DNA from: Mizuhopecten yessoensis
Lineage: Eukaryota
NCBI RefSeq assembly: GCF_002113885.1
Contig: NW_018408551.1
Span: 328,033-392,032, forward strand
DNA: 64,000 nt
Reading direction: 5' to 3'
The translations under genes were made by a program, and so were the position numbers. Below the pieces are notes generated by a model. It saw only the letters and a program-made list of their open reading frames with translations. It had not been told where the DNA came from and did not search any database. This document shows, one piece after another, positions 1-64,000 of the stretch. Within the stretch, counting starts at the first letter, position 1. The number at the start of each line of letters is the position of its first letter.

Positions 1-3000
1 GATATTGAGAGACAAGTCTGGGACTACATGTTTGGTAAAGATTTTCTCAAGGTGAGATTTACTTAATCAATGATTCATGTGATTAATATCTTATAAATAT
101 GGACGAAAATCATATCCTTCATCAGGTGGTTCTTCCTTAACAGGACTGAAGTTCTTCATCCTTCTGATGGCCCATTGACTTAACTCCACTGTCAGGCAGC
201 TGCAGGTCCTCTAGCCCATTGGCTTAGATTCTGTTGTCTTGTACATTGTGTATCATTTCTACTGCCAGTTCCTGTATAAACATTAGCATAAGAAATCAAG
301 TTCATATAAGGATTGAATGGCATTTTCTATATGAATCAGTGACAGGTGAAAATAAGCACAAGGTGTCTACAATATGATACTGTACAAGGAAAATAGACAT
401 TTGCACAACTTGTTTTTGAACACTAGTCATTAATAGAGAAATATTTTCATGTTGAATTTAGATTAAAATTCTTTTTCTCCAGTATGAATCTTCAATTTGA
501 ATAAAGTAAAACTGATGTAAGAGTTATGAAAATTGATTGGAAATTTCATCTACAATCTTGAACAAATTAAGTGGTATATAAAGTTTGGTAGAAGTCTTCC
601 TATTCTGTATGTCTGATGATCATGATGTTCTAGGATATACACATTTCTACAAATATTGAAGATACCCTTGGAAATTGTTTCAGGCTGACTTCAATGAGAC
701 CAGTATTGTAGTCACAGATCCTTACTTTAACTTTGCATCCATCCAAGAGGCTATGAATGAGATTTTGTATGAGGAATACCAGTTTAAATCAGTTCTACGT
801 TGTAACCGTAAGTATATGTGAACAAGCACAGGACAGACCTTGTTGACCTGTCAGTGTTCTAGATTATAAAGACTGTGATTATAGGAACTAAACTCAGTAA
901 GCTAACAAGGCCATACTCTGCTGGTAGTTACACTAACGTCCTGACTGGAAATCTAATATATGGACAAATCAGAGTTATTTTTGTTTCGAATACGAGTTTA
1001 TGGTTCTGAGAATTACCGCTTTTTGAGCTTATGCCGTGGTGCGGCGTCCGTCCGGCGTCAATATTTTACTTTAAACAACTTCTTCTTAATAACCAAAAGG
1101 CCTAGGGTGATGATATTTGGCCAGTAGCATGCTCGGGTGAAGGGCTACCAAGTTTGTTCAAATGAATGACCTTCAATTATATTCAAGGTCACGGGGGTCA
1201 ATTGTCTTAAAAAACCTTTTAACAACTTCTTCTGAATAACCAAAATGCCCAGGGTGATGATATTAAGCCAGTAGCATGCTGAGATCAAGGACTACTATGT
1301 TTGTTAAAGTGAATGACTTTGACTTATATTCAAGGTCACAGGAGTCAAATTTGTTTAAAATCTTTAAACGACCTCCTCTGAATAACCATGGGTGCCAGGA
1401 TATTAATACTTTGCAAATTGCATCTTGAGATGAAAGGCAATACAATTTGTTCAACATAATGACTTTGTTCGACTTTCAATCACAGAGGTGGAATGTTTAA
1501 AAACATGTTTGTAATCCTGACCATTGCAGCATCATACTTGAGTCAGTATAAGTACCGGAAGGAATGTCCAGACAAACAGCTTTGTACCATGGTGGTGGAC
1601 ACTGGCTATTCCTTCACTCATCTTGTACCCTACTTCAAAGGCAAGAAGATAGAAAACTCAGTCAAAAGGTACTGTAGCAAGCCAGAATATAAATTAATGA
1701 TGTAGTAGCATTTATTTGCTAAAATCTTTTGAACGCTTTGCCTTTTTTCATATGAGTATTTATTTTTCTGAAATGTTGCCGTTTAAAGAAATCTTCTTGT
1801 AATTCTAAATGTCAAATAATAATATTTATTTTGCTTTTACTTATACTGATAATCCACAAAACTAGATACAAGCTTAGCTGCACAAAGCATCCATGTTGGT
1901 TTTCAGAATTTTTAGGAAATTTTCAAAGTAATTTATCTGGATGATGGGATTGCTAAAGATGTAATACTTATGTTTGCTTCATCTAAATTTCAAGAAAAGG
2001 GTTATGCACCATGAGTTTTATCTCTAGGTCTAAAAAGGTAATATGTGTATTTCTGGATTAACCCTGTTAAAAACTTGAGGTGGGTAGGGTAGATAGGCCT
2101 GGTAGGACAATATTTCATTTACATATCTTTTATGTAGGTTATACTGTACAAGGATCCTATATAAGTTTATGTGCTTGTTTAACATTGGCTCAAAATATTT
2201 AGTGTAGGTTGTCTCATTTGTCAAAAAAATAGAGACCGAGTTGTAGAGAAACCAGAAACATGCAATAATTCATTTATCAAGCTTTTTGACCTATACCAAG
2301 TACCTCAGCATTTCTCTTTTTAGTACATGTATTAATATACATTGATTTTCTCTTGCAGGATAAACATTGGTGGGAAAATTCTAACAAATCACTTGAAAGA
2401 AATCATTTCATACAGGTAAAATACAGGTTAATAGGTTTGACTCTAAATACAACTTATTGCCAAACTCATATACATGTAGATTTTATACCAGGAATAGTCT
2501 TTATTAAGGTAAAGAGTCAAAGTATTTTATTTGATAACTCCAATGAAGAGTTTTTCCAATTTGTTCAGAATTTGTTTTCTGTACTTGGAGTTGCTTGCCT
2601 GTTTAATATCATAATTTCCTTTTACCTAAAAAACCCATCTTTACTTTTCTGCGAGGATTAAAACCCAGGACCTCTTGAATATAATGCAGGGAGTTAAACC
2701 ACTGTGTCACTGGTGGTGATATGTGTTACATTTAGTACTTTTCTGTAACATTACTGAGGATACATTTAAAATGTCTGAACTCCTTAAACGGTCTGCTGCC
2801 TATTAATTGGTCTTTGTATGTATCAGAAAAATAACTTGAAGGCCATTTAACATATTTTCAGTTTTTAAATTATTTTTGGTTGGGGCGTGGAGTTAATGCT
2901 TTGTAATATCAAGATATTGTTTATTCATTTTACTCACAGACAACTGATGGTGATGGATGAAACTTATGTTATCAACCAGCTGAAAGAGGATGTGTGTTAC

Positions 3001-6000
3001 GTCTCGCAACAGTTTACCAAGGACATGGAGATAGCCAGGTAAGGGGAGGTAACTCATTTGGAAATTGATTCAGATGTTTTGCCATTATATTTTGTCAGTA
3101 TGTCACCAAAATGAAGGAGAGTTTTTATATATACAATTTTTGAATTCAAAATGTTTGCAGACCTGTAAATTGTATGAAACTTTAAGAATGAATAAACATT
3201 AATCAGATATGGTAATAAAGACACTAACATTGACCTGTTCTGCACCACTTCTTGTAGAGTTAAATGTAATCATGCTACCACATATATTGAATCAATGACA
3301 AGCTTTTCCACGACATACTCCAAAGTGAAACATTTCAAACAGGTGGTCTTGGATGAACAAAGTGCGGTCTAAAACATATACCAGGTGAAACATTTCGACA
3401 TTACCAAAAGTTTTTCAGAATTGGATTCCGGCATCATTTTCCTCCAAAAACCACTCATCTAAAATATCAGCCCTCTAGCACACATTTTGAATCAACCACA
3501 AGCCTTCAAATAACTTTAATACACTACAAAAAATTGTCGCACACTGATACCAACACGGGACTCTTAGTTTTTCAAACTGGCATTCTTCTGTATGTTTTGT
3601 TCATGAGACATCAAGAAACTATACAATTGATTTTCTTCCCCCTATTTTTCCTTTCCCTCTAACCTACTCCTTCACTTTTGTTTGTGTTTCCCTAGCCACC
3701 TCAGCTAAGCCCGTCACCCTAGCTACCTCGGCTAAGCCAGTCACCCTAGCCACCTCGGCTAAGCCCGTCACCCTAGCCACCTCGGCTAAGCCCGTCACCC
3801 TAGCTACCTCAGCTAAGCCCGACGCCCTAGCCACCTCGGCTAAGCCCGTCGCCCTAGCCACCTCGGCTAAGCCTGTCACACTAGCCACCTCGACTAAGTC
3901 TGTCACCCTAGCTACCTCGGCTAAGCCCGTCATCAGAATAATGTGACTGGGTGGAGTGTCATGCTACCTTGTCTAGTTATGACGTCATGTCAGTGACTCT
4001 GGAGTCACTCATTCATCAGTGGACAGTCCTCATGATGTTAGCTGTTACAAAGGCAAAAAAAAATTAACGGAATGAACCATCAGATCTAAAGTCAACTTCA
4101 TGCTCAGCAGATTGAGTGTTTAAGATATTTGTGTTTAGTTTTGAGATTAAGTATTTAAGATATTCATGTTTAGTTTTGAGATTGAGTATTTAAGATATTC
4201 GTGTTTAGTTTTGAGATTGAGTATTTAAGATATTTGTGTTTAATTTTGGAAAACAAACAGAATTTGACTGTATACCTGGTATGTAAATTTGTTGAACAGA
4301 ATGAAAGGTCCAAACAACACGATAGTGAGGGACTATGTACTACCAGACTATACCCACATAAAGAGGGGCCATGTAAGACCTCAGGGTGAGACTACAGGCA
4401 AGGCTAAAGATGGCGAACAGGTACATAACAATTTGTTCTTGGTCTCCTTTCATTTTGAACAGATCCATTTTTATGTGTCTTTTATGAAAACCTTCAACAA
4501 AAAGTATAGCACTGCTCCATTCAAATCAATCAGAAATGCTATCTGTCTTGAGAGAAAATGGACTTATTGCTTTAAACTGTATTTGTATGACTATAGCTCG
4601 TACGGATGTTATTTCCCCTTAGTCTATAAGGTAATAAGTTGACCTATGCTTATCACTGTAGCTCATTCAACTGTTACCTTTCTTTATATTAATTTGAACG
4701 TGGAGCTATTACTAAGCCTGTCTGTATCGGTGTAGATTAATACCTCCCTTTAGTTTGAACATAGAGTGATTGAATTGTTTATGGTTACAGATAATTCGTA
4801 TGGGTAACGAGAGGTTTGCTGTACCGGAGCTGCTGTTCCATCCCACAGACGTGGGTATACAGGAGATGGGCATCGCCGAGGGACTTATCCACACAATCAG
4901 CTCCATGCCAGAAGGTACTGGAACTTATGGATGACCAAAAATACACTTGGATAGTATTGACTATAATGTAAATGTAAAGTAATGAACTACTTATTGGACT
5001 TTAAGGGAGTTTTTATTTAAAAAAATGATTAAACAATCAGAAAAGTTTGATTTTCATGAGCTTTCTGTGAACTATAATGATCTGCTCCATCCCCGTTTCT
5101 GTGAATGATTTAAAATTTAAGGAAAATTTGTTTAGTCAATTTCTTGAACATCTTTGAAAGTTCAGTAGAATGATATTTGGTTTTGCACATACATGTAAAA
5201 AAAGTCATTTGTGTAGATACATTGTAGATTATTATGTCTTATTACAGATATCCAGCCCCACATGTACAACAATATCGTGCTAACAGGAGGAAACTGTCTC
5301 CTCCCAGGATTCCATCAACGTCTGTAAGTTTCTGGTGAAAAAGGGATTTCTTGACTCTGGATTTATTTCTTTTTGTTGAAAAGAAGGATCTCCAGTATTT
5401 TGCTTGTTATTTTGTAGTAATTTTGACCGTTCAAATTTGAAATTTCTTCACATTTGCTAAAGTGACGTAACATATTTGTAGTTGTGTTTTAAGCATGAGT
5501 TGCTTTACCACACAATCAACACAGACATGCTTAGTGATGGCAGTTTTATTGAAAACGAAAAGCATGTATTCACAGGGATGCAAACTTTTCAGTCTGTAAA
5601 ATTATCTTTCTGTTATATTTCAAAGTCAGATAAATACTTCAAAAAGTTATTTCATGTAATGACAAGGTACAATTATAATGTACAAATTAACCACAACATG
5701 TTTGTTTGTTGATAAATGTGTATTTTGTTTCCAATCCAGGGTGACAGATGCAAGGAGTATGGCTCCAGATGAATATGACCTGTCTATAACCAATCCATCA
5801 ATCAAGTAAGCCTCAAATGCAGACTAATCAGATTAGTGTTATCAAGCTTGTTTGTAGAGACACAATTTTTGTACTGACTGTGTAAGAATGATGTACAACA
5901 CTTTTCAGATATTCTTATTAAAGGACTTTAAATACATGGAGGATGCAGTAACTGTCTGAGAATACATGTTTAGTGTCTAAAATACAAAGAATACATGGTT

Positions 6001-7837
6001 AGTGTCTGAAACACAAAGAAAACATGGTTAGTGTCTGAAACACAAAGAATACATGGTTAGTGTCTGAAACACAAAGAATACATGGTTAGTGTCTGAAACA
6101 CAAAGATTACATGATTAGTGTCTGAAACACAAAGAATACATGGTTAGTGTCTGAAACACAAAGAATACATGGTTAGTGTCTGAAACAAAGATTATATGGT
6201 TAGTGTCTTAAACACAAAGATTTTATGGTTAGTGTCTTAAACACAAAGATTTTATGGTTAGTGTCTGAAACACAAAGAATACATGGTTAGTGTATGAAAC
6301 AAAGATTATATGCTTAGTGTCTTAAACACAAAGATTTTATGGTTAGTGTCTTAAACACAAAGATTTTATGGTTAGTGTCTGAAACACAAAGAATACATGT
6401 TTAGTGTCTAAAATACAAAGAATACATTGTATTGTCTGAAATACACAGAAAGTTCATAGAATTTACATGGTAAGTGTACCAAATACATAGAGAGGACATG
6501 GTTAGTGCCTGAAACACAAAGATTACATGGTTATAGTGTCTAAAACACACTGAATACATTGTATTGTCTGAAATACACAGAAAATACATGGTAAGTGTAT
6601 CAAATACATACAGAGGACATGGTTAGTGTCGACTAGAACACAAAGTTAAGGTCCAAATAAATAGGGATTACCTAATAAGTGTATGAAATGGTGAGGAAAG
6701 ATGAAGCCAATATATATTAGCCTTGTATTTTACATTCACTATGTTATCTGTACAGTTTATCCTGAAATCTTCCTGCAACCTTACAATTTCGCTCAAAAAT
6801 AATGACCAAAACTGCATACTGCAGTCAACTCAATTTGAGCCCATGTCCTTCCAAGCGTTTCACAGCCTTCCCCCAGCTTTTTCTGAGGGCAGGTGTCAAT
6901 ATTCTACTACATATTCCCCGAGATCTTGCTTTGCCTCCATAATGGAACTGTTATGGATATCTAAAATGTAAAAACAAAAATATTTAAGAAAGTTTCAAAA
7001 CCAAAATCTAGAAATAGAATACTTCATTACAAGAGCTTTAACTCAGACCAATTCATATACACAAGTCATCCTGGTTAGCTGCTATCTAAACGTGGGTAAT
7101 TGCTGGCCTGGTTAGCTGCTATCTAAACGTGGGTAATTGCTGGCAAATTCTAACATGTTTTTTTATATGATTTGAACAACTTCTCAATGGTCTTCACTTA
7201 TGAAATTGTTCTAATAAGTGCCCCTCTATTTTCTCCTTTTTACATGGAGCCTGCAGGATTATTAGGTGAAAAATGGAAACCTTGTTCACAAAATTGCTGA
7301 GTTCTTTTGTTCAATATGGCACCAAATGTTATGTAAAAATTACACAACTGACCAACAACATGGATGTTTTGAGCCCACTTATCACATAGGATTTAAACAC
7401 ATATTTATTTGACAGCTGAATCTCTGTTTTGAATGTTTTTGGTAGTGGACATAATTAGAATATGAAGCATTATCATGCCACTTCCCCTGATAATCAATAT
7501 GGCTGTCTGCCTTTAAAAAGACAGATGGTGTCATTTTCAATTTTGTGCTAATTAGTTGTAAAAGTCAACCTTAGGTTCTGATGTTGTGATTTCTGGTTTT
7601 ATAAATTTCATTACAAAAAATAGCTAATAATTGTAGTAAAATGAGTATAAAACAATCATTACTGAAGATGAATGTGTGCTTATATAGTTTTGACTTACTG
7701 TTTTCAGTCCTGCCACATATGCCTGGTCGGGCGGTGCAATGCTGGCTCAGGACCCAAACTTCAGTAAAATTTGTGTTACACGCGAGGACTATGAGGAAAA
7801 TGGACACGGTATATGTCAGGAAAAATTTGATGTGTGA
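1..7837 (+). CDS. ACTR6: Actin-related protein 6 (Arp6, SRCAP/SWR1 complex subunit); multi-exon, 5' part outside window
   Basis: GT-AG exons in continuous frame: <1-51, 684-807, 1530-1668, 2359-2415, 2940-3038, 4300-4420, 4791-4914, 5248-5323, 5740-5805, 7708-7837 (TGA). Translation includes [157 protein letters not shown], matching the Arp6 family as I recall it. Confidence 0.97.
1020..1490 (+). mobile_element. Helentron-associated/pearl-like modular non-autonomous element with ~146-bp internal tandem units (intronic)
   Basis: Starts with T-run + gagcttatgccgtgg and a gcgtccgtccggcgtc microsatellite seed. Three ~146-bp units follow (aacaacttcttc..aataacc at ~1075, 1221, 1367) with the TGACCTT/AAGGTCA motifs typical of these bivalve elements. 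Confidence 0.6.
3690..3932. repeat. 27-bp GC-rich minisatellite (~9 copies) in ACTR6 intron
   Basis: Unit ccctagccacctcggctaagcccgtca repeated about 9 times with few substitutions. Confidence 0.95.
4110..4248. repeat. 35-bp tandem repeat (4 copies)
   Basis: Unit gattgagtatttaagatattcgtgtttagttttga. Confidence 0.9.
5959..6645. repeat. ~29-bp minisatellite (>20 copies) in last ACTR6 intron
   Basis: Unit gaatacatggttagtgtctgaaacacaaa, with 27-bp and ttttat variants that recur in blocks. Confidence 0.95.
7070..7143. repeat. 37-bp perfect tandem duplication
   Basis: cctggttagctgctatctaaacgtgggtaattgctgg twice. Confidence 0.9.
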
Positions 7838-9592
7838 CAAATAATGAAGAGACAGCCGTCCGGATAAATTTGAGGAAGAAGCAAGCAGGAAAAGACGAAC
7901 AATAGACTGTTGACTGTCGTGAATCACTTCAGTATCAGATTTTGTTTCAGTGTCTAATCTTACTGATTATTTTAAACAGCAACAATATCCTCCCATCAGG
8001 AAAACCAATTCGACAAAAACATTACCATCTTCAAAAGTCAGTTTTGAAATTCTGCAGCGAGTGATTTTCGAGGCTACATTTTTACACAAACACAATACCG
8101 GTACCTTTGTCCATTCACACTGGGAGAAGCAAATCACCACCTACATCATGTGTTCAAAAGATGTAAAAATCACATATTGTTTATTGCTTTAAAACATGAA
8201 GCAAAAGTGCAGATGATCACTTCATGTTAAGCAGTTGTGAGCTTATTTTCTGTGAGAATGTATACACGCCATTGTTTAAATATCTCAGTGATATGTACAT
8301 TGTGTATGTACAGGTCATATATATTTGTTCTAGAATATTGATTCTCAGGATCAATATGAAATTTTTCATGATTTGAAAGACAATGTTTTAACTTGCTCAC
8401 CAGACGTGTTCATGGCATTTTGATGTATTATATTGTATTGTAAGTCAGCTCTCATTAATATCATAAGGTATATCTCATTTACCTCTGGGGGTACACAGTT
8501 CAACCAGCAAGGAGATATCCTAAACTGAGTCAAACGTATGTGAGATTGAGGCACTGAATGTTTGTAAGGAATGGGTATATCTATTGTAGTCACAAAGACA
8601 TTTACCATGATGTTTCAACCTCCTAAACTGTCTTGTATCATACTGTTGTCATAATATTGAACAGTGGATACCAGCTGGTTTATTAATACATACATTACTT
8701 ATATAAGGATCCAGTGTTTAAAACTCTGTCCAATTTAGATTTTTGTCTAAATCGGCCAAATAATTTGGTTTGACAATGACAGTGTATAACAAGTAGACAC
8801 TCTACAATCTGGTACTCTCGCCAGTCATCCAAATACCTGGTCCCAGGGATGTCTGGTTTAGATAGAATACAAATAAGTATTCTATTCTATTGAAATAAAC
8901 ATGGAAGACTTAGGTCAGATTTGTTTGTGATTGGAAAGTTTTGTCCAGACACAATTATTAAGGAACATTGTACCTGTACAAATGACATGACTTGATATTG
9001 ATAAGTGTGAGATCATTATATCCATCCTCATTCCCAAACACATTTTTAGTTTTTCTGGTGATTTTTTGTGTTTGTTTTTACAAATGTAGATTTCGTTTCA
9101 GGAATGAGACATTCAGTGAAACAAAATTGCTATACATATGCTCCAGATGCTGGCATCTGGTCTGCATTATAATGATAGAGAATAAAACTTAATGTATACC
9201 AATGCCTGAATAATATCAGACAGAAAAACAAATGTTTGGTGAACATTGACAATAAAATATCAATTGATGTTGCCACTGTCTTTTAAGTATTTTACTTGGT
9301 TTTTATCTTCATTTGTGTGCCAGTCATCTTTCATCTGTCAATTTTCTTGTGTAAAGGGTATAGATCAGAGGTCCCTAAAGCAATGATTAACAAACGGGCA
9401 TCACACTATGTAAATAGGTACATCATGGGAGGAGGATGTCGCAGCCTAAAGCGAGGTCACTGACCTAAAATTAAATTGGTACGCAGGAAGTGTCCAACAT
9501 TTCTTCAAGATTTGAAAATAACTAGGGAAATGAAGTTTCCAAACATTAACCACAGTTTGAAATACTAAAGGGTAGAATGTACTTTTACTTTA

Positions 9593-10100
9593 AAACAAGA
9601 GATCCCAGAGGGATCTTGGCACCCACCTTTGTACCATCTTCATTAGTTCTTTCTCGGTTCGATCTTTTCTCTTTCCTCTAATCTATTTGAAATAGCGATA
9701 CTAAACAAACTTTCACTATCAAAATCCAAGATGGCTGCCTGTCAGCCATGTTGTTTATCCGATCAGTCTCTAAAGTTGCCCTACACAGCTAAGGACCAAG
9801 GGGAACCTACATATAAAATTTGAGAAAGATCCCTCTGGTACTTCTTGAGAAATACCGATAACAAACTTTCACTATCAAAATCCAAGATGGCTGCCTGTCG
9901 GCCATGTTGTTTATCCGATCAGTCTCAAAAGTTGCCCTGCACAGCTAAGGACCAAGGGAAACCTACATATAAAATTTGAGAAAGATCCCTCTGGTCCTTC
10001 TTGAGAAATACCGATAACAAGAATTGTTTAAGGACGGACCACGGACCATGGACGCAGGGTGATTTGAATAGCCCACCATCAGATGATGGTGGGCTAAAAA
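9593..10100 (-). mobile_element. Helentron-associated (HINE)/pearl-like element with two 156-bp core repeats
   Basis: Hairpin tagcccaccatc..gatggtgggcta and A-run at ~10069-10100, GGAC-type microsatellite at ~10032-10055, core units starting at 9704 and 9860 (156 bp apart), and terminal palindrome aacaagagatcccagagggatcttgg at ~9594-9619. Confidence 0.75.
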
Positions 10101-10966
10101 GGGAGAGACACTTGCAGTCAATCAGTAGTTTCTGAGAGACACTTGCAGTCAATCAGTAGTTCCTGAAAAGAAAACTGCTTAGAGAACCTTTCCAGCTTTT
10201 ATCCCAAAGAAAGCCACACCTCTTTCCTAGTGACCTTCCAAGGAGTGTATGTACTCGCTGTTTTTTTGTGAAATTGTGACTATGGTATTATCACTGTAGA
10301 TTCTACACCAGAACACTCGACATAATGATAAGGTTTGTTCAGCTGTGATATCACATTATTTGGATGTAGAGGTAAGAGTTCTTCTGTGACATCAGCATAA
10401 AACTGTTGACAGAACAGTTATCTACCCTGGTATACAACATTGGTGTAGTCTGGAAAACGTAGAAACAAGCTCAATAAGGGTGGATTATAAGCTGGTCAAC
10501 TGTCATAATAATGTAGGTATATAGGTATAAGTATACTAGGAATACCTTGCAACTGAGTGGCAATGACGGTAAGTACTGCGATACAACTTTACAGTTAGAC
10601 CAATGCCATCCACATGTGTGACATTTTTGAGGAATACAGCTTTCAGACCTTTGAGCTGCCCTTGCAATTGTTCTATAGGCATTCCATATATATGTGAAAT
10701 ATATGTGTGCACACTGCATTTTGTAAGGTCAACCATGGCCAGGATACAGCAGTTTGACCTTGACCTTGTGCTTGAGTAATAGTCATCTTAAGTTATAATT
10801 TATATTTAAGATGCTTAAGAAAGTCTATGATCCTTAAAAGTGGCACTTCATATATATATGTGAAAGCAGAGATTACAGTATGACAACATATCAATCATAT
10901 CCAAACCAAAGATTTATATAAAAACAATTTATTATACAGAATCATACATTAAATGGTATAACAATA

Positions 10967-13900
10967 TCACAGTTTCTTTGGCACATTAGCGATAATAGGC
11001 TTTGGTCGTGTTTTGAACAGAAGTCTCCTTCGTATGATAGCTTTAACAAGATAATGAGTGTCTGTATGTTGCTTGTCAGTATTGTCCTGATCTAGCACTG
11101 TATCATTGTCGGTGTCTGAGTGTTTCTTTGTCAGCACAGCAAATGGTTTCTCTAGATCACACACTTTTCCATACAGGATATGATGGCCGATGATAAGCAC
11201 AGGAACATTCTGAAATAATAGCATAGTGAACCTTTTTAAAAATTTGGTTTCAAGCAGTCAATAAAATTGACAGCATATAGATCATATTAAAACAATATTC
11301 TTGAAATATTTGTGGTTCTCAGTTTGATTTTTTCCTCCATTTCAAAAGGGGATGTCCAGTGAACAAAGTTACCCAACTCGAGAAGTGTTTTGAGTAAAGG
11401 TTTCACATGGTGAGATATCAAAGGTGCTAATGCTCAAATTTTCAAAATTCAGAGTGTTTACATTATATCTTGTTTTACTTGCATTTAAATGTTTCATAGC
11501 TAGGATCATTAGCATTCAGAATAGAATATAAGGTGTAAGTAAACCTATATATACAAGGTAGCTACAGTCTATCATTCATCAAACTTTCATAAGTAAAGAT
11601 AAAAGTATAAATCAATGCACCTTACTTTTAGTTACTGAAAAGCGAAAAGCGACCTTTTATAAATTTATTTAAATGAGCAAATGGCATTTTGACCTTTTAC
11701 AATGTTTAAATTTTCGGATTTGCTCGAGCCTGGAAATTGGTATCCCCAGTCCCCACCAATTTTAGATATCTACTGTACATGTAATAGTACGCTCACATTT
11801 ATGTGGGAAGTGCTACGGTGTTGGACTGTTAATCACAATATTGTGACTGGACTATAAATCAGTACCATTTACATGGTTCTTTATACTTCACAGCATTGCT
11901 TCCTTTAACAGAATACAGTAATGTGACCTTGATCCAAGTTTGTATCCCCAAGGTCAAGGTCATAGAGTATGAATCCGGAATGTTCTACTGAAATATGTGC
12001 CTTGGTCATAACTCTGTATCATTGGGCTTAATCTTGGTCATACGTCTCGGCATTATTGGTTAATTATGACCTGTCTTGCGACTTTTGACCTGGCTAAGGT
12101 CATCTCAAATAAGAAGGCTAACAGGCATGGGGATCTAAAAAGGTGAACAGGTCACTAAGCATCACTAAATTATATGGGCATATTATTGGTCCGTTTTTCT
12201 TTTGAACAACTGGAGGACCTAGGGTCATGATATTTGGCCAGTAGGTATACCTGGGATGAAGTGCTATATAGTTTCCCCCATTAAAATGATCTTGACCTAC
12301 TTTCAAGGTCACAGGGGTCAAATATGTTAAAAACTTCAAACAACAATATCTAGTTCAGGCGTAGTACGAAGTTAACGAAGCCATGTAACATGATTTTAAT
12401 CAGATTGGACTAATGTCATGATACTTGGGTATGTTATGAAGACCAGCAGTAAAAATCTTTTACCTCATTTAAGTAATGAGGTCAAAGGTCAACTTTAAGT
12501 GCTAGTCGGGGGTCAAAAGTCAACATGGGTAAAAGCTTGAACAATGTTCTTATCAAGTTCCAAAAGACCAAGGGTCATGATATTTGGCCAGTAGGTACCT
12601 GGGATGGATTGCTATAAATTTTCCTCATTAAAATGACCTTGACCTAGTTTCAAGGTCACAGGGGTCAAATGTTAAAAACTTCAAACAACAATATCCTAAG
12701 AACCATTTGGACTAGAGTCATATAAATACTTGGGTATGTTATGAAGACCAGCTGTGTGAATCTTTTTCTCTATTACAGTAATGAGGTCAAATTTAAAGGG
12801 CAACTTTAAGTGCTAGTCGGGGGTCAAAGGTCAACATGGGTTTAAAGCTTTAACAATGTTCTTATCAAGTTCCATAAGGCCCAGGGTCATGATATTTGGC
12901 CAGTAGGTACCTTGAATGGAATGTTGTAAAGTTTTCTCATTAAAATGACCTTGACCTAATTTCAAGGTCACAGGTTTCAAATATGTTAAAAACAACAATA
13001 TCTTAAGAACCATTTGGTCTAGAGTCCTGATTAAGAGATGTTAAGATGTCTTGTGTTCTAGTTACCAGATTTGGTCTGAAGTTACCTATATGTCAGTTTC
13101 ATGTAACAAAAGAAACAGGTGAGCGATACAGGCCCCCTGGGCGTCTTGTTTCTATAAGTTTTATACATTTTCTCTCTCAATTGGTAAGACGTATCGAGGC
13201 TACTGAGTGATACCTCCAGTTGTGTAAGGTTTTTCCTCATACAGGTACTTAATTCTGCTCAGCAGTTTAAACAAAGTAAAATGTTTGAAGTGTTAACGAC
13301 ATGTGTATTTCACGTTTTTATATGAATTTTTCGTGTTATTACGTTTTTATTTCACATAATTACGTGATCTTTGGCGTTATGACAACTTTTGCTTTCACGT
13401 TATTACGTGTTTATTTCGCATAAGTGTTTATTTCATGTTATTACGGGAATTTTTGGCGTTAAACATTTTTTCTTCATTATTACGTGTTAATTTCGCGTTA
13501 TTGCGACTTTTACTATCGCATTATTACGTATTTTTTTACGTTATTAAGCGTTTTTTCAAATTGTAACACGTTTGTTTGCGTAATAACATGTTGTTTTTTT
13601 GCGTTAATTCGACTTTACAGTATTTTTATTTTATATAAGTAACCCTAATAGGCTTTCGTACATTACCATGTTTTGCTGTTATAAATTTTCCAATTTGAAA
13701 ATGATCAGGAATAACAATTTTTACCTTGTGTGTAAAATGGAGATCACCCATGAATCGTCCATTTAGAGAAACATTGTTTCTTGTCTCCAGTCCTCCCTGA
13801 AGGTCAATAATGGCCCACTCTGGACACTGGCCTGGCCCTCCTGGTCTGTGTTAGGAAATAAAATCTATATATATAGTATATCAAGTACGTGCAATTGTGT

Positions 13901-15695
13901 TAAAACCAATATTTCAACATGAGATTATAAGATACATGTATGTCATGCAGTATCAATTAACATTTCCCCAAAACATATTTCCCTTTTAATTTCCTTTCAT
14001 ATATGTTCATCTTGTACATGTATATATACAAGAACATTTTCCTCCACTCTATCAATAGGGAATTTATATTTTTAAGTCACTAACTGGAAATGACATGAAA
14101 TTTGTTACGCACACACACACACACTTTAATAACCATAAATATAAATAAATGATCTTCATTCAACGGCATGTACATAGTCATCAACAAATATAAGCTTTGT
14201 AGAGCTTATATTACGACACTGGTAAGGGAACAAATGAAATGTTGTTTTCGTGGTGGAGGAACACTCGGGGGTTTGGGTAGCAGAGTACAGTAGCGTACGG
14301 TGGCCATGGGTGATATTTTTATACAATGAATAACCCCTGTAATATAACATGTATCAAAATTTAAAAAAAAACAATCATGTGGGCTTCATAATTTTTCCAA
14401 AAAAAAAATCAAATTTGGTTTGAGACTACAATTTTGGGCATTTACAAATCTGTGTCTACACAACAAAAGCTAGCTTTTCATGTAGTCTATTTTTGTACTC
14501 AGCACATGTGTAAATATTGTGAAAAATCCACCGGAATGACCTATGCTAAAACGTGAGTATTTCTGTTACCGAGTAGGCGATATTTAATTTCAGACAGGTT
14601 TTAAGAAAAACAATTCTACTTGCGGGGGTCAAATTCTGGGTTAAAAATCATGATTTTTTGCATATTTTGGTGTTTTTTGATATGGTAACCATGGTTTTCA
14701 GAAGTCCCAAATCTGGGGAAATNTAAATATTGTGAAAAATCCACCGGAATGACCTATGCTAAAACGTGAGTATTTCTGTTACCGAGTAGGCGATATTTAA
14801 TTTCAGACAGGTTTTAAGAAAAACAATTCTACTTGCGGGGGTCAAATTCTGTTAAAAATCATGATTTTTTGCATATTTTGGTGTTTTTTGATGTGGTAAC
14901 CATGGTTTTCACAAGTCCCAAATCTGGGGAAATCACTTTTTGAAAAAAAAATGTTCTTCTAAAAAGGCGTATTCAAAATGTAGTTTATAAATATATATAT
15001 ATATGTAGGTGTGTTGTGCAGTATGAATCCGCTATCCATGTTTATCCGAGACATGCCCTTTATTTTTAGGGTCAAGCCATTTCTACTGTACTCTGACACC
15101 TTGGGGGAATTCCACTGTGCTGTCATAGGGATTCTTGGGAGAGCGAGTTGTATAAAATTCACACTTGATGATTGCACACAGTAGAAAAGACACAGCTACC
15201 GATTGAGGTACCTTACAATGTCTGGAATGAGATTAATTAGGGAAGGGTATATACATACAGAATGTATAATAGAAAAACTGAGCTTACATTTGCAAAATTA
15301 ATTTACATTATTTATTAAAAATGTAATATTTACTACGAGTTACTCCCCCTCAACCTCATTACCGATAATTTAGCTCCGAATGGAGCCCGGCACATTATAA
15401 CTGGAAGAATAATATCTTTTTGAGGAACAATATGAATGTATTGCTGATTTTAACAGATATTCGGCACAAATTTATGAGAAATATATATGGCGCGGTTATA
15501 ACACTTCATCACGGAACAAGTTTATCCTTTGCATGGAATAACTGGAATAAACTAATCTTGGTTCGGGTTGACTGGTAGTGGTACGGATTGCCGGTGGTAC
15601 GGAACGACTGTAATTCGTCATAACCGTGCATATTGAGCCTCCAACATTGCAGATTATATTAGATATCAAACTTACATCTTGATCGGTATCTGCAT
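10967..15695 (-). CDS. CHTF8: Chromosome transmission fidelity protein 8 (Ctf8, CTF18-RFC subunit)
   Basis: Exons 15695-15676 (MQIPIK), 13845-13725 ([22 protein letters not shown]...GDLHFTHK), 11209-10967 ([26 protein letters not shown]...[28 protein letters not shown]). Phases are consistent and splice sites GT-AG; [16 protein letters not shown] and FKTRPKPI are Ctf8 hallmarks. Confidence 0.96.
11920..13151 (+). mobile_element. HINE/pearl-like element with ~310-350-bp internal repeats (CHTF8 intron)
   Basis: agggtcatgatatttggccagtaggt recurs at ~12221, 12572 and 12883. The 3' end caggtgagcgatacaggccccctgggcgtcttgttt (subterminal repeat + palindrome + T-run) is at 13116-13151. Shares motifs with the 1020-1490 element. 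Confidence 0.7.
13295..13660. repeat. Degenerate short-period repeat array (ttcgcgttattacg-like), probably TE-derived
   Basis: Many copies of cgttattacg / tttcgcg in a T-rich, CpG-rich patch within otherwise CpG-poor intron. Confidence 0.6.
14511..14933. other. ~210-bp duplication across a single-N gap (probable assembly/haplotype overlap)
   Basis: 14511-14722 is repeated at 14724-14933 with the N at 14723 exactly at the junction and about 3 small differences. Confidence 0.8.
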
Positions 15696-15859
15696 GCTGC
15701 TACAATATTTGTTATGTATGACTTATCCCAGAATTGATTCAGTCCAAGGCTAATGTTTACAATCCGGTCGAGTGAAATTTACCGCCAAGTTTTTCAGTAC
15801 GGTACCTAGATGTAGAGTTAGCTCCCTTTTCAAGCGTCTCCTCTCACATTTCCGGCAAC
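15696..15859. promoter_or_regulatory. Compact bidirectional promoter region shared by CHTF8 and SAP18
   Basis: Only 164 bp separate the divergent ATGs (15695 minus, 15860 plus). The region is locally CpG-rich and contains agagttagctcccttt (15814-15829). Confidence 0.8.
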
Positions 15860-18800
15860 ATGGCTACTGTAGAATCGATGGTTGTGGAAGATCAGAAAGA
15901 ACCAGAAAAGCCGATTGATAGAGAAAAGGTATACTTCTATTACTTTTTATATAAAAGATTTAATGTTTGTGCGATACTTTACCTGTTGCTTTCGACAAAA
16001 TAGTTACTTATGTATGTATAATAAACTTGCGTACGAAGTAGTTGTGAGCGGCCCGTTCGACCCGTTGTAAGTTCTGTTGTTCGCCAATAGCTTGGTTCAT
16101 AACAGCTCAACACATCTACCATTTTGTCACATTCAATTGGTTGTTGTAGTAGTGAAACATTTTATTAAAGAATATCTGCTATGTACTTTACACCTCAACA
16201 CTATCATAAGAGGGTTTCAGGCCCGTATAATTTAGGTGCAGTCAGTATGATCTTTTAACATTAAAAATCGGAATGCCGCTGTTCTGCATGTAGTTAAGCT
16301 TTCAGTCAATTTCAATGTGCCTTTTTGTTATAACTGTCCTTTTTTATTGCACATAAATTGCTCTGCCATTTTTAGTGCTTGCTTACTTTTATGTGTGCTT
16401 TCTCTATATTTATTTAATTAGTTTGCTTGCATGATTTTGTTTTTATGTTGATGTATAATTATACTTGAATGTATTCGGTTTAAAGCTGATTAGAGCTTAT
16501 GTTTTGTCATTTGTAACTATTTATAAATAAAGCTTTCATATTCATAAACATTAGAAATAAACTTGCCCCGCTGTGCATATATCGATGTAATGTTAACGTC
16601 ATCAGTAATTGGATAGATTGGATAGAAAGTATATATGCCTATTGTACGTTTGAGCGGATGTATAGTTTAGTTCTCATAGGTTTCCGTGCGTTATATATTT
16701 CCGCGCAGCCATTTTATTAAGCTGTGTCTCTTTATTATGTCACCTGCTTGACACTACACAGGGATCTTTAAGACGTTCGGTCATCGTCTGCAAACTGACA
16801 CAAATATTACGAGAATGTGCAGTTTTGCTTAATACACTTTTTATCTTGCTCAAAATTAACCCATACCTGAAAAAACAGCGATATATTTCATTCATGAACT
16901 GGTCTATTTTGGAATCTGTCAAACGTACGAAAGTATCGTATGCCAATGTGGCAACATCTCCACGCCAAAAGTATCGTATGCCAATGTGGCAACATCTCCA
17001 CGCCAAATTTGTTCCACTCCTGAAGAGAAAGAAACAATCGTATATCGATAAACACTGTTTGCAATAAAATTCAACTTTTCCACTTCAATTTTAAACAGAA
17101 AGAAATTATAAATAACTTACAATCAACTGAAACCAATATAAAACTGCATCTAAAAATAATATCAGATTCTATTGTAACTACATTTGTTGGTGCGGACCAC
17201 CATTGAGAATTTCTATTCAGTGTATCCATGTTGTCTTTCTTTGAACACTGAATCTAATATGAGACACAGGAACATATGATCGCTACTTCCGACAGGTGAA
17301 ATTTGTTGAAAAATTGTTTCCATTAGTAGATTTTACACATGTCTGAGATAGTCATCAATAGTTTCAAAAGTTTGTTTACCGATACAAGTTCAAAATTGCA
17401 GATGCCTCTTTAAGTGCACAGAAACAGATAACATCAGGATACATCATCGTTCATTGAACAACATCATTACACTTGACATGTCCATTTTCTATGTCTATCT
17501 ACTCATAGCATAAACTGTTAAATATCTGATACTTCTATGGTCCCAATTTATAAAATTTGAATGTGAGGAAATGAATCCAATTTATACAGGGGAAAATTAA
17601 TGCTTAATTCATAATTTTTTATCTGCTTCATAAAAATAATTAAGAATATTCATTGTTGTTTACCAGTCTTTGAGTTTGACACTTCCACTTTATAATTCTA
17701 CCAAGTTCAGATGGTATTCATATCAGCTATAAATGGCAAAGTGGTGACATCACCATGATTACCAAGATAACTTTCAAGTGTATTTATAACTAAGTATAGA
17801 TTTCAGTGCTAGCCCACTTAATTGGATTAATCACACGTCAGTTGGCATTCAGATTGATGAATACCAAATGAAAGCAATTTGACACTGCATTAAATGACAA
17901 GATTTTATTTTTGCTATGGATACTTATATTTACTATTGTATTTTACTGATGGAGATCATCATGTGTTTTTCTTTAGGGTATTATAATCGTAGAATAGCCA
18001 GAAAAACCCTACCACATTACAGTCACTTGATTTTGGTAAACAGACACAACTATAGCATAACTGTACAATGTACATAAATCAAGTGATAATTTACCTTTCC
18101 AGGTCAAAGAGGTGGGTTTGATACCCATGTAATAAAACTATAGTTTTTGCAAAATAAATATTTTTCTATGAAAGTATTATAGTATAAACATATTTGTTTG
18201 TGCTGCATTTCATGAACACTGTTCAGAGGTGCAGCCAGCAGTGTTTAAATTTTCTACCAAAAATGATGACACTAAAAAACTTAAATATTTGGTATATGCA
18301 CAGAGATGTGCCATTGCTCTGTTAAAAGTTTGATGACTAAAGTCTGATATTCGATTGTTTTCAGACATGCCCACTACTCCTGAGGGTGTTTTGCAGTACA
18401 GGAAGACACAACACACTGAGCGAGTTTGCTCGGGGCCAGACACCATCAAATGAACTTCAAATTTACACATGGTAATTCTTGGAACATATTTACATTTGAT
18501 ACATTTCAAATCTTTCCTACTTTTAAAGAAAGGTCAACCCATCTGTATGTGTTTGACACCATTTACTGTCAACACTGCATGATAAGTTGTGTTGACATTC
18601 AACATGTCTGATACTTATATTGAATCATGTTATTCTATGACAGACCTCTTTAACAGTATAAATGTCTTTAAGTTACCATTGTGAATTGTTTAACAATTAT
18701 AATGAATTTGAACAAAGAATATTTTATGTTTCTAATGTAATGCTTAATCAAGGTTTCATTTTAACTTGTGTATATGTAATTAGAAAAGTAATTTAATTTT

Positions 18801-19284
18801 CATTGTGGACATATTACCTTTTAAACTTTTATATTTTCTTTTGACATTTTCCTAGTATTAGGTTAATCGAAACAGAGTTGTACCTTTTAATATTTGTAGA
18901 TTGTTTCAAAGACTTTTATTTTTGTAGAGTGTCTTCAAAAAGATATGTATGTACATGTGTATAGTAAGTTTTCATTTGTACATGTATTTTGTAACACACA
19001 GGATGGATGCCACTTTGAAGGAACTAACAAGTTTGGTAAAGGAAGTCAATCCAGATGCTAGAAGAAAGGGAACTTTTTTTGACTTTGCCGTTGTTTATCC
19101 TGACCCTCGTACCCCTGTTTACAGAATGCGGGAGATTGGCACAACATGTGCCGGGCATCGCGGTCAAGATGACAGTCATTCTTTGACCTCTAAGAGGTTT
19201 CAGATTGGTGATTACCTAGACATAGCTGTTACCCCGCCCAGGGGTGGAGGTGGCCCTCCTCCTCGTCGCAATCGTCCATACTGA
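15860..19284 (+). CDS. SAP18: Sin3A-associated protein 18 kDa (SAP18; ASAP/EJC complex)
   Basis: Exons 15860-15928 (MATVES...EPEKPIDREK), 18365-18471 (TCPLLLRVFCSTGRH...NELQIYTW), 19002-19284 (MDATLKELTSLVKEVNPDARRKGT...FQIGDYLDIAVTPP...RRNRPY*). Phases are consistent and the motifs are near-invariant in SAP18. Confidence 0.98.
16931..17006. repeat. 38-bp perfect tandem duplication in SAP18 intron 1
   Basis: aagtatcgtatgccaatgtggcaacatctccacgccaa twice. Confidence 0.9.
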
Positions 19285-20899
19285 AAGAATGTTGATTTAC
19301 GATAAACATTACATTCAACATATTCAACAATCTGAATGCTTTGTAAGACTTACTTTCATTTTGGAATGAATGGGCTTGTGTAAGTTTGTGATGGATAGCT
19401 GTACCTGCACTCCTTGGATTTAATTCTGGGACACAAGGGAAAGATATTGACCAAGTGAGAGTAAAGTGTTTTGCTTTTTACAGAACTTGTGACGGGAAAG
19501 GAAGAAGCTTCATCAATTAGGAACATTTTATTATTGTTTTATTGTATGATAACATAGGGAGGTTGTGTGTGTGTGTAGTGTATTGTGTATAATTGAGAAT
19601 AATGTGTGTTCTGTACACATGATCATACAACTAAATAATAAATTTCGAAGAATTTTATTTAAATCCAAGAATTTATTTTTTAATTTTCAATGAATTTCTT
19701 TGATAATTTTATTCTAAGCTGCAAGCAGAGAAAAATAAAAATGGTTTGTACATATATAAACTTCATAAATGAATCAGGATATTATGTAACTATTTCTTCA
19801 ATTAATTTCTTTTTATTCAGTAGGTTTTATTGACTATGTGGATTTTTAAATAATGTCTAACCTGTTCTAAATTATATGAGAAAAATTGTAAATTTGAATG
19901 TGTTTCAATTTGTCTTATTTTAAAAAATGAATTAATTCTACCAGTGGTGTGAATTTAAAACAGCTATGATTACAAATTAATTACATGACATCTTTTGCAT
20001 CCTTAGCCAATTACAAAAAACAAAACAATTTTTGGTTTCAAGTTTTTAAAGATACTTGCTGTGTTGACAAGATATTTTCTCGTGTTGTACATGAAGCTGA
20101 ATGTTGTCTGATTGTAAGGTGAACTTGTTTGGAGTCTGTGTATAAGTGATCCTATTCATCATATATTCCATAAGTTACACGAAAAATAAAAGAGTAGAAA
20201 AAAATATATTGAAGCAGTTCTGTGTTATAAAAAGGTGTTGGCTACATTTGGTGTCCATTTCTACATATGTCAGAATGGTTAGCATTGAAACTTATATACA
20301 AAGCTATGTTCAGCTTAACCTGTTTGTAAATAGATTGTACCTGGATCTTTTATATATGAACCATTAGGCACTATGACTAGGTATACTGTGGCTTGTGCAA
20401 GTGTGTCTATTCTATATCAATGTCCATGTTAAAATATACCTGGTGATCGAAATGAATTTTCATTTCCATTGATCAGGTTAGAAACAAATTGTTCTATATA
20501 CATCTTAGTTGCATAACAGCATTATAAATGTATTTACTATAAATTTTCCAGTATTGCTAATAATGCATTAAAAACTTTCCTCATGAAAAAATGCACAAAA
20601 TTCGAACACACAGGTAATTATTTATCTGGTCAACTTCATTGACAAATAAAAAAGACAGTGTTTGAAGGTTTCATTGGGTCAAACTTGAGTGAAAATTGAA
20701 ATATTTTCATGCTCAAAACAAAGGACTGAAATTCACACTGTGATGCTCATCGCATCTCGATAACCGAATGGAACTTTAAGTTGTAAAAGCAATATCTCTT
20801 TCTCATATAATCTGTGTTGCTATTTGTAACCAAAATGTAAAGATTCTTTAGTGTCCTGAAAATAATGGCATTCGTCTGTGACAAGTAATAATGCAGTCA

Positions 20900-21226
20900 G
20901 ATAGCAGCATGCTGCATCTATTGAAGTCCCAGCCTGGGGACAGAACCCATTGCCTTCCTCACCTGGGCGAACGTTTCAACATTCAAGCCAAAAGTTGCCA
21001 AGCAAGGCGCTAGGAAATAAAAGGTAGTCAGAAGCAAAGAGAAATGGAAAGATCCCAAATATTGCAATGGGGACAGCTGATTTATTTTGGTATATTTTGT
21101 TTACCCAAGTAGAGGGCACAAAAACAAATCCCAAATGTTGCAGGGGGTTTCCTCATTAGTCGTCCTTATGATACATGCAATGGGTAACAGCACGCGTATT
21201 CTTTTTTCGATCACCGACCTGCAGGG
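20900..21226. mobile_element. SINE-like interspersed repeat (same family as 30995-31381)
   Basis: Shares ggggacagaaccc..gccttcctc..gggcgaacg..caac..gccaaaagt..gatcccaaat..ttagtcg.c.cttacga..catg.aatggg..cagc with the copy at ~31190-31380. Confidence 0.6.
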
Positions 21227-21592
21227 CTGCCTAGTGTCGTTGCTTCTTAGATGAGTAATATTATATGTTGTTGATGGCAATGGTGTTGAAGGTTGTGTAT
21301 GTTGGTGTCGTTATCGGGGGCGTTGTCGTTGGTGAGCACTGAGGAATATCCGCTATATTTATATAATCCTGTCCTCTAGACATTCCACAGACTAAAAGCA
21401 GATTTGCCAATGTGCTAATAGCTTTAATATAAGAGTGTCACGGTATCAATTTGTTTTAGGGAAACACTTTGAAAATATGACGGATATCATAAAAATGCCA
21501 CCCTAATATATAGCTCTAACAAATTATCAGGTCCCCGTGAATAAAATATCACAAGTTATGGTGTAGAACACTAAGCATGAGTACGAAGAGGT

Positions 21593-22517
21593 TTCTTCTT
21601 CTTCTTCTTCTTCTTTTTCTTCTTCTTCTTCTTTTTCTTCTTCTTCTTCCTCCAAATCTTGAGTTGGCATCCCAGGGATGAGCGCATGCCGGTTGACAGT
21701 TAAAAATCTCTTGGGCAGTATATACAATTAGAAGTCTGATAGAATGAACTTATCCGGAAAGGCCTTGTGGCCTGCTGGGAGGCTGTTCAGCTTGGTCTAA
21801 AAGGCCGCCAGGGTTTGGCCAGTCGCCATCCCAGGTGGGAGGCTGTTCCACTGCTGTGCTGTTCTGGAGAAGAAGGATTGTTTGTAGCATTCCTTATACT
21901 GCACACAGTCTATGAGATCGTTGCCACTTGAGGTATATTTATCAGCTTGGATTTCCACCAGGTCGTTCTGGATCTTGTACATCATGGTCAGTCGAGCTTT
22001 GGATCGTCGTAGCATCAGACTTTCCCATCCGAGTTTTTGAAGGATGATGGTGACTGTGCCTTGTGTATATGTGTGGAACTCTACCGTGACAAACCTGGCT
22101 GGTGCTCTCTGTGTCTTTTCAATGGTGTTACTCAGGTTGGTTGTTGCTGGGTCCCATACTGTTGACGCATTTATACTCGGAAGTTGGTCGCACGATAGTT
22201 TGATAGGCAGCTTCATTGCCAGGCTTCTTACAATTCCGTAAGTTCCTCTAGATGAAACCAAGTGATCGTGAAGGGCTGGCTATGATGTTATCGTCATGGT
22301 AATTCCACCGTAAGTCTTCACTCATGGTCACTCCGAGGTACTTGCTCTTCTCCATCCTCTCAAGAATGTTGCCATGAAGAGTATAGTTGGTGATTGTAAG
22401 GCGCCGTTTGTTGCTGATATGGAGGACAGTACACTTTCCGGATTGAACGACATCTGTCACATGTGCTCCCATCTTTCCAAGGCTGTCAAGTCTTCCTGCA
22501 ACGCACGGGCATCCTCT
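21593..22517 (-). mobile_element. Non-LTR retrotransposon (LINE, CR1/L2-Jockey-group-like), 3' part with (GAA)n tail
   Basis: Degenerate RT C-terminus: EDARALQEDLTALERW, KYLGVTMSEDLRW, VWDP, QRAPARFV, LGWESLMLRR..RLTMMYKI, SFFSRTAQQWNSLP. The (TTC)n tail at 21593-21650 abuts the host exon. Confidence 0.9.
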
Positions 22518-23000
22518 TAGTCCGAATTATTCTGACGTTTTATCAACTTTTTTCATATCGGTCTGTCGTCGATTAACATCAGAACTCCGGCCCTCTATAA
22601 TATGCGGGAAATATGCGACCCGCGCCCGGAGCGCACTTCCAACTGATATTTTAGAAACAAATCGTCACTTTCACACACATGTCGCACATGGATCGAAAGA
22701 TCTATTCTTTATGCACAAGATGAACATACATAACATGCCCCAAACAACCAATACAATCACTAAAAACATATTTTTTCAAACTTACTCTGCTTTGTTTTTT
22801 ATAGCCCCGCCTTCTAATGCCACATGACTTAAATCTCGCCGGTCTACGTCATAACTCAATCGCAACTTCTCGGCCAATTCCGGCTAGGCGCGGAATGATT
22901 CCGCGCCTAGCCGGAATTGGCCGAGAAGTTGCGATTGCGTCATAACTTTGGGAAATACCTTCGGTAACGCGGGATCTCGTCAAGTCATGTGACATTGCTC
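22518..23000 (+). mobile_element. Left arm and interior of a long-TIR DNA element (MULE-like, 9-bp TSD)
   Basis: The 199-bp arm 22518-22716 (tagtccgaattattctgacg...) is nearly identical to 24317-24515. It is preceded by gcatcctct (22509-22517), the reverse complement of agaggatgc that precedes the other arm. Confidence 0.75.
22857..22937. mobile_element. 81-bp perfect-palindrome mini-insertion with 10-bp target-site duplication
   Basis: 40-bp arms caatcgcaacttctcggccaattccggctaggcgcggaat / exact reverse complement around a single G (22897). Flanked by direct repeat cgtcataact (22847-22856 and 22938-22947). Confidence 0.85.
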
Positions 23001-23951
23001 ATGGCCTAATTTCCATTAAAAACATGGGTTGGTATAGTTACTGAAATGTCTGCTTTAGAAGATTGTATATATATATTACGAGAATACCAGAAATCGACTA
23101 TCTCAATATTGTTTTCATGAACTTTTGAAACCGAATTTAAACACAAAAATAGGATTTAGTTTTTGTGTTTGGGAAACATAATTTGAAAATCTTACCATTC
23201 TTTTAATATCTTTAATTGATGATATTTGTCCGAAATTCCAATGACAAGGGCACAGTTATGGAGCTCAACTTCAAAGCTATTATTTTATCAAGGGATCATG
23301 TGCCTCCGGAGAAACGATTGTCATGGAGTCTGTGTTTGCCTACGCCAAGCCGTTATCATCTGGCTGTCCAACAGTTATGACGTCACCGACCGTGCCCTCT
23401 TAATGTTGCACGTTCGAGAAGAACGACTTTGGAATGCAGTATGAAGGACATACTTCGATAATTGTATAAGAATTGTGACGGTAAAACGACGTGCATTACG
23501 ACGCCCGTTTCCTAGAACGGACTAATTACATGATGGCCCGTGTCTAATGGGCAGTAGGTATGTATGATTTAGTAAAAACTATAAACTAAACCCATATTAA
23601 GCGAAATAGAAGAAATCTGAAGAGACTGGTTAAGGTTATACTAAACATAAACGGGTTGTTATTCAATCAGACCATTCAAGAAGCAAGCTTAAGTGACATT
23701 TTGTCTCGTTTTGGTAATGTGAATTTTATTTAGTTGTTTCATTTCATCACGAAAGAAAACTGTTCTCAATTGGAAAGTCCACACTTTTTATAACACATTG
23801 TAACTTGTATATATCTTTGTTGTTGAATAAGCCTCTCAATATAGTCCTGTTTCTGCTTAGAAATGACATAGATAAGTTGCAATGCAAGTACAACAGATGC
23901 AAAAGTGTTTCTTTGGAACACTGAATACCCAGATGGCAATATGACACGAAC

Positions 23952-24316
23952 TTATCACCACAGTTGACGCGATAGCTAGATGGAGTTTGTCAGCAGAACA
24001 GGTTGATGTGATCTTGTTGGATTTTAGCAATGTGTTCGACAAGGTCCCACACCACAGGCTGCTGCGTAAACTCGACCATTATGGGATAAGAGACACCACT
24101 CAGAAATGGATTGAGGACTTTCTTTTAGCAAGGACACAACAGGTTCTACTGGACGGTACAGTATCATCCACGGCAGACGTCATATCCGGAGTCCCCCAAG
24201 GGACCATTACTGTTTTAGGCCAACATAAATGACAAGCCTGAATGCAACACATCAAATGTTCGTCTCTTTGTTGATGATAACATCTTGTTTCGGCGCATTA
24301 GGAGTAGAGAGGATGC
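23952..24316 (+). mobile_element. 5' part of the same LINE, now inverted
   Basis: RT core: QVDVILLDFSNVFDKVPHHRLLRKLDHYGI..WIEDFL..RTQQV..SGVPQGT..RLFVDD..FRRIRSREDA. It continues exactly into EDARALQEDL of the minus-strand piece ending at 22517. Confidence 0.9.
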
Positions 24317-24580
24317 TAGTCCGAATTATTCTGACGTTTTATCGACTTTTTTCATCTCGGTCTGTCGTCGATTAACGTCAGAACTCCGGCCCTCTATAAT
24401 ATACGGGAAATATGCGACCCGCGCCCGGAGCGCACTTCCAACTGATATTTTAGAAACAAATCGTCACTTTCACACACATGTCGCACATGGATCGAAAGAT
24501 CTATTCTTTATGCACTAGGTGGTATCAATAACATGTTTCAAAGATCATTACGAAAAGTATTTTCCAACGTTTTCGAATGA
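24317..24580 (+). mobile_element. Second (inverted) arm of the long-TIR DNA element
   Basis: 24317-24515 matches 22518-22716 with about 4 mismatches by eye and is preceded by TSD copy agaggatgc (24308-24316). Confidence 0.75.
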
Positions 24581-26121
24581 TTACACACCATTGACCTTAT
24601 CGATTGGACTCGACTCGAGTCTATGAAATATATTTATATAAATATATATTTTGCTTTATTAAAAACATGTTTTTTCTACTTTCTAAGGTACGTATACGTT
24701 TAACGGTTTATAAATCAGTTTAAACACAATCATATGTTTGTTTATATATTGTATATAACTATGCATACCTTCGAGCTCATGTGGTTTAGAACATCACTTT
24801 ATCACAGACATTGGCAAATCTGTTAACCCAAAAGCTCGCATAAGTCAGTGTTAACGTTGTAATTGTTAAATATGGCTGACGAGCATAGGGACCAGCAAAC
24901 GTTGGGACACACACATGATAAATTGTCAGAGCAATCTTGCACGACATAGTGTTATAGGAATAAAATGTGATGTCCTCGCCAGCCTTCCCTTACATTATTT
25001 TTCCTATACTGTGTGATACTGTTATCAGAAACTTTTAAACGGAGACTATTTTGTTCCCTCTATTTTCTATTTGTAGTTTTTTTTATGCCACACACGAGGA
25101 AATCCCATTGAGCCGTGCACTTAGAACCTTCGTGTTACCCTGAACTAGGAAGTGTAATACATGTTTACAGGGAATGAGATCGCTAGTGGACACACCCTAT
25201 ACTTTGGTAAGTGTATATCTCTATTACTGAGAATGGGAAAGTAACCCACGTATTGAGGCCCAATTTAAAGGACACTGAATAATAATTATAAAACACAAGG
25301 GATAAAAATAAACCAAAGTCTTAAAATATCTGAGTTACTACCACTTTGGTGTAAAAAGTCTTTTCTGTCTTCTAATCATTACCTTTTGCACACAAATCAC
25401 TTTAGTCTTTTTTTGCAATTAGAATTCTTATTGGAGTGAAAGTACACTGTGAAATATACATTGTTACTTGCCGATTCACAGGTTTAAACAAATCCATACG
25501 TAACAATAAACAGTTGTATGCTAAGAGCAAATCTTTACAATTCATAGCTGTATTGTTACATGTACCAATTAATTAATAAACATGTCAATATTTATTAATC
25601 AAGCATTATACAAGTCACGATATATCCAACAACCAGAACCTGCTCGCATGACACCATATCGACAAAACTACGACTCCTTACACTACAGTGTGCTAGTCTA
25701 TGTACAAACGACAATGCTGCCACCACGAAAACACAACATAACTACGTCTGTTACCACAGTCATTATAATGCATATTCCAACCTTACTTGGCTCNNNNNNN
25801 NNNNNNNNNNNNNNNNNNNCCCCCCCCCAATGGGGAACCCCTGGAAAACCCATCAATCAGACGGCAGTATTCACGCACGTGATCAGACACGAATCTATGC
25901 TTCCCACTTCATAATTCCATCAGCCTTCCGTGTTTACGGACGTGTTTTGGTTTCTTCTACGGGGTTCCAACTGCTACTGGCGTTTTTTGTACCGATATAT
26001 ATTGTATCCTTTATACCAAATTTCTTTATTTTGTTTTAATTTAGCGTTTTGCTTTATTTTGCGCCGTTTTGCGACCAGGCTCCGGCCACGTGTTCGCGGT
26101 TGACGGTTTGTTTACTTTGAG

Positions 26122-26706
26122 ATGGAGACTCCTCCTTCTCAAAGGCGCTGTCCTTGGGGTCATTTATTTGAGGCTTCCGACCCCCACCCTAACTGTCCTA
26201 GCTGTCAGTCTTGCTCTCTGGAGCAGCCTTGTGACATTTGCCGTGCCTGGCAGCCGCCTCCTGCCGGTGGTTCTCCCCGCCCGCGAGGGCGTGCAGGTAA
26301 GTCGGGTAGGAGGGGTAGGGGTGGGGCGAGGGCTAAGGCTAGGCCTAAGCCCTCGGAGAACACCAGCGGAATTTCGACCTCTGTTGAGTCTTCCCTGGGG
26401 TTAGTTTCGGCGGTTTCGGCCCGTACCGGGGCCGTTGTAAAACAGTTTGTTTCGTTGGACCCGGACCTTTCTCTCTCTCTCCCCCCCCATTCCGTTTTGT
26501 CGGTCGACGTGGGTGAGGGTTTGGGCTCTGTCCCGGTCACCACGGTGACTAGGGGACAGGGGGCGGCCTTCTCTCCCAATTTGTGGTGGGAGGGCAGGTG
26601 GCCCAACATTCCCTGCCGGTCCGCTCCACTCCTGAGGGTGATGTTTTCGGAGACCGGCCCCCGGCAGTTTTGTCTGCTCCTGGGGTTCCCTGCATCCCTG
26701 ATGTAG
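26122..26706 (+). CDS. DIRS gag-like ORF, N-terminal part (Cys/His zinc-finger-like), truncated
   Basis: METPPSQRRCPWGH..DPHPNCPSCQSCSLEQPCDICRAW followed by basic and low-complexity sequence; first ORF after the left ITR. Confidence 0.7.
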   Translation: METPPSQRRCPWGHLFEASDPHPNCPSCQSCSLEQPCDICRAWQPPPAGGSPRPRGRAGKSGRRGRGGARAKARPKPSENTSGISTSVESSLGLVSAVSARTGAVVKQFVSLDPDLSLSLPPHSVLSVDVGEGLGSVPVTTVTRGQGAAFSPNLWWEGRWPNIPCRSAPLLRVMFSETGPRQFCLLLGFPASLM

Positions 26707-26825
26707 CCCCTGGGGTGGTGATAGCGTCTAGCACGCCGTCCACCACTGTGCAGCATTTGCTGCCCGGTCCGCCTCGGCCTCGCTAGCCTCGGCTGGATTT
26801 TACGGTGGTGTGAGCACTGATTCAG

Positions 26826-28013
26826 GTTCGATGGTTCCTTCGGTTCCTCGGTTACCTGAATTCACTGGCGGATGTGGTTCCCTTGGGTCGGCTTCACATC
26901 CGCCCGCTCCAGCTGTTCCTTCTGTCAGTTTGGTCTCCGGTGTCTCGGCAGTGGGATGTGTACATTCCTCTGCCGGAGTCGGTGAAGGAATCAGCTCGTG
27001 GTGGACTCTCGAGAGCAATCTTGGCAGGAGTTCCTCTGGTTCGGGCATCTCCTGCTATGACCCTTTACACCGACGCGTCCATGACCGGTTGGGGTGCATA
27101 CCTTTCCGGTCAGACGTCGGCGGGGGTGTGGTCAGGGGAACAGCTTTCAGAACACATCAATGTTCTGGAAATGCGTGCTGTTCTGTTGGCCCTTCGGGGT
27201 CTTCGACCCTCCCTGCAGGGCAAGGCCATTTGTCTGGCTACAGACAACTCCACTGTGGTGGCTTATCTGCAGCGCCAGGGGGGCACCCGTTCCCCGGCTC
27301 TGTGTGCTTTATCCACCCAGGTCCTGTTGCTGTGTCAGGAGATCAGTCTCGATCTCACGGTGAGGCACCTTCCAGGTCGTCTGAATGTTCTGGCCGACAC
27401 TCTGTCTCGGTCTCGGAGCCCGGTTCTCACCGAATGGACCCTCAAGCGTTCGGTGTTCCGGTCTCTTTGCCTGGTTTGGGACAGACCCCATGTGGATCTG
27501 TTCGCCACGGCCCTGAACTTTCGACTCCCTACCTTTGTGTCTCCGGTTCCAGATCCTATGGCCATGGCGGTGGATGCTCTATCCAAGGACTGGTCGGGAA
27601 TGTACGCGTATGCGTTTCCTCCCTTCAATCTGGTGGGCAGGGTGTTGGAGAAGATTCTTCTACACCATTGTACTGTGTTGCTGGTTGCACCGCTCTGGCC
27701 TCGACAACGTTGGTTTCCTCTGTTGCTTCGGCTTTCGGTGGACTTCCCGCGCAGCATCCCGACCCTGTGCGATCTGCTGTCTCAACCGAGGTCCCGGCAG
27801 TTCTATTCGGGACCAGAACGGCTCCACCTTCACGGTTGGATGCTATCTCGGGAAGGCTCACTCAGACGGGCTTTTCTCGAGAAGTTGCAACTCGCATCGC
27901 AGGATCACTTAGACCTTCGTCTTCCGCCGCCTACCAATCTCGATGGTCCGCCTTCGGTGATTGGTGTCTCGGACGGTCGATTGACCCAGTCTCTGCCTCT
28001 GTTCCCGTTGTAG
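26826..28013 (+). CDS. DIRS pol remnant: RT C-terminal end + RNase H + DNA N6-adenine methyltransferase-like domain
   Basis: FLGYLNSL..VPLGRLHIRPLQ; RNase H LYTDASMTGWGA, HINVLEMRAV, TDNSTVVAYL, HLPGRLNVLADTLSR; MT-like VDLFAT..N, DAL..DW, YAFPPF. The RT catalytic core (YxDD) is absent. Confidence 0.88.
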   Translation, partial: VRWFLRFLGYLNSLADVVPLGRLHIRPLQLFLLSVWSPVSRQWDVYIPLPESVKESARGGLSRAILAGVPLVRASPAMTLYTDASMTGWGAYLSGQTSAGVWSGEQLSEHINVLEMRAVLLALRGLRPSLQGKAICLATDNSTVVAYLQRQGGTRSPALCALSTQVLLLCQEISLDLTVRHLPGRLNVLADTLSRSRSPVLTEWTLKRSVFRSLCLVWDRPHVDLFATALNFRLPTFVSPVPDPMAMAVDALSKDWSGMYAYAFPPFNLVGRVLEKILLHHCTVLLVAPLWPRQRWFPLLLRLSVDFPRSIPTLCDLLSQPRSRQFYSGPERLHLHGWMLSREGSLRRAFLEKLQLASQDHLDLRLPPPTNLDGPPSVIGVSDGRLTQSLPLFPL

Positions 28014-28698
28014 CCGACTTTCTTTTGTCTCTGTTCCAGGACAAAGGTCTGTCTCCGGGAACTTTTGCAGGCTATCGTTCAGCCATTGCTAGTGTGCTGG
28101 CTTTCTATGGTAGCAAGTCTGTGGGCTCGGACGCTTCATTGTCTGCTCTCATTAGGGGTTCTACATTGAGAAGCCTCGTTCACGGCAATTGGTCCCTAGG
28201 TCGAATTTAGCACTTGTGTTAGATTCCTTGTTGAGGGCGCCATTCGAGCCCCTCCAGTCGACGGATCGGAAGTTTCTTACTTTCAAGACTGTGTTCTTGA
28301 TAGCCTTTGCTTCCGGTCGCCGCAGAAGCGAGATTCATGCTTTCAGCAGATCTCCTTCTTGCCTTCGTTTTTCGGCTGGCCATTCTTCGGTCTCAGTGAC
28401 CACTGATCCCTCCTTTTTAGCTAAGAACCAGGTTCCCGGTTTCACCCCAGGGCTTGTGGTTATCCCTTCTTTGGCTTCAACTCTGGATGGGGATTGTCCT
28501 GATCGCCTGCTCTGCCCAGTTCGGGCCTTGCGTTACTACTTGGCCAGAACAGAGGGGGGGGCGGGACACTCGTCTCGGCTGTTCCAGTCTCTCCAGCCCG
28601 GTCGCTCTGATATCTCTGCAGCGACCATCTCACGCTGGATTGTTCAGACTGTTCGAGCTGCGTATGAGTCGGCAGNTCCTCCCTCTTCTTTTGCATAA
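27850..28698 (+). CDS. DIRS tyrosine recombinase, frameshifted and C-terminally truncated
   Basis: LRPSSSAAYQSRWSAFGDWC..VADFLLSLF..TFAGYRSAIASV (frame of ORF 26810-28210), then LTFKTVFLIAFASGRRRSEIHA, FLAKNQ, LCPVRALRYYL, TISRWI (ORF 28189-28698). The HxxR and Tyr catalytic residues are not seen; sequence breaks at N28676. Confidence 0.85.
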
Positions 28699-28838
28699 CC
28701 CTCATTATGTATTCTCCGCGTGATCCGGAACGCTGGTCGTAATCAGGCTCTGTGTCGCAAAAGAAAAGGTATTTTGAATTTTTCCTCCGGGGGTACGGGT
28801 CCTATTGTTGGAACCCTTTATAGCTCCACGGAGACACC

Positions 28839-28886
28839 ACTGCGGTAAGTCGAATTCGCATTATAATTATACTTACCACAGTCATT
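28839..28886. repeat. DIRS internal complementary region (ICR)
   Basis: actgcggtaa is complementary to the left terminus ttaccacagt; attataa..atacttaccacagtcatt is complementary to the right terminus aatgactgtggtaagtatttataat. Confidence 0.8.
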
Positions 28887-29669
28887 AGGTGAGTTCCCTC
28901 TCAGCCTCCCCTTTTCTCATTGGCTCTCACTTTTTTGGGCTTTGGAATTATAAAGTGGGAAGCATGGCTTCGTGTCTTATCACGTGCGTGAATACTGCCG
29001 TCTGATTGGTGGGTTTTCCAGGGGTTCCCCATGGGGGGAAAAAATCTTTATTTACGTATGTGCATTATAATGACTGTGGTAAGTATTTATAATAGAAATT
29101 GGTTTCACAAGAGAAACCTCAAATGTGTTTTATAATGTTCTGTATACGCAAGTATCTAAAATAAATATACGATATTTGATATCTACTACAAAATGACACA
29201 CTCGTCGAATGCTAATAATTTCTATCGATGTCTTATGTTTAATAACTACGTTTACCACATATTGTCACCCTTCTAATTTGAAACACTCTCTGATTGGATA
29301 TCTTGCCGGGGTCTATATTTCTATAGAGCACTTGCGAGATAAACAAGCGCAATCGGGAACCGTCGGCACTTTCCGTAAACGAGAAAATACTAGTATTCTC
29401 GAGGTTTGCAAATCATTCACAGGATGAAATAGCTTACAAGCAATCTAAATCGACAGCAAATTCAACGAAACAGGTAATGAGGGGGCCGCTAGGTTGCTAA
29501 TTGTAAAGATGGTTGTGATTTGTCCGAAATATTGCCGAAAACTATTCAAAAGATGTCCGGTAGGCCTGGGGGTTATTTTGTTAGCAGTCAAGTACAACTA
29601 AAACTCACAAAGTGACTTATAATTTTGCAGGACAAAATGTAATAAAAGATCGCCAGGGTGACGAATTTG

Positions 29670-29777
29670 TTATCTCTGGGTTAGGAGGGGTCTACTGGCT
29701 CATACTCCACTTTGGTATTGATAGGCCTCTCGCCTTTGGCTCTATGAGCCCGTAGACCCCTCCTAACCGAGAGATAA
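29670..29777. repeat. 35-bp-arm inverted repeat, probably the end of a non-autonomous DNA element (~29210-29780)
   Basis: ttatctctgggttaggaggggtctactggctcata ... tatgagcccgtagacccctcctaaccgagagataa with a ~38-nt loop. Confidence 0.7.
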
Positions 29778-30994
29778 TAATGTAATGTGTTATCCGGTGT
29801 ATATACCCATCTCATATTTTTTGGCGTATCAACCCATGTACTATGACCTTTCAGCCCTGTGATAAGTTGTAAGTGTCAATTATTTCAATTGTGACGTCAC
29901 GCTAGGCCAAGCACATGACGTCACAGACTTACGCACTGGAGTCAAAATGGCGTCTTTTTACATTTCAAAGTTGCATGCATACACATTGTCGTTTTACACG
30001 AATAAATGCCACAAATCTTGATAATATGATTACAATCTCAAGTCAATATAATTTCATATGACTAGTATATCAATATGTTTAATGCAGAATAATCACCCAA
30101 TTTCAATTTGGTAGAAACACAAATTTATATTGTGGATAAATTAATTAGAATGTAAAACAAATGTGTACTGAATACTCCGGTACACCGTAGATCAATCTTA
30201 TATTAAGTAAAAAGACAAGATCGTAATCTGATCCTTTAATTCGATAATATTAAGCAAATTTCATGTAAGATATCTTGAACACAGTCAATGCTTAAATATA
30301 GCATTTACATTAATCTGTACCGATTTCATAAGTGGTCTGCTTTACATACATTGGTGGAACCACGAAGTTAGTGGCGTATAGTGTGACAGTAATTAACACA
30401 GTCGTCATAGACACAGAGTAATTACATTACAATTCAAACATCATCAAACTACAATAAGATAACGTGTTCCCCCTGAGTATGGTGTATCACAAACTATTGA
30501 TAAAAAGAAGAAATACTGGCAGTCAACTATATACATCATGCATATATGTTACGATACGAAATTAATACTTTCACAATATTGTTCAGTTTTCACTGATCAA
30601 TTGTAGGACAGAGCGCTCATCAAGCCTTCTGCCCAATATCTTTAATTTATTTCGACGTTTTAAAGGAGATTGGAAAACTATGACCAGACACTCATGACAT
30701 GACCTCTCTTCTGTCATGTCCAAACTTCAAAATTAAGCTCATAAAACCAACGAAAAATATGTTTGTTTACTCTTAATCGTAGTTTTATTTGTAGGGATGA
30801 CAAGTTTACATACAGATCCAGGTTAGGAGTAATAAAACTGTTTAGCTCTAATTATGCGCAAGCATCTCGAGTTTATCGTATCTAAATGCTCGATAAACGC
30901 TTCTCTGTTGGTCAAACTATCCACAACCCCTTGCATCGGTATTCATTAACCTCGAGAGAAATCACCGACTGAGGTCTTTGGTAAATATATTTAT

Positions 30995-31381
30995 GTTTGG
31001 TTTGGTTTAGTATTATTTAACGTCCTATCAACAGCTATGGTCATTTAAGGACGGCCTCCCTTGTGTGCAAGATGCATGCGTGTAGTGTATGTGTGTGTGT
31101 GTTTTGGGAGGCTGCGATATGTTAGTGTTTTGTCCCAGTCGTTCCACTCTAAACTTGTTGAGTGTTTACAGACTTTGGTATGTCTCGGCCAGGGGACAGA
31201 ACCCAAAGCCTACCTCGCAGGGGCGAACGCTCAACTAAAGGCCAAAAGTGAGGCATTGTCAGGGGAGACATTAGAAAGAAGAAAGTTGTTTAGAAAGAAG
31301 AGAAAAGATGAGATCCCAAAATTAGTCGCCTCTTACGATCATGAAATGGGGGCAGCTGATACAATTATTACGCCCTACCTG
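30995..31381. mobile_element. SINE-like interspersed repeat
   Basis: (gtttg)n end, tttaacgtcctatcaacagctatggtcatttaaggacggc, a degenerate B-box-like ggggacagaaccc and ttagtcgcctcttacgatcatg. A second copy lies at 20900-21226. Confidence 0.65.
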
Positions 31382-32503
31382 GTCATTTCATATCAAATAC
31401 TAATAATTGATAAGTTGGCATGCATAACACGAATACACCTTTATGTTTTATATGCAGTAACCGAATTTTTAAAAGAGACGGATTTTTTTTTCATCTTCAG
31501 AAACTGGACCCAGTTGGTCGAGCATTATATCAAAAAGAGAGAAATGTGAAATATTTCATCAAAATTTAAATGATTTAACCAACAAGGCATGATCAGACAC
31601 CTGTGTAATATTCACAGTATAAAAGTTTAAAAAAGTGAGATAAAAACCTCTCCCACAAGTTATCTCTACGGACCACACTGATCGCACATTCGATTATTTT
31701 AACATAAAATAAAATGAATACAAAACTATCAACTATAATCAAGGTTTACTGAAGGAATGATATACATGATCATATCCATTATCATTGCAATGTAAATAGT
31801 ACTGCTATGTGCTACTCTGTTTGGATTAAAAAATATATATCTCGTCGTTAAAATAAAAGGTATACATATCACAGAAATTCTACGTACAAAATGTAAGTCC
31901 GGATTGCCAAGTCTATAACCAGTCTACATAGATTTGACACACTAACAAATAACTTATCAAGGATTCTATTTTTTAATCACTTTACTATATTTTCTATATC
32001 AATTTCACAAACAGTAAATACGTCGTGCATATAAATGCACAAGTGAAGGACGATTACTACTACTTACTGATTTAGTTTCATCTTGTTAAAAGAAAACGAA
32101 AACATGAAGTTTCTAGGTTCGCTTCTCAAACCATCGATTTAAAATTGGCGTTTGATTAAATAAATAGGTTTTGCAGTATACGAGTGTGCAATTGTCTCAC
32201 ATTATGTATTGAATTCGTGTGACCTATATGTTTTGCCATATTTTAGCAACGCCACGAGCCATGTTATATTTTTAAATCCACAGCTCTCAATACAGTTATT
32301 TGAACAGAGAATACATACTTTACCTTACATATTAGACAATTATTATTTATAATTATGAAAAACGAATTTGGAATCCTGTCGGTCTCTATAAGCTTATATC
32401 AATGAAAAAATCGTCATGTTTATACATAACTTTCTGTCGACACATCATCAATATTTAGCAAAATAAATGAAAATATATATAATCGGTCTGTAACCGGCAA
32501 TAT

Positions 32504-35500
32504 TCAACAGGTGTCCTCATTCATATGGGTGCTAACCAATTTGCCGTCGGCGGCATTGGTCACATCAATACACACAGTGTCCGACCGTCGTGGCCGGAAC
32601 GCTGTTATAACGTTAGTAAGTGTGCTCAAGGTGACTCTCCTGGATGGAGAGGGAAGAATCGAAGACCAACGATGTAAAGGTTGAGGGGACACTGGGTTCA
32701 CACCTTGCTGAGGTACGTCTGTGTCGAAACCTGAACCTAAGCTTTGCCCTAACCCACTGAGTCGTTTCTCTAGGGTCCGCTCCTTTGTTCTGATGCCTTC
32801 CAGCTTCTGTTCTATGGTAGCTTCTTTCGCTTGTATTTCAGATTCCCTCCTCTCAAGAGCTTCCTTTTTTCTCTGCAGTCTTCTTTTCTTCCTTTTCGCC
32901 TTTTCCATATTTTTACGGAAAGCCTGTTCTGCCTGAAACAATGCGATAGGAGGCAGGCGTTTTGGATTGAGAGGGGTGGAGTTAGCGTTCCTGTCTTCGG
33001 TTCCGTGTTTGTTACCCTCACTGAGAGGCTCTCCGGTACCCAGAAGTGCGATAGGCGGTAGTTTATTATGTGTTTTTTCCGGAAAGGGTGCCACGTGGTT
33101 TGGTTTTATTGTCGACTTTGGGGCTATCTGAGCTCCTGTTGGTATGAATCTGCCCAGAAGAGGGTTTTCAAAATTTGAACTCAATGACTTTTCATCTGAA
33201 TCTTGTTTCTGGAAAATGCAAAACAGTTTTGTTTTTATACGCCGTAGATATTTTCAGGGTGACCCACAAAATAAGTATTTTTCCTGACTATATCTTAATT
33301 TGTAACATCATATAATTAATCTATCAGGAATGAAAAGAAATAAGTTAGTTGGAAAGCATTCGACATATCCTATAGAAATAAGAAATCACCAGTATTTCAC
33401 AAAATATTCCGTTTTTCGGTAAGGTACAGTGAAAGGTTGTGGACAAATATTTCATTGTGTTTTAATAATATATAACAAATAACGATGTTAATCTTAAACA
33501 ATTATTATGGTTGAAATCGACACAAGTCACAGATAATAAATCGTTATCATCATCTGCCGAAATGAAATTGACTGTTTGCAAGTTTTTTCTACATCGACAC
33601 CTACCTTTTCTTTGCAGCAACGTTCTTTTAGTTTGTCGCGGCACAGAAGAAGGATCAGGATGATAACCAGTATGAGGACGACAATGACGACAACGATAAT
33701 CCAGATATCTAGAAAACAAGGAACCTGGACTATTTACAGGGACGGAAGGGAAGACGTAGTGGGAGTCATCAAAAAGAAAACGGAGACATCAAAAATAAAA
33801 CATCTCACATCACCACAGGGTAAAACATCACTATTTCCAACCAATGTGATTGAGGAAGAACTGATTAATTTTACCTTTACTAGATCGATCACTTAATGTG
33901 CATTGTTTAACATTTTTCTTCACTGACACTTTTTTTTTCACCCTTTTAATTCAATCACTTTACATTCAAATTAAAGAAAAAAGAAAGCCAAAATCCTTAT
34001 TCATTCATCAATACAAAGTATTGTATGTACAATATAAGAAAACTTAGTTGTAGATAGTCTTCTTTTTACAGTTGACATGCACACCTGCGTCAGACCTCAC
34101 TACATTATTGCCATTTAACATGTATCCTTCACATAACATAATGTAAATAACACGGAAATTTCAATACAAGGTGATGAAAAACTAAACTAAAATACAAAGG
34201 ATTTGAGCACACTCATTTGTTGGAAATATATGAACCTATGTTAAATAAGCGTTAACCAATGAAGCAGTCGCCTCTTGTATTTTTGATCGTAATCTATTTT
34301 GTTAAACAGTGTGTTATTGACTATTTCTGTTTTTTTCTTATCGTGTTCAGGTCGACTTCAAGAAATAGTACTTCTGTCTTACATCTCAATGTATAATAGT
34401 CTACCGTGTTTATGAAAAACAAAGGTTGCACTGTAAAGACTGACTGAGGAGTGCAAATGTTTCCATCTGGCAGTATCGATTGAGAACTAATAAGTGATTG
34501 TGATACAAGTAATGGGAATCTATTTTCAACACATATGCAAACAACTGAAGACAAGAAACATCTTGGAGCTATTTGCAGCAGTGATGGGAAATGGATAGAA
34601 TATATATAGATGACATTGTTCGTAAAGCTTCCAAATAAGTTGCAAAAGTAACCACGAATGAAGTTTTGTTCACCAGTATACCAACAAGAATATGTATGAG
34701 ATATGATAAAAAAAGAAACAACAATAAAAACTAAGCAATACTATTCTGAAAGTAGTACAAAGGGTGCCAGACCAGAATTCGATCACTGGACCTTCAATTT
34801 AAATACGGTCGCTCAACCCAACGGAACCTCTTGATAAGTAGTTTATATCTAGCCCTTTCCAGTTTTATATTTGGAACGAAAGTAAAGGGAGGTCATTTTG
34901 AGTATGAAAAACAGTATTCTCTAGAGTTTGCAAGCAAAGGGACATGAATTCTTAAGCAAAAATGATTTGATGAAATATTGCATTTCTTGCTCGTGACAAT
35001 TAATTTGTGGGGACGCCAGTTAATCAATAGTTGAAAAAAGTCAGTTAGAAGCTGGTTGATCTGTTACACTGTTGCCCTTTAATATCCAAACTGATTTACA
35101 ATTCTCTTTTAACTCTTTCCGTACCGCAACTCCGGTCCGGATTCCGTACCGGATGTACTTATTAGACTCGCCCCCGCGCATTAAACAAAATGGCGGATTT
35201 TTAATGTACTTTTTTAACTAGGTGTAACTGCCGCAAGAATTAAACAGGTAACCGTGAACAAATATTGTTATTGTTTCATGTTCTGGTTCATAGACAAACA
35301 CTTCTTCATTTTCGCAGCATAATGACTAACTGGCAGATGATTATGACTGAAAAATCGACATTTGTCTGGCAATAAACGATACGATTCCTTGTATTTAATA
35401 CAGCGTTGTAGTACATGTTTCCAATGGGGTTTGATTATGGTTACGAATGTGGAGTCGTTGAGTTTTTTTCTAAATACAAGTAGATTTCATCAAAACTTAT

Positions 35501-38500
35501 ATTAGAATATTCAAATTTACTTCCATAAGTCTCAACAAATATCTGATGATGAATTTACGAGTGTTCGTATCGAATTAAGTTGCCGCCATCTTGTTTACAT
35601 TTGAGGCACCAAACGCAAACATCTTACGGCAAATGCGAAAACTTTAAGTCACATAATAAAAAAGTGTGCTCTGCACAACTAAAATTCTTTCTTCCAAACT
35701 GATGGGTTCTGATTTTAGCGACAATTAATTGTTTTGTCGCGACTGTCTCGTGCGATAACCAACTAAACATAAGACAGGTTACGTCAGCGTCTCTTGTCGT
35801 GTGTACACGACAACAGGGATGAGACGGCCCATTATTTTGTCGTCTGTACACGACAACGGGGACCAGGATGACATATTGTTGTCGTGTGTACACGACAACG
35901 GTACGGAAAGAGTTAAGACGGCAGATTCGTTAGTTGTCGATATTTTATACAACAAATATGAAATTTAGGCCACTAATTATTGGAAAGATACCTTGATAGG
36001 ATTTAACGAATGTGCAACAATAAGATATTTAATTATCGATTGCAAATAATGCAAAACTCTCGTTTCTTCATCAATTATTAGAACATGAAGTTATCTCGAC
36101 AAATATATCAAACCATCCGAAATTTTCCACGTCTAAGATCATAATATTGTAGTTCAGCGCATGGACAAAGTAGTGCCAGTTTATTTGTTTTATTAATTAA
36201 AAGTTTTAAATGCGATGAGAATATAAATGACAAAATGATCATCTCAAATTCATTCATTGCGTAATATGTAATGGTTACACGGTTATTCTCGAAGAGGACT
36301 TTGCTTACTTTGTAAAACTTCTGTCCGAAGCGTTTGCGAAACATTTGTAACAACACAATATGTTTAAATAAAAAGCTTACATGAATCCTCCCCGGCGGTA
36401 CCACTTCCGGCGGCTGGCGTATTACCGGTCCCAGGGGTGCTGCTTCTTGGACTTGTGACATGATCTGTTGTTGGTATTGTGGTTGGCATTGGTGTTGAAG
36501 GTTGTGTAGATGGTGGTGGTGATGTTGATTCTGGCGTTGTGATCAATGGCGTTGTCGTTGGTGAGCACTGAGGAATATTCGCTTTATTTATATAACCCTG
36601 TCCTCTAGACGTTCCACAGGCTAAAGTCAAGTTTGCTAATGGGTCTATAGCTGTAATATAAGACAGTATCAAGGTATCAATTCTTTTCAGGAGTTAGAAT
36701 ATTGTAAACAAAATTATGTTACAGGTGGGTTTTTAATTATAAGTTTTTTTACTTTCGTACTACATTTTCTTATCATGATGCATTTTACAGCATTTTTTTT
36801 TTTTTTTATAACAAAGTACACAGTAGATGTAATATTCAAGAGGAAGCATGATTAAATTAAACTAAACCTGTGATCAGAAGGAAGAATTTGCCAGCGTTAA
36901 TGCCAAGTGTGTTGTTCGCCTCAATTTCAAGATAGTAAGACTCGCTGTCATAGATGTAAGTCGGTATGAGGTCCGTATTTGATTCACAGCCAATGGAGGT
37001 CCTGTTTTCGCCATCTTTTATCGTCAATGATTGGCCACATACTCCGTTTTCAGAGATCAATATAAAATTAAGAGCACGAACGCGAAGTTGCGATACACAG
37101 GAAGCGGCCACAGAGCATGAGTACGAAGACATTTGTGTCATATTGCCATCCGGGTATCCAGTGTTCCAGAGAAACACTTCTGCGTCTGTTGTACTTGTAT
37201 TGCCACTGATTGTCTGTATGTCGTTTTCTAAGAAGAAACATGGAGATGATGAGACATTAATTCAACATCAAGAATATGTATTTTTTAGTTGTATTATAAA
37301 AAATGTACCCTTTTCTTTTTGTCGACAATTTTGATCATAATAAAAAACAAATCGAATTACATCATCATTACCTCACACGGCAAGAGGATGCCATGCCGTT
37401 TGTTTTTGTCAAATAGTCTGCTTGAATTAACATATCGGCTCCTATAAACCTATAAAAGTTTTGTTCATCTAACCCCTGCAAATATTTCTGCTTCTTCTTA
37501 TCATCATGATGTTATGATTTTAAATAAAACAACGTTTACCTGCCAAACAATAGAAATAGGCCACCATGTAGTTAGTCCGTTCTAGGAAAGAAGTAATACT
37601 GCAGTTCGGCGTCTCTACCCAGGCAACAGGCGTCGTAATGCACGTCGTTTTACCGTCACAATTCTTATAATATTCTTGATGACTATGTCCCTCATATTTC
37701 ATTCCACAGTCGTTCTCGTCGAACGTGCAACATGAAGAGGGCACGGTCAGTGACGTCATAACTGTTGGACAGCCAGACGATAACGGCTTGGCGTAGGCAA
37801 ACACAGACTCCATGACAATCGTTTCTCCGGAGGCACATGACCCCTTGATAAAATTGTCGTCGGTGTTACCGTAACAGGCAGAATAACTTTGAAGTTGAGC
37901 TCCATAACCATACCCTGAAAAAGAGAATTTCGGCGAATGGTGATTGCATTTTTCAAATCTAATTTACCAAACTAAGTGCAAATCGAATCATAATAACATT
38001 TGGTGAACACATTTCACGGAAAAGGTTCTTTGATAAAGAAATTGTACTTTCGATACAAGTACCTAACTTTGAATTTTATGTTAAGCCATTAAGGTACAAC
38101 TGAACAAATAGTTCGAAACGAATATGTGCCTTTTTCATTTATACCGTTAGATTATGAAATTCAGGAGACGAAAAAGGATTATGGTTATTTAAACTGCTTT
38201 ATTAACTGTATAACATATTGAACGTTAACGCATATACATATGCATTGGATTTCTGACGATCATGAAAATGTATTGTAAGAATTTTTTAAGAATGATTATT
38301 TACCTAATTTATTAACACATATTATAAGGTATCTGTGTATACACTTAAGTTCATGTGGTGTTCAGAATAGAAAATTATTATCAAATCTGCCAGCTGAATA
38401 AGAAGCAGTAACCTAAATAATGACCGTCAGAAAGATTATCTTACTGAGTCCTCTGCATGTTCTTGTGGTTCTAGATTTGAAACAGCATCTCATTACTTCC

Positions 38501-39520
38501 ATGATTGTATCAAATACACTGAAGATCGTATTGTACTTTTTCAGAATATATTCCATGAAACTCACAAACATTTGTCATTAGATGTCATGCTAAATGGTTG
38601 TGAGAGATGTGATGAAAATGAAAACAAACATATTCTCCAATTATATCCAATTACATTTTAAGTTCTAGAAGATTCAGGACATTTAACTTCAATTTTGAAT
38701 GAAATTTTATATTTTATTTATTAACACTTTATTTATTTATTTACATTTTATTTTTTCTCAATGTAATTCTTCTGATTTCCAAAAATGGTACATGAATATT
38801 AATATTAATATTTCCTATTTGTCTTCATTGTTTATTTCTAAATATTGTTAGTGAGGGGGGCTGGGGTTTAGTAGACCAGTTATACTATTTTATCAAAAAT
38901 ATTGGGAAACAACTACATAAATAAGAATATAAAGCTTTACAACATGTCAATTATATATATCTAACCTGTGTTTAATATGCATAAACTAAACTATTTGATG
39001 GGATTGAATTTCCAAACTCATCAGTGGATGGCCTTGTGTGATACAATGGACTTTTTGGCCTGTATCTGTTGGGTGCGGTAATTTAATCCCATCAAATGTT
39101 TATACATACAGCTCCATCAACAAATTATTTTTCTCTTCTCTTCATAGTATGTATATATATATAGTATATGTCTTTTTCGGTATCAAAATAAAAGGTTGGA
39201 ATTTAAACCATTATATTCAATTATAATAAAAATGAGTATTATTAGTTGTTTATCCTAATTTGATTATTAATTTGATAATACCAACTTATTTATATGTGTT
39301 TGTATGTGTTCTAATGTCTATGTCTATGCTTGTACCACTGTCTGTTACTATGTTTGGAAAGGGCTTAAATAGGCTATGCCTGCTGCCCAATCCATTTGTC
39401 CTTTGACAATAAAATTTATTGAAATTGAAATTAAGAAGCATGCACGATTCTGTCTGAAGGTGATGTCAATAACGGGTAGGTCACAAACTTAAATGAGAAC
39501 AAAATATGCGGCAAAGACAT
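32504..39520 (-). CDS. Copy B: type-I membrane protein, SUEL/Gal-lectin-like + CUB-like + Thr/Pro stalk + TM + basic coiled-coil tail (~637 aa)
   Basis: Confident in-phase exons: 37914-37540, 37227-36868, 36650-36381, 33708-33605 (YIWIIVVVIVVLILVIILILLLCRDK), 33208-32504 (stop). Tentative 5' exons 39520-39489 + 38412-38345 give a hydrophobic leader MSLPHILFSFKLLLLIQLADLIIIFY. Same downstream exon phases (1,1,1,1,0) as copy A. Confidence 0.82.
35113..35912. mobile_element. Non-autonomous piggyBac-type MITE (800 bp) in copy B intron
   Basis: TTAA on both sides (35109-35112, 35913-35916), 14-bp TIRs ctctttccgtaccg / cggtacggaaagag, and three subterminal quasi-palindromes ttgtcgt(g/c)tgtacacgacaa near the right end. 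Confidence 0.88.
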
Positions 39521-42358
39521 GATAAGTTGTCAGACCGACTCCAATACATTTCGTGTATGCTGTATAGTAGTGGTGTACTCGCCAGCCTTCACTTTTGTTA
39601 TTGTTCACAATGAGTGTGACGTTGTTCCTACACTACTACATATTTGTATTTCTTTTTTATATTTTAAAGGTTTTGTAATATATCGCACGTGAGGTCTTTT
39701 CTTTGAGCCGTGTACTAGGTACCACATTTTCACCGTAAACCAGGAAGTGATTCACATGTAACCAGGGCAACTACCTGCCATTGACACTCCTTATAACTGC
39801 TAGGAAGCTCATTTTAAGTCGTTTATTGGTAATCATAAATTACATTGAAAACAAAACAAATAGAGTCTCTAAATTACTACCATCCGGGCAAACTTGTGCA
39901 TTCAATTCATATCAAATTGCACCTGATTAAATGCAATGTTTAAATTACAGAACTTAATGCACATAGGTATATAAATTCGTAATACTAGCTTATCAACACT
40001 AGCAAACAATTTACCTACTAATCATTAGCTGCAACGATAGGTACTTACCGTTAAACAGTTTTATAAAACGGGAAATCTTACTAAACGTCAGTAACTATAT
40101 ATAATAAATGGTTGTTTGTGATTAATGAACTTAACCAATTAACAGTTTGTACAACAGTTGTATACGAATAAATAATTACCAATTTACAGTGGTATACAAG
40201 TATAAAAATCAATTCGTATAATTTACAGTGGTATACAAATCAGTTCTTACCAATTTACAGTTGTAGTAAGAACACCTCATACCAATTAATAGTTGTATTG
40301 TTACTTAATGCTTATAAACATATCAATATTTACCAATGAAGAATGGGATGCACGTCACGATGAATCCAACAATCAGGAGCCGATTACATGGTGGCATATC
40401 GGAGAAACTGCTAATCCTTACATGTAGGGCAGTGACAAACCAGAAGGCTAGTCTACGTACACACGACCATGCTCACACCCATACTACACACCATAACTAC
40501 TCCCACTGTCGACTGTGTAGGGTTTTGTTCAGTATATTTAAACGGATATACGATACTTACGGTTAATTGGGGATGTGCACGTACAGCAAGATGTTTTTAA
40601 TTTTCAGAGCAAAACTAAATGTGCATATACTTTTGAATACACAATCAGTCCCTATTCAGAGTATATGTGGTGGTGCATTGTTGAGTAGGTCTTGGCATCA
40701 ATATTAAAATCTATAGTATCACCGACATGGAAATTCTGATATGTACAAGTACAAAGCGAGTTAAACGTATAATGGTATTGCGTATATCCTGGTAACAAGT
40801 TGGTGTGTAGTGGTTAATAGTCAACTACGACTGATACACAGTCAGTTCAAACAATCTGAAAATGGGTCGATAATTCAATCTTTCAGATCAACACTGATTA
40901 TTTGTTTTCCTGAACAGTGGGATTAGTCACGGGATTCGGGCAATTAAATATGATGATCCTAGGAACATTATACATGTGTATGTCTATATACCATGCCTAT
41001 AAGTGCCCTCTTCTAACTATAATAAATAGTTTACATACGTCATATTGTAGTAATGATAAAGTATATGTATATGTTTTGATAATTGCATGTCATTATGTTT
41101 TGAAAACTGTTTATACAGAAACTAGAATACTTATTTTCATATTGATAACGAGTCTTTGAAATCAGTAAAGAAGGCATGACAAAATACTGATGATCTATAA
41201 AATCTTTTCAGTTTTAGTAATATCTTTACAACGAATACATCGATACGTATCTCTTCTTCAATATTGAATAAACATCACATTTTACAGATAAACGGAAGAA
41301 AGGTAACCGCTAATTGCAGATAACCTCATAGAGTAAAATGACAATCATACACTGTAACCAGAGTAGTAAGAAGCCTCCCCAATTGAAAACCATGGGGTTT
41401 TAGTGTGTTAAACATCGTGTGGATGTTATAGGCAAACTTTCCTGGATTTGTGCGTACAGGAAAACATTATTTCGAAGTAACTGATTTTATCGCCGAGTTT
41501 TGGCGTCATGATGCCAACCCTTTTTTTCGGTCACTTCAATTCATATTGGTGTTAACCGTATCACCTAACAGTTTCGATTTAGTCTTTTAGTATTGATTCC
41601 GTAGTTTATTTTTTATTTTACCTTAGGTCAAAGGTACCATGCCGCAAATCTTCGCTCTTTTTTCCTGTTAAATCGGATAACTCGTATTTTTCTTATATAG
41701 CAAACGTGATTACCTTTCCGTTGTGGAAGTAAAACGTGTCAAAGATGTACAATATAAAATAAGAATTTCATCTTATTTTCTTATATGCCGTAAAGAATTC
41801 GGTATTATACATAATGTTAATATATACAGACACGTACAATGTAAAACGTGGTCGGACAAGCAGGTAGACAGGTAAAAGCTGACAGCCAATCAACCTCTCA
41901 ATAAAGTGAAAGTATATTTCGAGAATTCTTAGAGCAATGGAATGCGCTTAAGGAGGAAAAGAATCTGTCCACCAGTTACGAGGCTTTTACTTGACGGGTG
42001 AGAACTGAATTTTCTAAGAGTAACACGCAGAAAGTTTATTGTGTTAACATTACCTCTGACCCAGTCGAAGATATATTCGTTTGGTTTTGCTCTCGTGACA
42101 TCTAGTGAATTCGCTTGTAAATAAAAATAACGTTAACATGGCCTTAACCCTGCCTCTGCTGGAATAAGCAGCTGTGGGGAAAAGGTCGCGCAAGGCTTTA
42201 CTTGACATATATATAAGTAAGCTTTTTAAACCAATATCCTGATAGTATTTATGGAATATTACGACTGCAGTTTTAACCACATTTTCTCCCACTTTCAACC
42301 AAGCAGCTTCACATGATGCTATCCCTATGATTTGACGTACGTATACATAATTCGATGT

Positions 42359-42580
42359 GGTCGGTTGGCGCAGTGGATATCGCACTCGCCATTTACGGCC
42401 GGGGTTCGATTCCCCGATTGGACGTGAAAAGGTGTGGGTTTACCTGCCCGACTTCGTCTGTTTTCTTCGGGTACTCCGGTTTCCTCTCACATCAAGACAA
42501 CCAGCGTGTTAACACCAGGGCCAACAGGAGTGATTAATATAAGTTTTAATGACTTGTTACGTAATTGTTGTAAATTAAAT
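42359..42580 (+). mobile_element. tRNA-derived SINE with V-domain-like core
   Basis: A box tggcgcagtgg (42366-42376), B box ggttcgattcc (42403-42413), and cgggtactccggtttcctc.cac core. Confidence 0.75.
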
Positions 42581-44544
42581 AACCTTAATATATTCTATGA
42601 TTAGAAAACAAATAAAAATACCGAACTTAAAAACCTAAAATGGTCAGTGTTTACCTCTTTTCTCTCCTCGATTTGTAATTATGTAAGCATGTAACTACTG
42701 CAAAAATGTTTCCTTACACGCATCTGTTTATTTCTCGGTTTGTAATTTCGTAAGCGTGTATGTTACCACAGAGTGAATAGCTATATATCACGTGGAACAA
42801 CGATATTAACAAACAGTCTGGCCAATTTCTATAGACTCATTACAATAGAGACACTGTTATGTGAATAACGTAATGAGTCAGGTATCATCGCGTCGCAATG
42901 TATGTAGTCCAATCGATTATTAGATAAATTCACCGACCAGGAAGTTAAAATATATACAATGAAAATCAATATATATACTTCAAATTACAAGCGACACAAG
43001 AAATTATGACGCTGATGTTATTCGACAAATATTTATTAAACATTCAAAAGTAATATATATATATATTTATATGTTATACATTCATTATTTGAATCACAGT
43101 TATATATAGTGACGTTATAAATCAATACGATAAATATTTCGAAAACTTCATACCGGTACGTAACGTCTTTTTATTGATAAGTGACGAATTATAGCGTATA
43201 TTGATTGTGTGTTAACTTAATATTGTTATAATGTATAATAAATATTTTATTTGTATAATCAAAAGTCACTTTGAAATCAAAAATAATTCATTAAGAAGTA
43301 GATTATGGTTTCTTTCAAAAACAATAACAAATGGAAACAAGAAAGGAAAAATATATTCCTTTTTTAAATCACAAATAGCATATCTAAAAGTATATGATTA
43401 ACAATAACAAAAAAGAAATATATAAAAAGAAAAATTAAAATGATAACCTCTAAGTAAATACAACATATTTGCATTCGACAACTATAAACAAAACATTCAA
43501 GAGAAATATATTTATATATATATATTTATTATCATTTAAAGCAAAATTGTATAGAGTAACTTATTATAAATCTTCTGTCTGCAAAATACATTAAAAACGT
43601 ATACAAGTAAAGAACTATAGCGAAGATTGAAATATTCTTGACTAATACAATTATAGGGAGTGTTACATGCGTTACGTTTCAATACACATTTGTGAACACT
43701 ATGCGAACATCACACATGAATTAGCATGATCATAAATAGCAAGCAGATCAGTTTTGTTTAAAAGTGCTCGATTAAATAGGAATTCCCGCCCACCTCCCAA
43801 TTAAACGCAAGAATATTATATATTGCAGAACATGTGTGACTGACAATATTCCCTGGTAAGACAGATATTAATGGCAGCATGCCATTTTTTCTGTTAAGTG
43901 TCATATAATACTTTTAAAAGTGTTACAAGGAAGTTCGTATAGGATATTTCACAACCACTCATAGACCAGGAAGTTTATTAACACATGTATCACAAAACAT
44001 ACTTCTGTCTGTGATACAAAAGATTTTGGCACTGAATTGTCCAACATGGGGAACTAAAGCCAAATATACAAGACACAACACAATTACGACCGATACTTCT
44101 AATCTGAAACCTTCGGAACAAATAGTGTATAAGATATATTGTGTTTATTACTATGACGCACCTAAATGAATCAAATTTTCGATGGGCCGTAACAAACCAA
44201 AAGACATATTTATCAATTTGATATATCACAGAAACAAAAACGACGAAGAAAATTAGCCAATGACTAGAAACCTAGATCGGCGTGAACGGACACCACACCG
44301 AATGCCTCCATATATGATGATTGCAGTCATATATCATTTACAAAAAATAGAAACAATTAAAAACATAATGCTAGCTATTTTATAGCAAACATGTTTATCG
44401 TTTTTAAACTTTGGTTTTGACACGTGTCTCATTATGTAGCATAACGTCTCTAACAATAATTGATATCGAACTATACATTTGTGCTTTCAAAGCAAAATTT
44501 ACCATTGTTTCTATACGCCGGAGTACGAAGGTCCAGTGTTTGTA

Positions 44545-47500
44545 CTAGGTCACTGTAACCACGTCTATAGTTACAGATGTAGACTTTATAGATGTCCTAA
44601 GATCATCGATCTGTGTAACCTCAAACGCATCATTTTTCTTCTTTTTGTCACCTTTGTGCTTCCTTTTCTTCTTGTGTTTATGTTTACCTGTCTTTGTACC
44701 TTTTTGTGATTCTGCCTTTCCCCCTTTCCCCTCAGAAATTGACGTTTGGGTAATTGGAGAAAGTTTCTGCCTTCCATTTAAAGCAGGAAGAGGGAGAGAA
44801 CTCATAAATTGGGACACAGGGGCCACTTGAGATAATACCGGTTTCTCAAAGGAGGCAAATAGAGCACATTCATCCGATTCAGGAGGGCTCGTTTCTGTAT
44901 CGGGATGTATAGCAGACTGGAATGAAAACAAATGCATATATTTTCGAAAGCAGTTGTAACAAATACATGAATAAATGCATAGAAAATGTATGGAGTATTG
45001 TCATTGGCTTTTCTACAGAACGGGTTTAATAAAGAACGGATATATAATAATTTATATATAATGCATAGTTATAAATCTTGGCAAATCGATCATCGTACCA
45101 TTGATGCTACAATTTAATGACAACATTGTCTGGCAACATTCTTCCTCTGCATCGGGCTTGCATAACATGAAAAGTTTGATGACCGAATCGTGAATGAGCT
45201 ACTTAATAAACAGGCAGGCATAATATGAGTGGGTGGTGGTCTCCTTGTAAGAAGATTGAAAGATTTGTCTCACAGGAAACAAGCATGTTCTACATAATTT
45301 GCGAGTGCTTATTATCTCAAACAACCAATGTTTACAAACATCGATACTTACCTTGCACTTTTTGAAATACAGGTCCTTTATTCTATTCTTGCAGAGGACC
45401 AATACGATAAGAATCACAAAGAGTACCACCAGAACGACAAGAGGGATGACCCAGAGAGCTTGAAAAGAAACAGGATAGAAATCATTAATTTTGACGTCTA
45501 ACTTTAGAGGATTTGTTAAAAGCAACCAATGATGCTATCTGAACAAATAGAAAGCGCTTGAAAATATCCATTTTTTCTTAAAGTGTTTTTTTGCACAACT
45601 GCTATACGTTTTGTAACACTTGGCCATTTTCAATTGATTGGGTCTCACTGTGTAATTAGTCTACGTGGAATGACATGAAGAAACTTTGTGATGTCATACT
45701 TGAATTGGGATGTCATATTTTACATAATATATAACGCATTATCAGCGGATTCTTTGGCACCAACTTCTGACAGCAGACTGTATTACGTACGCCGTCATCC
45801 TTCTGTAAAACATCTGAAGTTCGGGTCGGAGAAAACTTTCCAAAATATGTTCATCAAACCATGCGATTGGTAGCAGAAAAGATGGGTTCTTTGCAATTTT
45901 GATATCTTATGGGAGAAACGAGATATGTTGAAGTCATATCGAAACTCAAATTTTCCTTTTCAATAGACAATTCTTAAATTGATTTAATTCTACAATACAA
46001 TCACATGCGTCGTTGATATTTAGCAGAAACAAATTTTAACATTCCAATAAATTAGAGAGTTGAACCATGTCAGAATAGAACTTACGTATTCCTCCTTCAT
46101 CTACTGGTAATTGTGTTGGTGCTGGGGCTAGAACATTTGGTGTTAGTCCCAACGAAAGCGTTGTTTTGATGTTATTGTGAGAGGATGTTATTGTTCCGGT
46201 GTTATTGTCAGTGGTGTTGCCAGTGGATACTGTTGTTGTATCGGTAGTATCGTCCGTGGATGTTGTTATGTCAGTGGTGTTGCCAGTGGATACTGTTGTT
46301 GTATCGGTAGTATTGTCCGTGGATGTTGTTATGTCAGTGGTGTTGCCAGTGGATACTGTTGAGGTATCGGTAGTATTGTCCGTAGACACTGTGGTTGTAT
46401 CGGTAGTTTTGTCCGTGGTTGTTGTTGTATTAGAACAAGCAGGCAGATCTTCAGCCGGTACCTTTCCTTCCCCTACAGATGTTCCACACGCTAACGTCAC
46501 AGTATCATCACCATGGTCGCCTGTATTATATATTAATCTTGAATCAGTAACATATACAGTTAAAGTACTTTTAAAAAGTACATAAAAAGGAAATGCATGT
46601 TGGTAGAAATTATAAAAGGTTGTCAAACAGAATATACCCGTTTTTACCGAAGATGTTAACAGTTGCCAATAATTTTAATTAACGCTATAGAAATGAAATC
46701 TTCAAGTTTTTAATAAGACACTATGAAAATATTAATCAACCTTAATCAAAGTATACGTACTTCCAATCTGGAGAAGAAAATACCCAGAGTCCGTATTCAA
46801 AGTGTTGTTTACTTGTATTTCGAGATAATGAGTATTGTTTCCGATATTCAGGTCGTAGGGAAGGTAGTTGGTGTTCGAATCACACATTAAAACTTGTGTG
46901 TTGGTTCCGTCTGTTATGGTCAGCGATTGTCCACAAATTCCCCCGTTTTCCGTAAAATTTAAATTAAGGGCTCGTATTTTGAGACTCGTGGCACACGATG
47001 CTGATACAGAACATTTGTATGACGAGTTTGCTGGCAAAGTGCCAGTGTCGTTGCCAGACTCATACCCAGGATTCAGCAGTAGGGCAGTAGTGGTGTTGAC
47101 ACTTCCGTCATCACTTACGTCCTTCACATCATTTTCTGAAAAGGAGATACACGTAAATCTTACCGACTTTAAATGCCCGAAGCGCTAAAACATCAATACT
47201 ATTGATTGTTAACATAGGGTTTCCTTTGTAACGCCAAATAAGAATTCATGGACAGAATATAATGAAAAATAAAACGTTGGTTAAGATCCTTTGTATCAAC
47301 TAAAGTCTAGTAACATCTTTTGATTTTTGCGCTTGATATTTATTAATAAATAATAATAATAATTCGGGGTTCTTTTTTACCGTTTTATCACAACCTAGTT
47401 CGTAGGTCGTCTCAAAGCGGTTCACACATTATTATCCGTGGTTATAGGGCCTTTGCAACCAGCCAATATCTTTCTCAACTCCATGGGGAGCATACAGCCG

Positions 47501-50500
47501 GAGCTGCCATTTCAGCGCTCAAAGCTAGCATTTAACAATTCTAGCACTGCCCAACCACATACTCATTTACAGCTGAGTCGACTGAAACAAGTGGAGTAAA
47601 GTATCTTGCCCAAAGATACAACACAGTGACGTGCCGTGAATCGAACCTGCAACCCGTCCGTCACGAGCCCGGCGTCCTACCACTAGACTACCGTTTATTG
47701 AGCTTATCAACCTATCTAATGATGGTTAAAAAATGTCGTTGTATTGTAAATTTCAGTATAGTCGAAATATATCTATGTGAAATATATCTTTGTGAAATAT
47801 ATCTATGTGAACTAATATGAAACTGAATGCCACATTATTTCTTAAAAACTAAAGAGAATAGCTGAACAATCAGATCTTTCCAAACACACTCCTATATCTG
47901 CACAAAAACGATAACTAGTTTAATGAGTTAAATAAGTTGTAGTCTGATTCAAGCCGAGTTCGAACATTTTTGTTTTATCATGAGTTGAGTTGAAATCGGT
48001 CTGAGTCGATCTCCAACGTTATTGGTATGAGATATGGTTATAACATTAATAAGAATACATTGTAAATATGAAATAATCCAAAATTTGCTTTATAATCACA
48101 AATAACTACATACACACCTGATATACAGTAAAAGTAGACCGCCATATAATTTGTCCGAGCGATATATATCGAGGAGTTACAGGGCGTGTTGGCCCAGGCA
48201 ACGGGCGTCCATGAACACGTGGTTCGGCCATGACAGTTCTCAAAATAAGTATTCTTGTTGAAGCCATCGTACTCAAATCCACAGTCGCCAGTATCGTACT
48301 GACAGCATGACTCCGGGGTAGTCGCTGCACTGGTCATAACTTGGGGACAATTTGATGACAAAGGTTTCGCGTAGGCATACACGGAATCCATCACGATCCT
48401 CTCGTCATCGCCGGGACAGGAAGCCTTAATGAAATTGTCTGTAGTGATCCCATAGCAGGCGGAGTATGTGTGACGATACAGGCCCAACACACCTTGTGAC
48501 CAGTAACAAAAAGACGAAGAAATTTGTTCATTTCAAGGATTTGAAAAAAAAAAGTTTCGCTAAGATATATCAATACGAACATTATATGCTTATTTCATAT
48601 AAATAATGTCTTCATATATATTTTCCAAAGTACACTTCATGTTCTCACTGTCTTTCGTGTATTTTGTATAATGATTAACGACAGGGAAATGTTACACTTA
48701 TTTTGATTGTACGCTGTAAAATATTTTATGATATCAGCATCAATGTACGACTTTAGGAGAGTAGTGTTTACCTTTAGGATAAAGTTAAAAACGTCCAATC
48801 GGTTGTCTCACATTTCTATTAATCTCTGGCAACTGTAGTTAATTAATATATCAAATCATATGAAATGTTAAGCTTAGTTTGCTTAGCGTGGTTAAAAACA
48901 GAAACAATTGAGAATTTGAAGGGTTACAATATAAATAAGTTACAATATTATTTCCTTTAATTTCGAAAAAAACTAAATACAAAAATTAAGGTATTCCTTT
49001 TTAACCATTACACCATTGAGTAATTCAAATCGGGATGCCAGGCACCTAGCATATTGGAATATTTAAAAATATTCGTATTTTTGAAGCAAAACTATTAAGA
49101 AATCATCTAGATATCTCAAAAAATATTTTGTAAAACTTACAATATTATAGATGTTGTTTATTTTTGGACATTCAAAAAAATATTTATCTTCTTAATACCG
49201 AAGAACAAGTGTTGCCTGGGTAGCAGCAACCTTTGGACCCATTGCTTAACCTTTTACGTTGTTTATAATGAATATTATCATGAAACATATTGATTCCAAA
49301 ATAATTTTCAATGCTTAAACGATGAACTGTTTATCATTCCTAGACATGATTATAGGGAATATTGGTATACAGACTGATCAAAAGGTACCAAGTCTACAAT
49401 CCCTCTTGAAATGTCTTTCCATTTTGAGTGCTGTTGAAATAAATTTACTTTTGTGTATCTTAAAATAACTCGCACGATTTTCAAAGTCTGCAAGATATTC
49501 AATTTCCTTATCTTTAAAATTTCCGTTTTACTCTTTACAACACTCGAAATAATTCTATGTCAGAAGCGATTTCTTTTTAGAACTCTTGTCATAATAATCC
49601 TAAGCATCCATTACAACAACCATACCACCTTCTTCTGCCTCCTTTATTACGATGGATTTATCACTCATTAATTATTGTGAAATTTTATGTTATTTATACG
49701 ATAAATAATTCGTAGTCTAATCTTATTAAATTGATATGTATTTAGATATGATATTGATTTCTCACATATTGTGGCGGATTCCATTTGAAATGATTTTTGA
49801 CTAACAAGATTTAAGATTTATTTATTCACTCATGACACACAAAGTGACCAACAAAAGGTCAACATCTTAATACATCTCAGTTACAGTGGGTCATCAATGT
49901 CCGCCGGAAGAAGCCCAAGAACTGAGGCAGAAAGCTAACGGTCACTTGATGTGGTTTCTAACTATTTCCCCCTGAGGTTGATAGTGAGTACATAAAACCT
50001 ATATAATATTCAGCGTGAAATAATGATCACATCTTAACTGTTTACCAATGATTGATTTAATCTTTATTGAAAAAAGCAATAACATTATGACATACAATTC
50101 ATACACAATGTTTCAATCCAATGTCTTTGAAGATAATGTTTGAAAACAAATGCATTTCGCCAAGTATAACATTTCCTCTTTTGAAAACATGAATGTAAAC
50201 CAAGTATATCATTTTATGTGTAAAAGAATAATAAGATATCAAGCCTAAAATATATCGTCCTTAGAAAATTATTAAATACAAAGCATAACATATTAATTCT
50301 ATGCTGAACAGAATAATTAAATACCAAGCCTTTGCATATTTCTTAATGAAATACACTGATAATTTTCTGGGTTTGATGATAAAAAAAACCCAAAGTGACG
50401 TTTAGCGTGTAGTGTGAATATTTTGATATTTCTTACCAGAGCGTAGCACCAAACGAATGAAATGTATTTCTTGTTCACAAGTAAACCAAGAATATTCTAT

Positions 50501-51328
50501 TAACATTTTTTGTTGAAAATTCTTGGACTATCATGGAAAATGGTCAGTCTCTCATCACAAATGGTGTATTGTACCTTAACAATAAAACAAAACTAGGCCA
50601 CTATGAGGTCAGTATTTACAATGCCTATTACTGGTCATTCTATACAATAAATCCTGCGCTCTGCTCTCAATATCCGTCTCGGGTTCGCTTTTCACATGTT
50701 AGGCTGTGTGTTGAGATTTAATTGAGCCCTTAATAAAGATACTATCTGTAATATCATGACGTAATATGCGAAGTCGTATCGATTTCATAATCAGCTTCAC
50801 TGTTTATATGACTGTACCAGATCGTCTGATATGTTCATATTTTCATGAATACACTATTTTGGCATGACATTATAATATTGATATATATATATATATATAC
50901 GCAATAGCACCGTACCGTTTTTTGTTTCAAATTTCTGCTCGATTTACCGTGTACTCAACAGAAAATGTCTAAGCTTCGGCTACAATTCATGATGTGTCCG
51001 AGGTCTCACTTTGAAAATAGGTTACTTATACTTTTTCAGATTTTGATTTGACTATATTATCAAATCACAGTATCAGCCCTAACAGGTATAGTTGGGCGGA
51101 ATCTCCTGATCCCATTCTCCCCATTAGTGTTAAGGTCTCTAGTAGTTAAAGACGTTAGTCATTCCACATTACAGCACAAATACAGGATTACTATTAAACC
51201 TTACATTAGTTGATATATCTAGTTTGTGTATACTTAGATTTGTCTTATATTTGATAAACGTATAAAGAGGTATACTCACCGCTGATGCTGGCCACACATA
51301 CCACTATGTAAACACCCGTCCTATCCAT
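44545..51328 (-). CDS. Copy A: type-I membrane protein, signal peptide + SUEL/Gal-lectin-like + CUB-like + Thr/Asp mucin stalk + TM + Lys/His-rich tail (570 aa)
   Basis: Six exons with canonical sites and no stops: 51328-51280 (MDRTGVYIVVCVASISG), 48492-48118, 47135-46761, 46520-46086, 45458-45352 (PLWVIPLVVLVVLFVILIVLVLCKNR), 44916-44545. Total 1713 nt. Confidence 0.88.
46205..46420 (-). repeat. 63-bp coding tandem repeat (21-aa TSTDNTTDTTTVSTGNTTDIT) in copy A stalk
   Basis: tcagtggtgttgccagtggatac recurs at 46208, 46271 and 46334. Confidence 0.9.
47411..47693 (-). mobile_element. tRNA-derived SINE (CORE/Deu-like internal domains, LINE-like tail)
   Basis: Minus strand: ggtagtctagtggta (A box), ggttcgattc (B box), ttgggcaagatacttta, cagctgtaaatgagta, gctgtatgctcccc..ggagttgag, gtgaaccgctttgag tail. 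Confidence 0.75.
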
Positions 51329-53549
51329 TGACAATTGTACTTTAAACGTTTACTCAGTATTCGTATCCGTAAGCTGTTCACGTGTGAGATACCATCTCTG
51401 CTGTCAGTACATGGTGTATTGCATACCAAGACGTTCTGATCTCATACTCGGGTCTTCCCGTGTATATATATGACTGCAGCAGATCGTTTTTAGTGAGGTC
51501 ATTGTATCATGACTGCACAATCTCGTCATGATATTACAATATCTATTGTTCGTAAACCAGTACTTAATATTTGGTGAATGGTATTGTGTTACGTAATCAC
51601 AGAGGCAGAGGTAAAATATATATTATAACATATTTCGTCATGAAATAATTATTTTCGAGTAAATTCACAATAAGACAATTGTGAAGAAATACATTTCATT
51701 ACATTCAAAGAAGGAATAAAGCTGTTGATTTCATGAACTGTCTTTTGAAACATGTCATTTTTGTGTACTCACAAAATTTTCGTTTAATATCGAGTAATGT
51801 TACACGCTTGCGATAACCATGAACTATTGGAAGAAAGACCATATGCGTTCGTGTATTATTTTCCAACAGACCAACGCTCTTCCAAAAACCTCTCCCGCAA
51901 ATGTACCCGTACAAGTATTTGAAGATTGGCTATCGGACAGAAAAAAAATCTTCTTAAAACCTGTCAGGCTCACGGTCAGAATTTTCATAAAGTTACCACG
52001 AAGGCGACTTGAAATAATGTTTGTAACTCTGCCAAATGTTGATTAAATGTGTTGACGAGCGATGCCTCTAGATTGGTGGATTCGATTGATTGAAATAAAC
52101 ATCTGGCATAAAGCATGACGTTAAAGTTTATCGTTTATCGACTGTCGACCAAAGGGCGACTGCCAATGAAAAATCCTTCCCAAATATATCTAGGTTCCAT
52201 ACACAAAATATGCTCAGAGGGCCAGAATAAATAAAAACGAGCAGCTTATTATGAAATAAAGACATATAGGCATCACGCAGACATAAATCAGCACAGCTTA
52301 ATTTAAATTATAAGATTATTTATGCGAACTGTGTAGACACGAAAACGACTAGCATTACATTTTACTGGGTATAATAGATATAATTAACATACGTTTGTAT
52401 ATTATGGTAGAATATATAACTCGGGATTTGAAAATGTTGGAAAAATAATCAACTCGAGCCGCAACTGGAAGAATGAAAAATAACCGGAAAATCCTGGAAC
52501 TGATGTCTGTTGCAATTATCTCTTTGTCGGTGCTTCAAGACTTTTTTATTTCAGTTTTTGCCATAGGCACAAAAAGCAAAAACGGGATATTTTCTGAAGA
52601 TCCTTTTTGTTATCAACCCGGTTCTTTTAATATTTCTACTGGGAGATATCTTCAAAAAGAACCGGCTTTAAACCAATCGGTGAACGTGTACATTTATTTT
52701 TCGTCATCTAAAATTTCATACGCTTTTGATTTCCATTTGTTGAGAATATAAACGAAATGTTTAACATTTTTGAAAGTCTGGTTATAGTCTTTACATTATT
52801 CAAACGATGGAAAATGCATTTATGTCGAAATCAACAATAATTTTCCAGACAACCAACCGAAGTGCAACGCCCTTTTTCAGCAACGTATTACTTTTTCCAC
52901 AACGCGTGCCGATTTATAACTAGTTACAGGCAGAAGCTGTTTAATTTTATTTGGCATCAGTTACAAAATTTGAAATTCAATCCGGTGTTTCAGGATGGAA
53001 CAGTAATTGAGACAACATGACAATCTCAGTTACATCAAAGTATTACAATATTTTCTTCTTTTAATTTTATTTTTGCAACTAGCATCTCTATACATTTTCT
53101 TAGACTAATCGTCAAATATGTAATATGCATTTTTTTCTCTAGCAATTACCCAACAGTTTTTTCCCAGTTGTTATGTCGGTCTTAATATCATTAGAGTTTG
53201 TGTTTTATTGTTATTCCTCGACTTGCCAACTTTAAAAAGGGTTTAACTTATCGCATTCTGAAAGCAATATTCTGAATCAGTAAATATCATAGATCAACAA
53301 AAACTACGCTCTTTTAAGGCTTTGTCTTTTCATATTATTTCAAACAAAAAACAATTTACTTAGGCAGGTGTGAAGATTTTCCTATATCAAAAGTTAAGAT
53401 CTCAATATGACACTACAATAGATACCGTATATGAAAAATCCATCATAGCAGAATGAGAAATATTGGCGACGTTTAATTTGGCTGTTTGAAACTAAGAAAA
53501 TTTATTTTGGCGATCTCGATATAGATGTTGGCTGCCATTAAATTTCCTC

Positions 53550-53985
53550 TTATACAGTATATCTCAGCTGCTGTTATATAAATTGGCATTAAATTTTATA
53601 GGAATATCATGGGAAGGTAGTGTCTCCATCCTATAAAAGGTCACTGTGACCTCAACTGACCTTGATTACTAACATTGTGTTTTCCAGAGCATACATGTAT
53701 CTTAGCTGCTGTTTCAGGAATGGGCATCAAACTTTTTATACAGGTACATCTTGAGAAGGTGGTGTGTCGCATCATGAAACAGGGTCATTGTAGTCTAAAT
53801 TGTCAACTCATGTACTAAAATAATGGTTTTCAGTACTTTGTTTATAGCAGAGATATGGGAGATATACTTTATATTTAAAGTCAGATTGTTAAAGTAAGGG
53901 ATTCTATATTGCTATTATGGCCTTGACATCAACAGACAACGGTAGATCGGGGGCGGCGGCATACTGAGGCTTAATATTCAAGTTT
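53550..53985 (+). mobile_element. Degenerate HINE/pearl-like element
   Basis: Two ~140-bp units (tatct.agctgctgtt..ggcat.aaa.ttt..gaaggt.gtgt..ggtca.tgt) and a GC-rich 3' ggggcggcggcatac...caagtt end. Confidence 0.45.
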
Positions 53986-55930
53986 GGAGATTGTGAAAAT
54001 ATCCACCCTATAATAATATAGTTTACCAATTCTTTTCATACAAGTCAAAGGGATCTTCGTTTCTGGTTTCTATGTCAAAGAATGGTAACGGTTGCAATCT
54101 TACTATATGTTTGCCGAATATGAAAAGGCATTTAATAAATTAATGCAAATACGATTGCTTGTGGGCCTGTGCCTGATCCATTGGGACTAATAACATGTTA
54201 AAAGTAGAAACACCATTGCTATATAATTGCTGGGCATGAAGGGTGTACACATATGCTACCACAATGGTATCAAGGTTCAGCCCCCGACCCTGGGGATTTA
54301 GTACAGCGTCATAAAACTGAAATAGTTGATATTCTAACCCTTAGACCGTACATGGCCATACTGCAGTCCTTTAAAGAGAGAAAGAGAGGTATTACTATTT
54401 AAACCCTTTTTTCTGACAATTATATACAATTTCAATTCACTTGGATATATATATATTTGGTGACAATATAACATAATTGACAAAGGAAAACATAAATATT
54501 GTCTATACATTTGTTTTCATTGTTAAATTGATTTATTCATTTGGTTGCTGTTACAGACCAGGAGAATATCATATTATTTTATGTTTTGGTTAGCTTGTAA
54601 ACAACATAATGAACATAATAATCAAAAAGTGAACGGCAAAATGAAAACTTGGAGGATACAGATTTTACCACAGATTTTACCAGTGTATGGTAATTTTCCT
54701 GGTATGCAGTATTTACAATATATGATGCACATTACAAACATTTGTTTCAATATTCTTTTTACCATTCATGACTCTTAAGCATGAGTTAGTCACTCTTTTC
54801 ACCATAAACAAAATAAACGAGTAAATGAACAACAGCCTCACCAAATTTTACTGAGACGTACTCCATAAGGCCCAGTACTAAGACACACAAAACATGGGTT
54901 TAACATTTGTTTAATTGGGTATGCATATATTTTGAAGGTAGATATAAGAGTAGACGTTCTCTCATTTAATAACCACAATCAAACATACACTAAATGTATA
55001 AAGAAGTCCTAGGTAGTTTACCTAGAAAACTTGTCTATACTTAGTATTTCCACTGTGAAGGACAAAATTAACATTTGGGAAAAAGTCTGAGCATACAAAA
55101 CCCATTTTCAATAATGATCTTACTTGGATTCAATTTCAGTTTATGACGTCTTGTTAATACAGTATATAAATATAAATTAACTTTTACATTTATTCATTGA
55201 ATTGTCAGTGTTGATACATTTGTAAGGGCATCAGTAGTAATGTCACATATAAATAACTGACAGCAATGTTACAATTTGTGTAACTGCAGGTATTGGTAGC
55301 TATAGTCACAATATTCCATTGTAAGACGAGTACATAATACTACTGCTGTATAACAAGGCACGATTCACTGAGATTGATATACAATTGTTCTGGTATGCAG
55401 CCTTGAAAAGAAAGGATAAACTTATTCCCTTCAGTCTCCTTACAAAGTACAATATACTGAACTTGGTCACATATTACAGTTCTGACCAACTATATTGGAC
55501 ATTAGTTATTGCACTGTAGTTGAACTCCACTACATCAGAAAACATACATATTTATAATAATATTATGAAATACCACCTGTTGTCCACTGTGGGATGGAAT
55601 ACCTGTCTCACTGTCTGTTAAGCTATAACCCTCACCGACTAAAACTTGTCTGTTCAATATACTTGCTGGGATGTCTGAATTATACCATTAACAGTGACTT
55701 CTGCATATTATTTGCCACCAATTCCACAACAATTTTTGGAATATGATGCAACTGTGTATTTGTTTTTGTCCATACTTCGGGTAGCTTTTCCAGTCTGATA
55801 GTGCCCAAAAGGCCTCAATTATCCGCCAAATTCAACAATTGAAGACACTATTTAAGCTGACTTGTGTCCGATCAGGTTCCCGGTCACCAATCTTTATCAA
55901 GCTCTGCTTATCCTTGCTGTAAGGTTTCGG

Positions 55931-58900
55931 TCAGCCCATCTGTGCCTTGGTAGGCTCTATATGGTATAGGTTCACTTTCTGATCCCCTCCCACAGCCAGT
56001 ACTGGGTAGGTGTAGTGCCAACTCATCCCATAGGCCACTTGTTGGCTCGTACTCAAGGGAACCTGCAACAGATCCAGTACCAATGCAATCATACCTGTTA
56101 ATGGTTGTTTGTGCGTTTTGTTTGTTTAAGATTTGTCCAGTATTTTAATTGATGTCAAAACTAGAAATCAGAGTGTTGTTATTCTTAAGAGTCTTGGCAT
56201 AATGTTAACAGTGAATACTACTACAGCTTAATGAGAACCTGTGAACTTTCACCTGTTTATCGGAGAAAATTGAAGGGGAATTTATATAGCTTCAATTTGA
56301 CCATTGACATGTTTGCTTCTTGTTAATTTAATGTGTGTATATAATACCACAAAATTGATTTTAATATCAACGAACAATTGTTTGTAAAATTGGTCCAAAA
56401 AGACACTTTTGCGATTTATTGTTTTTCCAAGTGTTTTTTTTTAGTAAAACATGGCTTCTTTTAAGTACACTTTCAAAATGTCATCAAAGATGGCAGATTG
56501 TTTTGCTGTGCTTTTGTTTCACAGACATTCCAAATCTAATAAAGAAGATAAAAATTCAACCAGCCCATTTTGTTCATTTGAAATATGAAAAATAAAAAAG
56601 TGAATTATTTAAAAGAAAGAACATTTGTATATGGACAAGCCTGTTACAAAGAACTTTGACCTTCAGGCATAGAATGTTTCTGTATGTAGTTGTAAAAACT
56701 TTCAGGATGTTCATTACTTAAGAAAAATACACATTTGCAAAACTTCAACCAAGAAATCATGTGACCTTGACTTTTGACCTGCAGCATATACATGCAGACT
56801 TTGTGGTGACATTTAAATATGGCATGTAATATATCATCCCAGTCATAATTTGCAATAAATGAATGTTTTGAAAACCAAATTGAAGCAACTGATTTTGTAA
56901 TTTAAACCGTTAGGTCCTGCTGTTTTTCTATACCTGATGGTGCCTTGTGCTAAACACCTTGATCTGTCGTCCTGGTCGTCCTGTGGTGGCCAAAAGTATG
57001 GGTGTGGACTTTGCCCACCGAATGTCCCGTGCCCCTTCAGGGTGGGCTTGACGTCTTTCCTGCGGCTGACTATCACAAAATTATATGCTTTAATGAATAA
57101 TTATGAAAACATTATCATTTGTGAAAAGGAATGATATAACATTGATTTTAGGCTAAAACCCTTAAAACTGACACAAATTTTTCCACTCCAATGTATTGTG
57201 TTTTAGACAGATAATTACACTCATTATATGACCAACTGCCATTTGACATGACATGTCAGATTAGTTCATCATTTTGGTTATCTGTTACTAAGGTTATTGA
57301 TAGATAGCAATGCAACTGGACCACCAGAGAATGGGACCGATCCGCATGACAAAAAAACAACAACAAGTTTTTGAAACACAGAAGTACCTAGATCTTGATA
57401 GATAGAAGATAAGCCACTCTGTACCAGCCACCGCACAAATGACATCGTCGTCTAGCCTGCTCCAGTCGGCACTCATCAGTGGAGACTGGCAACAATCCAG
57501 AGACATGATCTGGAGTTGTAGGTCCATACTAAATATCTTTATGATGCCATCTTTCTGTGCCACCATCACCTACAATGAATTGAAATAGCGTATAGAGAAA
57601 TAGTCATTGTTTTCTTCCTGACAATTACATTGTACTGATTACCTGCTCCTCTATTGTGTTACAAATGAAAATCTGACTTATTACTGCCAATATATTACAA
57701 CCTACGTGTAGAAAAAGAGAGGTAAAGAGATAATTATGTACCAGTGGTGCTACAACACTGCAAAAAAAATACAGTTCTATATATACTACACAAATATCAA
57801 TGATGAATTAATTGCAAGTTTCACTTTCCACAGACTTTTGTCCATGCAAAAGTCTGGTCCAATTGTAATTATGTTTTTACGATTTCAAGTCATTGCTTGC
57901 TGAAAAATTGTTATCATTTCTCATTGGCTGATAGAATCACCCATAAAATATGTCTGAAAACGTAGTTTGAAGAAGCAGTACCAGCTTGTCTACTGAAAAG
58001 AGAATTCAATTTTCAACTGAAAGAGCTACAGTTGGCTATACAGAAATATATCACTGTGTACAATAAAGACATCCTGTAGTTGAATTACTGATAGGGTATG
58101 AAAATTCATTTCCCTATAGAAGTTGCCATTTTGGTTAAGAGCCCTTTACTGGTTACAAATATGAACAAGAGGCCCATGGGCCTTAACGGTCACCTGAGTC
58201 TACAGTATTTATTTTTGTTGTTGAAATATGTACNAGACTCATGCACTGAAAAAATCTCAAAGAGTGAGAGTTTGGGGAAAGTGAGATTAAAATTGAATAT
58301 TTTAGTGTAAAAGGATTGCAGTCGTACAAAATCATAGGGCCACTATGACCCCTGCTTCAAAAAACAGGGGACAGGGAATTTTGCAATATTGGAGATGGGG
58401 AAGGGGATAGGGGCATGCCTTAACAAATAGTGATATCACATATGTATGCTGTTTATGGTCTCACATCTGACATATGATCTATTACATTGATACTTGAATA
58501 ATTTTGTTGATGTTTTGTACATGTAAAGACTGGATAATAACTTTTGATTTTTTTTCATTTTGTCTGACACTTTTGTAATTCAAATTCATTTTTTGGAATT
58601 TCTTGATATTCTTTTAAAAGATAACCATCTGTTTTGATATTGCCATACACTTTATCCATTTCAAGATCCCAAAAAATTGAGAACCTCATTGTATATTGTG
58701 TAAACATTTGTACAGAGTAAGTAACATAACTCTTTTAGTCTAATTTGTCACTTTAATATCAAAGGCAACTTCATATGGTTCCAATTTCATGATGGTGGGC
58801 TAATCCACAATGATGCAGTGCTGATCATGAGAAAACACAGCAAGAAACTATCAATTACACTGTACAGATCTGCCAATCTTTGAGATTCAAAAATCGTAAT

Positions 58901-60940
58901 CAAAACTTGGGTAAAAAACATTTAGCATTATTGACAAAAAAAATCAGGTTTGAGTCATGTTTCACAAAGAGAGCATGTATATTTTGGAGAAACCCTAAGA
59001 TACTTCGTTCATAAAATGACCATACCTTGCCTGGTTCTCTTTCATGAATACACACAGACATTCCTGGAGCACCGAGCTGGAAGCTGGCATTGAGTTCATC
59101 CCCGACCCACAGCCTACAGGTCAAGTCATCACCAGTCGAGGCCAGAGTCTCTCCACTCTGGGGGTTGTAGGCCACAGAGTTGATAAAGTCAGTGTGGCCC
59201 TCTAGCAACTGGAAATAAATGGATATATGCTACTAAGAAAGCATCAAAGTTACTACAGTTTTATCTCCTTGTTGCTTGTCAAACTTTGTTCCAAATCAAG
59301 TCGAAGTTTAATCTAAATATATATATGTACCATGCTATTATGAAGTCATTGTCAGTTTAAGACCTACCTTTAGTTCACCTAATGGGCTCAAATAATGTCC
59401 ATAGATAAAAGTTTAACACATTCATGTATCATCTGTTTCTTTTATCATCTGAAATGAAAAGTTGTAAATGTTTCCTACCCACTGCCTGAAAAGGACCAGA
59501 TATTTGGAAACACAGCTTCTCTTGCCACATTTTGCCAATGGAAGCTCAACACCAATTTTTTTCCAAATGGCATACATGTATTTAAGAAGCAGTTTTCTAA
59601 AGATGTACATGTACCACTACACAGCTCTGTCAGTCTGGTCCCAGGAGGAAACATTGTTCAGTTATATACTTTATTCCATATAATGTACACTTTCATCTCC
59701 TCTATTGAGCAGGGATGTTTTCAAAATGTTAACATATTAAAGCTCTTATTATTCTGTAATGGACTAGTGAGGCCAACTGGCTATATGACATTTGGTCATT
59801 CTCTGGAAAGACCTTGTGGCAAAAAATTACCAAAAACTTTCATACTTTATGCCTTGAGTTGAATCTCAAATCTGGATGTAGAAAATTCCTATCCAGTTCT
59901 GTTGTACTTAAAAACAAACCTGTGGCTGTGAGACAATAGTAGTCGTCCCAACTAATGGTTTACTTGGCTGCAACTAAATTAATACAATCTGACCATGTTC
60001 TCAAACTGGGATTTAAACAATATCTTCACTTTTAAGAGTCAGATACAACCATCTCAACATTTTAGAACTAGAGATATGATAATGAGACTGAAGACGGCAG
60101 TTATGATCAAGACAAAGCATGTTAATACCAGTCATCTTCCCTATCAATGTTTAAACAAAATAGCCGGAGAAAGTCTGGTGTATGACAACATTTAAATACC
60201 TCTAGAGTGTCTTTCCCACGTAAATCTGACTCAAAAAGTTGAATTCTGTTGTTGGATCCAGCAACAGCAAATCTGAAAGTTAATTTAAAAAGACATTACA
60301 GATGTTAAAATCAAGAAATAGGAAAAACAATGTATACAATTTAAAAATTAAATAATATTATAAAATTAGTGTTTGCTTTTAAAACAACATTAAGTGGTAA
60401 TAGTTTCATCATGGTCCTTTAATGAGCCAGATGAATATTTATTAGAAATGTTGTCTACAAGAAAAAGCATACTGATACATTGCTCTTTTACTGGTGTGCA
60501 AGTTGAAGTTTGTAAATTATATATCATACTCTAGTTTTGTCTGTTTCTTATAATACACATTTGCATAAAGCCACATGCACTAATTAATGTAAGAAATAAT
60601 TTTGACACAGAACAGACTCAGGCCTCAGTACACATAGACACCCAATACATGGCACAAATTTTGATTCAAGCCAGCCAATGTCACTACGTTTGTGACTTAG
60701 ATTGTAAATAGTTTACAACCATACTACCTTACCTCCACTACCATTGCATGTTAGGGTTGAAGAATAAATTTATTACAAAGTTTAACTTTAATTGGAATAG
60801 ACTTCTTGCCTTAAACAGTCTGCCACTTCCCGAGACTGATACGATGTTTCTGGGCTCCATGATATAGCGGTCACTCTACACCCATTTTGAAAATCCCGCA
60901 CTTGTTTAAACACGAATTGATCACCATCCTCAGCTTCATC
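55931..60940 (-). CDS. NUP37: Nucleoporin Nup37 (WD40); first coding exon outside window
   Basis: Exons 60940-60810 (..RVTAISWSPET..), 60272-60200 (FAVAGSNNRIQLFESDL), 59208-59026 (LEGHTDFINSVAY..LASTGDDLTCRLW..PGMSVCIH), 57569-57388 (MVAQKDG..SPLMSADW..AVAGTEWLIF), 57069-56934 (IRWA..LATTGRPG), 56062-55931 (GMSWHYTYPVLAVGGDQKV..*). Phases are consistent. Confidence 0.95.
58164..58233 (-). mobile_element. 3' terminus of a HINE/pearl-like element cut by a single-N gap
   Basis: aacaagaggcccatgggccttaacggtcacctgagt: palindrome plus subterminal repeat resembling the reverse complement of 13116-13151; N at 58234. Confidence 0.55.
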
Positions 60941-61078
60941 CTGAAATATCAAAAAAAATGTAGGAACTAGGAAATAAAGGAAACCAAATGATAGAAGACC
61001 CTGGTGATACGCTTTGGAAGATTAGAATTCTACAATGTTGTAATGTGTTCTGGCTGTAGTTTCACGAATGTTCCTTAT

Positions 61079-61358
61079 CATAGACATCATCTTATAATTT
61101 TAAGAGACCGAATATTCAAATAAACTGACAACAATAATAGACAGATTTATATATATTCTATATTAGTTTCCTTTTTTGATGATAAACACATTACAGTCTC
61201 CTTTTAATGTACATTGATTAGACATAGACATCATCTTATAATTTTAAGAGACCGAATATTCAAATAAACTGACAACAATAATAGACAGATTTATATATTC
61301 TATATTAGTTTCCTTTTTTGATGATAAACACATTACAGTCTACTTTTAATGTACATTG
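61079..61358. repeat. ~140-bp tandem duplication in NUP37 intron
   Basis: 61079-61216 repeated at 61223-61358 with a 2-nt indel and about one substitution. Confidence 0.9.
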
Positions 61359-61966
61359 TATTTATTTACTCCTGAGATCAGTAAATAAACAGATTATCAA
61401 TTATGGAATTTGCTTATTGGAAAATTCTGATTATTCAAACCAAGTGATTTTTTATTAGAATTGATCACTGGCCCATCACTAATATGAATGTGGTGTTTAA
61501 CAGGTAGGGCACAACCGTGCATATGGGTACTGATCCTGCATTTGGGTAATGGTTACCCATTTGAGTAACAATTTTATGAAATGGGGAATATAGTGAGAAA
61601 ACCCCACACAGATCTTGGATCAAAAAAGGGTGTTATACTTTCACCTAAATCCTATAACACAATGAAGTACAATTCTGAAGTCTGACTTTTACCTTAGATT
61701 TAGACAACTAAATTCACATGAACCCGAGCTTTTTGTTCATAATGTAAAAACCCTTTCAGCACCGGTACTGTAGGCCTTAATGGACTCATCCAGAATTTTC
61801 CAAGAACAATCCCTCAGTGGTACTCTCTCCCTCCTAACTTGGCATCAAGTGCTACACTCTCTTCCTTTATACTAATTAACCCCACCTTCCAGTCTGCTCA
61901 CACACATGTTACTTGCTTAATCTTCATCTTGTGGAAGTTTCACTTACCACTACTTGGGGTCTCACT

Positions 61967-64000
61967 TAAAAGCGTCTTCAACCGACAACAAGCGTCTTCA
62001 AGTGACAACAAGCGTCGCCAGACAAAATCTTCAAAAATACTGAATAAAGTAAGCGACATCAGAAGCTATGTTGTTGATATGACAATAATACACCTCTGTA
62101 CCAATTTTCAATTTAATATTTGAAAAATTGACCGAGTAATGATGAATTGAATTTTTACGATCGCAGCGTAGCACATGTGTGTAAAGTGAAGAAAGCATCG
62201 CCAGATAATATCGTTAAAATTACTCGCTAAAGTAAGCGACATCGGAGGATATGTTATTAGTTTGACTTTTATTGATATATATTCCAAATTTCAGCCCGAT
62301 ATTTGAAAAAATGATCGAGTTATGATTAATTTAATATTATGATCGGCGATTTTACGAAGCTATACGCCGTGCCACATATGTGTACATGTACAAGTACGTA
62401 GGGTATACGTAGGGCTTCGCATAGGTGAACACAGTTAGACCGGATTATAGTGTAGAACTCTCAGCCACACTCTTGAAACAAGCATGTTACCAGACCCTAC
62501 GGACGTGGACGTGGTTCTACTCAGGGTCCGTTATATGTTCGTGTGACTGATCGATTTAATGTTGGTGTTTAAAAAAAATCCCTAAGTACCTATAAGTTTA
62601 ATGAAGACTATACTAAAATTTAATGGTTATTGCTGTAAAGGTACAGCTGAAAAATACAATCATTTTAAACTTCTTATGAAATAACTGGCACACAGGTGTA
62701 AATATCGGTATTTCATATAATCAAATACATTTTGTCTGTATACGTAAGAATAACTGTTTCTCTGTTCAAACTTGTAAAGAAATCAAATGTTAATAATTTT
62801 CACATCTTGAATCCCGTCCTGCGGGCACACAAGTGTTGTTAAAGCGTAAAAAAGTTCTTCATTTAGCGTAATTGTCATCAGGTAACTAAGTTACAACTTT
62901 TGTTGTTTAACAGGACCGTGCGTTTCGGTGCGATTCGCGCGAACACGTTTTCGCGTCCCTGTTTTTTTGCGATTGCTGCAGTTTTAGGTATTGTTAACAT
63001 ACCATTCGTAGATGTTAAAAAGTATGTTTTCTTCCACACATACTTTTCCAGTCCCCTAGAAGTTTGATGATGTGATTCATCGATTCGCAATTGTTGTTTT
63101 TCCAACCTTTTGGAATTGCGCAATCTCGATTCAATCACCCTGCGCTTAATCGTTGGTAAAATCTTTACTGACCAATATCTTCCTAAACGTGTTCTATACG
63201 ACTCGTCAATCTTTTGTGCAATGGTATTGAATTCTTTTATTGAATCACTATCTTCACCAAAGATTGATGACATGATCGGGGCCTTGTCTTTATCAGTCAT
63301 GCCAATTTTAACTGACAAATGTCTCGAAACATTTTCCTGTATGTGTCGTGTACAGAAAGGTTCGACTAGCGTTGTTCTGTCAAAGACTGCGCTAGTCGCC
63401 TGCTTAAACGTCCCTTTTCAGGGCCACCATCTTACTCAAAAAGTCATGAGAAACTCGAAAATTACGCATCCCCTCCCACTATATTAGTTATAATAAAAAA
63501 AATATAAAGATAATTAAACACATTTTTAATCGTAATTATTCTTAATCGGTAACAGTTAAAATCTAAATTGTTCAATAAATACAATAATGTTATTCTTGAC
63601 ACAGCTGATTAAAGGGGTATCAATGTTTATATATAGCAATTTATTCTAACTGTGTTCACCTATGCCAGAGACGTATAATACATACACGTCTCTGCCTACC
63701 CTACGTACACATATGTGGCACGGCGTATAGCTTCATATTTGTTCATCGTATGAATTGAATTCACGATAACTCAATCATTTTTCAACAAATCAAATTAAAA
63801 TTTGGTATATAGTTGTATCATAGTCATATGAATAACATATCTCATGATGTCGCTTACTTTATCAATCATTTTAAGAGGTAAAGTCTGAAGACGCTTCTTG
63901 ATCTATATCAGTTTTATTAACACACGTGTGCCAAGCCGACGATAGTAAAATAATAAATTCACGATAACTCGGTCATTTTTTCATATATCTAAGTGTAATT
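61967..64000 (-). mobile_element. Defective Mutator-like (MULE) DNA transposon with long, internally repeated inverted arms; right end beyond window
   Basis: Arms ~62030-62405 vs ~63697-64000 are inverted (aaagtaagcgacatc / gatgtcgcttacttt; gaagctatacgccgtgccacatatgtgtac / gtacacatatgtggcacggcgtatagcttc). Minus-strand relic ~63430-63040 reads FCTRHIQENV..IFG.. and, after a frameshift, WKNNNCESMNHIIK (CxxH and NNxxEsxN MULE motifs). Confidence 0.8.

What the first reader, a model, noticed from the sequence alone, without database searches (positions are those of the whole stretch)
21230..25205. Reconstructable four-step destruction of paralog C: LINE, then TIR element, then hairpin, plus an inversion with an inverted TSD
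Seen: (1) a (GAA)n-tailed LINE splits the CUB-like exon (..gatggcaatatgacacgaac | LINE | ..ctcttcgtactcatgc; copy B reads these halves contiguously). (2) The LINE RT is split at ..RSR-EDA / EDA-RALQEDL with agaggatgc duplicated, but the two TSD copies are in opposite orientation (22509-22517 vs 24308-24316), and the two 199-bp terminal arms are now direct repeats. (3) The lectin exon, the 5' CUB exon part and the 5' LINE part lie on the plus strand, while flanking parts of the same gene (21230-21590 and ~24770-25205) keep copy B's minus orientation. Inference: a ~1.5-kb inversion (breakpoints ~23000-23100 and ~24580) with one end inside the TIR element. It arose either after insertion or by alternative (reversed-end) transposition. 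Near-identity of the arms suggests it is recent.
Basis: partly seen in the sequence, partly recalled or inferred. Interest (0 to 1): 0.7.

Follow-up and report, generated by a model that had tools for sequence, protein, structure and literature searches.

The report
Inversion splits a nested scallop transposon
A dead, partial copy of a scallop gene holds a retrotransposon, a DNA transposon inside that and a hairpin remnant of a second DNA transposon inside that, and a 1.5-kb inversion has cut the middle element in two, likely by ordinary break-and-rejoin repair rather than by a transposition error.

Summary
The anatomy is confirmed. The two arms are halves of one 693-bp DNA transposon (1,363 exact tips genome-wide) inside a LINE inside a CUB exon. 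The inversion is 23038-24574: the halves rejoin at element base 436 with nothing lost and one shared base. Contigs of 7 of 7 laid runs (4 studies) cross the left junction and 4 of 4 the right, so misassembly is unlikely. Alternative transposition fails: neither break is at a transposon tip and no new target duplication exists. Arm identity does not date the inversion. 'Four-step destruction' overstates: the copy also lacks its membrane and tail exons, carries stops and deletions, and likely died before the DNA transposon arrived. Both DNA elements derive from AcademH-type (transposase plus helicase) families. The 81-bp hairpin is a TIR-only remnant. Such remnants are common, mostly uniquely joined, and stop at family-specific lengths (about 60 nt of a 205-bp TIR), so they may be excision scars; this scan noted the same in a mussel (e1-9876373). 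The inner family favours promoter-like sites and hit this same base twice. Verdict: ordinary inversion, useful side evidence on AcademH.

The parts
21230..21430 (-). Copy C Thr/Pro-rich stalk exon (last exon of C that can be found)
   Evidence: 76% to B 36477-36691; tblastn
21460..21573 (.).
   Evidence: alignment; block ends
21574..21591 (-). 3' remnant of the CUB exon beside the LINE tail
   Evidence: 16 of 16 to B 37114-37129
21592..22517 (-). LINE 3' part with (GAA)n tail (about 21592-21652); ends in the left copy of the 9-bp TSD (22509-22517)
   Evidence: 79-83% to four relatives
22518..23037 (+). Left part (bases 1-436) of the 693-bp non-autonomous AcademH-type element; TIR 22518-22722
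   Evidence: alignment with 7 whole copies; long relatives L091, L096
22847..22947 (.). 81-bp TIR-only hairpin (22857-22937) of a second AcademH-type family between 10-bp direct repeats CGTCATAACT (22847-22856, 22938-22947)
   Evidence: long copy G000:C4519:272743-282697 encodes DUF6589 and Helicase_C
23038..24574 (+). Inverted segment, 1,537 bp: intron, Cys-rich ('lectin') exon, intron, 5' CUB exon, 5' LINE, right part of the element
   Evidence: junctions in contigs of public runs
23249..23556 (+). Cys-rich exon of copy C with 27-, 2- and 37-bp deletions and stop codons
23859..23950 (+). 5' part of the CUB exon, with a 5-bp deletion
   Evidence: CUB fold of the B-type protein
23951..24316 (+). 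LINE 5' part (5'-truncated, inside RT); ends in the right copy of the 9-bp TSD (24308-24316)
   Evidence: RVT_1 E 9e-7, 29.2 bits, just under the 29.6 cut-off
24317..24574 (-). Right part (bases 436-693) of the 693-bp element, now inverted; TIR 24317-24521
24770..25745 (-). Upstream part of copy C, in B's orientation
32507..40500 (-). Copy B, the comparison gene: Cys-rich exon 37541-37915, CUB exon 36869-37228, stalk exon about 36382-36669, membrane exon 33581-33703, tail exon 32507-33241

Best explanation
A dead, truncated gene copy holds three nested mobile elements and a 1,537-bp inversion with one end inside the middle element, and the inversion likely arose from two DNA breaks rejoined in swapped order by end joining, without a transposase. 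Shown: a 5'-truncated LINE sits in the CUB exon; a 693-bp element sits in the LINE between 9-bp repeats; an 81-bp remnant of a second family sits at its centre between 10-bp repeats; the inversion came after the 693-bp element landed, because it carries one TSD copy and one arm with it. Inferred: both DNA elements are AcademH derivatives; the hairpin is more likely the shrunken scar of a longer element than a unit that moved as 81 bp (about 60:40); the gene was already dead when the DNA elements and the inversion came, so these events were likely neutral.
For: Halves join at base 436 with no loss and one shared base. No duplication over 1 nt on the element side, none on the intron side, and no real homology between the two break regions (best local scores 7 and 8). 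This break is unique: 1 match in the genome, against 1,363 exact tips. Re-inversion restores a direct TSD and order with B. Contigs start at 23008 and cross the left junction in 7 of 7 runs laid; they start at 24545 and cross the right junction in 4 of 4. No N lies at either junction. C has 12 derived amino-acid changes or stops against 2 in B among 98 codons, against 13 of 687 bases between the element and its family majority. Membrane and tail exons are missing.
Against: The junction contigs hold 30 bases on the element side, one short of the tool's 31-base rule for bridging; no raw or long reads were available. The intron side has no un-inverted template (B's intron does not align better than shuffles), so loss or gain of bases there is untested. 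The break lies only 90 bp from the hairpin's right TSD, which a coupled event would also explain. Runs were chosen as best holders, and one could stem from the source of the assembly. The repair pathway is inferred from the junctions alone.
Confidence: 0.8

Rival explanations
1. Excision of a full-length inner AcademH element at base 346 made a break whose repair left both the 81-bp hairpin and the inversion in one event.
For: The hairpin is a TIR-only remnant joined at 2 shared bases; 21 different joins in 26 copies. A long copy of the same family sits at the same base of another 693-bp copy. The inner break is 90 bp from the hairpin's right TSD.
Against: Both TSD copies and the 90 bp between hairpin and break are intact. 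The window's 81-bp join recurs in 2 other copies, so it may have moved as a unit. I did not test the other remnants for flanking inversions beyond a search for inverted repeats across the site (2 of 26 had one).
Confidence: 0.1
2. Alternative (reversed-end) transposition of the 693-bp element made the inversion.
For: One break is inside a cut-and-paste element and the 9-bp repeats are inverted.
Against: Such inversions have a breakpoint at an element end and a new TSD at the junctions (PMC8225341, passages). Here both tips keep their original LINE flanks, the break is internal and there is no new TSD. The inverted 9-mers are the old TSD carried along.
Confidence: 0.03
3. The inversion is an assembly error between the two near-identical arms.
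For: The arms are 97% alike, and several copies of this family end at assembly gaps.
Against: Neither junction lies in an arm; one side of each is unique DNA. Both junctions stand in contigs of runs from 4 studies.
Confidence: 0.03
4. Ectopic recombination between two inverted repeats flipped the segment.
For: A perfect 15-bp inverted pair exists at 21399-21413 and 24808-24822.
Against: That pair is not at the breakpoints. The two halves add up to exactly one element, not two, and the break regions share no homology.
Confidence: 0.02

Closest known systems
AcademH lineage of Academ DNA transposons (Kojima 2020, Mob DNA 11:15; not held; known from passages in PMC10045372, and PMC10799480, and from recall)
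   Same: 9- or 10-bp TSDs; long copies of both families carry a DEAD/Helicase_C helicase facing a DUF6589 gene.
   Different: The window holds only gene-less derivatives. That DUF6589 is the Academ transposase is recalled, not read in a paper. My searches found no account of TIR-only remnants or promoter-like targets for this lineage; the primary paper could not be checked.
Inversions by breakage and end joining (Ranz et al. 2007, PMC1885836, passages)
   Same: Two breaks, no inverted repeat pair at the ends.
   Different: No inverted duplication over 1 nt, so the breaks were nearly blunt, not staggered; the segment is only 1.5 kb.
Ac/fAc reversed-ends transposition inversions in maize (PMC8225341, passages)
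   Same: An inversion beside a cut-and-paste element.
   Different: No breakpoint at a terminus and no new TSD.
P-element excision ends and aborted gap repair (PMC2895639, passages); microhomology-mediated MITE birth (PMC3814204, abstract only)
   Same: TSD kept, both element ends kept, middle lost, joined at a few shared bases.
   Different: P leaves 17-nt tails; here arms are 25-57 nt (inner family) or pile up at 57-61 nt (693-bp family), and most joins are unique rather than amplified.

Membership tests
AcademH (hairpin family) | 9- or 10-bp TSD | tested here: met
   24 of 26 two-ended copies with at most 1 mismatch; 27 loci examined
AcademH (hairpin family) | Long copy encodes a superfamily-2 helicase and a transposase between TIRs | tested here: met
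   C4519 copy, about 10 kb, 60-bp TIRs: DUF6589 E 1.8e-20, Helicase_C E 4.9e-11, opposite strands; DUF6589 as transposase is recalled
AcademH (693-bp family) | 9- or 10-bp TSD and TIRs | tested here: met
   7 whole copies among 11 other loci: 9 bp in 6 (one with a mismatch), 10 bp in 1; TIR about 205 bp
AcademH (693-bp family) | Long copy with helicase and transposase sharing the ends | tested here: inconclusive
   2 of 20 DUF6589 loci carry the right end (360 and 267 bp, 94-95%), one followed by a DEAD motif (E 8e-4, under the cut-off) and both by DUF6589 with a PHD finger; no complete two-ended long copy was found
AcademH | Transposase groups with Repbase Academ sequences in a tree; catalytic triad | not testable with these tools
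   no Repbase library; primary paper not held
Alternative (reversed-ends) transposition inversion | Breakpoint at an element terminus | tested here: not met
   break at base 436 of 693
Alternative (reversed-ends) transposition inversion | New TSD at the junctions | tested here: not met
Ectopic-recombination inversion | Two inverted homologous repeats at the breakpoints | tested here: not met
Staggered-break inversion | Inverted duplications at the breakpoints | tested here: not met
   1 shared base only; intron side lacks an ancestral template
Non-LTR retrotransposon (LINE) | RT remnant, simple-repeat 3' tail, 5' truncation | tested here: met
CR1-like LINE clade | RT phylogeny | not tested
   label recalled from motif look only
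CUB-domain protein (host gene) | CUB fold | tested here: met
   model pLDDT 84; Z 11.8, rmsd 2.9, 114 aligned to C1s CUB2
SUEL/rhamnose-binding lectin domain (host gene) | Pfam match or fold | tested here: inconclusive
   no Pfam match; domain not folded alone

The most novel reading that the evidence does not exclude
The 81-bp hairpin is the excision scar of a 10-kb AcademH element. AcademH transposases nick one strand 45-60 nt inside each end, the RecQ-like helicase unwinds these long staggers to free the element, and end joining of the leftover tails leaves TSD-flanked, TIR-only hairpins of family-specific arm length. This would give the AcademH helicase a job, and here such a break would also have set off the neighbouring inversion.
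Probability: 0.3. Interest if true: 0.65.

Novelty: new member of a known kind. Interest (0 to 1): 0.38.

Why it matters
The inversion is a clean, base-resolved but likely neutral event in a pseudogene; it changes no model. It shows that an inverted TSD with direct-repeat arms does not by itself imply alternative transposition. The side results matter more: two AcademH-type families in one genome leave remnants that stop at fixed depths, and one favours CpG-rich, promoter-like sites. Both bear on an untested question, what the helicase of these transposons does and how they cut. The junctions also serve as PCR markers.

Tried and rejected
Alternative transposition, ectopic recombination, staggered breaks and misassembly: see rivals. 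Recurrent break at base 436: 1 match only. A pair of same-direction tips 6 kb apart on C414 is two 109-bp remnants with the same flank, not a second split element. Shared ancestry of the two insertions at base 346: the host copies differ at 26 of about 340 bases, share no derived change that I could see, and the window's TSD carries a private T in both copies, so likely independent; n is 2. Insertion at centres of foldback elements: only 2 of 26 sites had an inverted repeat across them, and the window's own site was missed by this test, so the test is weak. A fold of the element as single-stranded DNA put the break near the inner edge of the imperfect stem; not taken as evidence. No un-inverted joint and no LINE-free loose end appeared, but the tables are cut (3 joints, 330 and 53 loose ends not shown), contigs drop rare variants and runs were picked as best holders, so fixation is not shown. 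In X8 and X9 the left-junction contig has about half the depth of the next contigs; GC content differs (0.31 against 0.40-0.46) and a second haplotype is not excluded. Three one-armed copies (L004, L006, L012) were not long elements: two end at gaps, one is truncated. The intron across the outer break does not align to B above shuffles (92 against a maximum of 100). A near-length protein search found nothing. The ESM Atlas gave no answer. The AcademH paper is not held. No supplements were read.
Full report
Observation. The arms 22518-22722 and 24317-24521 are direct repeats of 205 nt at 97%, each preceded by one copy of a 9-mer, in opposite orientation. The stretch 23282-23950 matches copy B on the opposite strand while 21268-21460, 24770-25205 and 25474-25745 match on the same strand. 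A protein 100% identical over 73% of B's Cys-rich exon is labelled Mizuhopecten yessoensis, and its relatives Pecten maximus, so the host is a scallop. The B-type protein has a CUB fold (model pLDDT 84; Z 11.8), a Thr/Pro stalk, a predicted membrane helix and a tail. The lectin label is unconfirmed.

The middle element. A search of the own genome gave 42 matches from 40 scored of 1,723 candidates; the exact 20-nt tip occurs 1,363 times. Of 11 other loci read, 7 were whole elements of 683-694 bp with TAG..CTA-type ends and TSDs of 9 bp (6) or 10 bp (1). The window's left piece 22518-23037 is bases 1-436 and the right piece 24574-24317 is bases 436-693: one element, nothing lost, one shared base. 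The inverted segment is therefore 23038-24574, 1,537 bp. Re-inverting it inside a script gave an element with direct 9-bp repeats and placed the matches to B in order on one strand, apart from one weak 31-bp match.

Is it real? No N lies at either junction and the far side of each is unique DNA. Fourteen runs of 4 studies were listed and 7 were laid. In all 7 a contig starts at 23008 and runs to 23325 or 23357 with 0-1 other letters; in the 4 laid on the longer stretch a contig starts at 24545 and runs past 25400. These starts lie 30 bases inside the element, as expected where a unique path leaves a repeat in a 31-mer graph (my inference), but one base short of the tool's bridging rule. Contigs also cross the exon/LINE junction in all 7. 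No un-inverted joint was listed, but the tables are cut and the runs are best holders, so this shows presence, not fixation.

Mechanism. Reversed-ends transposition puts a breakpoint at an element end and makes a new TSD (PMC8225341, passages). Here both tips keep their LINE flanks, the break is 436 and 258 nt from the tips, and there is no duplication beyond one base on the element side and none on the intron side. The two break regions share no homology, and only one element's worth of sequence is present, which excludes ectopic recombination. There are no inverted duplications of the staggered-break type (PMC1885836, passages). No other copy in the genome leaves the element at base 436 by this pattern (1 match). 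Two nearly blunt breaks joined in swapped order is the simplest account; the repair pathway is inferred.

Age and 'destruction'. The arms differ at 4 of 199 bases, whole copies at 1-9; the window's copy differs from the family majority at 13 of 687 bases, whole copies at 6-21 of about 690. This is typical of the family and bounds only the insertion. Copy C's Cys-rich exon has 27-, 2- and 37-bp deletions; among 98 aligned codons, 12 changes are derived in C (3 stops, two of them next to indels or the exon end and so alignment-dependent), 2 in B, 6 are silent and 2 unpolarised. The CUB start has a 5-bp deletion, 423 bp of B after the LINE site are replaced by 114 bp, and B's membrane and tail exons have no counterpart in window 1-21300. 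C's branch is thus roughly 5% long against about 2% for the element, so C likely decayed before the element came. The LINE has 37 private changes in 618 sites, an upper bound on its residence; it may have been an early hit, but a partial duplication dead from the start fits too. Only LINE before element before inversion is fixed by nesting; the hairpin could precede or follow the inversion.

What the two DNA elements are. The hairpin 22857-22937 has a 10-bp TSD and belongs to a family with 71 exact tips. A copy of about 10 kb with 60-bp TIRs encodes DUF6589 and, on the other strand, Helicase_C. Of 27 loci read, 26 had both ends, 66-96 bp apart, 24 with a 9- or 10-bp TSD. For the 693-bp family, 2 of 20 DUF6589 loci carry its right end at 94-95%, one followed by a DEAD motif and both by DUF6589 with a PHD finger; no complete long copy was found. 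AcademH makes 9- or 10-bp TSDs (PMC10045372, passage) and carries DEAD/Helicase_C domains (PMC10799480, passages). I file the inner family as AcademH-type and the outer as likely so; DUF6589 as the Academ transposase is recalled.

Remnants. The 26 short copies show 21 different joins with arms of 25-57 nt; a few fits are poor. In the 693-bp family I looked at 68 loci from the first 100 listed tips (11 tips not fetched): 25 are two-ended and under 300 bp, 21 are longer two-ended copies and 22 are one-ended or unresolved. Of 44 arms in the 22 short copies, 2 were not measurable and 16 of the other 42 end at 57-61 nt although the TIR runs 205 bp; 4 run to 100-187 nt. TIR bases 13-67 fold into a stem-loop. 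Unique, often asymmetric joins with intact TSDs suggest that most remnants formed where they lie: by end joining of long excision tails, as with the 17-nt tails of P, or by aborted gap repair (PMC2895639, passages) stalling at the stem-loop. I could not check remnants in reads, so assembly collapse is not excluded. The window's join recurs in 2 other copies, so it may instead have moved as an 81-bp unit (compare PMC3814204, abstract). I noted this pattern before seeing the scan's unreviewed note on a mussel (e1-9876373), which is a lead and not support. Searches found no printed account, but the primary paper is not held.

Target choice. A long copy of the inner family sits at the same base (346) of another 693-bp copy on C76736; its other end falls in a gap. 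The host copies differ at 26 sites and the window's TSD has a private base in both copies, so the insertions were likely independent. Prompted by notes e1-9884696 and e1-9868766, I tested the flanks of 27 other sites: CpG is 5.1% near the sites against 2.7% far away, and AACCGG (7 of 27 against 5 of 231 control windows), ACCGGA, ACGAGT, ACGGAA and CGTCAC pass a correction for 2,080 tests. These look like promoter motifs (ETS and CRE names recalled); part of the signal may be CpG content alone, and a fixed distance was not tested. In long copy L096 this site lies at the start of the helicase frame, which may make it a favoured target.

Verdict. A real, base-resolved micro-inversion through nested elements in a pseudogene: a new instance of known kinds of event, likely neutral. 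Interest 0.38, mostly for the AcademH side evidence.

Noticed in passing
G000:C76736:108078 (L032, L054): A long copy of the hairpin family is inserted at the same base (346, the midpoint) of another 693-bp element; likely independent of the window's insertion.
   Followed up: yes
L106-L156 (693-bp family, many contigs): 25 of 68 loci looked at are short two-ended remnants with intact TSDs; arms pile up at 57-61 nt of a 205-bp TIR whose bases 13-67 fold into a stem-loop.
   Followed up: partly
L015-L081 (hairpin family flanks): Insertion sites are CpG-rich and enriched in CCGGAA- and CGTCA-type words; a weak palindromic preference (G at -5, T at -4, C/G at -3, A/T at -2) flanks the TSD.
   Followed up: partly
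G000:C76684:52983-67127 (L096, L103): Two copies of the DUF6589/PHD gene lie in opposite orientation between a full TIR and a 27-bp TIR tip, a rearranged long element of about 14 kb.
   Followed up: no
window 25751-25919 and 28943-29082: An inverted pair at 94-96% with a 26-N gap (25794-25819) in the left copy, about 3.2 kb apart, just upstream of copy C; possibly another TIR element.
   Followed up: no
window 21399-21413 and 24808-24822: Perfect 15-bp inverted pair; the exon copy differs from B at several bases. May be chance or a template switch.
   Followed up: no
window 44750-48500, 32507-40500, 21230-25745: Three tandem paralogs of a family with a Cys-rich domain, a CUB fold, a Thr/Pro stalk and a membrane helix; 112 relatives among cluster representatives, and no Pfam match for these two domains in the 30 proteins scanned.
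   Followed up: partly
L094, L097, L100 (G000:C736, C76720, C4672): A further DUF6589 family with 83-84-bp TIRs beginning CCAACTTCGCGAGCC and an internal extra copy of the TIR tip in two of them.
   Followed up: no
G000:C74853 (L051, L053): A small contig repeats copy B's exon; likely an uncollapsed allele of B.
   Followed up: no

What the first reader, a model, noticed from the sequence alone, without database searches (positions are those of the whole stretch)
32504..51328. Tandem family of unannotated single-pass receptors: divergent SUEL lectin + CUB-like + mucin stalk + basic signalling tail
Seen: two complete minus-strand genes can be spliced with the same exon/phase plan (375-nt Cys-rich exon, 360/375-nt exon, stalk exon, TM exon, tail exon), plus a dead third copy. 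The six-frame track shows them only as unrelated fragments. Established: SUEL/rhamnose-binding lectin domains have 8 Cys and YGR, DPC and KYL motifs; SUEL+TM receptors include EVA-1/EVA1C and latrophilins. Here the Cys frame is kept (C..C..C..C..CxGxTTC..C..YxC), but the motifs read YAK, TPC/TPNC and NYM and an extra CC pair is inserted. The next exon resembles a CUB beta-sandwich (NPGY/NTGYP, CSV, LRVRALNF, CGQSLTI.DG, YLEI, G.F.L.I). Inference: a lineage-specific, rapidly duplicating surface receptor family whose ligand is probably not canonical rhamnose/galactose, e.g. for microbe or food-particle recognition, gamete recognition or mucosal adhesion. This is the best candidate for an undescribed system in the window.
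Basis: partly seen in the sequence, partly recalled or inferred. Interest (0 to 1): 0.8.

Follow-up and report, generated by a model that had tools for sequence, protein, structure and literature searches.

The report
Mollusc SUEL–CUB single-pass membrane protein genes
Two neighbouring scallop genes encode cell-surface proteins with an unusual lectin-like head that has probably lost sugar binding; they belong to an unstudied family found across molluscs, of moderate interest.

Summary
Two minus-strand genes share one exon and phase plan: a 375-nt Cys-rich exon, a 375/360-nt exon, a Thr/Ser/Pro stalk, a transmembrane (TM) exon and a tail exon. Spliced contigs from two sequencing runs confirm all four internal junctions of gene B.

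Curated models (Pfam) see no domain. Predicted folds and profile-profile comparison with canonical scallop domains show that exon 1 is a divergent SUEL/rhamnose-binding-lectin domain and exon 2 a divergent CUB domain.

Two residues that published mutagenesis shows are essential for sugar binding are replaced throughout the family. A protein ligand, or another non-canonical one, is therefore more likely than rhamnose or galactose.

The family is not scallop-specific. It occurs in bivalves, limpets and a chiton, with about ten loci in this genome. Gene A and its bay-scallop orthologue are under purifying selection. Some relatives already carry automatic SUEL or CUB labels, but I found no paper on the family.

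The tails have no known signalling domain. They do share an enriched LPP[I/L/V] motif and juxtamembrane cysteines.

The dead third copy lies outside the given coordinates, at 21.2–24.0 kb, and the scan noted it separately. Both signal-peptide exons remain unverified.

The parts
51280..51328 (-). Gene B, predicted exon 1: ATG plus signal peptide (16 codons + 1 nt, donor GTGAGT, phase 1). Unverified.
   Evidence: Found by a scan for ATG, a hydrophobic segment and a phase-1 donor. Spliced contigs carry 38-141 nt 5' of the Cys exon, and no joint places them inside 48494-50499. The exon itself was outside the laid stretch.
48118..48492 (-). Gene B, SUEL/RBL-like Cys-rich domain exon (375 nt, phase 1/1)
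   Evidence: Junction 47135|48118 confirmed in X1 and X2. AF2 pLDDT 89.6. Fold matches. hhalign.
46761..47135 (-). Gene B, CUB-like domain exon (375 nt, phase 1/1)
   Evidence: Both junctions confirmed. AF2 pLDDT 74.9. Z 7.9-11.1 to CUB domains. hhalign.
46086..46520 (-). Gene B, Thr-rich mucin-like stalk exon (435 nt, phase 1/1). It contains about three copies of a 63-nt repeat at 46200-46383.
   Evidence: Tandem repeat at 96% identity. S+T+P fraction 0.47 and 7 N-glycosylation sequons.
45352..45458 (-). Gene B, transmembrane exon (107 nt, phase 1 to 0) with juxtamembrane Cys residues
   Evidence: Junctions 45458|46086 and 44916|45352 confirmed.
44545..44916 (-). Gene B, cytoplasmic tail exon (123 aa plus stop) with a polybasic stretch. 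The 3' UTR continues below 44545.
   Evidence: No relative found in this genome or among the fetched family proteins.
40334..40397 (-). Gene A, candidate signal-peptide exon (21 codons + 1 nt, donor GTAAAT, phase 1). Prediction only.
   Evidence: No RNA or homology support.
37540..37914 (-). Gene A, SUEL/RBL-like Cys-rich domain exon (375 nt, phase 1/1)
   Evidence: 57% identical to gene B. 67% identical to the bay-scallop orthologue mRNA product P0004.
36868..37227 (-). Gene A, CUB-like domain exon (360 nt, phase 1/1)
   Evidence: 75% identical to P0004, dN/dS 0.11.
36381..36650 (-). Gene A, Ser/Thr/Pro-rich stalk exon (270 nt, phase 1/1)
   Evidence: S+T+P fraction 0.51.
33605..33708 (-). 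Gene A, transmembrane exon (104 nt, phase 1 to 0) with a juxtamembrane C...CC cluster
32504..33208 (-). Gene A, cytoplasmic tail exon (234 aa plus stop): two LPPI motifs, a polybasic coiled-coil-like stretch and a conserved C-terminus
   Evidence: 51-54% identical to the orthologue's tail, dN/dS 0.19.
21242..23964 (.). Dead third copy, closest to gene A: Cys-exon remnant at 23251-23538 (+) with stops and a deletion, CUB remnant at 23872-23964 (+), stalk remnant at 21419-21242 (-).
   Evidence: tblastn. Also seen. Noted separately by the scan.

Best explanation
Genes A and B are expressed paralogues of a mollusc-wide family of type I single-pass membrane glycoproteins.

Shown:
- Each protein has an N-terminal divergent SUEL/rhamnose-binding-lectin-fold domain with 10 Cys instead of 8.
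- A divergent CUB domain follows.
- Next come a Thr/Ser/Pro-rich stalk of variable length, one TM helix and a cytoplasmic tail.

Inferred mechanism:
- The SUEL-CUB head acts as a protein-binding recognition module, or binds a non-canonical ligand, rather than acting as a rhamnose/galactose lectin. The Glu and Lys that are essential for sugar binding in RBL domains are replaced throughout the family, and the central Asp of the CUB Ca2+ site is an invariant Gln.
- The O-glycosylated stalk holds the head away from the membrane.
- The tail is anchored by juxtamembrane, probably palmitoylated, cysteines. It recruits a cytosolic partner through the conserved LPP[I/L/V] motif and a polybasic segment.
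- The protein would therefore work as an adhesion molecule or co-receptor, in the manner of EVA-1 or the latrophilin Lec domain. The ligand and the cytosolic partner are unknown.
For: - Splice plan and phases. All four internal junctions of gene B are in spliced contigs of two runs.
- The bay-scallop orthologue of gene A is an uninterrupted 618-aa ORF on 2.3-2.6 kb contigs of two runs. It is collinear with all five gene A exons.
- SUEL fold: pLDDT 89.6. The top 10 Foldseek/VIA rows are all SUEL/RBL lectin domains at Z 7.0-7.5, the next three score 6.3-5.0, and the next unrelated fold scores 3.8. hhalign gives 96.3% with a control of 1.6%.
- CUB fold: Z 7.9-11.1, rmsd 2.2-3.5 A. hhalign gives 86.7% with a control of 0.5%.
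- The order signal peptide, SUEL-like, CUB-like, stalk, TM, tail recurs in most full-length relatives. 46 of 51 have an N-terminal hydrophobic segment.
- Sugar site: at +1 from the first Cys the family has Y/F/V and no Glu among the common residues. At the KYL Lys it has N/T/H/S and no Lys among the common residues. In latrophilin-1 RBL, E42D/Q and K120R abolish binding (PMC2430599).
- CUB site: Gln in 41 of 44 sequences where the canonical 'YD' Asp sits.
- Tail: LPP[ILV] occurs 15 times in 11 of 46 tails, against 0.44 expected and a maximum of 4 in 2000 shuffles. 20 of 44 relatives have two or more juxtamembrane Cys. Tail dN/dS is 0.19 against the orthologue.
Against: - No binding, localisation or signalling data exist.
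- Loss of the canonical sugar site does not exclude glycan binding at another site.
- Both signal-peptide exons are predictions, and no reads were laid on gene A.
- TM and signal peptide rest on hydropathy only, because SignalP and DeepTMHMM were not available and the joined protein was not submitted.
- Tails are otherwise very divergent. Gene B carries only a degenerate LPLPAL version of the motif.
- Two raw RNA runs showed no reads on gene B exons, so expression is restricted or low.
- The LPP[ILV] shuffle test does not correct for relatedness among sequences.
Confidence: 0.6

Rival explanations
1. Membrane-bound pattern-recognition lectin. The SUEL-like head still binds microbial or food-particle glycans, through a remodelled site that includes the extra Cys-rich insertion, and serves immunity or particle sorting.
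For: - The fold is that of a lectin family.
- A review reports that a bivalve SUEL-type lectin agglutinates Gram-negative bacteria through LPS (PMC8878817).
- dN/dS is 0.57-0.66 between gene B and its recent paralogue.
- There are tandem duplicates and a dead copy.
Against: - Both residues shown to be indispensable for monosaccharide binding are absent family-wide.
- The gene A orthologue pair is under clear purifying selection.
- The family is small in this genome.
- The recent paralogue used for dN/dS may itself be decaying.
Confidence: 0.22
2. Membrane-tethered mucin. The main function is a protective or lubricating glycocalyx on epithelia, and the head domains only cross-link or organise the mucus layer.
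For: - Stalks are 47-51% Ser/Thr/Pro, with recent tandem repeats.
- RefSeq names several relatives mucin-like.
- The C2762 paralogue has about 2.9 kb of Thr-rich repeats.
Against: - Stalks in A and B are short (89 and 144 aa).
- The most conserved parts are the head domains and, in gene A, the tail.
- A conserved cytoplasmic motif points to intracellular coupling.
Confidence: 0.12
3. Artefact or dead genes. The exon-like ORFs are decaying remnants, or chance ORFs joined by wishful splicing.
For: - One copy in the window is dead.
- Pfam recognises nothing.
- Two RNA runs show no reads on the exons.
Against: - Exact GT-AG junctions appear in spliced contigs of two studies.
- All frames are open with matching phases.
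- There is an orthologous mRNA in another scallop and dN/dS is 0.11-0.19.
- 297 related clusters were found.
Confidence: 0.02

Closest known systems
EVA-1 (C. elegans) / EVA1C (C21orf63), a single-pass receptor with SUEL/RBL domains
   Same: It is a type I single-pass membrane protein whose N-terminal SUEL/RBL-fold domains lack the sugar-binding Glu and/or Lys. It acts as a co-receptor for protein cues (SLT-1/Slit, MADD-4) (PMC2430599; PMC4133157, listed).
   Different: EVA-1 has two tandem RBL domains, no CUB domain and no mucin stalk. The scallop domain has 10 Cys with an inserted CC-containing segment and is not detected by the Pfam SUEL model. No orthology was detected, and every named hit I sampled is molluscan.
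Latrophilin / ADGRL N-terminal Lec (RBL) domain
   Same: These are the best structural matches (Z 6.9-7.5) and the only PDB sequence-profile hits (E 0.058-0.68). The PDB entries show this domain in complexes with the protein ligands teneurin and FLRT (titles).
   Different: Latrophilins are 7TM adhesion GPCRs with olfactomedin, HormR and GAIN domains. Here there is a single TM helix and a CUB domain.
Soluble rhamnose-binding lectins (SUEL, SUL-I, CSL3 and bivalve RBLs)
   Same: They share the fold and cysteine framework.
   Different: Those are secreted, have 8 Cys per domain and keep the YGR, DPC and KYL motifs. This genome's own 45 or more canonical exons show that pattern. The family here reads G/Y-A-K, x-x-C and N-Y-M, and lacks the essential Glu and Lys.
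CUB-headed single-pass receptors and co-receptors (neuropilins, NETO, Kremen, DCBLD)
   Same: They carry a membrane-distal CUB domain on a single-pass protein. Kremen, neuropilin and NETO2 CUB domains are among the top structural matches, and the neuropilin-2 CUB is the top PDB sequence-profile hit (E 0.047).
   Different: None of them combines CUB with a SUEL domain. The family's CUB has an invariant Gln in place of the central Ca2+-site Asp and falls below the Pfam CUB threshold.

Membership tests
SUEL / rhamnose-binding lectin domain (Pfam PF02140) | Match to the curated profile above the gathering score | tested here: not met
   No hit at E<=10 for the exons or paralogues, and none at E<=0.1 in 10 full-length relatives. 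The genome-wide PF02140 scan finds 45 exons, none on this contig.
SUEL / rhamnose-binding lectin domain (Pfam PF02140) | RBL alpha/beta fold over the whole domain | tested here: met
   AF2 pLDDT 89.6, pTM 0.82. The top 10 rows are SUEL/RBL lectin domains at Z 7.0-7.5 with 84-95 residues aligned, and the next unrelated fold scores Z 3.8.
SUEL / rhamnose-binding lectin domain (Pfam PF02140) | Detectable sequence homology to canonical members | tested here: met
   hhalign of a 102-sequence family profile against 16 canonical scallop SUEL exons gives 96.3% probability, E 1.5e-9, over 85 columns. The control against CUB gives 1.6%.
SUEL / rhamnose-binding lectin domain (Pfam PF02140) | Eight conserved Cys forming four disulfides | tested here: inconclusive
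   76 of 102 family domains have 10 Cys, against 8 in canonical exons. The extra CC lies in a 12-residue insertion. Disulfide pairing was not determined.
SUEL / rhamnose-binding lectin domain (Pfam PF02140) | Sugar-binding residues: Glu at +1 from the first Cys, and the Lys of KYL (PMC2430599) | tested here: not met
   Y 70, F 11 and V 8 of 102 at the Glu position. N 58, T 13, H 11 and S 9 at the Lys position. Neither Glu nor Lys is among the six commonest residues. The rule comes from mutagenesis.
CUB domain (Pfam PF00431) | Match to the curated profile above the gathering score | tested here: not met
   No hit. The genome-wide PF00431 scan gives 96 matches, none on this contig.
CUB domain (Pfam PF00431) | CUB beta-sandwich fold | tested here: met
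   AF2 pLDDT 74.9, with the core at 80-91. The top 49 PDB entries are all CUB, with Z 7.9-11.1 and rmsd 2.2-3.5 A over 91-108 residues.
CUB domain (Pfam PF00431) | Detectable sequence homology to canonical members | tested here: met
   hhalign of a 44-sequence profile against 7 canonical scallop CUB exons gives 86.7%, E 4.4e-6, over 91 columns. The control against SUEL gives 0.5%. The only PDB profile hits are neuropilin-2 and TSG-6 CUB domains, E 0.047-0.9.
CUB domain, Ca2+-binding subset | Glu/Asp/Asp Ca2+ triad that mediates ligand binding. The residue roles come from my own knowledge of C1s/MASP/cubilin CUB domains. | tested here: not met
   The position of the 'YD' Asp is Gln in 41 of 44 sequences. 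The other two positions vary.
EVA-1 / EVA1C | Two tandem RBL domains followed by a TM segment, and orthology | tested here: not met
   There is one SUEL-like domain followed by a CUB domain. All 29 named clusters sampled from the profile search are molluscan paralogues of this family.
Latrophilin / adhesion GPCR | GAIN domain and 7TM region | tested here: not met
   There is a single hydrophobic segment, and the spliced contigs run from stalk to TM to tail. No GPCR families appear in the Pfam scans.
Type I membrane protein | Cleavable signal peptide plus one TM helix | tested here: inconclusive
   The TM segment and the N-terminal hydrophobic segments were seen by hydropathy only. The 5' exons of both window genes are unverified. 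No dedicated predictor was available, and the joined product was not submitted.

The most novel reading that the evidence does not exclude
The family is a mollusc-specific receptor class. A sugar-blind, 10-Cys SUEL domain fused to a Ca2+-site-less CUB domain recognises a protein cue, for example a settlement, gamete or self/non-self signal. The signal would pass through a conserved cytoplasmic LPP[I/L] docking motif. It might also involve release of the polybasic, NLS-like intracellular domain to the nucleus.
Probability: 0.2. Interest if true: 0.65.

Novelty: new variant of a known kind. Interest (0 to 1): 0.42.

Why it matters
SUEL-type domains in lophotrochozoans have no established role, as PMC8878817 notes. 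This work defines a conserved, expressed, mollusc-wide membrane protein family that the Pfam scans run here do not detect.

It gives the family a testable description: a head that should not bind rhamnose or galactose, and a conserved tail motif that can be used as bait.

It also flags RefSeq models in other scallops that appear to fuse neighbouring family members. All ectodomain exons are phase 1, so they join in frame in any order.

Practical value is moderate. It could yield a candidate surface receptor in aquaculture species and a case of a lectin fold turned to non-sugar recognition.

Tried and rejected
- Pfam on single exons, on paralogue sets and on ten full-length relatives gave only sub-threshold TM-like hits.
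- PDB sequence-profile searches gave the expected families, but only at E 0.047-0.9, so I did not use them alone.
- ESM Atlas look-alikes scored about 0.8 for SUEL and CUB clusters. That is a lead only.
- An exact look-up of P0009, the partial gene-A-like product, found no record.
- A homology search for gene A's signal-peptide exon using the orthologue's N-terminus found nothing usable.
- No counterpart of gene B's 5' exon was found within 8.4 kb upstream of the C2762 paralogue.
- Raw RNA runs X21 and X24 gave no reads on gene B exons.
- Literature searches by domain terms and by six accession or locus names found no paper on the family.
- Gene B's tail has no relative in this genome or among the fetched family proteins. 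I ran no further search on it.
- dS between genes A and B is saturated, so no dN/dS could be given for that pair.
- The joined spliced proteins were not built for, or sent to, any search or folding tool.
Full report
**Organism and setting.** The window is G000:C5224:328033-392032. RefSeq proteins named Mizuhopecten yessoensis map at 95-100% identity per aligned segment onto this genome's paralogous loci, so this is the Yesso scallop. A SAP18 exon lies at 18949-19284 (+).

**The observation.** On the minus strand, gene B reads as follows.
- Cys-rich exon 48492..48118 (375 nt).
- Second exon 47135..46761 (375 nt).
- Thr-rich stalk 46520..46086 (435 nt).
- TM exon 45458..45352 (107 nt).
- Tail 44916..44545.

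Gene A has the same plan: 37914..37540 (375 nt), 37227..36868 (360 nt), 36650..36381 (270 nt), 33708..33605 (104 nt) and 33208..32504. All ectodomain exons sit between phase-1 introns, and the TM exon shifts to phase 0. The two genes are 57% and 47% identical over the first two exons.

**Transcript evidence.** I laid contigs and reads of four runs on 44500-50499.
- Contigs of X1 and X2, from two studies, skip exactly 44916|45352, 45458|46086, 46519/20|46760/61 and 47135|48118. Every skip has CT..AC ends, which is GT-AG on the minus strand.
- One contig links stalk, CUB and Cys exons. Another links tail, TM and stalk.
- The contigs carry 38 and 141 further nucleotides 5' of the Cys exon, and no joint places these inside the laid stretch. 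An upstream exon therefore exists beyond 50499. That agrees with the predicted signal-peptide exon 51328..51280 but does not prove it.
- Two raw RNA runs had no reads on the exons, so expression is restricted or low.

Its support is indirect.
- A partial database product (P0009) uses the same Cys-to-CUB and CUB-to-stalk junctions.
- The 618-aa orthologue sits in a 90% cluster with an Argopecten irradians protein. It is an uninterrupted ORF on 2.3-2.6 kb contigs of two runs and is collinear with all five gene A exons, tail included.

**The dead third copy.** It lies at 21242-23964, outside the stated coordinates. It has stops and a deletion, and its pieces are on both strands. The scan recorded it as a separate finding. 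Contig C74853 is 99% identical to gene A across introns as well, so it is an allelic duplicate and not a separate paralogue.

**First domain.** Pfam gives nothing for the exons, the paralogues or ten full-length relatives. The genome-wide SUEL_Lectin scan finds 45 canonical exons, none of them here.
- The AF2 model is confident, with pLDDT 89.6.
- Its top 10 PDB matches are all SUEL/RBL lectin domains (latrophilin Lec, SUL-I, CSL3) at Z 7.0-7.5. The next three score 6.3-5.0 and include the rice beta-galactosidase C-terminal domain and Plasmodium P113.
- The next unrelated fold scores Z 3.8.
- A 102-sequence family profile aligns to 16 canonical scallop SUEL exons at 96.3% probability, E 1.5e-9, over the whole domain. 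The control against CUB gives 1.6%.

I conclude that this is a divergent homologue of the SUEL domain.

**Second domain.** The core of the AF2 model has pLDDT 80-91. The top 49 PDB entries are all CUB domains, with Z 7.9-11.1. hhalign against canonical scallop CUB exons gives 86.7%, E 4.4e-6, and the control against SUEL gives 0.5%. I conclude that it is a divergent CUB domain.

**Ligand sites.** In mouse latrophilin-1 RBL, sugar binding needs a Glu at +1 from the first Cys and the loop-2 Lys of KYL. The substitutions E42D, E42Q and K120R abolish it. The authors note that receptor-borne RBL domains often lack these residues and may bind proteins instead (PMC2430599).
- In the family the Glu position is Y, F or V, and the Lys position is N, T, H or S. 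Neither Glu nor Lys is among the six commonest residues in 102 sequences.
- The buried YGR Arg is Lys in 100 of 102.
- 76 of 102 domains have 10 Cys rather than 8, and the extra CC sits in an insertion.
- In the CUB domain, the position of the canonical 'YD' Asp is Gln in 41 of 44 sequences.

From this I infer that the head does not bind monosaccharides or Ca2+-bridged ligands in the classical ways.

**Stalk, membrane segment and tail.**
- The stalks are 47-51% Ser/Thr/Pro. Gene B's stalk carries a 63-nt repeat at 96% identity.
- Tails vary in length from 37 aa to over 900 aa and have no Pfam domain.
- LPP[ILV] occurs 15 times in 11 of 46 tails, from scallops to Patella and Lottia. Shuffles give 0.44 on average and at most 4 in 2000. 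Gene A has two copies; gene B has only a degenerate LPLPAL.
- 20 of 44 relatives have two or more juxtamembrane Cys. Both window genes have a polybasic 30-aa stretch with 14-15 Lys/Arg.

Palmitoylation and partner docking are inferences, not results.

**Family range and evolution.**
- The exhaustive profile search found 297 clusters at E<=1e-3.
- All 29 named clusters I sampled are molluscan. They include scallops, oysters, mussels, clams, unionids, Solemya, Patella, Lottia and the chiton Liolophura.
- This genome has 12 matches, including the dead copy and the allelic contig.
- Most full-length relatives share the same domain order, and 46 of 51 have a signal-like N-terminus.
- Gene A against its orthologue gives dN/dS 0.11 for CUB, 0.19 for the tail and 0.38 for the stalk, at high dS.
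- Gene B against its recent paralogue on C2762 gives 0.57-0.66 at dS 0.2-0.35. That paralogue has a greatly expanded stalk and a tail remnant with a stop codon, so it may be decaying.
- RefSeq models in Argopecten (B-like head plus the whole of A) and in Pecten maximus (three B-like units) look like fusions of tandem genes. They also indicate that the B-then-A order is conserved.

**Comparison and verdict.** The proteins work most like EVA-1/EVA1C and the latrophilin Lec domain, where an RBL fold on a membrane receptor is used for non-sugar recognition. They also resemble CUB-headed co-receptors such as neuropilin, Kremen and NETO. They are not members of any of those families.

I found no paper on this family. 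Some relatives already carry automatic SUEL-type or CUB labels.

The architecture is well supported, but the function is inferred. Interest is moderate: this is a new variant built from known domain types, not a new kind of system.

The joined spliced products were not built or submitted. Full-length folding and signal-peptide or TM predictors therefore remain to be run.

Noticed in passing
window 47300-47700 (intron between gene B's Cys and CUB exons): A very abundant repeat. Summed contig depth is about 10^4 in X1 and X2, and raw RNA reads lie on both strands with many loose ends and variants. It looks like a SINE-type element with a tRNA-like segment.
   Followed up: no
window 26000-28700: A GC-rich block (0.58, against about 0.35 around it) with a strong AT skew of -0.33. 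It holds a 466-aa ORF (26810-28210 +) with only a weak CCCH zinc-finger hit.
   Followed up: partly
L062 (G000:C2762:1949500-1958000), about 290-3185 and 4457-4546: The closest paralogue of gene B has about 2.9 kb of Thr-rich 'TDTTTVSTASN'-type stalk repeats. It also has a gene-B-like tail remnant with an in-frame stop. It may be a decaying copy or a giant-stalk variant.
   Followed up: partly
L004/L013 (G000:C74853): A 1.9-kb contig that is 99% identical to gene A over 1351 nt, introns included. It is probably an unplaced allelic copy, and the database holds a partial 301-aa product for it.
   Followed up: yes
P0151 (XP_069104727.1, Argopecten irradians) and P0001 (XP_033739596.1, Pecten maximus): These RefSeq models appear to fuse neighbouring family genes: a B-like head joined to the whole A-like protein, and three B-like SUEL-CUB-stalk units in a row. 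All ectodomain exons are phase 1, so such chimeras stay in frame.
   Followed up: partly
P0011, P0077, P0092, P0125 (other subfamilies): The tails of another subfamily share an N-Y-Y-[ED]-[STA]-[VI] tyrosine motif. P0077 stands for a cluster of 320 members seen in many sequencing runs, so that subfamily may be highly expressed.
   Followed up: no
window 18949-19284 (+) and 58900-59208 (-): A SAP18 exon (E 9e-21) lies upstream and a WD40 exon lies downstream.
   Followed up: partly
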